Shown here in pieces: positions 1 through 64,000 of a stretch of 64,000 nt of DNA (its first letter is position 1; every line of letters starts with the position of its first letter). The translations under genes and the position numbers were made by a program. The notes under the pieces were generated by a model that worked only from the letters and a program-made list of their open reading frames with translations, had not been told where the DNA came from and did no database searches. This DNA is from Mesotaenium endlicherianum (taxonomy: Eukaryota): positions 62,001-126,000 of the forward strand of contig WELA01001079.1 in NCBI GenBank assembly GCA_009602735.1, in the 5' to 3' direction.

Positions 1-30
1 TTCTTAACTTGCAGGCTCGACAAAAGATAG

Positions 31-1311
31 TTACTTGTGGTCGTATCTACCTCCACCTGTTTCGCTGTCTACATTTGACCCTTGGACCTTCACTTGTCTT
101 GTGCTCCAGTGCACATGAGCGTTGGCTTTCCTCAGCCATGGTCGGCCCAATATCACCTCATCGTGACCCAACTCTGCCTGCTCAATAACTTCCTCACTCT
201 GGTGCCCCGCTACTTCCACGTGAATAGCTTTCGTAGTGCACCACACTTGAGTCTCTGCCCATTCGCCAAAATTGCCTCCTTAGGCTCACAATACTTCTGC
301 ACAGGGACTCCCCCCTCTTTCACGAGCTTCTTGTGCATTGTCGACCATACACTTCGCCTTGTTGCCGTCGACTACTTCTTCCACAATGATAGGCTTGTCA
401 ACGTCTCGTCCTTTGCTTCCCGGCAGGCTTCGTGGGATAGCCTCCTTGTGAGTTCTCGTCTTCACGCCAGTAGACACCCCAGAACGACTTACTGGCGTCC
501 TCCTTTTTCGTGCTGTTGAGGTTGCTTCGCCTTCACATGACAGTCTCGAGCCAGATGTCCAAGCTTGCCGCAATGATAGCACGGTCTTCTTGACTTGATA
601 TTCTGCTGCCTGGGCTGGTACTGAACAAGTCCCAACTCCATAGGTACTGGACCTTGAACATTTGTGCTTGGCGCTTGAGGTCTGAAATGTCGATATCCTC
701 CAGAGTTGTGGCGGCCCCATTGCCTCTGACTATACTCCACAGCGTCGACCCTCGTTGCCAACGCCATCATTTCTCCAAGACTAGTAGGGTCCTTGAGCGC
801 CATTCTTTGGCCACAGTTGGTTTGAGTCCTCTCTTGAACTTGTCCATCATCTCCGACTCGTGCATAGATGGACATTGAAGTACCACCTCGTTGAAGCGCG
901 AAACATACTCCTGAACGCTTCTTCGTTGACGAAGGCGCACCACTAGATCTCGAGCGGTAGCCTTGGGTGCAATAGGTTGAAATTGCCTCTTCAAGCCTTC
1001 AACTAGCTAATCAACTGTCGCTCATACCAAGCTCCTGCACTCTTTTACAGCAAAGATATGACAAAGGCGACTTGCCTGTCGGGCGTGAGCGCAAAATATT
1101 CCATAAACTTCTTCACTCCAAAAATCCATTTATGAACAGGCGGCGATCCACGCTCTCCAATATATGTTTCACGCTTAGGCGCACGCACTCTTAATGTGGG
1201 TGGACTAACTGGTTGCACCACTGGGTTACCATAAACAGCTGCAGGTGCCAAACCCTCCTCCAATACTAGATGAAAGGGGCAGAGTGCCCTAGTGGAAGCG
1301 TAGTAACTCAC
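31..1311 (-). pseudogene. gag: Fragmented gag with CCHC zinc knuckle and aspartic protease C-terminus
   Basis: ORF pieces read LRQRRSVQEYVSRF (retrotransposon gag), GPVPMELG, CYHCGKLGHLARDC and ILGRPWLRKANAHVHW. They are split by stops and frameshifts. Confidence 0.85.
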
Positions 1312-1983
1312 GAGGAAAGGAAGTAGTTGCTATCATACTAAAGAGTGCAGCGGCATATCACTAAGAAAGCTTGAAAATTACTCAACATTTTCAGTAGCAA
1401 AAAACTGCTCACAAATGATGTAGGATAAAAGGCCTTGTCATTACAAATCCGTCAAAAAATACAGAAGTGTAAACTGATGAGAAATGAAGTAATTATGCCT
1501 ATTTATAATTTTCTGACCTAAGTCCTATTCTCTAGACGGGAGCGCCGTTTAGCAACGGAATTATTCAAGTGTTTGTCAAATCATCCCCTCCAAAATACTC
1601 ATAAGTAAGCTAGGTCAGTCTCATCTGACGTGTCGGGTCGATTTGACGTCCACATGCATGCATCTAGAATATACTAACTTAGGCGCGCTAGTCTAAACCG
1701 AAATTTCTAGGAAAATCGACTTAGTTGACACATCGCGTCAGCCAAACTTACGTGAAGGTTCGGGTTCACTCTAACGGGCCAGATCGCTTGTCGCTGTCGG
1801 TCAATCCGACGGTTGCGCTCACCGCAAATTAAGGACAGTCTACAACCGATCTCAAAACTGATTAAACTTTAAAAATCCATAAATCTCTCAACACTCGACC
1901 AAATTTGATGAACTTTATATCAAAATGACCACAAACATGCACTCCAAAAAACTATACAATCAAAACATACTTTCATGAAACTC
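1271..1983 (-). repeat. Family B 5' LTR, missing ~30 bp at its outer end
   Basis: On the minus strand it ends ...CCCCTTTCA. It aligns by eye along its length with 5927-6671 and ~2482-3160. Confidence 0.85.
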
Positions 1984-2130
1984 ATATATGCACTGTACAA
2001 ACCAATGACCGTACTGGAGGTAATGCTGCAGGTAGCTCCTCAGATATAACGCACTTGAACTCCTCTGAAATAACTCGATTTACCAATACGCGGATAACAT
2101 TCAATGAAAGATCTTTTGATTTTGAAACCA
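1984..2130 (-). pseudogene. Short Gypsy pol fragment (protease-RT linker)
   Basis: VISEEFKCVISEELPAALPPVRSL resembles the Gypsy 'f.dvf.eelP.gLPP.R' linker. Confidence 0.5.
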
Positions 2131-3249
2131 TGTAGTGAAACACATAGATGAAGTACATCGTAAAATAAAACACTTTGTCCATACAGGACACGTAACTTTG
2201 AACACTAGTGGTAGCTTCTTGAAATAGAGATGGCTTCATGAGAGTTAGTACATTTTTGGAATTTGGCAAGTACAAAAGTGGTTCGAGAAGGCTTGTCTAT
2301 GCTCTAGCTCTTGTTTATATACTTGCTACGTACGAAATTTTTTGGAAGGTGTATGTTTGATGTGTTGGCACCCAACACATCCAAAAACTTGCCACTTCTT
2401 TCTACAATAATGTACACATGTCCATTTGACCTAAAGATGGCATGTTTGACTTTCGCCACATGGAGCTATTCTAGGTCTGTCTCAAAGGGGCGGAGTGCCA
2501 TAGTGGAAGCGTAGTGACTCACGAGGAACAAAGGCAGTAGCAATCATACTAAAGAGGGTAGTGGCATATCACTAAGAAAGCTTAGGAAAATTACTTAGCG
2601 TATTGAGTAGCAAAAAAGTGCTCACTAATAATATAGAATGGAAGGCCTTGTCGTTACAAACTCGTTGAAATTAGTTAAAAATGAAAACTCCTAAGAAACA
2701 AAGAAGTTATGCCTATTCACAGTTTTTTGCCTAAGTGCTTCTCTCCAGGAGGAAACCACGAACTTTCCTTAGTGTTTGTTAGTTTGTCCCCTCTTGAATA
2801 TTTGAGAGTAGGCCAGATCAGTCTCATCTGACCTGTCGGGCCGATTTGATGTCCACATACAGGCATCAACATTACTAGAATATTCTATCTTAGGCGCGCT
2901 AGGCTAAATCGAAGCTTCAAGGTAAATTGACCTAGTCGGCACACCGCGTCAGCCAAACTTACGTGAAGGTACGACTTCACTCTAACGGGCCAAATCGCTT
3001 GACGCTGTCGGTCAATCCGACGGTAGCGCTCACCGCGTATTGAGGACAGTCGTCAACCGACCTCAAAACTAATTAAACTCAGGAATCCGTTACTCTCTCA
3101 ATACTTAATCAAATTTGATGAACTTTGTATCAAGATGCACTCTAGACTTCTATGCAATCAAACCAAGTCACTAGAATCCACACAAAATTACTTCAAAAAT
3201 ACTCAAAAGTATAAAAAATAACGGACATACTGTAACCTATATCACTACA
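2131..3249 (-). repeat. Composite LTR: family A ends enclosing ~680 bp of family B LTR sequence
   Basis: 2131-2480 and ~3160-3249 match LTR A (4174-4657). About 2482-3160 matches LTR B. Confidence 0.8.
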
Positions 3250-4173
3250 TCACTCCCCAGACAACGTTTCCGCGCGTCAAGTGAAGTCTTACACACGTAA
3301 AGAATACTAGTCAAAGATTGAAGTCAGGTGCCACAAATGTAAAGAAGACCAGTCAAAGGCTTCAAATGAGGTGCACATATGTAACGTAGACTAGGCAAGG
3401 TCGTGGGTGGTGTGACCTTATTGGCTAGCCTAATCCCTGATGATAAGGAAAATTGTACAAGTTGGCCCAAAATCTGCGCTGTATTCAGAAATTCATAACG
3501 TCCAGAGAAATGCCCTAAATCTGAAAAATCTAACGCTATACAGAGCGCGTCAGAGATATCTAACAGGTGACCAAATTTCAGAGCATTCCATTTTTTAGTG
3601 TGTCGTCCAGAGCAGAGAGAGTAGGCTCTTCTGCAAACATGTGCAGAAACTTATGCAAATAATAACGCCTACTATACTCCTTGAATCTCTGCAAAATTAG
3701 TCTCTAAATAGGCACAGCCATGTGTTCTACAATAGTCTTGACTTTCAGAGCATTCGATGTTCTGGGGAGGGCACAATGTCAGAGGGCGTATTGTGCTCTA
3801 ATAATGCCAGTACCTTGACCCCCTTGTATTCAGAGATTTCTATCTTTTCAATAACAGCTTCCAATTGAGCAAACTTAATTTCAAAAGAACCACCTACTCA
3901 TGGACTAGAGCCAAATGAAATTTTAGAATTGAATATGCATAGACCTAGCAACAGTAAATTTTTAGGTTTTTTATCCACAAATTACGAGAAGAGTGTCTAA
4001 TGTCAATTTTTTCTCTTTCTGGTTCTTGCAGGCTGTCTTGAAGGGGCATTCTCCTACTTCAAAGTGCCTCCCTGAAGTCATTTGGCTTGAAAGAGAGAGG
4101 CTTAGGGCTAGTCTAAGATGGAGGTTGGCATCATGGAAGCGTCTCAGCCTTCGCTGAACTTTGACAAGGGAGT
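2131..4173 (-). mobile_element. Family A chromovirus 3' fragment (chromodomain tail, 3' UTR, PPT, composite LTR)
   Basis: LVKVQRRLRRFHDAN matches the end of the chromodomain ORF 5424-5897. 3250-4170 parallels 4658-5600. The LTR runs TGTAGTG...CACTACA. Confidence 0.85.
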
Positions 4174-4657
4174 TGTAGTGAAACAGATAGATAAAGTACT
4201 TAGTGAAATATAGTACTTTATCTGTTAAAGACAAGGATCTTCGAACACAAGTGGTAGCTTCTTGAATGAGAGATGGCTTCTTGAAAGTTAATGTATTTCT
4301 GGAGTTTGGCACGTACACGAGTAATTATCGAATGTCTTTCTATATACTTGCTACATAACTGATTTCTAGGAAGGTGTATGTTGATGTGTTGGCACCTAAC
4401 ACATCCCAAAAGTTGCCACCTCTTTCTAGAATAATGTACACATGTTCTTTTGACCTAAAAATGGCACATTTGACTTTTGCCACGTGGAGTTCTTCTAGGT
4501 TCTTCCTCTAACTTCGAAAATGCCTTAGAGGTTCAAAAGACATGAACCAAATCACTAGAGTATCTATTCACACTTGACTCCACACAATACTACTTCAAAT
4601 ATATTCAAAAGCATTAAAGTATATGCAAACTAATATATTTTAATTGAAATTACTACA
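4174..4657 (-). repeat. Family A 3' LTR (484 bp)
   Basis: Termini TGTAGTG...TTACTACA with an adjacent PPT. Closely similar to 18317-18819. Confidence 0.9.
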
Positions 4658-5423
4658 TCACCCCCCCGACTGAAAAAGCGACGTCTCGGCGCGTTAAGTG
4701 AGGTCTTACACATGTGGAGCAGACTAGTCAACAGCTTCAAGTGACATGCCACACATGTGAACAAGATTAGTCCAAGGCGCCAAGTTAGGTGCTAAACATG
4801 TAAGGTAGACTAGGCAAGGTCGTGGGTGGTGTGACCTCATTGGCTAGCCTACTCCTTGGTTATAATGAAAATTGTACAAGTTGGCCCAGCATCTGCCACG
4901 AATTCAAAAAATCATAGCGTCCACCAAATTGCTCCAAATCTGAAGGTTTGAAAGCCAAACGGAACGCGTCGGAGAACTCTACCGGGTCACCAAATTTGAA
5001 AGCATTCTAATCTGTGGAGTGTCGTTGACAGCTAAGAGAGTAGGCACTCCAAATTTGTTCAGAAACTTCTGGAAATCATAAGTCCTTCTATACTTCTCCA
5101 AATTTTGCAAACTAAGTTTCAAACTGGGCGGTGTAAGATGTTTTACCAGATTCTTGAGTTTCAGAGCATTCCAAGTTTAAGGGAGGGCACAATGTCAGAA
5201 GGCATGTTCTGCTCTAATAATGCCAGCAGCCTGACCCCCTTCTATTTAGAGCATCACTTCTCTCCCACCAACGCTCCAAATTGAGCAAACTTGAACTCTA
5301 AATGATTGGCAACTTATGGACTACAGCCACATAATTTTTCAGAATTTATTATGCTGAGACCTACGACCAGTAGCGGTTTTAGTGTTCTGTCCAGGAACTG
5401 CAAGAAGAGAAGAGCGTCTAATG

Positions 5424-7255
5424 TCAATTTTTCCTCTTTCTTGTTCTTGCAGGCGGCCTCCAAGGGGTCTTCTGTTGCTTCTTGATGGTGGCAGGCAGCC
5501 TCCTTGAAGTCTTTGGGCTTCTAGTAGAGAGACTTGGGGCTGGTCCAAGATGGGGGTTGGCGGCATGGAAGCGCTTCAACTTTCTCTGAACTTTGTCAAG
5601 GTAGTGCGCTGCCACCCAACTATTCTCCGAATCTGGATATCCTTTCCACTTGATCAAGTATTGCTGGTGTCTGTTGAAAGTTCTCATAGCCACTATGTCT
5701 TCCACTTCGTACTCCATATGATCATCCACTATTGTTGGGGCTGGTGGGGTTGTCACACGTCCTGGGAACTTGTTGTCGGGTTGCACATATGGCTTCATGA
5801 GGGAAGCGTAGAATACGGGGTCGATGTGCATAGTCTGGGGAAGTTCTAGCTTGAAAGCAACGGGGTTGACTTGCTGGATAATCTTGAAGGGTCCCAAACA
5901 CTTGGGAGAGAACTTGCTGCCAGCAGTGTAAGGTCATAGGTTTATAAAGTGCAGTTTTGAGTTTCATGAAAGTATGTTTTGATTGTAAAATAGTGTAGAA
6001 TGCATTTTTGTGGTCATTTTGGTATAAAAGTTCATTGAATTTGGTCAAGTATTAAAAGAGTTACGAATTTCTGAAGTTTATTTTGTTTTGAGGTCGGTTG
6101 ACAACTGTCCTTAATTTGTGGTGAGCGCGACCGTCGGATTGACCGACAGCGTCGAGCGATCTGGCCCGTTAGAATGAACTCGAACCTTCACGTAAGTTCG
6201 GCTGGCGCAGAGTGCCGACTAGGTCGATTTACCTAAAAGTTTCGGTTTAGCCTAGCGCGTCTAAGACAGAAATATTCTAGTAATGTCGATGCATGTATGT
6301 GGACATCAATTCGGCCCGACACGTCAGATTAGACTTATCTGGCTTACTCAGGAATATTCTGGAAGGGACGATTTGACGAACACTTAGGAAAATCCGTAGC
6401 TTCCTCCTAGGGAGGAGCACTTAGGCAGAAAATTATAAATAGGCATAACTTGTTTGTTTCTTATCAGTTTTCAATTCTGTCAATTTCTACGGGTTTGTAA
6501 TACAAGGCCTTTCATCCTACATCATTTGTGAGCAGTTTCTTGCTACTCAAAATGTTGAGTATTTTTCCTAAGCTTTGTTAGTGATATGCCGCTGCACTCT
6601 CTAGTATGATGACAACTAGTTCCTTTCCTCGTGAGTCACTACGCTTCCACTAGGGCACTTTGCCCCTTTCAAGCAGGCCTATTGTTTGGGGAAATATTTT
6701 TGGATGATAGTAACACGTTGTCACCCACTCTGTACGTAATTTGTCTTCTGGACCTGTTTGCGATTCTTGCTTGAGCATCTTGCGCCTGTTGTAGAGCTTT
6801 CTTCGCTGCTGTAGGGCCGCTTCTAATGTCTCCATAAAATCAGTTGCTGCAGGTACTTCATCATGGTCAACCGTGAAGCTCAGCGGCGTGGGGAGATGGA
6901 AGTTGAGGAAGAATGGGGACTCTTGGTTGAGGCCTGCGTCGTGTTGTTGTAGGCAAACTCCAGGGGGGTCAAGTATATGTCCCAATTTTGCTCCAGAGTA
7001 GGCACGTAGGCCCTTAGAGAGGTCTTTAGAGTACGATGCATACAATCGGTTTGCCCATCTGATTGCGAGTGATAGGCAGTGGACATATCCAGCGATGTAC
7101 CCAAGTTCTTGAAGAGATTTTTCCACAAATGGCTTGTGAATCTTGGATCTCTATCCGACACAATTCTTGATGGTAGTCCATGGAGTCGGAAGATGTTGTC
7201 AAAGATGAGTCTTGCAAGTTGTGGTGCTGTAACCTTAGTCGTCGTTGGAATAAAA
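5424..7255 (-). pseudogene. pol: Integrase (rve core, GPY/F) with C-terminal chromodomain, interrupted by a solo LTR
   Basis: SDRDPRFTS...STAYHSQSDGQTD, GPFKII...AFKLELP and YEVEDIV...YLIKWKGYPDSENSWV. Confidence 0.92.
5927..6671 (+). mobile_element. Family B solo LTR (745 bp) with 5-bp TSD
   Basis: TGTAAGG...CCTTTCA flanked by AGCAG at 5922-5926 and 6672-6676. The integrase sequence resumes on both sides. Confidence 0.95.
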
Positions 7256-7960
7256 TGTAATGAATCAGTATATTGGTTGACATAATATTCATTAAATAAT
7301 ATAGTTAAATATGTTCAGCCTGCTGAACTCTGATTTAATAATCAGTCTTTATATTTAACATCAGTTTAATGACTCAGGCGAAAGAAGCAGGCTGAAGTGA
7401 GCTTAAGTCAGCTTGCTGACACATTCTTTGACAGCCAGCAGACTTCCGTACTCGGTAGCAGCAAACTGCCTCGATATGCATCTAAGTGTGGTATGCTAGA
7501 TGGATGGCCAGATGACATCCCTATGATGGATGGCGATTCGGGATGATGGGAGGTGGCGGTGGATTTGGTTAACCGAGGTCCTACCAACGTGGTTAACTCC
7601 CGGGTAGGCGGTGCCATCGCACTGGCCGTTGAATAGTAAACTCATTCCATGTACATATGCTAGGCATTGCTTTCGAGTTCTGCATTAAGAAACGAGGCCA
7701 ACTCTCTTGTACAGCTTACACAGAGAGATCTGAATCCAAGGCAAGAAGCCATTGATACGCACTGTCTTCTACCTTTGCTTATGTATGAGTATACTGATTC
7801 GCATTATTGATGCTAATTTACTTAAATTTGACTTACGAATATTATTCCCTGCTAGTGTGTTGTCCTTTGCCGTTTAACCAGTTAACGGAAAATACCATAA
7901 AGATTACTTGCTGATATAAAGATCTTTGTTAATTGTTGATTGCCTAGTGGATTCATTTCA
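7256..7960 (+). repeat. Family C 5' LTR
   Basis: TG...CA termini; direct repeat of 16735-17456 with scattered differences. Confidence 0.95.
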
Positions 7961-7961
7961 G

Positions 7962-7973
7962 TGATATCGGAGC
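7962..7973 (+). promoter_or_regulatory. Primer-binding site, tRNA-iMet-like
   Basis: TGATATCGGAGC lies 1 nt after the LTR; the canonical plant PBS is TGGTATCAGAGC. Confidence 0.75.
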
Positions 7974-8033
7974 AGTTGTCACAGTCTTCTTTGTAAGGTA
8001 AGGACAAGGTCTCAAACTAGCAACTCCCGAGAC

Positions 8034-11000
8034 ATGGAGAACCAGGATAACGAGAATGTCGAAAATACGGCGGAAAGCCATGTAGCAGGAACCCGTACCT
8101 ATTCTGAAGGAGTGGCAGATACTGCAGCTAGAGAGGCTGCAGATGAGGCAGCTGCTATTGCCGCAGTCGCAGCACAGCAAGCTGAGGAGGAGAGAGCCAG
8201 ATTAGAAGCTGAACAATTAGCAAAGGCCGCGAAAGATACAGAAAGGAGGAAAGGACAGCCAGCTGACGAGCGCACTGTTGAAGAACTTATGGCATCAAGG
8301 GCTGCTGCAGGAGCGAGAGGGGCTGTTGAGGACACTACTTTGCGAGTACATGCCAATGCTGCTGCTGCATTTGCTAGACTACCACCCCAGATTGTAGACT
8401 TGGGAGCATTGTTCGTTCAAATGCAGTCGCAAATGGCGACCATGTATCAGTCCCAATTGGAGGTTAAAAGAATCATAATGTCTCTACTGGGGGACAGAGA
8501 CCAATTGGGGTCTCAAACCACTAGTGGTGGTGGCCGGGGGCCTAGTAAGCCCAAGCCCAAAGCTCCCCAGGAATATGATCCTGAGGGAAACATAATATAC
8601 TTCCTGATCGAGTTTTCAGTGGCTGAAGAACTATCCAGAACTGCAAGATTACGAGAAAGTCAGGCACATTGATGCGCTACTGAAAGGCAGTGCCGCAGAC
8701 TGGTGGCTTTACTGGAAAGGAGAGCGTAAGGCTCGGCAACTCGGTGACCTTACGTGGGTAGAGTTTGTCGAGAAGTTGCATAAAAAGTTTGTTGTCATCA
8801 ACCAGCAGGAGAAAGCTATCTATGCGATGATCTCCCTGACACTGAAGCAGACCACTTCAAATGCTGAGTTTGCTCAAAAGGTCCAGGAGAACATGATGAA
8901 CCAGCCAGACTTGCCAGAACGGTATAGATAGCATACTTCAGGTATGGCTTGAAATCCGAAGTCTCTGGTCATTTCGCTGAGAAGAAGTATGAGAAACTGG
9001 CTGACTTGATCTAGGATGCTGACGCTTGGGATCAGCAACAATTTAATCACAAGCGCCAGAGTAATGCTTTGGCGTCTAAGATTGTCAAAAAGCACCACGG
9101 TTCCTACAATACAATTGAAGGAGTCCAGGCTGAGGATGATCAGGGTGATGAGTGTGAGTATGAGTACAATGCTATTTAGTCTAGAGGTAGAGGTGGTTCC
9201 TCTCGAGGTGGCTATGGAAGGGGGGTGGTAGGACTAAGCCAAGACCAGCCTCAACAAAATCAATTTCTGTTGCCAGCAGCCAGGTCACTTCAGAGAGCAG
9301 TTTTGAGTCAAGCACCTTCCTAAGGTCGAGAGAAAAGACCAGCCTTTAAAAGACGACGACAATCAGTAATCCAGTCTACTGACTGTGAGGATGCAAGAGA
9401 TAGTGAGTCGTCTCTAGCTGCCCTCGTAGCAGGTATTATGGGTCCTACTGAACTGGATTCACTATGCATGCCTGACAACCAGATAAAGGAAACCATCAGC
9501 AATATAGACTATCAGAGAGTGCACACTCTGGATGCTCTTGTTCCACCTGATGCCCAACATTTCTTTGCTAAGTCAGGAGAACAATACGAAAGTCAGGAAA
9601 AGACAGTCCCCCCTATCCTACTGCATTGCATGATTGCAGGTAGGAAGGTGAGGGCATTTGTTGACGAAGGGGCGTCACATACTTTTATCCACAAGGACTT
9701 ACTTCAGCGGCTAAGGCTGCCTACTGTCACCCAAGGAAATAGAAAGATATTCCTTGGAGATGCCTCAAGTATCTCGGGAGGAGTTATAACCAAGCCTATT
9801 GAGGTCCAGTTAGGTTCTGGCATTGCAGTTCTAATTGAAACGCTTACATTTGAGGTACTCAACACTGGCTTTTCTGATCTCGTGCTAGGCAGGTCTTGCC
9901 TAACCAGACATGAAGCTGAAGTGTGTTGGAGCAGAGGTACAATTAAAGTGTAGATGGCATATGAAGGAAAAGAAGAGGCTTCCAGAAGGATGCAAGTTGC
10001 TGAATGCAATGGAGTTCGTCAAAAGCTAGAACCAGAAGGAAGACATAATGTTCTGTCTGCTGCTAAGAGAGGTACCTCCTCAACCTGAAGAAGTGGTGGA
10101 GAAAAAGGTAAGCCCTCCGGAGCACCCTACTGCTGCAAGAATTGTTGCTCAATACACGGACGTATTTAATATGCCTCCAGGACTACTCCCTAAACGGGAA
10201 GTAGATCATAGGATTGATTTATTACCTGGTAGTCAGCCACCCTGGCAACGCACTTATGCCTTGCCTTATGTGGAGAGCTAGGAGTTGAAAACACAGATTG
10301 CAGAGCTTGAGGAAAATGGTTATACTTCTCCCAGTAAATCACCTTACGGCGCACCCATCCTATTTGTTAAGAAAAAGGATGGCAGTGTGCGGATGTGTGT
10401 GGATTAGAGAGCCCTGAACAGGATTACGATAAAGAACAAGTATGCTTTACCCAGAATCGAGGACATGCTTGATACCCTGTCTGGTGCTAAGGTGTTCAGT
10501 AAGATAGATCTCATGAGTGGTTATCATCAAATCAGAATTGCTCAAGGGGATGTTCACACGACTGCCTTCCGCACACGTTATGGACACCATGAGTTCAACG
10601 TGATGCCATTTGGACTGACTAATGCTTTTGATACCTTCATGGGTGCTATGAATGACATTTTCACACCTTATTTGGATAATTTTGTGCAAGTTTTTCTGGA
10701 TGATAGTTTAATTTTCTCTACAGACACACTGAACACTTAAAGACAATCCTAGACACTCTGAGAAAAAATCAATTATATGCTAAAATGAGTAAGTGTGATT
10801 TCTTTATGGAAACTATTCTTAGGCCACGTCGCCAGTAAGGAGGGCATCAGTGTGGATCCTAAGAAAGCAGACCATAAGGGACTGCCGAGTACCATAGTCT
10901 GTCTCTGAAGTTAGATCCTTCCTCGGGTTGGCTAACTACTATACGAGATTTATTGAGAGTTATTCCATAAAGGCGAGTAAACTGACTGACCTTACTAAGA

Positions 11001-12065
11001 AAAACATAGGGTATGTGTGGGGGGAGAGCAGCAGGCTGCCTTCCAAACTCTTAGAGATGCCCTTTGTTCTGCCCCAGTGCTAGCCGTGTATGACCCCAGC
11101 AAACCCGTGCAGGTGGTCACTGATGCCTCTGACTTTCCCATGGGTGCTATTTTGTTGCAGCCTGCTGACAAGACCACAAAGGATGGTAAGGTACGGCAGG
11201 AGTGGCACCCTGTGTTGTACAAGTCTATGAAACTTAATCCAGCAGAGATGAATTACTCAGTGCATGATAAGGAGCTGCTAGCTATCATTCATGTGCTGAA
11301 ATAGTGGAGAGCATACTTACATGGTAAAGCCTTTAAGGTGATTACAGATCATCTAGCTCTGACCCACTTTCAGAAAAAGTCTAAGCTGTCGAGGAGGGAG
11401 AACCGCTGGAGCCAGATGCTGGAGCAGTTCTAAGTCCAGATCGACTAAAAACCAGGGAATTTGAATCCTGCTGATGCACTCTCTAGAAGACTTGACTTGC
11501 AAGAAAGGAACTTTAGTCAGCATGCTGTAGATAAAGTCCTGTGTGCACTCACTTCACCAAAGGTGAAAAAGTCCTTCCTTGAACAACTTAGGAAAGCCTA
11601 CCTTTCTGACCCAACATTTGAGCCCAGCCCCACTACTGGTGTGTGTCGTGCTACTGCACTCGGGTATAAGCTCAAGGGAGGGGTCTGGGTGACTGAAACC
11701 ACTTCAGGCAGGCTGAAGCTGGTCATTCCTAATAACTTGGAAATAAGGTCTCTCTTACTGAGTCAAGCTCATGACAGTCTCCTGGGTGGACATTTGGGGC
11801 AGGCCAAAACTGTTGGCAAACTGGCAAAACATTATCATTGGGAAGGGTTGCCCCGAGAGATCTTGAAATATGTGCAGTCTTGTGATCAGTGTCAAAGACA
11901 TAAGTCTAGGCACACACCACCGGGAGGTCTCTTGCAACCGCTGCCCATCCCAACAGGACGCTGGGGAACTATATCCATGGACTGGGTGGTCACACTACCA
12001 CGAACGGCTNAGAACTGCCAACGAGCATGATTCAATACTGGTAGTCGTGGATAAACTGACAAAAA
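8034..12065 (+). pseudogene. pol: Family C gag-protease-RT-RNase H with multiple stops and frameshifts
   Basis: AFVDEGASHTFI (protease); [24 protein letters not shown] and [10 protein letters not shown] (RT); VVTDASDFPMGAIL and NYSVHDKELLAII (RNase H). Confidence 0.93.
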
Positions 12066-13813
12066 AAGCTTTTAAGGTGATTACAGATCATTTAGCTCTG
12101 ACCCACTTTCAGAAGAAGTCCAAGCTGTCGAGGAGGGAGAACTGCTGCAGCGTGATGCTGGAGCAGTTCCAAGTCCAGATCGACTACAAACCAGGGAAGT
12201 TGAATCCTGCTGATGCACTCTCTAGAAGACCTGACTTGCAAGAAAGGAACTTTAGTCAGCATACTGTAGATAAAGTCCTGTGTGCACTCACTTCACTAAA
12301 GGTGAAAAAGTCCTTCCTTGAACAACTTAGGAAAGCCTACCTTTCTGACCCAACATTTGAGCCCAGCCCCACTACTGGTGTGTGTCGTGCTACTGCACTC
12401 GGGTATAAGCTCAAGGGAGGGGTCTGGGTGACTGAAACCACTTCAGGCAGGCTGAAGCTGGTCATTCCTAATAACTTGGAAATAAGGTCTCTCTTACTGA
12501 GTCAAGCGCATGACAGTCTCCTGGGTGGACATTTGGGGCAGGCCAAAACTGTTGGCAAACTGGCAAAACATTATCATTGGGAAGGGTTGCCCCGAGAGAT
12601 CTTGAAATATGTGCAGTCTTGTGATCAGTGTCAAAGACATAAGTCTAGGCACACACCACCGGGAGGTCTCTTGCAACCGCTGCCCATCCCAACAGGACGC
12701 TGGGGAACTATATCCATGGACTGGGTGGTCACACTACCACGAACGGCTAATGGGCATGATTCGATACTGGTAGTCGTGGATAAACTGACGAAAATGGTCA
12801 TTTTCATCCCCACAACTGTTAAAGTAACTGCACTCGAAACAGCGAGACAGTTCTACAACCATGTGGTATGCCAACGTGGGCTCCCTTCTAATATCATCTC
12901 AGACAGAGACTCAAAATTCACCTCAAAGTTCTTGAGAGCTTTAATGGGGTTAATGGGAGTCAAACAGCTGCTCAAAACAGCAAACCACCCTCAGACTGAT
13001 GGGCAGAGTGAAAGAACTAACCGAGTTTTGCAGGAGGTGCTGAGAGCATATATTAACCAAAAACAAGATAATTGGGATGACCTGTTGCCTCAAATCCAGT
13101 TTGCGGTCAACAGTGCGGTGCACGCGTCAATGGGCAAGACTCCTCTTGAACTCACCCTGGGTAGAGCCCCTAAGTGTCCTTTAGATGTACTGGGGGAGTC
13201 TTTAACTGATCCTGAAGGAATCGACAATCCGGTCTCCCTCCAGTTAACTCAGGAGTTTTCTGACACACTGTCAGAAGTCCAACAAAACCTGCACAAAGCC
13301 CAAGAAAACCAACAAAAATGCGCTAATCAACACCGTCGGGAGTTGACATTTTCTCAGGGCGATTTCGTCAAACTGCATTCTCAACACCTGTACCTCCTTG
13401 GTGTGGTCAAGAAAAAGCTTGGACCTGTCTGGGTCGGTCCATATTTGGTAGTGCGTTGTGTCGGTCAGAATGCTTACAAACTGAACATGTCAGCGGACTA
13501 CAAGGGTCACCCCGTCATGAATGTCTCCTTCCTGGAACCATACATCAAAGGTGATACACTGTTCACAGGTCGGTTACCTGTCCAACCGGGACCGGTCCCC
13601 GCTGTCCGGGACGGCGATACTAAGGAATATGAGGTCGATGAAATTTTAGACGCTCGCTCGGTCCGTCGATTGTCTAAATATGTTATGAAGTACCTCATCC
13701 GATGGAAAGGTTACGATGCCTTTGGGGACACTTCGGAGTTTAAAGACCAGCTGACCCATGCCAAAGGGGCGTTGAAACGGTTCCACCTTCGGGCGGCTGG
13801 GGCACCTCCCTAA
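12066..13813 (+). CDS. pol: Open pol C-terminus: end of RNase H, HHCC integrase, GPY/F and chromodomain
   Basis: AHDSLLGGHLG...CDQCQ, ISMDWV, SDRDSKFTS, HPQTDGQSER, WVGPY and EYEVDEILD...YLIRWKGY. Confidence 0.93.
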
Positions 13814-14440
13814 CAGTCTTTTCCGTTGACACGGGAAGGTGACAGGAGGTCCTGTCTCCATATAAGTTGGAGGGAGATGTGACAGTTAGTGACAGTTGTG
13901 ACAGGCAGCCCACCTTTAAAATCAAGTTGGAGGGAGTGGTTCTCTCTGATCACCATAGTACACACTCAACCTGCGCTCACACTCACTTGCTCTCTAAACT
14001 CAATTTTCCCTTATGTTCACTCACACCGAGTATTCCACACTAGGAACTCTCCCGATCGCGTTCCTCTTCATCAAGGGCACTCAGTAGCGGCAAAATACCA
14101 TGACTTCACTAACTGCATTGTGTTTATAATTGAGCAGGATGACTCAAAAGTCGGAACTCAAGAGGAAGAGAAGGGCGGAAGAGGCACATGCAGAATACTT
14201 GCAATTTCGTGGAGACATCGAATCATCTTCCATCACCGCTCGGGAATCACAACGACTCCAACAACAGCGGGAGGCACAGAAGAAGAAGGAGGAGGAGGAA
14301 CAGGCCAGACTGAGGCAGGAAGAAATGGACAGAAAAGCTGCAGAGGAGGCTAAGAAAGGAGAGGAGGAGAGGCAAGCTGAGGAGAAGCGGAAGCAGCAGG
14401 CTGAAGAAGAAGAACAGAGGAGAATCAGCAGCTACCGCTA

Positions 14441-14483
14441 NNNNNNNNNNNNNNNNNNNNNNNNNNNNNNNNNNNNNNNNNNN
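14441..14483. other. Assembly gap with duplicated flanks
   Basis: N run; ~13640-14440 recurs at 14484-15283. Confidence 0.95.
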
Positions 14484-14981
14484 GAGATTTTAGACGCTCG
14501 CTCGGTCCGTCGATCGTCTATATATGTCATGAAGTACCTCATCCGATGGAAGGGTTACGATGCCTTTGGGGACACTTGGGAATTTAAAGATCAGCTGACC
14601 CATGCCAAAGGGGCGTTGAAACGGTTCCACCTTCGGGCGGCTGGGGCACCTCCCTAACAGTCTTTTCCGTTGACACGGGAAGGTGACAGGAGGTCGTGTC
14701 TCCATATAAGTTGGAGGGAGATGTGACAGTTAGTGACAGTTGTGACAGGCAGCCCACCTTTAAATTTAAGTTGGAGGGAGTGGTAGTCTCTGATCACCAT
14801 AGTACCCACTCAACCTACGCTCACACTCACTTGCTCTCCAACTCAATTTTTCCTTATATTCACTCACACCAGGTATTCCACTCTTGGAACTCTCCCGATC
14901 GCGTCCCTCTTCATCAAGGGCACTCAGTAACGGCAAAATATCATGACTTCACTAACCGCATGGTGTTTATGATTGAGCAGG

Positions 14982-16649
14982 ATGACTCAAAAGTCGGAAC
15001 TCAAGAGGAAGAGAAGGGCGGAAGAGGCACATGCAGAATACTTGCAATTCCGTGGAGACATCGAATCATCTTCCATCTCCGCTCGGGAATCACAACGACT
15101 CCAACAACAGCGGGAGGCACAGAAGAAGAAGGAGGAGGAGGAACAGGCCAGACTGAGGCAGGAAGAAATGGACAGAAAAGCTGCAGAGGAGGCTAAGAAA
15201 GCAGAGGAGGAGAGGCAAGCTGAGGAGAAGCGGAAGCAGCAGGCTGAAGAAGAAGAACAGAGGAGAATCAGCAGCTACCGCTATACGGTGCTGGGCAAGG
15301 GCTTTGATCTACTCGAGGAGGCCTTCAAGTATGCCCAGAGAAGTCGCAGTGAGTCGCAGAAGGAAATCCTCCAGAAGGAAGGGGAGACATCTGAAAACTT
15401 TGACAAGTATATAGAGGTTGGCACAGGGCTCCTTCTCTACCACGATTTCGCCAGGATGGTAGGATATACCATCGGAGAGGCCAAGGCAATGGCCCAGGTG
15501 AACGAAGCAGGAGCTGTCTCGATTCCTGGTATCTGGGGGGCAGATAGGGTCATCAGGATGATCCCCATGGACGCGGACAGCTTCAAGGACTCAACACCCC
15601 ACAACAGGTTCAAGGCCATGTACAATGAGGTGGAGAGGAGGAGCTGGGAATTCTTGGCCAGAGAAACCAGTCAGCTGGACTTTGCAGGGCACTGGTACCC
15701 TTGTACTCTCAAAAAGACAGACGCTGCCTTCTTCCAAAAGCCCACTGATTGGCGGTGGATGACCATCAACATGAGGGACCAGCAGAATGACAGGGCGACG
15801 GATGAGGATTTCCTGACAGACCTAAAGGGGAACATAGTATTGCCCCCTCACATTGCGGCTTGGGACCCAAGATTGGATGGAGTCAGAGACTGCATGAGCC
15901 AAGAGATGCAGGGGGACAGAAGCAGGGCCCGAGAGTCATTCTCCAAAGGGAAGCACGCTTATGCCAAATGGGCAAGTAAGCAGGGGGAAAAGGACCTCTA
16001 TGCGGTCCGGACTCAGCAGCCCCCACCAGCACCCAAAAGGGGAAGGTCAGTAGGATATTCTTTTTCTCGGGAAGAGCTGGAGCAGCGGACAGAGGAGACC
16101 CCAGAAGTCTCAGAGGAACCCGGGGACAACGAGGAGGCGGAGTCGGAGGAAGACGAGGAGGAAGGCGAGGAGGAGGACACTAGCCCCGCCGTGATCCTGA
16201 CACCTGCCACATCCCCTGTAAGGGAGAAGACGGGGTGGGCCCCGCCGCAACTCGCTCAAGAGGAGGATATCACTTGGCTGGGGACTGCCAGAGGACAGAG
16301 CCCATCTCCAGGCAAGGAGACCCAGTCGGACAGGGCAGAGAGGAGGGCTGCTCGGGAGATAGCCAGAGGCCTGCCAGCATCTCCCTCGCAGAGAGGGCAT
16401 GTACCCTTGGCTCATGTCATGCAACATCCTTCCGGGATGCCGGTATACGTACCTGTCAGTTTGAGGGCTGCCCAGGAGAAGGCTGCCTCCCTTCAGTTTC
16501 AGACTGTGCAGGAGGAAACAGCCCAGTTACTACGTTCTCCGCCGGGTCCTTACACGGAACCCCCTTCTCTGACAGGTTTCAAAAGACCCCAAGACAGGAG
16601 GAGGTCGGGCTCCCCTGAGCATAGGGCCTCAGGGATATCTCCCTCCTAA
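14982..16649 (+). CDS. Extra ORF of family C (555 aa, unknown function): coiled-coil N-terminus, globular-looking core, acidic and Ser/Pro-rich tail
   Basis: Uninterrupted ATG...TAA frame inside the LTR pair. Its 5' part is also open in the duplicated copy at 14139-14440. Confidence 0.8.
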   Translation: MTQKSELKRKRRAEEAHAEYLQFRGDIESSSISARESQRLQQQREAQKKKEEEEQARLRQEEMDRKAAEEAKKAEEERQAEEKRKQQAEEEEQRRISSYRYTVLGKGFDLLEEAFKYAQRSRSESQKEILQKEGETSENFDKYIEVGTGLLLYHDFARMVGYTIGEAKAMAQVNEAGAVSIPGIWGADRVIRMIPMDADSFKDSTPHNRFKAMYNEVERRSWEFLARETSQLDFAGHWYPCTLKKTDAAFFQKPTDWRWMTINMRDQQNDRATDEDFLTDLKGNIVLPPHIAAWDPRLDGVRDCMSQEMQGDRSRARESFSKGKHAYAKWASKQGEKDLYAVRTQQPPPAPKRGRSVGYSFSREELEQRTEETPEVSEEPGDNEEAESEEDEEEGEEEDTSPAVILTPATSPVREKTGWAPPQLAQEEDITWLGTARGQSPSPGKETQSDRAERRAAREIARGLPASPSQRGHVPLAHVMQHPSGMPVYVPVSLRAAQEKAASLQFQTVQEETAQLLRSPPGPYTEPPSLTGFKRPQDRRRSGSPEHRASGISPS

Positions 16650-16720
16650 GGGCAGCAGGCTGGGGATAAGAGGGACAGCACGCTGTTACTAGTGATAGTG
16701 TTGTCGAGGCGACAACATGA

Positions 16721-16733
16721 TAAGTTGGAGGGA
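16721..16733 (+). promoter_or_regulatory. Polypurine tract of family C
   Basis: TAAGTTGGAGGGA lies 1 nt before the TG of the 3' LTR. Confidence 0.8.
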
Positions 16734-16734
16734 T

Positions 16735-17456
16735 TGTAATGAATCAGTATACTGGTCGATATAATATTCATTTAAATAATATAGTTAAATAAGTTCAGCC
16801 TGCTGAACTCTAGTTAATAATCAGTCTGCTGGACTTTATACTTAATATCAGTTTAATGACTTGGCCGGAAGTAGCAGGCTGAGGCCACCTTAAGTCAGCT
16901 TGCTGACACATTCTTTGACAGCCAGCTGACTTCCGTGCTCGGTAGCAGCGAACTGCCTTGATATGCATCTAAATACGACATGCTAGATGAATGGCCAGAT
17001 GACATCCCTATGATGGATGGCTATTCGGGATGATGGGAGATGGCGGTGGATTTGGTTAACCGAGGTCCTACCAACGTGGTTAACTCCCGGGTAGGCGGTG
17101 CCATCGCACTGACCGTTGAACAGTAAACTCATTCCATGTACATATGCTAGGCATTGCTCTCGAGTTCGGCATTCGAAAACAAGGCCAACTCTCTTGTACA
17201 GCTTACTGAGAGAGATCTGAATCCAAGGCGAGAAGCCATTGATACGCACTGTCTTCTAACCTTGCTTATGTATGAGTTTACTGATTTGCATTATTGATGC
17301 TAGTTTACTCTCATTTGACTGACGAGTATTATTCACTGCTAGTGCGCTGTCCTTTTGCCGTTAAAACAGTTAACGAAAAGTACCATAAAGATTACTTGCT
17401 GATATAAAGATCTTTATTAATTGTTAATCGCCTACTTGGTAAGTCGATTCATTTCA
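16735..17456 (+). repeat. Family C 3' LTR
   Basis: Direct repeat of 7256-7960. Confidence 0.95.
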
Positions 17457-18279
17457 GTTTTGCCACCTTGGGCTTGTGGCCAGACACATAACAATCAATC
17501 TTCTCCTCGAGCGACATGTTGGGGATCTCAAGAGTGAGGTCATGAAATCTGGATATATATTCTTGAACGGACGTTATTTGCTTGTGATGGCGAAGCTTTT
17601 CTTGAGCAAATTTTTCCGCATTGATGGGCATGAGTTCGTGTTGGAGGGCTTCACGAAAATTCACCCATCTTGCATATGATGGTGGGGGCACTTGGTCGGG
17701 TACGGGATGCGCCACAGCTTGATATACAGCCGCTTGATAATTATGCCACCATGATGTTGCTGCTCCTCTGAGCAAGGTAACGGCAAAAGGGACGTAGTCC
17801 TCCTCGAGTACTTCAAGGAAGGTGAGGTAGGTCTCCACTTGGTAGAGCCACAGATTCAGTATGGCTCCTCTCCCAGGATTGAAAGTGACTGGTTTGCCGG
17901 GCTTGATGAGTTTCCTTGCTCTTGTAGGCTTTTGTGGAGGCGCTTGAGTCGGGACTCGATTTTGAGCGTTGCTCGCAATAGGGGCAACTATGGCAGCCAT
18001 AGCTTCTCTTGACGCTTACACGGTTGCTTCATAGGTGGCCAAGCCCACTTGGTTGTGGACGGTCATTAGGAAGGCTGCCCACTCGGTTGCGGGAACTCCT
18101 TGTGGTAGGGTCAACTTTGCTATAGCGACTGCCAGGGGATTTGAAGGTACTCTTCCTTGTGGTGCTTCTTGTTGTTGCAAGTTTTCTTGAGTGGGCTCTC
18201 CCATCGGCGCAAGAGGAGGGTCTCTTGGAGAGGAAGGGCTTCCTTCGAAAGCTTGCTGTTGGTGTTGAGGATCGGCCAT
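17457..18279 (-). pseudogene. gag: Family A gag, truncated by the family C LTR
   Basis: WLYQVETY...LLRGAATSWW...QITSVQEYISRF, a retrotransposon gag pattern. Confidence 0.88.
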
Positions 18280-18316
18280 CTTCTTGTGCTACCAAAGTGC
18301 CTAGCTCCGATACGAC

Positions 18317-18819
18317 TTTAGTGAAACAGATAGATAAAGTACTTAGTAAAACAAAATACTTTATCTATTCAAGACAAGTATCTTTGAACACAAGTGGTAG
18401 CTTCTTGAAAGAGAGATGGCTTCTTGAAAGTTAATATATTTCTGGATTTTGGCAAGTACAAGAGTGATTCTGGAATGTCTTTCTATGTTCTAGCTCTTGT
18501 TTATATACTTGCTACATAAGTAATTTCTAGGAAGGTGTATGTTGATGTGTTGGCACCCAACACATCCCAAAACTTGCCACCTCTTTCTAGAATAATGTAC
18601 ACATGTCCTTTTGACCTAAAAATGGCACATTTGACTTTTGCCACATGGAGTTCTTCTAGGTCCTTCCTCTAACTTTGAAAATGCCTTAGGAGGTTCAAAG
18701 GACATGAACCAAGTCACTAGAGTATCTATTCACACTTGACTCCACACAATACTACACCAAATATATTTAAAAGTATTGAATTATATGCAAATTAATATAT
18801 TATAACTCAAATCACTACA
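18317..18819 (-). repeat. Family A 5' LTR
   Basis: Matches 4174-4657 and is followed by a PBS-like sequence on the minus strand. Confidence 0.9.
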
Positions 18820-20260
18820 ATAGGTGTCACGAGCCTCGTAGGGAAGATAACACATGAGCGTGCCAAACACCTAGCGCTAAGTGAGCGCAAGCGTCTTGAG
18901 CTTAACGTTCTTGAAGTCAGCCTCGAACTCAGAGTTAGTGTCGTTCAGCTCACAGGTGCCTGGCTTGCTGCTGAAGCGGAAGAGGGAGGTGCTGTCTACC
19001 TTTGTATCCTGGTCACCTGCCATGGAGTACAATGGATCGTTGTGAGTCTACTGAAGCGGTGGCTCGTGGACGGCCGTAGGCTGAGGGGGCTACGGGTGCT
19101 CGTCCTCAGAAGGATCAGTGACAATACCTAGATTTGAGTCTGAGTCCTTGCCACTAATCCCTTCGTAGTAAGAATGATAAGATAGCCCACTACGGGGAGG
19201 CATACGCTGAAGATTCTAAATCCTTGCATGTAAAGAGAGATCATTTTAGAAGTAGGGAGCGTGTGCTCTCCAGAGTGAGCACCTCAAGATTGTAATTTGG
19301 TAGGAATACTACTAATGAAGTCTGGTTCAAAAGATCACAAGAAGCACATTATGATCTTCAAGAGTAGTCCTATGGCAGGGTTTAAGCTGTGACTTTGTTC
19401 AGCACTTGTGAAGTTCATCAAGTGAATGGAAGGCAAGAGGGCTTGCTCTTCACAAGAGAGAGACTAAGTGGTCTTGAAAATACAAGGGGTTAAAGTGTAA
19501 GCTGTACTGATACCTCTGTGGCTTACAGCTGGCACAGTTGACTTCTAAAAGATGTTCTTCTAAGGGCATCAAGTGCTATATACTCCCTGCGAAACCGGCG
19601 TTGAAGGCGGCAGATTTAATGCACGCAGTCATGCTAGGAGGCTCTCTTTGGTCCACGAAAGTGAAGGCAAGGCAAGTATTAGCTCTCCTATTGGCTAAGC
19701 ACAACACACAGCAATCAAACATAGTGCAAGGGAGAGGATGCATGACTCTCATTGGTGGAGCTTACCTTGACCAATGCTACCTAGATAACGCCTCAGAAGT
19801 AGATCTAAAGCGTAAGGAAGCTTCCTCTAGGAGTGAGTCATGCAGTCACCAAGTTATAGCTCTAGTGGTGCTCATATACTATGCTAATACATGCTAAGTG
19901 TACTTTAGCAAGCTCGCGGATTTGTACGCTAATGGCTAGAGGTCCTTGTAGTCGCGAAGAGCCAACAATGTGACCTTTGGGCATATTGAGTCACAAGGTG
20001 GCCCTTGGTGGAACTCCGCTAGGGGCCGATAGGTGGCGCAAAGTAGATCGCAAACATCTCGCTCGATACTTGACCGAATGGCGCGGAACTGGTGCCGTTC
20101 GGAAGGTGACTCGACGCCCTAAACTTTAGTGACTTGGAACGCTAGCAAAGGTCGACATATGAATGCGTGAAGCAAGGTCAAAGTTGGCCTTCCTAGGTTG
20201 ATGGTTGACACACGTGTGGCTCGGCTAGGCGCGGCGGTCCCGACCTAATGAGTCATGACA
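18820..20260 (-). mobile_element. Family D 5' fragment (left terminal segment and gag start)
   Basis: The reverse complement starts TGTCATGA and aligns with 48168 to ~49600, including ATGCCTCCCCGTAGTGGG and CCATGGCAGGTGACC. Confidence 0.85.
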
Positions 20261-22319
20261 CAGTCGCAAAGTGCTGGATGACCTAGAGGCTATGCTGACT
20301 TGTGCTAAGTGTTGTGCCACATGGCACACTGTTTTCATTGGAGAGGAAGAGATCATGGCAGGATGTTGGGAATGCTAGCCGAAAATCTAGAAATCGGAAA
20401 TGACTTTCAGCGATAAGGCAATATGCTCCAACTCAATGGTTGTAAGGAGAATTGAGCGGCAAAAACATTTCGCAAAAAATGCTAAATCCTAAAGTAGAAA
20501 TCATGAAAGGATCCACACTTGGTGTGAAAGACATTGAGTGCTAACCTTGAACTAGCCCGTGTCAGTGCAGGATGATCAGCAAATGGTCAATCAATGACCC
20601 TTTTTTAGCGGACACACGTATGAAGCTTGATCAACCAGAATTACAACCCACGTGCAGAGATGCACTGACAAGTTGACCACGCTAATGGCATGCGTGCAGG
20701 ACTACCGACACGTTGACCAAGTCGATGGCGCACATGCTGGGGAGCATCACACGTGCCCTGGTCTCGACACAATTAGGCACGACAGTTGTCGCGACGCTAC
20801 TAGTTGGACGCCGCAACATGTATGGCGCAAGTCACGGTTGTCTCAGGTACAGATTGTCAACATTGACCAAATTGCTAATATGTGCAAGTTCGACATTAGA
20901 AGTGTAACTTAGCCACACGTGAGCTGTGACTGCAACAGGTTACACCCGACTTCAAGCAATGGGTGGGGGATTGACGGGCACGTCAACCGCAAGGCTAACC
21001 CCATCAGTGCCTGCAAACGGTCTATGCAAGCAGCTGCTAAGTCAGGTAGAGCTTAGAAAATGGCCATCTCAATTGCTGCAGAGTGAGGCCACGCTAATAG
21101 AGTTGCTACAACGGAGTTGCCAGGTCGGAGGGATATGGGCTCAACGGCCACACCGACTCCACACGGTGACCAAAAGCTTAAGCAGTTACGCGCAGCGGTC
21201 ACGAGGCTGGCATGCAAGATGCCCTGACATGACATACCTTAAGCGTGATAATATTGAGGTTACATGCATGTAGGTGCCTGTAAAAGGCACGATGCTTGCC
21301 CATTCCACCTCATTCTTTTCTCGCACATTATGCTAGAGTAACAAGAAGGAGAAGGAGAGAGAGAAGAAGGAAGAAGGAAGAAAGAGCGCGAAGGAGAACA
21401 AGAAAGGAGTTCCCAAGACCCCTAGAATCAAAAGACACACGCTTATACTGACGCTTGGAGATTTTGCCTCCCTCTCATCCTTTAGAACATAGAAATAGTT
21501 TGGAGTGAGGAGTTCCCAAGAAAGGATATTTGAAGTGAAAGATAGGGAGTTCGCAGATAGGATCTGCTAGGAGATTCCAGTACAGGATTTGATCAAACAC
21601 CATAGGTATGCAAAGAGAATATAAATTGGTGATTTATGTGTTAGTTTTCCATATTTTCATAATTCTTGAATTGTTGTAAGCATGTGCAGAGTGAGCAAGA
21701 AAGGCCCTCAGTGAAGAACTGAGGAAGTCTAGCCTGCAGTGAAGAGTTGGCAGATGCGGCTAAGAGCAAAAGGTTCATGCCAGACCAGCATAGGATGCTG
21801 TAGATTCAGAATTTTGTGAGCCGGAAATTTTCAGGAAATCGGTGGGCAATTTTCTCTGAAACTTGGCATTGCTTGTTGAGTTGCTTAGACGTAATTTCTC
21901 CAAAATAGAATTTTGGTTTATTGAACACCACTCAACTTAGGCGAAAGCCAGTTTCGAAGGAACACACTTCTGTCTTTGTAAGGTAAATTGAGCAGCATAA
22001 ATTTTGCATAAATGTTACGTCTTGAATTAGGAATTATGGAAGGAACTACACTCCGTATGAAATGACAGTGAGTGCTGATTCCAAACCGGCGCATGCAAGC
22101 GCACGATGGCCAACAAACGGTCCATTGGAAACAATCCGGCTCCGGCACAAGTGTGAAGGTGGATCGACCATGTTGACGACCCACGTGCGGAAATGTCACG
22201 ACAAGTTGTGCAGGCTAAAGACACAGGCCTGAAATACTACCGACACGTCAACCAGGTCGGTATCACGCGTGCTAGAGAGCATCACACTTGCCCTGGTCTT
22301 GAAAGCGTTAGGTACGACA
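20261..22319 (+). repeat. Two tandem LTR-like units of an unidentified family, ending at 20784 and 22319
   Basis: About 20610-20784 is repeated at ~22143-22319, both ending TTAGGYACGACA. The second unit starts TGTCGCG at 20787 and contains CT-rich and GA-rich tracts. Confidence 0.5.
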
Positions 22320-25300
22320 CGCATGGTATGGGAAGTCTCATCTGGCCTCATCATACAAATTCCATTTTCATATTTCAACGCTTGTCGAAGTGTCGTCTAT
22401 CTCTCTCGCCTGGGTCTGCGCTGGTCTGCGCCCTGAAACAGAGGCTAAGCTGCTCTTTATTCTCACACACCTCGCTCAAGCAGCCATAGGTAAAAATTTG
22501 ATGTGGTGCAGCGTGTGGGCAGGCAAGAAACTCAACCTGGAGAGAAGAAAACTGTTGGGAACTAGATGTGGGCCTATCTTCTGACATCTCTCCTTAGCTG
22601 TCAAACAGACGTTTCCCTCTCTGCTAATTTTTTATCCATAACTTGCGTCCTGTATATTACGCATCAACTCTGAGGTTGGAACGTCTTCTTCTGTCCTCTT
22701 GCACTCCTTGCGTCAGAAACTGTTGTTTGAGAATTTCTTTTCACCTGCACAAGTATGATGACCCCCTCAAAACAGATTCATCTTGTGCCGCTGAAGTGGT
22801 TCAAGCTGCAGCTGCAGCTCTCGCGCGCCCTGCAGATTTTGGCGTGTCCCCTGAAGCCTGCTGAGGTCTTTAGGCAGCTGTTAGCATTTCCTTTATGTCC
22901 CCAGTCCAGCAACGGTGCATGGCCTTTGCCACAATCTTGTTCTCACCTGCTTAATGAGCAGTGCCTTTGCAAATTGCATGATTTCTTTTCACACGGTCTC
23001 GCTTCCGGCACTGGGAGCTCTGCCAGATATGAAAAGCAGTATCAATCAAAAACTCGTCCACAGTTGGACTTGCTGGACTCTGAGAGATGGGACAATGTAC
23101 AGCATGATGTAGTTTCTGCTGGGTTCACTACCAAGTGCCTAGGAGCCCAAGTTTTAGTAGGGGACTTCAGCTTGGGATTCAAGTTGATGGTGAAACCAAT
23201 TTGTTTTCCCAGGCCTTCCTTAGAGGTTCAGCAGGTTCTTTTCCCTAGAGTCAGTCGCCAGTGGAGTTTTTGGCATCTGGAAAATGGCTCGAAACCGTGG
23301 GTGGCAAGGTATATTACTTCGCTACCTGTGGGCAGCCTGTGCGGGGTCCATGGGCAGGATTTAGGGCCTGAGGGTGGGACTTGTTTTCCTGGATTTCAAG
23401 GCCAACTGCCCTTGTCCCTGCGAGACTCGATGTGGAAGCAACCAAAAAATCTAGGATATAAATTTCAATCGCTTGCGTGGAAACAGCAACCACCATGGAA
23501 GCAGCACATTTCAGGTTTTAGCACTGGGGTCAGGCCTGTAGCACAACAGAGCAGTCGTGAGGCTGGAGCTCCTGCCAGCGCCGGACTGCAGACAAAGAGC
23601 GGGCCAGGTGACACCATCGGGCTCAAAGTGGGGGCTAAGACACGGGAGGGGGTCAAGGAGGGCTGCTGGACTTGGGCTAATGTGCTTAACTGGCCTAACA
23701 CCATATCTGGTGCTCGGCTTCTTCTAGGGCCCCTTATTGGGTGGTAAGTGTAGCCTTCCATCATTTCTCAGTACTAAACCTGAAACCCCGTACCCTGCAC
23801 CCTACCCTTTAGACATTTGTTGGCATAGTGACCTGACTGCCTGCGCTCACCTTTTGGGGATGGAGGCACCATGTGGCTTGGCAGGATGGTAATCCACAAC
23901 CACGCACAGCTGGCGCTGGCCTCTCTAGCAGTTGCAGCTGTTAGTGATTGGGTAAGTACATAATTTTCCAGCTTTTCTTTCTCCTCCCCCTAATTATTTT
24001 CTCCCCACAATCCCTTCCTCTTCTTTTCTGTCCAAGTCTATGTGATGTGCCCTGTCTTGCCAAACGAAGTGGCATAATAAGGAGCAAGTATCAAATCTCT
24101 GCATTGAAGTGAAAGCCTACAGTCTTCTGGCTGCCACTTGAGAATCTAGCTATAGTGAGTGACTTAGACTCACATCCTCTTGTGCCTTCGCAGTCTTCTG
24201 TTCCCTCTAGGTTCCACATGTCGCTTATGGGCTGCCCTTGAGTGTTAGCAGACAAAAACCATGCTACAGTGAAGGGCCTTATGTCAGTTGACGGTCACTT
24301 GATGCGCACTTTCCCCTTATGAGCAAATTTTAAGACGTTGACTGAACACTACACCATAGAGCCCAACCATGAATATTCTGAGTTTGCACCCTACAGGGTG
24401 GGTGTTGCAGCTTGACGGCTACCTGGCGCGCAGGCTGCGCGTGAATTCTGTCATTGGCTCCTACCTTGACCCCCTCGCTGACAAGGTACAACCATATTCT
24501 CATCCCTATTTCAAACTGGTACCTGATATTTCAGCCAAGGCAACATAACATACACTGACTTGAATTAGGGGCAAAGTTTCTGGCCAGTCTATCGGCCTTC
24601 CCTGCAAGAACTGAAGTCCTGAAATTTGAGTCTCCTATTTTGTATCCAAGCCTACACATGAGCCTTCTTTAGAAATACAAACTACGCTCATGATGATAGC
24701 CCTGTATTAGACATCTTTCCCTTTGCTTTGCCGTCTCTTCTCAGTTTTTGTTCCGGTGAAAGCATGACTGATTTCTGGTTGCTAGAGTGGGCATGGGTGC
24801 TTTATTAGGCGCGGTACATGTGAGAAAGAGCAGAAACGTCTGCGGATCGTTTTTGCGAGTATGTGTCCCTTTTAGATGACATACTGATCGCCACTGCTGA
24901 AAGAGAGAGACTGCAATTTGTTATGTCCGTTCTGGCTTTACATACCCGTCTTTCTGATATGCTCACTGTGCTCGTCAAGTATTTTTAAGATTTTTTTACT
25001 TTTCCTGCTGTTGCAGGTCCTTACATGTTGTGCATATGCTGTATCCATTTTTACAACATTAAGACTTACTGATGACAAGGACCCTGCACTTGGTTTCAGG
25101 TGTTCACGTGAACGCTATAGCCTGGTTCTCCATTTCTTGTAAACCATGAGCAAATAGAATATCAGGTGCATCTCATCTGCTTTGACTTGCAAGGAGGTTT
25201 AGTGACTTTCAAGTTGGTGCAGGTGCTAATAGCGTGCGTGGCTGTTGCTGTCACGGCACACGGTCTTCTACCTGGTAGGCCTGCGTCCCTTACACATAAT

Positions 25301-27879
25301 TGCATTGACGCGCATAAGCTCATGTGCATACACACGTACCTAAAACCCACCGAGCATTCAATCTTACATTTGTGTATTGCTTTTTGCACCAGCTACTACC
25401 ACGTGCAGCACATGCAACAGAGTTCATTAGCTTGAAGTTACTGTGTGCATGCAGCTTATCTCATTAAAGATATGTTGTTATCTAAAAACTAAAGATGTGT
25501 CTTTTACATGCTTGTCTCTATTGAATTAGGAGCGTTGTATCTCGAGGAGGGGATGAGAAGAACAGGAGAAGGAAGGTGAGGGATTAAAAGTAGGAAGGGT
25601 CGGGGGTTTAGAATCTGACTTTGAAAATTTAATGAACACACCTACACAAATATGGTGCATCTTCAGTAGTTTCTGGCTTGTGTGGCATCTAGATGAAGTT
25701 GATAGCTTAGGGAGCATCTTAACTGCATGAGAAAGAGTGGAAACGGGTCCATCAAGGAGGAGTTTTCTAACAAGGGATGTATGCGGGCGCGCATGCAGTT
25801 TGGCTTGTGAGTTTGGTGCTGGCCAGGGACGCTGCTCTGCTATGTGGCGCCTTCTGGCTGCATGCTAGGTCTCTCTCCTGGAAGGTGCCAATCTGGCACT
25901 CTCATATTTGACTTCTGCTGCTGGAGTCACAGCCCTCCTCTACTCCCTTCTTGTCGCATTATCGCTTTCCCTTGGTTCAGTTGACTCCTGTGTGAAGCTT
26001 GTGCCAGGAAAATGTTTGTGTTTTCTTTGCACATTTGCACGCTCTCGTTGGCCTTTTTATACCTTGTTTGCAACTGATAGGACCCTGTGTGGAAGTACTT
26101 ATAAAACATTTTGGACCTTTTCGTACGGCTACGTCTCTAGACGCTGGCACGAGATGCCTTGTTCATTTCTGAGATGTGTGCAACAGCAGCACCTACAGCA
26201 GCAGCTACTGACTCCTGGCACATGTTAGACAACATACTGTGCAACATGTGATAATTTGCGCACCCCTTTAGCTGGAGGGCGGCTCGGACTCGTGATGTGC
26301 CTCCTTTGCGGTTGAACACCCCACCACAAGCCCCCCTTCCTTCGGCCTGCTTCTCATAAAAGAGGATGATGACATTTGATGGGCCTCCTGCAGGAGTTGG
26401 ACGTTTCTTCCCCACTGGCATTCTCCACCTTGTGCTCGTTACAATATCTTTAAAGCTGGGAGCTTGTTACTCTCTCTGTTGTGTTTCTTGTGTCTGCTTG
26501 CTGTGAAGCTGTGGCGTGATGTTTGTTTCTATGTTGGCAGTGGCGGGGACTGGGTGCAATTCTCAGCATCGTTCCGGGTGAAGCACAGAAAATGGAGCCG
26601 CTCTTCATTTCCAAGGTCGTAAGCTTGCATTTCTTGTTTTTCTTTTGCAATTGGAAGAGCAGCAATTTGTAGGTGTATATTGCAGTTGTCATAGTTTATA
26701 AATGCACACTTGTGGTGATTCAGAAACACATTGGATGTCAACCTCGCGTTCGTGCCGTCACTTAGTTTACATTGATATTTTCAAACAAGCTCTGGGAGTA
26801 ACTTAATGTCCACATTAAGACGTTATATCAGATTGTTTTGTTATTCTCTGGGAAAGGGTAAAGAGCACACCCAACCGGTCTGGGCAAGCCTGCTCCAGGC
26901 AGCACCTTCCTGTTTGACCCCCTGCTAGATGAGAGGTGTCCTATTTTTGCCTCTCTTATTGTGGGACCGCTTGTGTGAAATGTGTGCTGACTTTCTTGGA
27001 GGTCTTGTGTGCCAGTTAGCCGGTTCATTTACTGTGGGACTGCTTGTGTTTGATGCATGCGAACTTTTTGCAGGCCTGTTAGCCAGTTCATTTGATTTTA
27101 TCTACAGAATATGTCAGCAGCTTTGGCAATGAGAAGGATAATGGAATGTGGAAAAATATGTGTAAGGTTTAGTGCGCGCAGTCCTCGTCTCTCTATTTCA
27201 GCCACGCCATTGGAACAGGAGAGAAGAAGAGACCCACTCGCACGCACACAAAGACACCACACGTATAGGCTCACACATGCAGAAGCGAACACAAGAGGGC
27301 CCCTTTCTACCTGTCATGCAGCTGCTGCTTTACGTCCAAACGTGCCCTAGCAATATATGCATGTAGTGGGTCCGTGTGGTGAGAGCAGCGGTACAGGTTG
27401 GCAGGCACCGACAACAAAGGATTCAGCAAGCTTTGTGCCGCAAATGACCTTGCTCTTGTTAACGCCAATGTGTGTGTGCATGCTTGTCATCCTTGAGCCC
27501 CTCCGCAGGATTGTTTTGACTACATAAAGTTTGCGCTCTACTTGCAAAAGGTATTCTTAGATTGTTATGCAATCATCACTATATCCGCATCCCCGATAAA
27601 TTGCATATCTAAACTCTGAAAGAATGGGCGCATGTCTGGTAAGTGGCAGGTGAACACTGTACTGCAGCTGGCGCTGGTGGGAGCGGCGCTACTACAGCCG
27701 GCCTTGGGGGAATCGCTTTCGCCTGCTGTTGCCACCGGCCTGGCCAACCTGATCCCTTCCTTGACGTATTCTTTTTTCTACCACTTGCGCCCTCAACTCT
27801 ACCTTCCTTGCCTCTGGAATAGTGGTGGTCTTGCAATCAACCCAAACACTTCTTTGACTCATCAGCTTGACAGTAGCCC

Positions 27880-28495
27880 AATGTGATCACTACCTAACCC
27901 TAAAAGTTTAGTATCTAAGTATACTGCAGGCCATACTTGCGTCAAGCCGACGACTCAAAGTTGGGCGTTCAAAAATGGCAGTTTGAGGATTGCAAATGAC
28001 TTTCTACTCATATGCTTGCTTATAAGCAGGGAGAACCAGGTGTTTACACAAGTCTAGCAGGAAGGTAAGTGAGATGTCACAAAGAGCATGACGAGAATTA
28101 CTTGCCACCTCTCATGTTGGTGTGCACCATTGTTTATCTAGACTCTTTTGAACATGAAGTATGCTTGTGTTGAAGCTGTCATGCCATCTGTAAAGTATCT
28201 GTAAGGAAAGTTTCTTACAAAACACTAGGAGCCCCGCAAATACCAGGCCTTCACTTTAAGCGATGAGTTGTTTGTGCTGCAGATTTGTGGTGGCGGGTTC
28301 AACCGTGGCATCATGGATTGCCTATGGAGTTAAGTTTGGCACTAAAAAGCGGCCTTGAGGGGCAGGATCTACATTCTCAACCAAATACTATATTTGGAGC
28401 CTACTTTCTCAATTCATAATTTGCAAATACAGATGTACATTTATACAATAAAAGTCCGTGTGCGGACAGAAAACCTTCGCTTCATCATGTGGGGT
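27880..28495 (+). pseudogene. Possible decayed, intron-containing HMGXB3/KDZ-like transposase fragment
   Basis: Frameshift-joined reading GGGF..HHG-IAYGVKF...FSIHN-FANTDVHLYN, with a GTAAG...TGCAG intron candidate. The resemblance is by eye only. Confidence 0.3.
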
Positions 28496-28968
28496 GTCGT
28501 TTGCTAGAAGTACAAAGCTTTCTACAAAGCCTCCTAGTGTGACTGTGTGCATTGAATGCGCCGCCTTTAGCGCCGGTTTTGCAGGGAATATATAGCAGTA
28601 GATGCCCTTGGAAGGACATCATTTTAGAAGTCAATTATGCCAGCTGTGAGTCACAAAGTTATCAGTAAAGTTTACACTTTTACCTTTTGTGTTTCCAGGA
28701 CCACTTAGACTCTCTCTTGTGAAGAGCAAGCCTTCCTAGCTTCCAGTCACTAGAAGAACTTCACGAGTGGTGAGCAAAGTCACAGCTTAGACCCTGCCAC
28801 TGGACTACTTTGAAGATCATGATGTGCTCCCAGTAATCTTTTGGGCCATACTTCATTAGTTGCTTTCCTAAAAGATTTCAGTCTTGAGGTGCTCACTCTG
28901 GAGAGTACACATCCCCCTACTTCTAAAGAGATCTCTCATTGCCTGCAAGCAATTAGAGTCTTGAGGGT

Positions 28969-31700
28969 ATGCCCACCCATAGTGGGGCTATCTTATCGAC
29001 CTTACTACGAAGAGGCTAGTCGCAAGGACTCAGACTAAGACTCATCAACTGCAGGAGTTCCAAATACTCCTTGGAGGAGGCTTACCTCTCAGTTGAGAAG
29101 GAGAGCCTGGCAGCCGCACGGAGCAACATCAGCGACCGTGTGGGCCTCGCATCCACAGGTGTACGATAAGAGGCCGCGGTGGTGCCATCTTCCACGATAC
29201 GACCAGCCCCTGCAGGCCAGCCCCAACAGCAACAGCCTCAGCGCTTGCAGCTGCTTCAGCAGACTTAGCAGTGCGGAGCTCCGCGCAGCCGTATTTCCAT
29301 GGCCGCCACATCGAGCAATCCTTGCTGGTCCTGCGAGAAGATGGGCCACTCTCGACGTGACTGCACGCTCGCGCAGAACAGCAAGCCCGGCGACTGCACC
29401 TACTCTGGCAAAGCTGACCACTTGCAGATTGCTTGCCTACAGGAGAAGCGCGACATCAAGAACGGGCGCGCTCGTGACGAATCCTCCGCCGCGGCAAGCC
29501 AGCGGGGCACGCGCAACCCGTGCACTGGCAGACGGCGTGCGATGATGGCGGCCACCGCCACGATCAACGCCGTGATGACGCCCGGCGAGAACCACTAGAG
29601 CTACGACGCTTTCAGCAACGCGTTGTTAGCAGCCAAAGCCGAGACCGCTTGCCTACACGCTTGCAACGCCAGCTTTGGCTACGGCGCGTGTGGGGTGCGA
29701 TACGCTCGTGCCAACGGCACGCTCCCCGCTCAGGATCTGTCAGTGGCAGACAGGGGCGACCCAATTGGCTGACAGCAGGCAGACGCCCATCCGTCGCAGC
29801 TCGGCTAGCCCATGCCACAGTCCGCCCTTGCGACGAGCCGGCCCCAGCGCCAGCGCACCCAACACGAACGCTGGCGATGGTCCTGGCCTTCACGGCCTTG
29901 CTGTCAACAGCAGGGACAACCATGGTCGGCCTAGCGACAGCTGGCGTCCCCCTACAAGCCCGCCAGACGGCTACGCAGGCCACAATGAACTTCGGCACTT
30001 GCACCGCACACGCATGCGCACGTCTGCGCATGAGGGAGCGCCAGGAGCATTGCTGCCTGCTGCTAGCTGCCAGCAGCTGATTCCAGCAACGGGCGCCACG
30101 CGGCGCGCGTACGGCATCTGAGGCGCCACGCTCCAGCACCAGCATCGTTGTCCGTGGTCAGGCGCCAGGGATGGCGGCGCAAGGTCCATTTCGACGACTT
30201 GGTCTCCTCCTCTTTGGCACGCCAGCTTGAGCAGCTGCGCTTGGCAGCTGCTCCCAGATGCCGTCACTTGGCGCAGGCATATGGCTCGAACCAGTAGATG
30301 CGCAGACGAGAGAGGGGGCCGACATCACCCATCAGAGGGGGGGTACCCCCAATCCTGTCGCATGACCCGATCGTTGGGGAGCCACGGGACGGCTCGCGCA
30401 TGACGTGGCACAGCCAAGGTGTAAACCCTGGCCGCGCACAAAACCCCGGCGTCGCCGCAATCTGCGCTGCCAAGGTTGCACAGGGTCTGCTCGCTCGTAA
30501 GTGGGCCGATCAAGCATTGCACGGAGCACACGCATGTGAGAGCGCCAAAGGATCGACGGCCCGCCTCAGGGGCGACTCTGGAGCGCCACCTAAAGGCCCA
30601 GCATAGGTCCTTCTGGACCCTGCAACCGTGCCGACGCCTGTGCCAGTCCCCACAGAGGCGCCCATCCTCGCCGAGGCGCCAGCGCCACAGCCAGAGTCTG
30701 CACTGGCAGCTTCGCTCGCAATGGCACATGTTGCAGTAGGGTCAACAGCCGCGCCATTTGAGGCCCTAGTTTGTTGTGCACGAACACGGCCACTTGGTAG
30801 TGGTCCGGCATCTCATGAGGCGTCCCGCGAGCGCAAGCTCGTGGCGGTTGCTAGGCAAGCAGCAATCGCACCGAAGCGCGACGGGCTCAACTAGGGACGG
30901 CGTACGGAGGAAGCCCCGCGTCTGCCTTGCTCCTTCCGCGTCTTGGACCCGCCAGCAACGCTAGTCCGGCATCACACGCACTCGCCTCTCCGGTGATGAC
31001 GGTGGAGCTCAACGCCGAGGTGCTATCGATGGCGTTGCACCGCATGCCGGCGGCGTCCTTCGCGGAGTTCGGCGTGACGTTGGAGGCAACTCGGCAAACC
31101 ACCCAGGTGATGCTTTGTTCACGCGCTCTTGGTGCCCGCACGAGCACAGATTGGCCGATAGCAGGGGCTTCTACTGCGATGCTCTCTGATCCCGCTCAAC
31201 CCCCGTACGAGCGCAGGTTAATCAGCAGCCCCAACGCTGCGTTCTTAGACAACGCACAAGGATTCATGTTGGTCAACAAACAGGCCACTCAGCGCATTAT
31301 GTTCAACATTGGCGCAGAGCCAGTTCTGATCAGTCACAGCTATCTCTGGCAGCTGGGCCTCTCCTCAGCCGACCTGGAGGATTTGCCCGTGCGGATCAAG
31401 ACTGCGGCTGGTACATCCAAGTTCGTGACAAGGCGTACTCGGCTGGCGCTCGTCTTCTCATTTCGGCCCGAGACCGAGGATGAGACAACAATCCATCGTC
31501 ACGCGCTCAACACGCGCTCTGACACCTTGACGTTCTCTTGGGGCAGGACGTGCTCTTCCTCATTGGAGTTGCTGTGGATAACTTAACGGAGCGGGCACAC
31601 TATCGGCCCGACTGGCGCACGCAAGGCACGCGCACGGCCTCAATCTCGCTTAACATCCTAGACCGGCGACCTATATCGGCGTCGCTCTACGGCTTCATGG
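28969..31700 (+). pseudogene. gag: Family D gag (internally deleted; two zinc knuckles) and aspartic protease
   Basis: MPTHSGLSY start, CWSCEKMGHSRRDC, CTYSGKADHLQIAC, RIMFNIGAEPVLI (DTGA in the copy at ~52770) and LGQDVLF. Confidence 0.85.
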
Positions 31701-32829
31701 CGTTAGGCGACGATGGTGATAGGCTTGGCGTCACCCAAACAAGCAAGGGCGGCTCGAAGGATGACGACGGTTCTGTTGGGGCAAACCTGCTCCAGCCCCA
31801 GGACGAGGAGCTTGATACCAAGCGCAGAGCTCCACCTCTCACCACAGGATCAAGCGCAGCTGCTGAGAGCGCAGGCCCCAAAGTTTGTGCGCATTTACGC
31901 GGCACAGCACGCCGTGATGCGTCAGATGACAGCAGCAGCGACCGCCGCCGACGACGCCGTTACAACAGCAGTGGCTACGGCTGCTAGAGCCTACGAGCTC
32001 CTCGCAGCCACCGCCAGCGCGGTTCGTCCGTGAGGCGCCTTTGCGTGAGAGGGAGCCCTTGCCCGCCGCACGATCTGATGTCCGCCTACGACAGTGGGAG
32101 TGGCCATGCGGTTTCAGATGGCGTGTCAGCCACCTTCGCCATCAATGCACACAGACGATACCGACCGCTGCACGATTGCCTTGGAGGAGGAGGCCATGCG
32201 CCCGGCCGCCTACGACCTTCTGGCAGATGAGGAGTCGTACGGGATGGCGTCGGAGGAGTCGTACGAGGAGTCGATTGAGGCACCCTCGTAGGCCATGTCC
32301 GTCACGCCTGTCGCTCGCGTTTGCCGCATGCCCACAGTTCCCCTACGCTTCAGCACGCTGATAGAGCCCTCAGGCTTTGACAGGCCTGTTGGTCCCTTTG
32401 GGGTTTGGCCGCTCTTCCTCTGTCGGCCCGCCAGGGTTCAGCTTGCCTACGCCCGCTAGGTCTGGCGAAGCCTTTCGCTGTGTGGCAGGCCCACGGTGCC
32501 AACCCAAGCATGACTGCTCGACTGACGCCAGCTGTCGAAACCTCACGCACAGGCTGTACGACAGAGGTGCCAGAGATGGCAGGTCCGGCTCGTGCGCCTT
32601 TCTTGCTGCTACCTCCAGCACCTCTGACACGCGCGCCAACGCCGCTCGCGCGATTGTCAGCGCACCTGGCACTGCGATGATTGCCGTGCCCATTTTGCGC
32701 TCAGTCATCCGTCCAAAGTCAGGACGAGAACTGCGTGACAGGTTGCGAGCTCTCACTCCGCCGCAGCTCAGGCGCAGTCTTCGCAGCAGGCGCAGTCTCA
32801 CGCCCTCGCCCAAAGGTGGTCAATCTCTC

Positions 32830-32916
32830 ACGCCGCCCTACAGCAATACCCGGGATCGTCCCGTCACTCCGCCCTACCGCAACAGCCGCGATCGGGCAGC
32901 CACCCCGCCGTACCGT
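32830..32916 (+). repeat. 36-bp coding tandem repeat, ~2.4 copies
   Basis: TPPYSNTRDRPV / TPPYRNSRDRAA / TPPYR. Confidence 0.75.
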
Positions 32917-33669
32917 GAGGTGGACAATTTCGAGGATGCCCCGCACTCCACCACGTACGCCACCCACACGCTCTACGATCAGCGGCCACCACTCTTTCGC
33001 AGCCGGCGACAGGCCTAACGGCTTACCTCTCTCCAAGGAGGGCCGCACCAGTACCCGCGCGTGCAACTCCAGGCCCGGACGCCGCTCTGCAGCCGTCGAC
33101 AACCTGGCGCGCCGCCACCCGCATCTTGACGATCAGCTGCCGCTTCACCCGCAGCTCCGTGCCCAAGTGCAGCTGGCGCCTTGCCCGCCAATCACCAGTG
33201 CGTGTCCGGCAGTTTGCTCATGGTAAAAAGCCCGCTGGCAGCGCCAACCTGGTGAACCTCCCGTTCCACCAGCGCCAGCAGGCCTACTACGACCCGCACC
33301 CGTACCTGCCCCAGCGCCCAGTAATGGACCAGCTCACGTACGCAAGATCATGAGGCCAGGCGCAGGTGGCAGCTCACATGCGTGCCATGGCCCAGTCACA
33401 TTCCACGCGTGTGCCCTCTCCCATCTTGCAGGATGCTCGAGACAGGTGGCGTCAGTTACAGGCCCACGCGCGCATTGCCTGGCCCCAGCCGCTGGCTGGG
33501 TCTATTTTGCATCTTACGTGCAATTACGCCGACCGCGCAGTCGTTGCGCTCCGCATGGCTCCTCACTAAGCCAGCATGGCCCGTATATACCCGCCGACAA
33601 CAAAGCCAGGCGATCCTGCTGTGGGTCTTTGCCTCCTGCCATGCTGATCTACACGGAACAGCTGCATGA

Positions 33670-34610
33670 GCAGCTTGGCGGCATCGTCCTGGTGGAGCTG
33701 TTCACCGACATTGCTACTGGGTTGCTGGCTACCCTGCAGGTTGGTATTCCCGTCCGGCTGTACGTCTACGTCAACTCTGAACCTGAGGCGCAGCAGATCG
33801 CCCAACGCCACACGGCGCTCTATCACGAGCACTTTCCATTTGCGCCTTCCGCCTGGCGCAGACCGCTTGGCCCTTGGATGTACGCAATGTCACCGACGTG
33901 ACCCTGACCCCCCTCAGCCACGTGGACCTCGTCAATGCTGGCTGGGAGTGCCACGGGTTCTCCATCGCCGGTCGCGGCGGGGCCCTCAGTGACCCTTGCA
34001 CGGCGCTTTTTTGCACCTTCTTTGCGTCCTCAATATGGTTGAGGTGCGCCAGCCATCTCACTCCCTCGCGTGGGTCTTGCAAAATGTGGCGGTGCGCAAC
34101 GACAACCGGGCCAATGTTTGGGCCAACTTTGAGCTCTGCAACAGCTATCTTGGGCGCAAGGCCGTCATCAACGCTGCGCATTGGGTCCTTCGCCCACCGC
34201 GTGCGCGCCTACTTCATCACCCTGGCACGCTGGCGGCCCTAGCAGCCGCGGACGCACGCCACAATCGCACCATCAACTCCATTCTTGATGTCTTGCGATT
34301 GGCCCAACGCGTCACACCTTTGGCCCACCCATCACAGGCCCAGTGTGAGTTGCTCGGCAACGTCACGCGCGCCCTGCCAACATTCGTCAGCCGCTACGAC
34401 AGCGGAGCCTACATCGGCGCGGCCCGCGAGATGATCATCGACCTTTTCTCCGGCCTGTATGAGCGGTCGCGCGCCGCGGAGATGGAGCGCGCTATGGGTT
34501 TTCCGCCGCATTTGACCAGGTGGATGGCATCACCGAGGTCAACCGCATTTGGCTCTTCGGGCAGGCCATTGATGCCAACGTCTTGACATGGACTCTTTTG
34601 CAGACGCAGG
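33670..34610 (+). pseudogene. C5 cytosine DNA methyltransferase domain within the retroelement polyprotein (frameshifted)
   Basis: Motifs occur in canonical order: I LVELFTDIATG, III DV, IV DLVNAGWECHGFSIAG (Cys codon 33949-33951), VI WVLQNV, VIII GSFAHRVRAYF, IX EMERAMGFP, X RIWLFGQAID. Confidence 0.9.
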
Positions 34611-35106
34611 CCTTCACACCCCTCCTTTTGGAGGCCCGTCATCCCGAGCTTCCCCGCCGCCTGGACGAGCCCAACGACGACTCCTTTGAGGACGACGGCA
34701 CCCAACCTTCTCCCGGCACTCGCTGGCGCTCTCAGCGGGGAGCGCCTGCCCTACAGGCCCCTCCTTATGGCGCGTACCAGCCGCCTCTTGCAATTGACTT
34801 CGACTCCGGCTCCCCGGGGGGGAACGGCGGAGGTAGGAGACACAGCGGGCCAGGGAGCCGCATCGCTCCTCTTTTTTTTTTCCTTTCGCACGCCAGCAAG
34901 CAGCTCCTACAAGTCAACTGGCAGTCGCAGGATAGGTGCGAGCAGGAGCAGATGCAAGGTAGCTGCTCTCTTCCAACAGACAGGCGACGCCAGCAGGGGG
35001 GCCGAGCTCTGCAGCAGCAGCACTGGAGGAGACAAGTGCAGGGCAGGCACCACCCCCAGCAGCCCCTACACGGACGCTGGGGGGGGCCCTTACCACGGCG
35101 CAGGCA

Positions 35107-36539
35107 GTGAAGCTGACGGAGAAGCTCAATACCTGGCGCAGTGCCTACTTTGCCAGCGGCATAGATGACTTGGGGCGCTACACTGGCGACCTCATGAGGC
35201 TCTGCCTTACATCCGACGTGCCCATCTTCCAAAAGCGATACCGCTACAGTCACTTCAAGGACGACTTGATCAGCACGCAGACAGGCAAGCTGGAGGACGA
35301 CCAGCTTAGTCGGGAGTCTTCCTCTACCTACGCGACCCCCACGGTCATGCCGGCAAGGAAGGATGCCTCAAGCAACTGGTCTGAGAAGAGGATGTTCGGT
35401 GACTATCGTAAGCTAAACGAGGTTACTGAGCAAGACATATATTCTATGCATACCCCTGACGCAATCTTCGATGACATTGGCACGTACACATGGTTCTCGG
35501 TGCTAGACTTGAGGCAGGTTTTATCCAGATTCCTATTGCGTTGGAGGACCAGCAAAAGACAACGTTCTGGGGGGCACAACGCCTCTACGATTGGAAGGTG
35601 ATGCCCTTGGAGCTGAAGAACGCTCCAACTACATTCCAGCGGGTCATGGATGAGGACATGGCAAGGCTATCCTTTGCCCGGTGCTACTTTGATGACGTGC
35701 TCGTCTTCAATGAGTCGTTCGAGGAGCACGTGGCGCACATTACCGCCGTCCTGGACCGCTTGGAGGTCGTTGGGCTCAAGTGCCATCCAGGGAAGTGCAC
35801 CTTTGGGACCCGAGAGGTGGAGAACCTCGAGCATCTCCTCTCGTCCAGCGGCTTGGCACCGTAGCTAGCCAAGATCTTGGCCATCACAGGCATCCCGCTG
35901 CCTATCAACGTCTCGCAACTGAGGGACTTTCTTGGGATCGCCAACTAACACCGCCGCTTCTTGCCTGGCTTCAGCAAGCTCGCTAAGCCACTCTACGACT
36001 TGCTGCGGAAGGGGGTGGCCTACGTATGGGGAAGAGAACAGCAGGCGGCGTTCGATAAGCTCAAGGAGATGCTAGTGAGCGTTCCAGTGCTGCGGCGGCC
36101 TGACCACACTAAGCCCTTCATCCTCCACACCGACTGGTCGCTGGCAAGGCTGGGAGCAAGGCTGGTGCAGGAGCACAACGGTTGCGAGCACGTGGTGGCG
36201 TTCGCCAGTTGCAGCAACAATCGCGACGAGGCCAACTATAACTCTTATGAGGGGGAGTGCCTGGCAGCGGTCTAGGCTATCGTGTACTTCAGGCACTACC
36301 TTCATGGCACCCACTTCCGTCTCGTCACCAACCATCTGCCGCTTAAGTGGTTCATGACATTGGAGCGCCTCACAGGCAAGTACGCGCAATAGGCACTAAT
36401 TCTGCAGGAGTACACGTTTGACGTGCACCACCGCCTGGGCTCAACCAACATAGACGTTGACGACCTCACTTGCAACCCGTTGCTTTCCTCCAAGGACCTG
36501 ATCGTGGCCCATCACGACGAGGACAAACCAGCGGCTTGA
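35107..36539 (+). pseudogene. pol: Family D reverse transcriptase and RNase H
   Basis: KRMFGDYRKLN, VMPLELKNAPTTFQR, CYFDDVLV, KPFILHTDWS and NYNSYEGECLA; several stops. Confidence 0.93.
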
Positions 36540-37139
36540 CAGGGTTAAGTCGTACGCTTAGTTCAAATAATACGCTAGTTCGCTCAAGTCGGTACTTTGA
36601 AAAATGGACTAGTTTGCTTCATACGCCTAGTACGCCAACGTTACGACGACGTCAACGTTCACTAGTTACGAAGTTGACATTACATGTCGGTCGCACGTGT
36701 AAAAGAAGCACGTCATGTCAGACTGATTATTTTGTTCAAAAAGGGATGTTATGCCCGCTTTGCGGCGACAAGTTGCGAAATTTTTTTAACTCCGTCTGTA
36801 GCGGGAGGGTAGCAGGCGGATTTGAACACCCGCCGTCGCAAGCAGGGATAAACTCTACTCTACGTGCCGTGCACATTTCTTAGACTCGAAGAGTTTTGAC
36901 TGTGTTAATTAATCATACGCTACAAAAACGGTTGGCGGAAAATAAATCAAAAAAACTTAACTAAAACGGTAGGCCCCGAGCGCCAGCCGACGGGCTCGAA
37001 CCCCCGCCACTGGCTGCTGGAAGCAATGACTTACCAGTTTTTCATTGTAAGTACTTTAAGGTACAAAGATTTGTATTGCTTAATTCCTCAGTATTTAATG
37101 CTGTTTCCGTGTACAATTTTGACAACATTTATTCATGCC

Positions 37140-37550
37140 AAAGCTGGAAGGGCCGCTTAGCAGAGCTGTTTATTGTCCTTCCTAATTATTTTATTAGTCG
37201 AATTAGAACAATTAGAGGTATCATTACTTCTTAATTGGTAACAACAAGCTTCGATGAAGATGTATGAACATGATTCGAACTTTTAGCAAGCATGTGTAAG
37301 AACTTATAAGTTCTTATAAATGCCACATATAAGAGTGACAGAAGTTTGACTAAGAATTATTTCCGTACTCGCTTTTTCTCACTAACACTGGGAGGGAGGG
37401 TCGCTTAGCAGAGCATGTTTTCTGTACTTTGTTACTAGCTAATTGATTCACTAAGAACACTTAGGAGTATTACTTCTCAAGTGAGTACTGTAAGCTTTAG
37501 TGAAGAAATATGACCATGATTCAAACTCTTAGCAAGCATGCATAAGAGTT
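37140..37550. repeat. Diverged direct duplication with ~250 bp period in the hAT 3' region
   Basis: GGG(C/T)CGCTTAGCAGAGC...CATGATTC(G/A)AACT(T/C)TTAGCAAGCATG occurs twice. Confidence 0.75.
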
Positions 37551-37804
37551 TAGAGGTAATCCATACCATGCAAATCATTCACACAAAGTGCAACATTGCA
37601 TGAAGTTATAGGGCACACAAAATTGATTTCAAATATATCATTTTTTCAACTTACATTTCTCTTATATGTACATGCTACCTCTAGTACATAAACATTAGCT
37701 AATTGACACATCTAGTAGCCAATCGCTCTTGGCCTTCTTCTTACAGGAGCATAAACACTAGGTCGCTCCTCCACCTCCTCTTCCTCTACCTCCTCTTCCT
37801 CTAT

Positions 37805-40140
37805 CTACATCTCCTCTTCCTCACTCAACGCGGCATGCAAGGCATGATTGAGATCCTCCTTTTTAGGTGTCTCCAAGAACTGCGCTTCTTCAACCCATGG
37901 AGTCGCGCCGACACTTGGTCCAAGGAAGTCCAAACTCTTCTCTTGAAGTCTCAACATACAATGCACGTACACTAACTTCTTTGCTCTAGTAGGGAGCAGC
38001 CTATTGCGAAGTGGACTATGAACAAACCCGTACTCAGACCATTTCTTCTCACATGCAGTTGCTGAACCAGGTTGCGACAACATTCTCATAGCAAAAAGCT
38101 GAAGATTAGGACAATGACTTCCGTATGTTTCCCACCACTTGTGAGCAGGCATCATGGTCTTATTAGCCTTGCAAACATCATCGCCAAAAATGTCACCGTT
38201 CTGCCGGTAGAGCGCCAACTCTCGATCCACAAATGCTCGGTCAAGCACACTGCCTCCGACAAGGGTATCCGCACGTTGGACCAATCGATTAGTAGACACT
38301 TCTCAACTGCCCAAGACTCATGATCTTGGAACTCGGGGTCCAGTTAGTAGCCTGTAGCCAAACAAAGTCAAGAAGCACTCACTATACGACAACACAATGC
38401 ACTTCATAAATAAGAGAGCAATAACAATAGCAAGCACAATAGTAATAACAATGACCAGCACAAAATAACAATCATGCACGAGAACAACAGCCGCCGAGCA
38501 GAAAAGGTAAACAACATCAAAATAGATATGTACCCGCAGAATGTAAGGGGCTGCAAAGTTGCTCCCAGCGAGCCTTCACGTCCTTCTTAACTTGGGTCCT
38601 TTGTGCCGGTTTGAGTCCTTCAACCTCAAGCACATGCTCTCTCATGGCACTCATGCAAGCCCAAATCTTCCCAAAAGAAGGTTGTGGACAATCGACTAGT
38701 TGAAGGAGAACTACAATCGGCTCACACACAGCTACCCATACCTTCACTCGCTCCTGAAGTTCATCGTCGCGAACTAATCTCCGTAGCCTCACCTACACGA
38801 CCGTTCTTTGCCGCCCACTCGAGCCATCTTCTGTCAGACACCATAGCTTGTACGGTATCCCTCACGACAATGAGTTTCTGCAAGCAAAGGAAGTTACTAG
38901 CAAACCTTGTGGGTCCTGACTTCAACAACTCTAGTTTATTTTCAAGCCTTGCCCCATGCTCCCGGTAAAGAGCGTGAGGCATTTGGTGGTTTGCAACAAA
39001 TTGGACCAAGTGCTTGAAGCTATCAATAATGCCCTCTAATTCTCTTATCTTTCCTATGTCATTCAATAGCAAGTCTTAAATGTGAGCCAAACAAGGCGTC
39101 CAATATTTGTGCGGGTGCCTCTCACGAACCACATTACTACTAGCTACAATGTTAGCTGCAGAGTCTATGCAAAGCTGTACGACATGGTCGGCCCCTATTT
39201 TCTCCACGGCCGCAAGCAGGTGGTTACCAATGTACTCACCCGTTGTCCTTTCACCCTCAGTGTTGATAGCATCCATGAACATCTCACTGCCTCCCACAAC
39301 CATAAGCACATTAAGAAGAGGGTGCCCGCATGGATCGGTCCACCCATCTTTTGCAATGGTACAACCCGTCTGTGGTAGTCCCTTCTTTTGTTTCTTCTCC
39401 CAAGCTTCTATCTTCGACACCACTTTATCTACTAGGGTACTTCCGAGAGGCTTATCCTTCATCAAGACATACTCTACACCCGTTTCTTGGGTGCACCTAC
39501 TGACAGCAATCAACATGTCCCTAAAGAAGTCACTGAGAGCAACATTGAATGATGAACCAGTACCATAGAAGAAGCGTGCGACAGTCTCATGAACAGTCTC
39601 AGCATTCATCTTCTAGAACATGTCACTTATAGAGGTTTGCCCTTACTCCCTACCTAAGGAGGGGGACCCTCCACCACTTGCACAACCCCATTCATGCACG
39701 CGCTTTTGTGCAGCTTGTATGACACTCTTCCTACATCGCGTTTCTAATAGAGAAGTAGCCATACCATTGCTACGGCTAATCATGAGATCTAGAACTTCAT
39801 CGGGAACATCCTGACACTGACTAACATCCTTACAGCCGCCCGTGAAATGGCCACGAATCCGCGTGACTCCACCGGTAAACTCCCTGGGGCAGTAGTTGCA
39901 CTTCACCTTCGAATATGAAGTCTTGGACTTGGCTTCCACAACGATGGTCACATGGCCCCACTCTAGACCAGACCTTACAGCAACTGCCCTAGGGGGTACA
40001 GAAGCGATTAAAGTTGCAGTGGACGCCCTCATTTCAGCAACCGTTGCTCCAGATGAAGTGCATGGTTGGGACATGATGCGCGTGAAACCTCCAATATGGA
40101 TGTATAGTAACAACCAATAAGAGACAAAATAAGATGCCAT
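37805..40140 (-). pseudogene. hAT transposase (BED finger, DUF659-type catalytic region, dimerisation domain) with a probable intron at ~38350-38516
   Basis: KVKCNYCPREF.GGVTRIRGH, CTIAKDGWTD, WTPCLAH, PTRFAS and WWETYG...LSQPGSATACEKKWS; stops and frameshifts. Confidence 0.92.
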
Positions 40141-40189
40141 TCAAATACCATATAAACAAGCAAAAAAGCAACAGTAGGCAAACAAGAGA

Positions 40190-43000
40190 GCATGCAGCCC
40201 CAACAAAAGCAAGCAAGGGGCAGGCAGCCCGCCCCTACTACAACTTAAAACAGCAAGCAAGGGGCTGGCAGCCTACCCCGACAGGAGCACGCACGGGGTT
40301 GGCCGCCAGCCCAGACAGGAGCAAGCACAACATCAGCCAGCCCCAACTAAAACCCTAAAACAGCAAGCAAGGGGCTGGCAGCCCGCCCCCACTAAACCCT
40401 AAAACAGCAAGCACGGGCTGGCAGCCAGCCCCGACAGCAGCAAGCACGGAGCTGGCAGCCATCAACAACGACACATACCCCACCACAAAGAGAGAGTGCA
40501 CAAAAGAGGAAGAAGGGGGGGGCAAGTACCTGATGCACGTGTACAAGGACAATCGCGCATCGACGAGCGCCAAGCGCTGCCGACTTGCTATTTACTACTT
40601 GACCTGCTTCACACATTGTACACCCACCACGAAGAGTTATAAGTAGCGCAGCAAGGGCAGTCTCGCACAGCAAGGGGAAGCTGCAGCACAGCAACAGCTA
40701 GACAGCCCCAAGAAAACCATGCAAGGGGCGGTTGCATCACAGCAGCAGCCAGATAGCCATAAAAAAGCACGCACGAGGCAGCTGCAGCACAGCAGCAACC
40801 AGAGAGCCCCGACAAAAGCATGCGGCTGCAGCACAGCAGCACCCAGACAATCCCTACTAAAGCACAACAAGCACAACAGGGGCAAGCAAGGCAACCCCAA
40901 CTAAAGCACTGTAGGGAAAAGCAAGGGGCTGGCAGCCCGCCTTGCCCACAGCAAGCAAGGGGCGGGCGGCTGCAGCACTGCGCAGCTAGCCAGCCCAGAC
41001 TAAAGCACAACAGGGGCAAGCAAGGCAACCCCGACTAAAGAAAACAGGGGCTAGCACCTGAAGCCATGCTGCAGCTACCCGGGCCCAACCAAAACAAACA
41101 AGGCGCGCAAAAATAGACACACTCACACGGATGACAGCAGGCAGCAAACAGCAGACAATGGGTCAAAAACAACAAACAAGAACCCCCCCAACAAGAAGTC
41201 GAGGGCTCATGCGGGCAAGTGTGGCCAGGCTGCCACAGCGACAAAAGAACAAAGGGAGAGGCAGCAGGCCATCAAAGAATACAAGTTGAAGCGACAAAGA
41301 GTGAATTTGGAGGGGGGGAGGGAAGGCACCTAAAGCACGTGTCGGAGGTGGGCTGTTGTGCAACTGCCGACTCGCTCTTTTGCAACTAGGCTTGCTTCAC
41401 AAAAAGTTAAAAAATAATAATAACATATAAAAATAAGGAGCAGGCGGCTTGATGGAACGCAAGCACGCCAAGAATAGACTACCAGCAGCAGCGCAGCCAG
41501 TGCAAACACAGCAAGCCAACCACAACAACAACTATAGGCCAGCAGGATCTGAGCACAAACAAATATAACGGTACCACGTGGGAGAAAATTGGCATGAGAA
41601 TACAATGTGCATGGGAGGCAAGGACATGGTACTTGAAAAGCGTGAGGAAAGAGGATCCCCGTTGATAGGCACGCAAGGTGGTAAGTCTGCCAACGTCCTT
41701 CTGGCTTGGACACTGACGCACATGATAAAGAACAGGCGGAAAGTTGTAATTAAAGCAATTGGTAGCGGGCAAACAGAAAAGAGGGCGGGCAAAGTGGGAA
41801 GTAGCCGTTGGCGGAAAGTCAAAGCAGCAATTCACAAATGGTAGCGCATAATAACAGTACACAACAAAAGACAAGCAGCAAGTGCTCCTGAAGGACACAC
41901 ATACGCCAGCCAAGGTAGCTAGCACTAACCTACGACCTTGAAAGGTGCGCTACAGACAAAATATGGTAGCACATAACAGCAGCACTCACAAATACTTGTC
42001 AACAACACACAAGCCGGAAGAGGAGCAGCAGCAAGTGCTCGCTAACAAGCACAACATCGAAAGAGGGAGGATGAAAGGACATGGTACCTCATGCAAGTGC
42101 TAGGAGAGAAGTCTCACTTCATAGGCGCAAGGGCTGCCAAATCTGCGGACGCAGCTCTTTCACAAGCCTGCCTGACACAAGATCAAACAGGTCCAGCATT
42201 GTAAAACAAGTTGCAGACTCGACAAATAGCAAAGGCACAAGACTTGCAAGCAGGCAACACGTGAGGGGGCACACAAGAGAGCACAAAGTCGGCAACTGTT
42301 GAGAATGTAAACTAGCAATTGCGAATACAAACAGGGCAACTTTGGCAAAACAGGCGCAACAGAACAGAGAAATTGTAAAAGCAACAGGCAATTAGGGACA
42401 AGCAAAAAGTGAGCGACCATGAGAGAGAGCAGGAAAGAGGATAATGGCGGGGCATGGCACCTGATGCGCAGAGTGAATGACGGAGTGTCTTCAAAGGGCG
42501 CAAGGGGCGGCAAGCCAGAGCACTTCCTTGTCTCAGCTGCGTTGGTCGCACTCAGTGTAAAAAACATCTAAAACTTGTAAAAGAGGTACATGGTAACAGG
42601 CAGCCATCAATGAACATACAAGAGACCAGGCAAAGGGGCAAAAGCTGAAGCCTGGCAGCATGTGAAAAAACATCACAAAACCCTCTAGCAGCAGGCGGCC
42701 ATTAAGACCACGTGTGAATAAATAGCCGCAAAAGGGAGGGCAGGTATGGGCAGCCAAATGGAGCTAAGAAATAACAGAAGCATGCACGGGTGGAAGGCAA
42801 TGTACAAAAACCAAAGACCCGCCTTCCAAAGATAGAGAAGGAAAGGGGAGGAGGGGAGGAAGGGAGGGACATCGAACCTGATGCACGTGTGAGGAGACAG
42901 ACACGTCGATATGGCTCAGCATGCCTGACACAGACACAAAGACAAGGAGGCAAACAGGGACGCAACTATAACATGAGCAAGAGGTAGCCAAGCAGGTAGC
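40190..43000. repeat. Degenerate, strand-asymmetric repeat region upstream of the hAT transposase
   Basis: At least six AAGCA(A/C)GG..CTGGCAGCC-like units, ACCTGATGC(A/G)C at ~40528, ~42459 and ~42876, and a T-poor plus strand. Confidence 0.65.
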
Positions 43001-44419
43001 AAAGCAGACACAAGAAAAACATGTTTGCTTTGCAAGGCAAAAATACAACTTATTCCACCCCAAATGAGAGTACACAGACTATGGCCTCCATAAACACTGC
43101 CATGGCACCCTTCGCCTCCCTCTCCCCAATGTTGTCCCCCTATCTTAATAGACCATTAGACAAGCAGGGGCAAACTTTGTAGGTGCATTTACATACCTAA
43201 GATGAGAAGTCAATCGGACCCCAATGAAAAGTCTATCTCGGACGTGGAGTTGAGCTTCCAAAGCCTTCTAAATTGAAGACACATAGAAGACAAAGGGCGA
43301 AAATTTTCAGTACACATGAGACCAATTGGACCATGCTAATTTGGTATACAAATACATCCCTACACGGTAACAGCTGAAACCCTAAACACCCAGCAAGGAG
43401 GCCATTACACAAAAACAACCTAAGAGATTATCAAACTGGGAGGACAAATAAGAAAGCAAAGAGGGACAGCAAATCTGACCTTGTCAAATCAGCAAATCAA
43501 CCCAGTGGCAGTATGAATGTCCAGACACTTTCTTCTGTCGACGTTTCTGAAAGTATATCAAGCAAAAATGTTGAATAGAATGTAAGTAAAAGAGTAAACG
43601 GGCGAAGACGAACTTGAGTGACATTTGAGAAACTATTAGAGCAACCACCACAATTCAAATCTGAAACATTGAGCAGCATACAGACAACAAGAAGCAAGAT
43701 AGAGCAGGTCATTGAGGCCATCTCAGTTGAGAATGTACATTACACATAAAAAAGTAAGCACATTAGAATCACAAAGTGAACACAACACGTTGACGCCTGC
43801 TACAGCAAGCAAGTGCATACAGCAACAAAGTGATGGAGGTGAACGAAAGGCGAGAAATGCAACTTACGAGCTGAATGGTGGTGCGAAATGAACTGGAATG
43901 GGAAACTAAAGTGTTATGTAGGTAGCCCTCAGGCATGGCCTCAAAGGGGTTGTGGCAGTGTGCTTTGCAGCTAGCGAGGAAGATCCATGAGCAAAGTTCG
44001 CAGTTTCAAAAATATTGGTGAACACCTTCTGGTAAAATTTTGCAAAATTTTGAGTTCTCGCAGCAACCTGACATTATTGTGCCTTCATCTCATCATCTCG
44101 TCGACCGACACTATATTGAAACTCATACGTAAACTTTAGCAAACGGTCCCAGACGTGAAGGCGTTGACGCATTATTGGGCGGTGCGCACGAGTAAAGAAG
44201 TTTTGTACGCTTAGTACGTGCGTACCGACTCAGTACGCTTATTTAAGCGTACGAGAGTCGACTTGTACGGCGTACGGCGTAACCCTGCTGGCATGCGGCA
44301 GCCTTCTTGGCCTTAGTGATGGACAGCGATGCGTGGCTTTGGTGTTCAACACGAGGCGTTTGGCATGGGCTGCAGCAGCAGAGCAGGACAGATGGCAGAG
44401 CAAGCCCAAGGACGTTCGG

Positions 44420-45838
44420 GACGATGCCACATTGCTGCAGTACGTCGCCGCTAAGGAGATGGTGCCTAGCAAAGACGTGAGGGACCGCGACCGCATCCTC
44501 TAGCGCAGCCGAGATTTTGTCTTCATGGAGGGTCGGCTGAGGCGTGTGATGGCCGACGACTCCGTCCTGGTGATACCTAAGCTCGCTATACGCAGCCATC
44601 TGGTTCGCACCGTGCATGAGGCCCTTGGACACTTCAGTGTCAAGCGCACTCTCAACCTACTTCAGGCTGAGAATTGGTGGCACGGCATGGCTAAGGTCGT
44701 GGCTGGCGTTGTCAGCAATTGCACTCTCTGCGACAGTGTGCGCTCACGCTTCACAACGCGCATTGTTGCCTTTAGCCCCTTGCCCATTCAGAGGCTGTTT
44801 TACAGGTGGTCATTGGACTTAGCTGGGGAGTTTCCCAAGTCCCGCCGGGGCAACCTCTACGTCTTGGTGATGATTGAGCACTTGTCCAAGTGGATCGAGC
44901 TCGTGCCCTTGCCCAGCAAGGCCAGTGAGGGGATCGCTCAGGCGTTCCTTGATCAGGTCTTTAGCTGTTTTGGCGGTTGCGCAGAGGTGCTGACTGACCA
45001 GGGCAAGGAATTTCAAGGCAGCTTTTAGAAGCTGCTGGAGCGCTCCATGATCAACAATCGCACCACCCCCCGTGATTAGCCCCAGGCTGATGGCCTTGCA
45101 GAGTGCTTGGTGCAGATTGTCAAGCTGGGGCTGTGCAAGTACTGCCTGACCCACGACAGCATCCATTGGAATGACGCACTCCCGTGGCTGGATATGGGAT
45201 ACAACTTCAGTTGCCAGGCATCCTTGGCCTTGTATTCTCCCTACTTACTACTTTATGGACGCCAACCGATCCTACTAGCCGTAGCCAGGATCGTAGCTCG
45301 GAGTGTTCTAGACTTGGACAGTCCCGAGACACCGAGTGCTCTTAACGGCAGCCTGCACAGCTGTTTCAGCGCCATGGACAATCTCAATATCGCCAAGGAC
45401 CACGAAACGCTGAGGTATGCCATGACTTGTGGAGGAGCCTATTGTCCTCGAGTGTTGCAGTTTTTTGCAGGTGACTGCGTGTACCTATAACGCCAGACGA
45501 AGAACACCCTCGACACTAGCAGCTCGCCGTTCATCCTGCGCGTGAAGCATGCCTTGGCGTCAGGAAAACTGGAGCTGGAAGGCGTAGATGGCCGTCTTCA
45601 CAAGGACCACACGAAGAACTGCGGTCCATGCCACCTTCCTTACCTTGATGTGCAGGTCCGTCCCAGCGACGCGCGGCCGCCCAAGGACTGGCCGTGCCAG
45701 ATTTGCCACAGCCTTGGCCAAGAGGCCAAGTTGCTGCTCTGCAACAGCTGCAACCTGGGCTTCCACATCGGCTGCCTCAACCCCCCATGAGAGCGCGTCC
45801 CCGCTGGAGATTGGCTATGTAATGCATGTTCTAGTTGA
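44420..45838 (+). pseudogene. pol: Family D integrase with C-terminal PHD finger
   Basis: VHEALGHF...CTLC, RWSLDLAG and VLTDQGKEF, then CQIC...LLLCNSCNLGFHIGCLNPP*ERVPAGDWLCNAC (C4HC3) with one in-frame TGA. Confidence 0.92.
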
Positions 45839-46027
45839 CTAACGGTAGCATTATCAGCTCATCAGCTGGAGGCTGAGAGCTGGGGGGGGGATTAAAACAT
45901 TTGAGAGCTGACCTTCTTTTTGGCCATAAGGCCGCATGCCTTTTCGCTTTCACCACAGCAAGTCTTCCTTGCCCACTTGGATTTTGCTTGTATTCACTGG
46001 ACGTGCCTAACCCCCTAATGCACGACG

Positions 46028-47738
46028 GAATTAACACTTGCTCATTTTTGCATATAGTTCATTCTTTCAAAGAGTGTCCATTATTATCCGAAGGTGCTCA
46101 GCATGCTCAAAGTCATTTTAAGAGAAAATCAGAATGTCATCCAAGAAAACTTGCACAAACTTATCTAGATAAAGTCTGAAAATGTCATTCACAGCACCTA
46201 TGAAGGTAGCTGGAACATTTAGGCAGACCAAAAAGCATTACTTTCAACTCAGAATGTCCATACCTTGTGCGAAAAGCAATTTTGTATTCATCTCCCTCAG
46301 CATTCAAATATCCACCTAAAGGTCAATTTTACCGTAAACACCGTAGCTCAAGAAAGTGTATCAAGCAAATCCTCGATTCTAGGTAAAGCATACTTGTTCT
46401 TTACCGTTATTCTACACAATGCTCTAGATTCCACACACATTTGCATATTGCCAACTTTCTTCTTAACAAACAAGATGGGTGCGCCATAAGGAAACTTACT
46501 AGGAGATGTATACCCATTCTCCTCGAATCCCTGAATTTGTGTTTTTAACTCTCTCTCCACAGAGGACAAGCCATAAGTACGCTGCCAGGGAGGTTGACTC
46601 CCAGGCATTAGATCAATCTTATGATCTACGTTCTTCTTAGGTGGCAGCCCTAGGGGCATGTTAAAAACGTCATCATATTGAGAAACAATTTTAGCAGCAG
46701 TGGGGTGCGCCGGAGGGCTTACCACTTTCTCAACCACTTCTTGTTCAGAAGGTACCTCTTCGAGCAGTAGGGCAAACATTTTGTCCTCCTTCTGGTTATA
46801 GCTTTGAAAAAACTCCAATGCATTCAGCAACTTGGATCCTCCTAGGAGCTTTTCTTTTCCTTTCATTTGCCATCCATACAGGATAAGAGAACGAGCTTCG
46901 GTGCGTGCCCATCACTGGTCTCTCTTACTTTAACTGTACCTCTGCTCCAAGACACTTCAGCCTTATGTCTGTTCAACGAGGACCTTCCTAAAACAAGGCC
47001 ATAGAAGCCAGTGTTGAGTACCTGTAAGCTTTTGAGTTAGAACTGCAATGCGAGATTCTAACTGGACCTCAATAGGCTTGGTTATAATTCCTCCCGATAT
47101 ACTTGAATCATCCCTTAGAATTTTTCTTTATGCCCTTGGGTGAGAGTAGGCAGCCTTAGCCGCTTAACCAAGTCCTTATGAATAAAAGTATGTGACGCCC
47201 CTCTGTCAACAAATGCCCTCACCTTCCTACTTGCAATCATATAACGCAATAGAATAGGGGAACTGACTCTTGTGGACTTTCGCACTGTTCTCCTAACTTC
47301 GCAAAGAAATGTTGGACATTGGGTGGAACAAGACCATTTAGATTGTGCACTCCTTGGAGATAAATGTTGCTGATGGTTTCCTTTATCTAGTTGTCAGGTA
47401 TGCTTAGTGAATCTAGTTAACCAGGGCCCATAACACCTGGTACGAGGGCAGTTTGCAATAATTGACTACCTCTAGCCTACTCACAGTCAGTAGACCAGAA
47501 TGTTAACTGTTGCTGTCTTTTATAGGCTGGTCCTTTCTCTGGACCTTTGGTAGGTGGTTTCTAGGACTCTGCCCCCTGTAGTGGCCTCTCTCTTGGCAAT
47601 GGTAGCAAATCGAATTTGCTAAGGCTGGTCTTGGCTTAGTCCTACAACCACCTCTTTGAAAGCCTCCTTAAGAGTAACCACCTCTCCCGCTAGAGTGCGT
47701 TGCATTGTACTCACACCCAGAGTACGCTTGCTCATCCA
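46028..47738 (-). mobile_element. Second family C-like copy: fragment with gag end, protease and RT
   Basis: The reverse complement aligns with ~9140-10800 (HPTAAKIV...SQPPWQRTY...[18 protein letters not shown]). Confidence 0.88.
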
Positions 47739-48167
47739 TGTCGTGCGGTAGGAGGTCGGGTGCGTATCAATGACACAAGCAATGCATACTATGCAAGCAG
47801 GCTTTGCTGCAATGAACTCTATAATACATGTGGCTTTATAGCCAAACGATAGTCACGCGTCAAATGTTTTTATTAAGGAGTGAGTACTCTCCAGAGTGAG
47901 CACCTCAAGACTTTAATCTGGTAGGAAAACAACTAATGAAGTCTGGCCCAAAAGATCACTGGAAGCACATCATGATCTTCAAGAGTAGTCCTATGGCAGG
48001 GGGTATAAGCAATGACTTTGCTCACCACTTGTGAAGTTCTTCTAGTGATTGGAAGCCAGCAAAGCTTGCTCTTCTCAAGAGAGAGACTAAGTAAACCTGA
48101 AAACACAAGAGATAAAAGTGTAAATTTTTTGATAATCTCTGTGACTTACAACTGGCATAATGGGACT
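47739..48167 (-). mobile_element. Family D non-coding derivative: left terminal segment joined directly to right terminal segment
   Basis: The reverse complement of ~47876-48167 matches ~48875-49167. The reverse complement of 47739-47875 is homologous to 45891-46027 and ends CACGACA. Confidence 0.8.
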
Positions 48168-51100
48168 TGTCATGATTTATTGCGTCGAGGTTGTCGTATA
48201 AAAACCAAGCTCCACATGTGCGAAACATCAACCTAGGAAGGCCAACTTTGCATTGACTTTACGCATCCGTATGTTGATCGTTTCTAGATTTCCGAGTCAC
48301 CAACTTGTAACGTGTTGAAGCATCTTCCGAGTGACACCAATTTCGCGTCATTTGGTCAAGTATCGAGCGAGATGGGTGCGATCTAGTCCGCGCCACCTAC
48401 CGGTCCCCAGCGGAACTTTCCCAACGCCTAATTTGTGACTCAATGTCCTCAAAGGTGACATTGTTGGCTCTTCGTGACCCCAAGCTTTGTGCGCACAAAT
48501 TCGCGAGCCCCTTAGCCTACATAAGCTTTGTATTTCCATAGTATATGTGCATCATTGAGGCTATAACTTGGTGACTCCATCACCTACTCCTAGAGGAAGC
48601 TTCCTCAATTTCCAGATCCACTTTTGAGGCGCTATCTAGGTAGAATCACCCAAGGTAAGCTCGGCCAATGAGGACCACGTAGCATATCCTACACACCTTG
48701 CTTTGATTGGTTTGAGTTATGCTTAGCCTATAGGAGTGCTAGTACATGCCTTGTACACATTAGTGGACATAGGAGAGCCTCCTAGAGTGACTACATGCAT
48801 TGGATCCGCCGCATACCCCGCCGGATTTCCAGGAGTATAAGTACTAGAGATGTCCCTAGAAGAGACATCTTTTAGAAGTCCATTATGCCAAATGTAAGTA
48901 ACGGAGATTATCAGTAAAGCTTACACATTTATCTCTTGTGTTACTTACTACTTAGTTACTCTCTTGTGAATAGCAAGCCCTCCAGGCTTCTAGTCACTTG
49001 AAGAACTTCACAAGTGGTGAGCAAAGTCACAGCTTAAACCCTTGCCATAGGACTACACTGAAGATCATGATGTGCTTCCAGTTTTCTTTTGGGCCATACT
49101 TTATTAGTTGTTTTCCTACTAGATTACAGTCTTGAGGTGCTCACTCTGGAGAGTACACATTCCTTACTTCTAAAAGATCTCTCTTTGCCTGCAAGCAATT
49201 TGAACCTTCAGCGTATGCCTACCCGTAGTGGGCTTTCTTATCAGCCATACTACGAAGGGGTTAGTGGAGAAGACTCAGACTCAGATCTCAGCACTATCAC
49301 TGAACCCGCCGAAGAAGAGCAACCTGCTCTCCAGCACACAGCAGTTGCTTCTGAGCCATCTCCCCAGTGGGCTCACTACAATTTCTGGTATCCCATGGCA
49401 GGTGACCACGAGGTCAGGACGGACAGGTCTGCCTATCGCTTCAGCGGTAGGCCAGGCACCTGTGATCTGGAAGATACCATCTCGGAGTTTCAGGCTGACT
49501 TCGCGGCTGCAAAGCTCAAGACACCCACGCTGACTAAGCGCAACGTCTTTGACACGCTTATGCGCTACCTCTCGCACGAGGGCTGCGACACCTTTCATGA
49601 GAAGGAGGCCGAGCTCCGGACCCGCACTGAGTTTGTGGGTGACCCACCAGTGGCGATCCTGCTAGCTAATCCAGTGCAAGCCTTCTGGAACATCCTGAAG
49701 ACAGAGTTCCAGGCTGCAACTGAAGAGAAGATGGACGAGCTGCACCATTTCTTTCCACGCAAGAATGAGACTATCCGCATGATGTACCGCCACTTGGTGC
49801 ACCTCCGCCGCGATGTCGGCACTGTCACTGACCGAGAGGCCGCGGGGATCTTCTTGCGCGCCGTTGAGCCGCGTTTGAGGGAGAGGGCCGTAGTCCCCCT
49901 CATCAACCGTCACGATTCAGAGTATTCTTTGGCCTACCTCTCCATTGAGAAGCAGAGCTTGGCCGCCGCACGGAGCAACATTAGCGATCGTGTGGGCTTA
50001 GCATCCACGGGCGTGCGCCAGGAGGCCTAAGTGCTGCCGTCTTCTACGACGCGCACGACGCCTGCCCGCCAGCCCCAATCGCAGCAGCAGCAGCCTCAGC
50101 GCTCTCAGCTGCCACAGCAGACGCAGCAGCGCGGAGCTACGCGTGGCCGCATTTCCATGGCTGCCACCACGAGCGATCCCTGCTGGTCTTGCGGGAAGAC
50201 GGGCCACTCACGCCAGAACTGCACTCTTGCGCAGAATGGCAAGCCCGGCGACTGCACCTATTGTGGCAAGGCCGGCCACCTGCAGATCGTCTATCTGCAG
50301 AAGAAGCGCGACGTCGAAAACGGACGCGCTCGCGATGGCCCTACGCCTTCAGCAGGACAGCGAGGCGCACGCAACCCTCGTACGGGTGGCCGCCCCGCGA
50401 TGACAGCAGCTACGGCCACGACAAACGCCGCATTGATGCCTGGAGTCGACTACTGCAGCTTCGACGACGTCAACGACGCCCTCGTGGAGGCCAATGCGGA
50501 GATCGCTAGACTCCGTGGCCTCGTTGACGTCGATAACTATGACGCGTGCGGAGCACTCCTCGCGTTCGCTCCACCGTCCTACGCCACGGAACTGACAGCT
50601 GGCTCACGCACAGCTTCAACGCACACATCAGGCTCAGCGGCAGCGCCGCAGCCCTGCGCACGTCCGCGTTACGACGTAGCGCCCGCTGCCAGAGCTGCAG
50701 GCGCCCGCACAAGCAGCTGTGCTAGCCCTGTGCGCATAACTCTGACAGCTGTCAGCAGCGACAGCCAAAGTCCCGACAGACTGTCGGATGGCAGGCTGCA
50801 CAACTGCGCGGATGCGCCAGCTCCCGGCGCAAGCTCGCGCGCACGCGGGCCAGCCCGCGGGCCAGCCGAGGCCCCTACAGAGCCCCTGGCTTGCGCTTCC
50901 CTGCTGGCACCAGCAGGCCTCCCGCCGGTCCGCGTAGCGACAGCTGGCAGGCAGGGACAAGGGCACCTGGCGGCGTGCACGGCTACAACGGGTCCGGCCG
51001 CAGCCTTCCACTCCGTCCGTGCGGCACGCCCATGCGCAGCTCTGCGCACAGTCAGGGACAGCCGGTCCCCGCTGGCTGCTGCAGACAGCAGGCTCCAGCA

Positions 51101-53990
51101 GAATCCGCCACGTGGCACGTGCACGGTAGGCGGGGCCGCCTCTGCCGACAGCAGCATGCACGCACGCACGGTGGCTCACACGCGCGCCCAGCGCACTGCG
51201 CTGCCAGGTCCATGGTGCACCCGGCGACGCCAAGACGTCGTCACAGCGGCAGCTGCAGCTGCGCACAGCAGTTGCACCCACGCGCTGCCAAGTGGCGCGT
51301 GCNNNNNNNNNNNNNNNNNNNNNNNNNNNNNNNNNNNNNNNNNNNNNNNNNNNNNNNNNNNNNNNNNNNNNNNNNNNNNNNNNNNNNNNNNNNNNNNNNN
51401 NNNNNNNNNNNNNNNNNNNNNNNNNNNNNNNNNNNNNNNNNNNNNNNNNNNNNNNNNNNNNNNNNNNNNNNNNNNNNNNNNNNNNNNNNNNNNNNNNNNN
51501 NNNNNNNNNNNNNNNNNNNNNNNNNNNNNNNNNNNNNNNNNNNNNNNNNNNNNNNNNNNNNNNNNNNNNNNNNNNNNNNNNNNNNNNNNNNNNNNNNNNN
51601 NNNNNNNNNNNNNNNNNNNNNNNNNNNNNNNNNNNNNNNNNNNNNNNNNNNNNNNNNNNNNNNNNNNNNNNNNNNNNNNNNNNNNNNNNNNNNNNNNNNN
51701 NNNNNNNNNNNNNNNNNNNNNNNNNNNNNNNNNNNNNNNNNNNNNNNNNNNNNNNNNNNNNNNNNNNNNNNNNNNNNNNNNNNNNNNNNNNNNNNNNNNN
51801 NNNNNNNNNNNNNNNNNNNNNNNNNNNNNNNNNNNNNNNNNNNNNNNNNNNNNNNNNNNNNNNNNNNNNNNNNNNNNNNNNNNNNNNNNNNNNNNNNNNN
51901 NNNNNNNNNNNNNNNNNNNNNNNNNNNNNNNNNNNNNNNNNNNNNNNNNNNNNNNNNNNNNNNNNNNNNNNNNNNNNNNNNNNNNNNNNNNNNNNNNNNN
52001 NNNNNNNNNNNNNNNNNNNNNNNNNNNNNNNNNNNNNNNNNNNNNNNNNNNNNNNNNNNNNNNNNNNNNNNNNNNNNNNNNNNNNNNNNNNNNNNNNNNN
52101 NNNNNNNNNNNNNNNNNNNNNNNNNNNNNNNNNNNNNNNNNNTTGCGGAAGGCTGCGAGGACGGCGCTGTGACAGGCCCTGCGGCAGGATGCGTGGCAGG
52201 TTTGCCGGCTGCGCCAGCAGCAGCCATTTTGGCCTGCTGCGCACGCGCACAGCCACTCGGCAACCGCTTTGCAGTCGGGCGCGCGAGCCGCGAGCACACG
52301 CTCGCAGCACCGGCCAGTCGGCCCGTTGTTTTGCAGAAGCGCGTCGGGCCAGACCAGGGACGACGGACGGAGGAGGCACCGCGGTTGCCTTGTTCCTTCC
52401 GCATCCTAGAGCCCTCTACGACCCCAACAGAGCCGACGCCACATGCGCTCGCTTCACCTATGACGACGGTGCTGCTCAGCGCCGAGGTCATCTCGCTCGC
52501 ACTGCACCGCATGCCGGCGGTCTCCTTCGCAGAGCTCGGTGTCTCCATGGAGGCAACAAGGCAGGCCGCTCAGTTGATGCTCCAGTCGCGCAGAGCCACG
52601 CTGCGCACCGCCGCCAGGAGGCCAACGGCCGATGCCGCCACCGCGGTGCGATCCACGCCCGCGCGTCCTGCGCATGAGCGCAGGATGATCAGCACTCCTA
52701 ACACCGCGTTTTTGGATAATTTGCAGGGGATCGTGCTCGTCAACACCCAGGCGCCGCAGCGCATCATGTTCGATACAGGCGCGTAGCCGGTTCTCATCAG
52801 CCTCCGCTACTTGCGTTAGCTAAGACTCTCTTCCGCCGACTTGGAGGACTCTCCGACGCGCATTAACCACGCCGCCGGCACGTCCGAGACCGTCGTCGGC
52901 CGCACGAGCTTGGCGCTACTGTTCACTCTGCGCCCAGGCACGGCAGACGAGACAACCATCCATCGGCACGCACTCGTCACTCCTTCCGAGTCCTTCAATG
53001 TGCTTTTAGGGCAGGACGTGCTCTTTCCCATTGGCGCCGCGGTCGACAACTGGGCGGAGCGCGTCTTCTATCGTCTCGACTGGAGGACAGGGGGGACGCG
53101 CACCGCATCCTTGCCCCTTGACATTGTCGATCGCCGCCCAGTAGTGTGCGCTCTTTATGGCTTCATGGGGCTAGGCAATGGCCGGCCAGTGGTCAAGACC
53201 GATAAGGACGGGCCCGAGGACGAGGAGATCTCTGTGGGGGTGGACCTGCTCGAGCCACAGGACGAGGAGTCGGACCTACCTAGTGCCGAGCTCCACCTCA
53301 CGCCGCAGCAGCAGGCGGATGTCCTGGCAGCCCAGGCCAGGGAGCAGATCCGCATCTGCACTGCCCACAGCGCGATGATGCGGCAGATGGCGGACGATGC
53401 CACTGAGGCCCTCGCCACGGCTAGCACAGCCATCGCTGTCGCCGTCCTTGCTCGCGGTGCGGTCGCAGCGCCTACGGCTCATCAGGGGGTCTCGGCTTCT
53501 CGAGGCAAGCCGTCCGCGAGGACCGACGTCCGCGTTCACCTTGACGTGCCGGTTGGCGTGGCCATTCAGTACAGTATGGACTCTCAGCCGCCCCATCACG
53601 ACGCCTTGCATCAGACCGGCAAGACCTGGCCTCGCACCACGGCATCCAAAGACGAGGCCATGCGGCAGGCAGCTGATCCTGGGAGATCCGGCGACCAGTC
53701 CCTCAAGAGTGAGGAGGAGACACAGTGGGAGCGACTGCCAGAGGCATTCGTCGAGGTACTCAGCGCGGCGCCACCAGAGGAGCCCCCCGCCAGCTGCGCC
53801 TACGGCACGCCGGCAGCGCGCACCTATTGGTCCCCTTGGCTTCAGCGCACCCAGCCAGCCCATGACTCACGACTGGCCCAGCAGGGCTCGCACCGACGCC
53901 GCTGGACCCAGCTAACCAATGTCACACGACTGCTCGACGAGCCACGAGTGTCGCCGCATCGCGCATTTGTTTGCGACGAGCCGGGCGTTT
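48168..53990 (+). mobile_element. Family D copy: intact left end, gag and protease; truncated before the DNMT
   Basis: Starts TGTCATGA; gag begins MPTRSG at 49215; CWSCGKTGHSRQNC, CTYCGKAGH, IMFDTGA and LLGQDVLF. Contains the gap at 51303-52142. Confidence 0.88.
51303..52142. other. Assembly gap
   Basis: 840 N. Confidence 1.
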
Positions 53991-55606
53991 AGAAGTCTCC
54001 ATAGGTGGCAAACTAGTCCAATTCGTGACATTATTGAGGGGTTGGACATGGTAAACAAGCAAAGAGATACATCCTGACAAGGAAAACCAGCTAAAACTAA
54101 GTTTGTGTCAGGTGGAAATTCGTTGAGAGCAACGATATCTTCTACCTAGCAAACACGCGAATATTTTGCTGCAAGAAGCTTGCGAGAAGCGGGGACTAAT
54201 TCAGCCATCAAAACAAGGTCGTGCCCTTGTGCTACAAAGAGTAATCCAAAGCCTCCTAATCCAGTTACAGACTGCAAATCCTCATGACAAAAGTGAATCA
54301 GAGGGTTCACAAAACAGTGAGCATGAAATGGAAACATACTTCACAAGCAATGGCTCAAGTAGATACAACTTCAAAATGATAGAGAATATTCCGATACAAA
54401 TTCCTGCACAATTTGCACTTGCAGAAAGGACAAAGCAGCGTACCACGTGCATGATCTCACGAACCCCAATCACTATTGTACAAATATTATACGTAAAAAA
54501 TTTTCACTCGTCTCGGTGGTCATCTTGTTGATGTTACGGACTAGGGGAGGTTCTATCTACCACTCACATTCTCCATATGCTACAAATACTACTTATTTAC
54601 ACCTCACACACATTATACACTCAAAAAAAATTAAATATTGCATGGACTTGCTTTGTCTTCAATCCTCTCCTGTCCTCAAAATGCCTGCCGATATTGAAGC
54701 TATGTTTTTTTGCAGGTTTTTCGTCTAACTTCTGCTCAAAATGTCACCCATCCCAGCTTAGGTGGATATTGCTACGCTGAATGTGGAACAATAGACTAAT
54801 GTCCATAAAGTTGAGACGTGGTAGAATCATAGTGTGCAATATGTATTCCCAATAACAAAATCACATACCTCAGGTTTTTTATTTGGTGACCCCTCTTTTG
54901 ACGTTTTCTTCCTGCACAAATTACCACTGCTACTTAAAGAGAATGAGCAAGCCATGGCAAGCAGAGTACATCTGGGGACATGAATCAATATCACATGTGT
55001 CTCTAGTCCAAAAGGGAGGCACACCTTTTCCAAAACTCTTTTTGTAATAACTTGTGCAACTATGAGCTTTACATAGCTTCAGGAGCATGGCCTCATACAA
55101 TTCATCCTTATTTCCTGAGAACAGCACATCTTCAAAAAAATGGTTCAGGTATTCAATTTGTGTTTGGCAAAGCCTCCCTAGTCTCTCGCTTTATACATGA
55201 GTCATTTGATGATGAATATTTGGGGCTTGTGTGATACGGCGCTCTATTTCATCTTTTGAGTCCTCTTCACATTCCTGATGCGTTAGTTTTTTGTGCGTTA
55301 AAAAACTTGTATCTTTCCCACCCCTGCTCAAATTGTCCAACACTCCATCGCATAATGAGTCACCTTTGCAGAATGTTGTGATATCTTAAATCTTGTGATA
55401 TCTAAATGCTGCTTTAATGATGGTCTGTGGTGTATGAGGAAGGCTAAACAAAGGAATGAAGTCTTATACACAAGCCTCCTTGCTTTTTCCCCCACCTGCT
55501 GTCTTAGCTTCGTTCCTTGGGAATGCATGCTCTAGCTTGCAGCCTACTCGTAGTTCCACGCTCGCGATGTTTGTATCGAAACCTCGCATGCACGATAAAG
55601 TTTTAA

Positions 55607-58600
55607 CACTAGGTATCCCATCGGACCATATGTGGTCTAGCTAACCTCTATTTTTCAGCGCTAACCTCCAACGTGCTACAACTCACCAAATGGTACAATC
55701 TATGGCTTAAGCAAACCATACAGACTTGAACCTTGGGGGAAAAAATGCAAAATGGTCTTTCAATCATTAACGACAAAGTTAGAGTCAAAAGAGTGAGGTT
55801 CAAAATTCAGGCTCACAACAAAATTTCAAGTGAAAAGTCTGTCATACCCGAGGTCACTAAGAAGCTTTTTGAGCCATAGCTTCTTCTTCAAATGCGCCAA
55901 AAACTGTTTTGGGTTGTAAATTACTCAACCCTGCTACCTTCAGGGGAGATGCATGGGCGAAAAAGACATTTGGACAGTTTTTCTTAATCGAAATTGTGAA
56001 AAAAGAGGTTGTGAGGACTAAAAAGGAGAACTCATGGCTTATTTAGTGTTGTATGACAAAGAAAAGAAGCAATGGGAGGCATGGCAGGTCAGGCAATACC
56101 TATTTATTGTGCCTGAAGAGTCCAGATTTTATTCCGAGCCGCATGTAGTTCGTTTTGGCTCGATTTCCTCAGGGGCCTCTTCACTTGCAAATTCTAGGGA
56201 GGCTAGCAGTCAAGGTCTGATTTCTCTCTCCCAAGACCTGAATGATGACTCCCAGCCAAGAGCTAATGATGTTGATGAGGAGGAGGAGGAGGAGCAAGAG
56301 GAGGAGGAGGAGGACGAGGATACTATGAGGAAGAAGGGCAGGCCTGACATCAGAAAGGATAAGCAGGTGCTGCTTACTGTTCCTATACATACAAATGAGA
56401 AAAGGGAGAGGAGGAGGAAACCAAACTAAGTTAGAAGAAGAGGAATAGCAGCAGGTATAAGAAGGTTGCAGGTGTCAGTGATGAGGAGTTGCATTCCTCT
56501 GATAGTGAGCTGGAAGAAGAAGGAGATCGCTGGGAGAAGGAGCACCTTCGAGAAGATACAGCTGAGGAGGAGTACAATTGGAGACCTCCAGTTCATGGTG
56601 AGAAGTATCCATGGAGGCAGCAGCCATGTGGCTCTTCAACCTCTGGACTGAGAGGAATCAATCCTGACATTTTTAAAGTACACTCCCTTTGCTGTGTTGT
56701 GCCTGTTCATAGGCATAGATTGGTTTGAACTGCTTGTCAATGAGACAAATCCACATGCAAACTTGAACAAGGCCAAAGATTGGAAGCCGGTTACTCTCAC
56801 TGAGATCGTTGTATGGCATGGTCTTTACCTTGCCATGGCCCTGAACCCTCTGCCTAGGATACCTTATTATTGGAGGTCTGATACAAGTAGACCCATCAGG
56901 TTTCCTTCCTTTGGAACCTTCATGTCCAGGATCAAGAGGCAAAAGATATAAGTACATTTTCACCTAAAGTCAAACTTAAGTAGGGGATGCTTTTCTAAGA
57001 CCTCTGGGACCTACACGCTGTGGCAGTGTCTGCTTTTCATATATAGGTTTAGGCACAAGTTCAAAGCCCACTACAATCCTGCACATGACATAACAATAGA
57101 TCCCCCTTAGAAATAGAAATTGCCCTGTGAGAGTGTACATGCCAACGAAGCCACATAAGTTCGGTATAAAGTTGTTTGTGGCCTGTGATAGTACCAACCA
57201 CTACTGCTCTGAATTCACAGTGTTTGATAACGAGCCTGGCAAGTCACAGGTTGTTACTGTTTTAGACTTGATTGATGTCTGCCAGACAAACAGACTTACT
57301 CTTTTGTCCTGGATAGAGGCTTCACATTGCCGACAATCCAGAAAGTCCTAGCTGAGAGAGGTCATGTAGCAACTGGCACGGTTATGCCAAAAAGAAAAGA
57401 CATGCCTAAGATCCTACATGGTAAAGGAAGTGCCTTGGTATTGCCCATCCCAAGAGGTCATAAAAAAACCAACTCAGGGAGACTACATGGCTCTTGTGTG
57501 TGATTTCCCGGGGCAGATTGCTATGGTCTGGCAAGACAAGATGCTAGTGCACTTTCTGTCCACAGTTGCTGGTCTTGAGGTGAATGAAGTTGAGAGGAGG
57601 CAGAGTGATGGGAGTTTGAATACCATAAGTGCCCCAGACATTGTGGTGCACTACAACAAACACAAAGATGTTGTCGATCAATTCGACAAACTCTGTGTGA
57701 GAGATTACTATTTTGTCGAGAGTGCTGCTGTCAGCTTCTAGTGGTGGCATAAACTATATTGGGGTTTGTTTGATGCTGCCCTGGCCAATGCCTACATCCT
57801 GTACAACCTGGCCCATCCTGAGAGTGAATGGTATCCTTTCATGTTAGATGTTGTCGCGGAGATGACAGAGTTTCATGATCCACATGAGGGGAGGTGCTTT
57901 CGCTGGAGTGCGGGGCGGGCTGGAATGGAAAGGTTCCTAGGAAGACACTTCCCTGAGCACGTTCCAAGAGCCTCTAGACCAGGGTGTGTAGTGTGTAGGA
58001 GCAAGCTGTGTGACCTAGGCCATGAGAAGAGCAAGGTGAGGCCTAGCTATTGGTGCGCGACGTGTGAAGTAGCACTTTGCCCCGCGCCTTGCTTTAAGGA
58101 GTACCATACCAACAGGCACATAGCACATGTAAATAGTGGCCCCTACAAGCTGACTAGCACTAACAAGTAGGACTGTAGAGCAGAGACACTGCAACAGAAA
58201 CATATATGAAAGACATTGTGCTTCATAAAGATTTTGCTTCATGTGTGCAAAGCTGTCCATTGTGCGATAATTGGCAATTATTATTTATTTTTAATTATTT
58301 AATTCAATATTTTGTATCTGACTGTTTATACGTAAAGGAAGACCTTACTTTCAAGCTCCACTTTATAGATTACTGTTTGCATGTGTAAAGAATAAATTAT
58401 GAATTATGTACTGTGATGCTTTGTTGCATGAGGCACTACAAAGTACGAAAAATACCCGGATCCCATATGGTCCACTAAGTACAGAGTGTACCTGCACAAA
58501 GCTATTGATTAGAATAAAGTGAAATTTGTTTCATATGATAGGTGAGACACATGCCTACTCCAGATTAAATCAACAACTACTGGTTCAAATCCAAACTCAT

Positions 58601-58835
58601 AGTGTGTGAAGTCAAAGTTGGCCCTATTTGCTCGTTTCTTGTTACCGTACTCGCTTTGAATGGAAAATACACCTTTCCTTTCCAAAAATTGCGGGCCACA
58701 TGGCCAGTGCAATACCTTGTGATGTATGCTTTCTAATGGTCTATCACACATAGCTTCCGTGGTTATTTCAATATAGTGCGACTTGGGTGGTTCATTATTG
58801 GACCATATATGCACTTTTCCTTTAGAGACCTAGTG
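55607..58835 (+). mobile_element. piggyBac-superfamily DNA transposon (3229 bp)
   Basis: TTAA|CACTAGGTATC ... GAGACCTAGTG|TTAA, with subterminal GGACCATAT motifs near both ends. Confidence 0.92.
56034..58170 (+). pseudogene. piggyBac transposase with C-terminal Cys-rich domain
   Basis: YMPTKPHKFGIKLF, WQDKMLVHFLST, YNKHKDVVDQFD and CVVC...YWCATCEVALCPAPCFKEYH; many frameshifts. Confidence 0.92.
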
Positions 58836-59928
58836 TTAAGCACCCAAAAGTGCAACATCGCCCCAACAAAATCAGTTACAACTTACTACTTTGTGAAGTG
58901 ATTGTGAGGTGCTTGCATGCGAGAGACTTCAAGCTAAATGCTCTTCGAATAAAAAATCATAACTCTACACTACTGCAAAACATTTGGCGGTTCACGGGTG
59001 GTCACGGGCGCGTGCAATCCCAAGGCCGTACAAATTATGATCTGTAGTTGGTCAGCGTTCATACACCTTCGACCACCTTTGACGCCTTAGACATGCTTAG
59101 ACAAGTTGGATTAGAGTCACGCACCATGGCACGTGCAATGGGAGAGCAAGCAGTATGTCGAAGCAGAGAGCAAATTTATCACGCAGTTCATGATCAGAAG
59201 CATGCAAATGAAATGGTCTCTCCTGCCACTTATGTCCACCTTAATCTCTTGTGCTACGACTGAATTAAGTTAATCTTGTCGAAGTTATGACCATTGAAAA
59301 GATGGCAGAGCGCTACCTCAAAGCCCTCAACGTTACTGCCTTGCTTGGCGTTTGCGACAAAATTCTGCATGGCTTTATGGCTCAATACATTTAACAGGGA
59401 GAATCCTATGTAGTATTACAGGAAAAATGCAATTCATCATTGACTGCAAAAGGCTTCATAAGGGACACATGAATATCAACCATTGTAAGTATTTCCTTTT
59501 ACCTTCAGCGCTCCTTGTACAAGTCTCTCCAACGTGCAATCCCTATCCTTAAAGAGGAACCCCATACTTGAGAAGATCCACATACACCTGGAGTTAAAGC
59601 ACCCTCCTGCGCCGTGCGTGCATTCGGGATGGCCAAGGTGAACGAGAGCATGAAAATTTTATCTTTAACAGGCTGAGTTTGGATAAAGTCTTTAAATTGT
59701 TTTACTCACAACCTTGCAACCACTGGCAGGATAATCGAAGAAGTGGAAGTGCGTGATACACAATTAGATTAGAGCGGATGGAGGTGCGTTCTCTCAACTT
59801 ATTCCCCTGAAATGCCTCTAATTGCTCATGTGAGAGGTGTGCTTTGATCCACCGCCATAACACAGCATACCATATGCAGGGAGATTAATCCAAGTGCACA
59901 TTGTTGTGGCAGTGAGTGTGACGTCAAC

Positions 59929-61700
59929 AATGGTCAAGGAGCAGACCAAGTTTTTGACGTTTACATCGCCGATAAAGAGAGACAAAGAAGAAGACAGGCA
60001 GAAGGAAAGGGCACGCACATCTCAAAGCTGAGCAAAAAGCACAACGAGATTATGCAGGACATTGTGCTTGAAGGTGCACAAGAGGTAGTTTGGAGACACC
60101 ACAACGAGAGTTGCACAAACTGTAGCGTGAGGGATGTAATGAGAGTTTGCAAGGGCTGGCACAGTCTGCTTCTCAAGAGCAGCAAGAAGGTTGCCTCCTA
60201 CTGCGTGAATAACAAGTGGGAGAAAGCTCTCCAAGGACTGGGGAAGCTGAAGAATGTGACAGACGTTTAGATATACCTCAGGTGCGGCACCGATAGTGCC
60301 AACTTCCTGGAAGGCTGGGGAACAGGTACCCCTGAATCACGTCTTTCCATTTCATTCTGGAGGAGTATGTGGTCATTATGCAGCACCTGGCGGAGTTTGT
60401 GAGGAGGAGAAAGAACGTGCGCCATCTCAATATCGTTTACGACAACTCATGCACATTTGATACAGAGTAGTGCGCAGAGGCGGTTGGCATCAGGAGGCAG
60501 CTGTCATACATCGAGACCATGAACTTCGGCCCTGTCGACACATTACAAGTGCTGGAACTGAATTTCTCCAATCTATCGTGGGCGTTTGTAGGGCAACCCG
60601 ATCAGATTCTCCCCATTAGCCCGACCATCATGCATTCACCACGGCTACGAAAGTTTGCTCTCGCTTCTCCTACACATTGGAGCTGGATTTCTGCGCTTGA
60701 CTGGCTGGCCGATTGCACAAAAGTTGTTGCCTTGGATGTAAATCCAAGCAAGCTTGAGCCAATTGGTGTGTTGAGCACTTCGCAGTCCATGTCGGCAAGG
60801 AAGCAGCTGATTCTGGAATACAATGAGGTATGCAATTCCCCTATTATTAATAATATATATAATGTCATGCCTTCATAGCATGATTGAAGTGGAATTACAT
60901 GCATTCATTATCCAATTAGCTGTTATATGAGTTTTGCTCTAAGTTCACAATCCATCATGGATGCATAACTCGTTGGACGACCTGAGAGAGGAGCTGAAGT
61001 TGCTGGCAAGGACTTCAAGTTTGACAACGCTGGAGGTGCAATAGGAGGCTGGCCATTACGATTGCAAGGACCCTTGCACGCCACTGCCCCTGCGTCTGCC
61101 AAAAATCGGGAGAACTCTGACTCTCAGGCGCCACTCCTTTTTTGGACTTGAGAGTTGCTTGGACGACATGGAGGCGGTTGCCCTCACAACAACACGTGTA
61201 GGCTTTGAATTCTTTCAATCTACTCCCAATGCTACCACTGTTTGCTTGACCTAGGCAGGTGCCCCTATCTGGCCAAGATTCACGTTCTTGCCAGCGGTGA
61301 AGCACTTGCACGTTGACTTGCTGTACAACGTAAACAGTCCGGTCGATTGCCCACCTCTTCCCTTAAATGGGGCCTGGGCTCAATTATTGGAGACTTTAGT
61401 GGTGGGCAACTATCAATTGCTGAGGTTGATACAAGGGCTGGCAAACCTTCGTAGCCACCCAGCAGTGACCATCTATTGCACCTGTAGCTGGAGTAACGCT
61501 GGAAGTTTGTCTAGTTGAGTGGATGCGTGACTGGCCAAGTCCCAACTGGAATAGAAAGAAATTTGTCGACGCTCAGAGGTACGCGGACAAGTCTTGCTGC
61601 GTGTACAGCTCGTTCAAAGCTTTCAAAGATGGCTCACTTGAAGAAGGTAACCCGCATTGCCTTAATTTGGAGCCAGAAAGCATGCGTAGGCTACTGAAGT
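59929..61700 (+). pseudogene. F-box-like gene with Leu-rich C-terminal region, copy 1 (disrupted)
   Basis: EIMQDIVL...DVMRVCKGWHSLL resembles an F-box, followed by LQVLELNF / LRKFAL / VKHLHV segments. In-frame stops are present. Confidence 0.55.
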
Positions 61701-62909
61701 GAGTTTCTCAGAGTAGGTAATAAAGCAAGACCATACTTGCTACAAAATTAGAGGAGACAGCAATTCGGAATGAGTCAAATAAAGAGCATCATATAACAAG
61801 ACAATGTGGAGGCGTTAGAGATGGCCCGTAAATAAACCGTTACAACTCAAAAGCGATCCTGTACCATGTACGAATAGCTTATGACTTGGACTTGTGGATG
61901 ATAAAAACTTTGAAGTAAATTGGTGCATAAGTGTGTAGTATCTATACTTGCTTGTGTACTATATTGCTATAGTCTATCGTGTATGTTGCTGTTACAATTA
62001 CTTGGTTTAATAAGAAACTACTTTGCCGTGTACTGAAAACTCAGAGGCCATTGTGAACATTTATGGTGTGCTACATGCTGCATTGAAAGTCAAACAAGTA
62101 ACCTGTTTATATGAATTGAAAGTACTGCGTCATTGATTACATTGTAGTAAAAGATCAATAATATTAATTTGCCTAAATAAGAACAAATACAGAATATGAG
62201 TACAGGGCAAAAGCACATCATTTCACTACTGAGCTACTCTTCTTTTAAATTCAATCATGATGTTAGTTGAAGTTTGGGCAGACGGGGGAGAGGTCACATT
62301 TGTAAATTGTACATTACAGGAAGCCGTGTGTGAATAATGATGCAAGTCAATAAATAGCACAGCAAAATCAGCATTTGGTTGCGCAGGCTAATTCAATTAA
62401 GCTTGATTGTATAGTTTTTTTATTACAGTGTTATATATATATACATATATATTGCAGAGTAAGGCAACCAACAATATCATGATGCAACTGAATGGTGTAG
62501 GACTTGGGTCCAAGTGGGCGAACAAGTTCAGGACTTGCTCTTGGATTTAAAAATGATTAAAAACAGCACTGATAAATGCATTTGCGGTGTCACGCGCGGT
62601 ATTGGGCGTCGACGTCAGCACATGCATGCCTTTCGTGACGTTAGAGTATGTGAATCCAACGATCATAAAAATAATGACAGTACTTGGTCGTGAGGGGCAA
62701 AGGCATAGGGTGATAGAGTGATCCTGGGTGATACAACCATTCCAAATTCGGGCGTTCATTGTGGCCATTTTTTGACTGTGCAACGATTACTAGCTATTCA
62801 ATTTTTAGAAACATGTAGGTGTAATGAATACGATTTAAATTCGCCCGACTTGCAATTCCTGCAAAAATTGTCAAAGAACCAAAAATGTTTTAGCCAGTTA
62901 ACACCCCAT

Positions 62910-64000
62910 GGGCACAAGAATATCATCATATAGGACTTTTCGCTTTCACTTTCAGGCTTCAGCGCTCCTTGTACATAGCACAGTAACATGCACTCTTTGT
63001 TCTCAAAGAGATTCCCCTTATTTGAGAAGATCCACATGCACCTGGAGTTGGAGCGCCCTCCTGCAACGTGCGTGCATACACAATGGATTAGGTGAGCTTC
63101 ACTATTAAACTTAAATTTTGAACAGGTTTAATTCAAAAGGAGTCTTTAAAGTGTTTTTCTCACAATCTCTATAACCCTGCCAGAAAATCAGACCAAGTGG
63201 GAGCGCCAAATTCCACAATTGGATGAGAGTGGCTAGAGGTGCGTTCTCTCATATTATTTCTCTCTGTTGTCTCTAATTGCTTATGTGCGGTATACTTAGC
63301 GCAATAACATAGCATACCAGATAAACGGAGAATATTCCAAATTGAGTGCACATTGTTTGGCAGTGAGGGTGACTTCACAGATCGTCACAGAGAACACCAA
63401 CTTTCAGAAGTTTACATCCAAGATGAAGAGAGAGAAAAGAAGAAGGACACGCACATCTTCCAGCTGGACGCGGAGATAATGCAGAATATTATGCTTGAAG
63501 GTGCACGGGAGCTAGATTGCAGAAACCACGAAGAGATATACAAGAAAAGGAGCGTAAGGGATGTAATGAGATTTGCAAGGGGCGGCACACTTTGCTCCTT
63601 GACAACAGCAAAAAGGTTGCCTGCTACTGCGTGAATAGCAAGTGGGAGAAAGCTGTCCAAGGACTGGGCAAGCTCAAGAATGTGACAGATGTTTGGATAT
63701 ACCTCAGGTGCGGCACAAATAATGCCAACTTCCTGGAAAGGCTGGGGAATCGGTACTCTTTTTTCACGTCCTTCACTTTCATAGTGGAGGATTATGCAGT
63801 AATCATGCAGCACTTGGCGGAGTTTGTGAGGAGGAGGAAGAACGTGCGCTACCTCAATATCGTTTACGACGAAGCATGCATTTCTGATACCGAGGGTTGC
63901 GCAAAGTATGCTGGCTCCATGAGGGAGCTGTCATACTTTAAGAGCATGGAGTTCGGATCCGCAGACACATTAGAAGAGCTGGAAGTGGACCTTTCTGGTC
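62910..64000 (+). pseudogene. Tandem duplicate of the F-box-like gene including its upstream region, copy 2; runs off the window
   Basis: Aligns by eye with ~59460-60570 and has its own frameshifts. Confidence 0.7.

What the first reader, a model, noticed from the sequence alone, without database searches (positions are those of the whole stretch)
28530..46027. Chromatin writer and reader in one element: DNMT plus PHD-finger integrase
Seen: the element that carries the DNMT ends its integrase with a complete C4HC3 PHD finger (45695-45829), at the position where neighbouring families A and C carry chromodomains. Known: many PHD fingers bind the H3 tail, and DNMT3 couples an H3K4me0-reading ADD/PHD-like domain to de novo methylation. 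Inference: the element may combine histone-guided targeting with self-methylation. Consistent with this, the D boundaries that can be read (46027, 47739, 48168) all abut other transposons.
Basis: partly seen in the sequence, partly recalled or inferred. Interest (0 to 1): 0.8.

Follow-up and report, generated by a model that had tools for sequence, protein, structure and literature searches.

The report
Broken retrotransposon with methylase and histone-reader
This is a broken copy of a known kind of jumping gene that carries both a DNA-methyltransferase-like domain and a zinc finger predicted to read histone tails; the pairing is real and common among its relatives, but whether it guides insertion or self-methylation is untested.

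Summary
The observation mostly holds. A DNMT3-like domain (33680-34636) and a PHD finger ending the integrase (45695-45829) belong to one Ty3/gypsy element, split by a 7.7-kb hAT (36540-44287). A contig of another copy from a run of the same species joins the halves. The copy is dead: the PHD has an internal stop (45788), pol has further stops and frameshifts.

The pairing is a clade trait: 32 of 37 testable loci selected by RNase H alone carry both domains (about 8 families), and single ORFs such as P0033 hold both. The element has A1-ORF-B1-A2-B2 split repeats, the layout reported for KnitGypsy-Dnmt3 (de Mendoza 2018), so it is most likely a new member of that kind. PHD-bearing gypsies and methylase-plus-chromodomain LTR elements are also in print.

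The PHD resembles unmodified-H3-tail readers, but DNMT3/ADD-like coupling is unlikely: the DNMT occupies two different positions and is sometimes cut off by a stop. The boundary argument is weak: the window is at least 63% transposon. Not found in the text I searched: the explicit DNMT3+PHD pairing, its spread to liverwort, moss and a chlorophyte, and 4-bp target duplications. Function is untested.

The parts
28528..28911 (+). Repeat A1 of element D copy 1, 5'-truncated (about 600 bp missing relative to copy 2)
   Evidence: 82-83% to 48776-49293 and 19643-19137; no similarity upstream above shuffles for copy 2, marginal for copy 3; contigs join 28911 to 45890, the A-B junction
29320..29367 (+). 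Gag zinc knuckle (CCHC)
   Evidence: Pfam zf-CCHC 21 bits, cut-off 20.8
30894..31714 (+). Gag-protease region, frame-shifted
   Evidence: tblastn of L002 ORF1, E 2e-13; Pfam RVP_2 only E 0.092
33680..34636 (+). DNMT3-like cytosine methyltransferase domain, broken by frameshifts; motifs I and VI degenerate, motif IV cysteine present
   Evidence: tblastn of the intact L047 domain in four pieces; own HMM 160 bits summed; relative L002 matches DNMT3A/B/C in PDB
35077..36533 (+). Reverse transcriptase and RNase H, one frameshift, four internal stops
   Evidence: Pfam RVT_1 E 3.9e-17, RT_RNaseH E 1.9e-28
36540..44287 (-). hAT DNA transposon inserted in the RH-INT linker (not part of D)
   Evidence: Inverted ends; Pfam Dimer_Tnp_hAT, DUF659, weak zf-BED; uninterrupted join 36526-44288 in X3
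44411..45694 (+). Integrase (H2C2, core, C-terminal region), four in-frame stops
   Evidence: Pfam Integrase_H2C2 E 6e-12, rve E 2e-11; 49% to L002 over 479 aa including the PHD
45695..45829 (+). C4HC3 PHD finger ending pol; in-frame stop at 45788
   Evidence: Pfam PHD 43 bits; alignment A2; closest PDB class CHD4/KDM5-PHD1/BHC80/BAZ2/UHRF1
45882..45890 (+). G-run directly before repeat B (polypurine-tract-like; function inferred)
   Evidence: Sequence; same G-run before B1 in 9 of 9 related loci shown
45891..46027 (+). Repeat B1; no A2-B2 follows in this copy
   Evidence: About 135-bp inverted match to 47739-47874; A-B joints
46028..47719 (-). Fragment of an unrelated gypsy pol (neighbour family)
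   Evidence: 75% to 10802-9155
47739..48167 (-). A2(part)-B2 3' end of another D copy on the minus strand
   Evidence: terminal motif at 47739; same junction letters as the X3 joint
48168..53389 (+). D copy 2: full repeat A from its 5' terminus, gag and protease region, truncated before the DNMT; contains an 840-N gap
   Evidence: Terminal motif at 48168; matches to copy 1; no DNMT hit

Best explanation
The stretch is a decayed, hAT-interrupted copy of a Ty3/gypsy retrotransposon whose pol region carries a DNMT3-like domain before reverse transcriptase and a PHD finger at the end of integrase, most likely a member of the Gypsy-Dnmt3 kind; in active relatives the PHD is predicted to tether integrase to unmodified histone H3 tails and the DNMT would likely methylate the element's own new DNA in a separate step. 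Shown: domain content and order, unity of the two halves, decay, clade-wide co-occurrence, purifying selection on both domains in relatives, split direct repeats A1-ORF-B1-A2-B2 with TG..CA termini and 4-bp target duplications in relatives. Inferred: protease cleavage releases DNMT and integrase-PHD as separate proteins in the particle; the PHD steers insertion away from H3K4me3-marked promoters rather than specifically into other transposons; the DNMT marks the cDNA or fresh insertion. Odds: identity of the element about 0.9; PHD binds the H3 tail about 0.7; it biases insertion about 0.5; DNMT methylates the element's own DNA about 0.45; both together about 0.25-0.3.
For: One element; both halves rank relatives alike (Spearman 0.66, n=32). 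Co-occurrence: 32 of 37 testable loci among 80 chosen by RNase H; 33 of 37 proteins with DNMT, INT and a tail of at least 195 aa have a PHD; 38 of 46 RT-RH-INT proteins among the best 150 representatives have a DNMT in the same ORF; P0033 and P0057 show the window's order in one ORF by Pfam. Tree: the window falls inside the DNMT-before-RT group (support 0.90), sister to a DNMT-between-RH-and-INT group (0.95); the DNMT tree splits the same way (0.75 and 0.95). Selection. PHD class: best PDB matches CHD4, KMT2D/C, WSTF, KDM5 PHD1, BHC80, BAZ2, ATXR5, AIRE, UHRF1; no tryptophan two residues before the His in 38 of 38 parsed PHDs, Asp after Cys3 in 33 of 38, hydrophobic residue before Cys3 in 38 of 38. 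Repeats and TSDs. Repeat layout of KnitGypsy-Dnmt3: PMC5890265 figure legend and review file.
Against: No KnitGypsy-Dnmt3 sequence was retrieved, so membership rests on architecture. KnitGypsy-Dnmt3's DNMT gave no methylation in yeast. The acidic cluster typical of H3K4me0 readers is weak: 11 of 38 PHDs have no acidic residue in the six before Cys1, only 11 have two or more. The 80 loci are about 8 families, 64 loci from one, and protein searches with DNMT or INT-PHD queries are biased toward those domains. No repeat excess beside 26 termini. The DNMT stretch had almost no RNA reads in 4 of 4 runs (depth at most 0.14). D is less CpG-depleted than its neighbours (o/e 0.70-0.98 vs 0.38-0.69), which is not what heavy CG self-methylation would leave, though GC content and age confound it.
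Confidence: 0.6

Rival explanations
1. One reading: the PHD acts like the ADD domain of DNMT3, so that H3K4me0 recognition recruits or switches on the methyltransferase, giving histone-guided methylation at the insertion site.
For: Both domains persist together across both subclades; in the larger subclade the DNMT lies directly before integrase (RH-DNMT-INT-PHD), where an uncleaved DNMT-INT-PHD is conceivable; the PHD is of the unmodified-H3 class.
Against: In the window's subclade RT and RH lie between them, and a TAG-CAR stop separates DNMT from INT-PHD in L002, L003, L034, L037, L061, L064; each domain occurs alone; the PHD is a canonical single finger, no ADD entry among the 60 of 68 PDB matches shown.
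Confidence: 0.12
2. The two domains are independent passengers with unrelated roles: the PHD helps integrase stay on chromatin without site preference or binds a non-histone partner, and the DNMT binds or modifies RNA or DNA:RNA intermediates, or is a non-catalytic DNA-binding module.
For: Negative yeast assay for KnitGypsy-Dnmt3; RNA methylation is raised by de Mendoza et al. for another class; weak acidic cluster; DNMT on the Gag side of a leaky stop in one subgroup; no flank bias seen.
Against: Catalytic cysteine, ENV/ENT and RxR motifs are kept in most relatives listed; Gypsy-7a, a PHD-bearing gypsy, inserts intergenically 2.6 times more than expected (where selection is not excluded).
Confidence: 0.25
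3. The window's arrangement is a chimera: the INT-PHD half beyond the hAT comes from a different element.
For: 7.7 kb separate the halves; no clean 8-bp target duplication at the hAT; no read or contig spans the whole stretch.
Against: Uninterrupted join in X3; spacing fits relatives; intact single ORFs with the same order; A-B repeat joints link the 5' and 3' ends.
Confidence: 0.03

Closest known systems
KnitGypsy-Dnmt3 of Klebsormidium nitens (de Mendoza et al. 2018, PMC5890265)
   Same: Gypsy pol with an intronless DNMT3-type domain; DIRS-like repeats, described in the review file as A1 and A2 flanking the ORFs with two B repeats flanking A2; purifying selection on the DNMT.
   Different: The paper's main text and 3 readable supplements never mention a PHD; Fig. 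4c and the supplementary-figure PDF could not be seen and may show one. It treats the element as a K. nitens lineage acquisition; here relatives are named from Marchantia, Sphagnum and Haematococcus, with two DNMT positions.
EpiLTRs of Cymbomonas and Euglena (bioRxiv 10.64898/2026.05.21.726589)
   Same: LTR retrotransposons combining a cytosine methyltransferase with a histone-reader domain.
   Different: Reader is a chromodomain, they also carry an adenine methylase, and their DNMT is sister to DNMT4, stated to be distinct from streptophyte Gypsy-DNMT3.
PHD-bearing Chlamydomonas gypsies (Gypsy-7a_cRei; REM1 as cited)
   Same: Gypsy polyprotein with a PHD finger, proposed to limit harmful insertions; intergenic bias 2.6-fold.
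   Different: No DNMT in the listed domains and ordinary paired LTRs; no sequence comparison was made here. REM1 was seen only as a citation.
Chromoviruses (e.g. MAGGY) and CopiaMBD
   Same: An accessory chromatin-reading domain that directs or is proposed to direct integration.
   Different: Different readers (chromodomain, MBD) and clades; the window's chromodomain neighbour shares only 27% identity with D's integrase.
DIRS/Ngaro/PAT tyrosine-recombinase retrotransposons, incl. SymbioDIRS-Dnmt3
   Same: Split direct repeats; DNMT3 domain in pol in SymbioDIRS-Dnmt3, shown active on CG in yeast.
   Different: D has a DDE integrase, TG..CA ends and 4-bp duplications in relatives; no recombinase ORF was seen between the repeats.

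Membership tests
Ty3/gypsy retrotransposon | gag, then PR-RT-RH-INT order with gypsy-type RT and RNase H | tested here: met
   Pfam RVT_1, RT_RNaseH, Integrase_H2C2, rve in that order; PR weak in the window, clear in relatives
Ty3/gypsy retrotransposon | Paired identical LTRs flanking the ORFs | tested here: not met
   Split repeats A1-ORF-B1-A2-B2 instead; same exception as reported for KnitGypsy-Dnmt3
Ty3/gypsy retrotransposon | TG..CA termini and short target-site duplication | tested here: met
   In relatives: exact 4-bp duplication in 4 of 10 complete loci (L072/L077 are one locus; L007 lacks its end). Not testable on the window copy, whose 5' end is lost
Ty3/gypsy retrotransposon | tRNA primer-binding site after the 5' repeat | not tested
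   No tRNA comparison was run
Gypsy-Dnmt3 (KnitGypsy-Dnmt3 kind) | Intronless DNMT3-type domain in the pol region | tested here: met
   broken in this copy
Gypsy-Dnmt3 (KnitGypsy-Dnmt3 kind) | DIRS-like A1/B1/A2/B2 repeats with gypsy domains | tested here: met
   A and B repeats and A-B junction in window and run X3; full layout in 10 related loci; definition
Gypsy-Dnmt3 (KnitGypsy-Dnmt3 kind) | Common descent with the K. nitens element | tested here: inconclusive
Gypsy-Dnmt3 (KnitGypsy-Dnmt3 kind) | DNMT under purifying selection | tested here: met
   dN/dS 0.11 for L002 vs L003; 0.28-0.46 among decayed copies, like RT; not measurable for the window copy
H3K4me0-reading PHD finger | C4HC3 ligands; no aromatic-cage tryptophan; hydrophobic residue before Cys3 | tested here: met
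   criteria from PMC3241642 passages; the position of the cage Trp two before the His is recalled
H3K4me0-reading PHD finger | Acidic cluster N-terminal to Cys1 | tested here: inconclusive
   18 of 38 have an acidic residue at -3 (the window too), 11 of 38 have none within six residues
H3K4me0-reading PHD finger | Binding to unmodified H3 tail, lost on K4 methylation | not testable with these tools
   Needs a peptide-binding assay
DNMT3 with ADD domain | ADD (GATA-like plus PHD-like) domain next to the catalytic domain in one mature protein | tested here: not met
   Canonical single PHD at the integrase end, separated from the DNMT by RT-RH-INT here, or by a stop in 6 loci
Chromovirus | Chromodomain at the integrase C-terminus | tested here: not met
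   PHD, no Chromo hit at that position
DIRS/Ngaro tyrosine-recombinase elements | Tyrosine recombinase rather than DDE integrase | tested here: not met
   rve integrase and 4-bp duplications; no phage-integrase Pfam hit in the 7 relative proteins scanned

The most novel reading that the evidence does not exclude
The window samples an unnamed, green-lineage-wide gypsy clade whose ancestral kit is DNMT3 plus an H3K4me0-type PHD on integrase: the PHD keeps insertions out of active promoters while the co-packaged DNMT3 pre-methylates the cDNA, and a DDE integrase inserts DNA built from DIRS-like split repeats whose internal B|A junction (CA-NN-TG) looks like joined element ends. That would be a self-targeting, self-marking retrotransposon with an undescribed replication route, present in model organisms such as Marchantia.
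Probability: 0.25. Interest if true: 0.7.

Novelty: new member of a known kind. Interest (0 to 1): 0.4.

Why it matters
Why retrotransposons keep DNA methyltransferases is an open question. Showing that the DNMT3 domain travels with an integrase-linked PHD across many families, including in Marchantia and a chlorophyte, widens the known range beyond Klebsormidium and supplies naturally intact domains (L002, L003, P0033, P0057) and tractable hosts for binding, activity and insertion-site tests. The split repeats with a DDE integrase and 4-bp duplications pose a separate mechanistic question. The window copy itself is a fossil and adds little beyond pointing at the clade.

Tried and rejected
No whole genome is held for the window, so copy number and genome-wide insertion context could not be measured. 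Pfam on the four DNMT fragment ORFs: no hit. My first reading of 45891-47874 as a later insertion inside a long inverted-repeat LTR was dropped after searches showed it to be repeat B of two opposed copies. TGTCATG at 27312 and 28177 as copy 1's lost 5' end: no similarity to copy 2's 5' part above 100 shuffles, and only 36 vs 35 for copy 3 in one of three windows; rejected. Readthrough-type stop in the window's DNMT-RT linker: none found in 34641-35080. Flank test for insertion beside repeats: 0.09 repeat cover in the first 300 bp vs 0.08-0.17 farther out, n=26, small reference set; no support, low power. Run search: no RNA holder listed. Contig depth was higher over INT-PHD-B than over DNMT-RT but is not a copy number and was not used. 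Earlier scan findings: three look-ups, nothing. No structure prediction or complex job was run: a PHD-H3 model would pass by likeness to solved structures. Literature: 10 searches found no text stating the DNMT3+PHD pairing; subscription papers, Repbase, figures, MOESM1 of PMC5890265 and Supplementary Table 6 of bioRxiv 10.1101/2021.11.30.470311 (a list of chromatin-transposon fusions) were not seen and may already hold it.


Full report
Setting. The window is eukaryotic DNA with no genome held and is a nest of transposons: self-repeats, transposon protein matches and the element itself cover at least 63% of it. The host was not identified; the named relatives of the element come from Sphagnum, Closterium, Marchantia and Haematococcus, so a green-lineage host is inferred.

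Observation. The DNMT is invisible to Pfam in its four fragment ORFs but is recovered at 33680-34636 in four frame-shifted pieces by tblastn with an intact relative; motif IV keeps its cysteine, motifs I and VI are degenerate. An intact relative's domain matches DNMT3A/B/C best in the PDB (E 7.6e-8), ahead of bacterial methylases and DRM2. Two neighbouring gypsies do end in chromodomains, one above and one below the Pfam cut-off.

One element. A hAT on the minus strand occupies 36540-44287, with inverted ends but no clean 8-bp duplication. A contig in run X3 joins 36526 to 44288 with nine other letters, i.e. another copy without the hAT. Without the insert the RH-INT gap is 334 nt, within 253-579 in 70 loci. 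Both halves rank 32 relatives alike (Spearman 0.66).

Co-occurrence. A metagenome scan with RNase H patterns only (540 confirmed stretches, best 80 kept) gave 37 loci long enough to test both domains: 32 have both, 3 DNMT only, 2 PHD only; at 80% identity the 80 loci are 8 clusters, one holding 64, and both domains are seen in 5 of the 8, the rest being cut short or ambiguous. Among 101 proteins from three searches, 33 of 37 with DNMT, integrase and a long enough tail have a PHD. Among the best 150 cluster representatives for an INT-PHD query, 76 hold a DNMT in the same ORF; of 46 with RT, RH and INT, 38 have it, 6 start too close to RT to tell, and 2 long ones lack it. P0033 and P0057 show the window's order in one ORF. 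Trees of RT-RH-INT (49 rows, only those with all three domains; FastTree) and of the DNMT (82 rows, window excluded) both separate a DNMT-before-RT group, containing the window in the pol tree, from a DNMT-between-RH-and-INT group; no formal clade test was run and rooting is on single distant rows. Between intact families L002 and L003, dN/dS is 0.11 for DNMT, 0.05 for PHD and 0.02-0.03 for RT, RH, INT; pairs of decayed copies give 0.24-0.55 across domains.

Repeats and boundaries. Related loci have split direct repeats A1-ORF-B1-A2-B2 (10 complete loci), B1 starting after a G-run, termini TGTCATG and CACGACA-like, a CA-NN-TG junction between B1 and A2, and exact 4-bp target duplications in 4 of the 10. 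The window fits: A1 remnant to 28911, G-run, B1 at 45891-46027; X3 contigs show the A-B junction; 47739-48167 is the A2-B2 end of a minus-strand copy, and copy 2 starts at 48168. 46027 may be a true end, since 10 related loci also stop after one B, but it cannot be checked because the 5' end is lost. With 63-71% transposon cover (a figure that includes D and the hAT), three of three abutting transposons has a chance of about 0.25-0.36, and one of the three abuts D itself. A flank test on 26 termini of the large related family showed no repeat excess (low power).

The PHD class. The profile of nine PHDs matches best CHD4, KMT2D/C, WSTF, KDM5 PHD1, BHC80, BAZ2A/B, ATXR5, AIRE and UHRF1 (60 of 68 matches shown); that many of these read the unmodified H3 tail is from PMC3241642 passages (BHC80, AIRE, CHD4, DPF3) and abstracts in a search listing (KDM5A/B PHD1), otherwise recalled. 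None of 38 parsed PHDs has the cage tryptophan, 33 have Asp after Cys3, all have a hydrophobic residue before Cys3, but the acidic cluster is thin. Binding to an unmodified H3 tail is thus likely, with K4 selectivity less sure.

Mechanism. Most likely the two domains work in separate steps. The PHD is always at the integrase end; the DNMT moves, and in L002, L003, L034, L037, L061 and L064 it sits on the Gag side of a TAG-CAR stop (that this context is leaky is recalled from plant viruses), while other families have an open linker. Each domain also occurs alone (P0047; P0172, P0219). This argues against an ADD-like coupled switch and for an integrase tether plus a co-packaged methylase. Against even this: the K. 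nitens DNMT was inactive in yeast, though so was human DNMT3B, and D is not CpG-depleted relative to its neighbours.

Expression. In four RNA runs of the same species label (6-18% of each read, 80% identity), the DNMT bins had depth at most 0.14, INT-PHD-B and repeat A a few to about 20, the hAT up to 50 with spliced joints; only 14 of 5,873 laid reads were 99% alike or better, so the signal is from other copies. Runs X1, X2 and X7, of unrecorded kind, have near-identical contigs over DNMT-RT and also GT..AG joints upstream, so low-level transcription of this copy is not excluded.

Literature seen. PMC5890265: abstract, sections 9-11, passages, 3 of 4 supplements searched; figures and MOESM1 unseen. 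PMC6673714: passages; states that retrotransposon PHDs and chromodomains are widespread. bioRxiv 10.64898/2026.05.21.726589: passages; EpiLTRs. bioRxiv 10.1101/2022.06.16.496473: passages and section 17. bioRxiv 10.1101/2021.11.30.470311: passages, supplements unseen. PMC3241642: passages. PMC6317226: search listing only, 0 occurrences of PHD. Ten searches found no text stating the DNMT3+PHD pairing.

Verdict. Real feature, dead copy, known kind of element; the writer-plus-reader idea is already in print for related cases. What may be new is the breadth and constancy of the DNMT3+PHD pairing and the 4-bp duplications on split repeats. New member of a known kind; interest 0.4.

Noticed in passing
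L035, L047, L049, L054 (element ends); window 45891-48168: A DDE-integrase element with DIRS-like split direct repeats, TG..CA ends, a CA-NN-TG junction between B1 and A2 and 4-bp target duplications; how such a DNA is made and inserted is unexplained.
   Followed up: partly
L002:5083-5091; L003:4661-4669; L034, L037, L061, L064: Conserved TAG-CAR in-frame stop between the DNMT and RT, suggesting readthrough that would make more DNMT than RT-integrase; many 'DNMT only' proteins of about 1,200-1,440 aa end 76-130 aa after the DNMT.
   Followed up: partly
P0014, P0039, P0079 and 30 or more other proteins: A second subclade places the DNMT between RNase H and integrase; one member is named from the chlorophyte Haematococcus.
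   Followed up: partly
window 36540-44287 (-): Relatives of the hAT are transcribed and multiply spliced in polyadenylated RNA (about ten joints between 38350 and 43487, many with CT..AC ends), with a long multi-exon region upstream of the transposase.
   Followed up: no
window 27737-28848 (+): Runs X1, X2 and X7 show GT..AG joints (28062 to 28281; 27766 to 28283 by a loose end) and an identical high-depth contig running into repeat A1: a spliced-looking transcript appears to end in the element.
   Followed up: partly
window 48655-48950: RNA reads skip 294 nt inside repeat A of copy 2's relatives, possibly an intron in the element's leader.
   Followed up: no
L066:2907-3196; L080:3361-3878: Copies in which repeat A is inverted or internally mirrored.
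   Followed up: no
P0056; P0100, P0101: The same DNMT type in a distant gypsy with a different integrase tail (P0056) and in proteins with a different RNase H family (P0100, P0101), hinting at transfers between retroelement groups.
   Followed up: no
window 57370-58167 (+): Remnant with a weak DDE_Tnp_1-like zinc finger (Pfam E 7e-4), resembling a piggyBac-type transposase end (resemblance recalled).
   Followed up: no
window 59503-60560 and 62957-63999: Two diverged copies (71-88%) about 3.4 kb apart of an unassigned coding-like sequence with no Pfam hit.
   Followed up: no
window 13640-15139; 11326-12364: Tandem duplications of about 840 and 740 bp at 95-96% identity, each next to an N gap, possibly assembly artefacts.
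   Followed up: no

Follow-up and report, generated by a model that had tools for sequence, protein, structure and literature searches.

A dead DNMT3-like cytosine methyltransferase between the protease and the reverse transcriptase of a Ty3/Gypsy retrotransposon in Mesotaenium endlicherianum

Introduction

Is the DNA between the protease and the reverse transcriptase of a degenerate retrotransposon in Mesotaenium endlicherianum a DNA methyltransferase, is it a native part of the element, and what might such a domain do there? The locus lies in a stretch of 64,000 nucleotides, hereafter the window. The original prediction, made from the letters of the window, held that a C5 cytosine methyltransferase occupies this place, that its catalytic Cys is retained, that this copy is dead, and that the family may be undescribed.

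Results

A decayed methyltransferase in the window copy

Six-frame reading of 33200-36600 reveals motifs I, IV, VI, VIII, IX and X of C5 methyltransferases, ordered and on the strand of the element as predicted, in six frame pieces separated by five breaks:

33680..34603, + strand: DNMT3-like C5 cytosine methyltransferase, dead (by alignment with the homologue L001, family profile and the predicted fold of the homologue)
near 33695-33721, + strand: motif I of the domain
33949-33951, + strand: codon of the motif-IV catalytic Cys
34080-34088, + strand: motif VI
34192-34206, + strand: motif VIII
34470-34600, + strand: motifs IX-X

The whole 305-position domain is read from these 924 nt without an intron, the continuity of the frame being lost in the window copy. 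When Pfam was applied to the raw open reading frames, the neighbouring domains were detected and the methylase was not; the 51-residue piece around motif IV has its best PF00145 score at E 0.072, below the cut-off. The Cys retained in this piece lies opposite the motif-IV Cys of HhaI, in an alignment that is weak when taken alone (E 1.2). Among the matches listed for the same piece in phage genomes, 14 of 15 are annotated as DNA methyltransferase or methylase (E 2e-4 to 1e-2), and the remaining one lacks annotation but comes from a phage that also has an annotated record among them. An Atlas search with a window piece gave a weak lead (PF00145 in 13% of the rank-4 cluster), and nothing useful came from comparing three pieces of the window with PDB sequences. 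Word-index protein searches had no matches either; as this was also true of the reverse transcriptase piece, their negative outcome carries no information.

A homologue was found in L001, a metagenome contig that is the single match to a degenerate motif-IV pattern. Its DNMT domain is near-intact, with a single internal stop, and passes PF00145 (30.2 bits for a cut-off of 22, E 4e-7). A protein-pattern scan of metagenome contigs had none of its 182 candidates confirmed, and in viral contigs motif scans matched 0 and 10 times, with none of the 10 related to the domain. Four segments of L001 align collinearly with window positions 33680-34600 (E 3e-15 and 1e-8); the best scores 46.6 bits, where 50 shuffles reach no more than 25.4. 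A family profile made from 103 domains gives 205.8 bits on the window copy with X at the five breaks; 30 shuffles score at most 0 bits and the reversed sequence -2. Given the collinearity with L001, the profile score and the flanking domains, we have hardly any doubt, from sequence comparison, that 33680-34603 is a decayed C5 methyltransferase between the protease and the reverse transcriptase of a Ty3/Gypsy element, which is the core of the original prediction.

The window copy keeps the motif order, the catalytic Cys and both motif-VIII Arg. Both the Gly of motif I and the Glu of motif VI are gone, so that the copy is dead even when the frame breaks are left out of the count. Adding the five breaks, the in-frame stops elsewhere in the element and a nested hAT transposon, the claim of a dead copy stands. 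The more specific claim that a motif FxGxG decayed to FTDIA is right for two positions: FTDIA departs from the family only at the first two motif-I positions after the Phe, one of them the invariant glycine. It does not hold for the IATG that follows, which is the sequence of DNMT3A and DNMT3C. The frame breaks are genomic, because run X3, of a second study, has a contig without gaps that is identical to 33356-34216 and covers three of the five.

The element and its surroundings

In order, the element comprises gag, protease, a long spacer, DNMT, reverse transcriptase, RNase H, a hAT insertion, integrase and PHD finger. Its parts, and two further pieces of the family in the window, are:

28528..29047, + strand: 5' segment common to two other family copies, leader or LTR-derived (82-83% identity to 48776-49293 and, inverted, 19137-19643)
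29079..29649, + strand: gag remnant with CCHC zinc knuckle (PF00098 E 4e-4, at the cut-off; 75% to copy 2 at 49931-50507)
31266..31526, + strand: decayed aspartic protease (family protease profile 39 bits, E 2e-13; PF08284 only E 0.09)
31530..33679, + strand: long decayed spacer of about 700 codons, its 3' part found in diverged copies
35110..35909, + strand: reverse transcriptase with one frame break (PF00078 E 4e-17)
36021..36440, + strand: RNase H with in-frame stops (PF17919 E 2e-23)
36540..44287, - strand: nested hAT DNA transposon splitting pol (BED finger, DUF659, hAT dimerisation domain)
44570..45424, + strand: integrase with H2C2 zinc finger, core and stops (PF17921 E 6e-12, PF00665 E 2e-11)
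45686..45832, + strand: PHD finger that ends the integrase, with a single in-frame stop (PF00628 30.1 bits, cut-off 24)
48205..53990, + strand: copy 2, diverged, with 5' segment, gag, protease and spacer start, stopping before the DNMT
18822..20224, - strand: third family fragment, with 5' segment and gag start (76% to 48205-49593)

The order protease, reverse transcriptase, RNase H and DDE integrase is that of a Ty3/Gypsy LTR retrotransposon. The predicted arrangement, with gag and protease upstream of the methyltransferase and reverse transcriptase, RNase H and integrase downstream, is correct as an order; the integrase does not adjoin the RNase H, since the 7.7-kb hAT lies between them. The terminal inverted repeats of this hAT match at 16 of 18 positions, it has no clean target duplication, and it contains a GC-skewed repeat array near 40200-41000. 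At the C-terminus of the integrase lies a PHD finger, not a chromodomain. A G-rich tract after the PHD finger, at about 45875-45892, is a possible polypurine tract. At 46028, a piece of chromovirus in inverted orientation breaks into the 3' end of the element. No LTR pair, no repeat joining the 5' and 3' ends of the element and no tRNA gene were found in the 64-kb window, nor were DIRS-like terminal repeats resolved at the ends of the element, which are disrupted.

Copy 2 supplements the main copy: it has the gag N-terminus that is missing from the remnant at 29079..29649, and its protease scores 87.5 bits with the same family protease profile. Its frame over the protease end and spacer start (52820-53989) is open for 390 codons and has no Pfam match. 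Just before copy 2, the family 5' segment recurs in inverted orientation over 295 bp (47874-48168), perhaps as part of a terminal repeat. Neither further family piece in the window has the DNMT region.

The 5' half of the element (29079-34603) has 60-64% GC, against 48% for the window, and its CpG observed/expected ratio is 0.90-1.09 from gag to DNMT, against 0.42 in the neighbouring chromovirus and 0.69 in the whole window. The window is rich in nested insertions. Ordinary chromoviruses with protease, reverse transcriptase, integrase and chromodomain, and without a methyltransferase, lie at 9155-14400, 46028-47719 and 5427-7314; at 14973-16646, after a chromovirus, an open frame of 558 codons has charged, low-complexity ends and matches nothing in Pfam. 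A DNA transposase remnant with a DDE_Tnp_1-like zinc finger (PF13842, E 7e-4) is found at 57370-58167, and we take it to be piggyBac-like.

A large family with a DNMT3-like domain

We searched the L001 domain against 1.84 billion representatives and found 1903 clusters (50% identity) at E<=1e-3, 549 at 1e-10 and 156 at 1e-30. The best 150 clusters were examined; their 103 full-length domains, plus L001, make up an alignment of 104 domains. Overall identity in the family is about 35-45%, and the catalytic Cys, the motif-VI Glu and the first motif-VIII Arg are invariant (104/104), the second Arg is found in 103/104, and the motif-I glycine is kept in all of the 100 ungapped rows. The invariance of the catalytic residues is an indirect sign of purifying selection on the domain. 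The homologues pass PF00145 and the family has motifs I-X with the Cys, Glu and Arg of C5 methyltransferases, so that the DNA_methylase match by which the prediction could be checked exists in the relatives, the window's own motif-IV piece staying below the cut-off. Glu precedes the catalytic Cys in 65 of the 104 domains and Pro in 30, making 'WEC' a family trait; the GWEC context that had been called unusual is the commonest form. Since Pfam misses or barely detects many members, standard annotation under-counts the family. Organism names were attached to 4 of the 30 clusters looked up (Scenedesmus sp. PABB004 and three Closterium proteins), with no Klebsormidium sequence among the 30.

The best solved relatives of L001 are DNMT3C, DNMT3A and DNMT3B (E 2e-7), with HhaI at 7e-3. 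A profile of 62 family sequences finds DNMT3A at E 3e-25, DRM-type enzymes at 1e-12 to 1e-8 and HhaI at 2e-8; the domain is not DRM, because its motif order is unpermuted. Atlas neighbours of L001 are PF00145 clusters, mostly of phage. The fold of L001 modelled with the 62-protein family alignment has a pLDDT of 96.9 and a pTM of 0.93 (33.9 pLDDT for a single-sequence prediction). All of the 30 Foldseek matches listed for this model are DNMT3 structures, and a wide structure search with VIA places DNMT3B first (Z 29.3, rmsd 2.5, 272 aligned), followed by DNMT3A (Z 27.7), M.MpeI (25.9) and HhaI (23.0). By similarity of sequence and predicted fold, the family domain is thus DNMT3-like. It shares with the catalytic domain of animal DNMT3A/B/C this best match, the unpermuted order, and an alignable motif I and AHR-x-R motif VIII. 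It differs in having about 20% identity to them, in a motif IV of W-E/P-C-Q instead of S-P-C-N, and in lying in a retrotransposon polyprotein, not a host gene.

Two layouts of the family

Among the best 150 proteins, 82 have the DNMT after RNase H and/or directly before the integrase, 10 have it after the protease, 57 consist of the domain alone and one (P0145) is unclear. Pfam analysis of 23 of the longest confirmed the majority layout (RNase H-DNMT-integrase), mostly with a terminal PHD, and a PHD finger is present in 44 of the 62 integrase-bearing family proteins among the best 150. In P0077, a single frame encodes zinc knuckle, protease, DNMT, reverse transcriptase, RNase H and integrase. 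P0077/P0158, the only complete relative that shares the window layout, has no PHD. Two of the 'domain alone' proteins have cluster mates that also carry a protease before the DNMT. The Scenedesmus sp. PABB004 protein has the majority layout and the three Closterium proteins have the protease-DNMT layout. Of the 10 protease-DNMT proteins, six do not run into a reverse transcriptase: they stop 22-185 residues past a near-complete domain.

A DNMT tree of 36 rows, which takes in 18 of the 73 majority-layout rows, is rooted on five phage methylases and leaves out P0145 and the fragment P0071, places the window copy as sister to P0077 and the Closterium trio (95/78). In it, all majority-layout rows lie on one side of a branch (91/92). 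In a FastTree reconstruction of 113 rows, the window copy is also outside the majority-layout group. In the tree of reverse transcriptase and RNase H, the window copy and P0077, its nearest relative there, fall outside a branch (94) that holds 42/42 majority-layout rows and P0145. The window copy has the motif-IV Gly and motif-VI Val of the protease-DNMT group (8/8 rows). The DNMT and RT trees agree on the position of the window copy. AU tests reject neither a clade of the window copy with the majority layout (p 0.15) nor a clade of all protease-DNMT rows (p 0.16), so the grouping is only suggested: the sequences suggest that the window copy belongs with the minority protease-DNMT layout, with tree support below the starred level.

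We had tried P0145 as a member of the protease-DNMT layout, and dropped it for its weak reverse transcriptase match (E 3e-9), lack of a Pfam reverse transcriptase and branch of 3.97. This protein of 1230 aa has the family DNMT at its N-terminus and may belong to another class of retroelement.

A tentative history, which we hold to be somewhat less probable than its contrary, would make Gypsy-DNMT3 an old family of streptophytes and chlorophytes, in which the protease-DNMT-RT layout is the older and RNase H-DNMT-integrase arose by relocation, with mostly Glu before the Cys and a PHD finger that pairs reader with writer.

The domain is carried by other copies in the same species

The stretch, whole or in part, is present in 18 of 24 listed sequencing runs (one organism, five studies), four of which were examined for contigs over the element. 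One of them (X1) has an identical contig over 33196-36140 and may be the source sample. In X3, 1432 contigs were placed on the stretch, 711 of them less than 90% alike. Diverged contigs of X3 bridge the spacer and motif I (33410-33834), and motif X and the spacer downstream of it (34394-34699). Some of them depart from the window copy at its damaged places. The DNMT segment is therefore a multicopy feature of the family, since diverged copies of the same species carry it, as the prediction anticipated for a segment that is not a one-off. No diverged contig in the runs examined spans DNMT to reverse transcriptase in one piece.

These data bear on whether the DNMT could be a one-off capture, or a separate nested insertion in the long spacer, and not native to the element. 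The spacer before the DNMT has about 700 codons where ten relatives of the same layout have 61-172 aa, and it matched none of the family proteins compared with it; copy 2 stops before the DNMT, in a window full of nested insertions. All this would fit a foreign segment, which is nonetheless hardly credible: a protease precedes the DNMT in those ten relatives, the DNMT and RT trees agree, the diverged contigs join the domain to spacer on both sides, and its motif-IV Gly and motif-VI Val are those of the protease-DNMT rows.

Discussion

What the methyltransferase may do

We consider that the window holds a dead Ty3/Gypsy copy, and that the DNMT of its intact relatives is likely to be active on the element's own new DNA. 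Domains encoded in gag-pol enter the particle, where cDNA is made. The DNMT would be made together with Gag/Pol, as Gypsy biology and PMC5890265 suggest, be packed into the particle and perhaps be released by the protease. It would then use SAM to methylate cytosines on the cDNA, most likely in CG, de novo, before or at integration, so that the new copy would arrive already marked, like the methylated host genome. The PHD finger would probably steer the integrase to chosen chromatin. By analogy, we lean slightly towards cDNA methylation as the job of the domain. In its favour, the domains of SymbioDIRS-Dnmt3 show de novo CG methylation in yeast (PMC5890265). The domain of KnitGypsy-Dnmt3, the nearest case described so far, gave no methylation in the same host, a result that the authors describe there as inconclusive and that counts against it. 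The lack of CpG depletion in the window element also speaks against cDNA methylation, as lasting CG self-methylation might have depleted CpG, and the unusually long spacer and the lack of a contig spanning DNMT and RT weigh against our explanation as a whole.

The same CpG ratios would suit an active enzyme with another target, be it the chromatin at the insertion site, integrated copies (self-restraint), a non-CG context or RNA, options that are raised in PMC5890265. The frequent PHD finger on the integrase would then pair a chromatin reader with a writer, and the six protease-DNMT proteins that end soon after the domain could mean a Gag-level product. However, these short tails may be contig ends or errors of gene models, and the position in the gag-pol frame puts the DNMT in the particle, with cDNA as its obvious substrate. 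We thus regard another target as unlikely, while giving it some weight.

An active enzyme, whatever its target, is less easily reconciled with the Glu that most members have instead of the usual Pro before the Cys. Together with the inactivity of KnitGypsy-Dnmt3 in yeast (PMC5890265), this replacement could indicate that the family domain is a non-catalytic module, DNA-binding or structural. Against this, the Cys, the Glu and both Arg are essentially invariant, and the motif-I glycine fully so, in a family with such low overall identity, and we find a non-catalytic role very improbable. We therefore retain methylation of the element's own new DNA as the likely activity of the intact relatives.

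Comparison with known elements

The predicted link to elements of Klebsormidium and Symbiodinium is supported. The window element matches the Gypsy-DNMT3 kind, represented by KnitGypsy-Dnmt3 of Klebsormidium nitens (de Mendoza et al. 2018, PMC5890265), and 'Gypsy-DNMT3' of streptophytes is named as previously described in bioRxiv 10.64898/2026.05.21.726589. As described in the text of the 2018 paper, KnitGypsy-Dnmt3 is, like our family, a Gypsy element whose pol includes a DNMT3-related domain that is intronless and non-permuted and has conserved catalytic residues; the match is to this text description, and domain order is not part of the comparison. Both have green-lineage hosts (Closterium for relatives of the window copy), and the window copy differs in being dead. 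The repeats of KnitGypsy-Dnmt3 have a DIRS-like arrangement. The words 'PHD' and 'protease' are absent from the main text of PMC5890265.

SymbioDIRS-Dnmt3 of Symbiodinium likewise carries a DNMT3-type domain in the Pol of a retrotransposon, occurs with two domain orders and lacks CpG depletion (PMC5890265). It has a tyrosine recombinase and known CG activity; the integrase of the window element is of the DDE type, with H2C2 finger and PHD, and the window family is known from sequence and predicted fold. The two published elements are treated as independent acquisitions in PMC5890265. EpiLTRs and DAM-LTRs resemble our family in being LTR elements with a DNA methyltransferase and a chromatin-reader domain; in bioRxiv 10.64898/2026.05.21.726589, their DNMT is sister to DNMT4 and accompanied by an adenine methyltransferase and a chromodomain, and they are stated to be distinct from Gypsy-DNMT3.

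The layout of these elements is absent from the available parts of PMC11982613, PMC11244446 and PMC9861306, and searches of the full-text literature, mostly without subscription journals, revealed no further account of this family, of its pair of layouts, or of the WEC motif or PHD finger. The suggestion of a possibly undescribed family overstated its novelty, as it belongs to the large and partly described Gypsy-DNMT3 kind.

In summary, this kind of element was published in 2018, and the window copy is a further, dead example in the rarer of two layouts. It points to a family far larger than the published description, one that comprises hundreds of clusters at 50% identity, includes proteins of Closterium and Scenedesmus, and has two layouts and a PHD finger. 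As many intact natural domains exist, the question left from 2018, whether a Gypsy-borne DNMT3 is active and on what, is now testable with many candidates.
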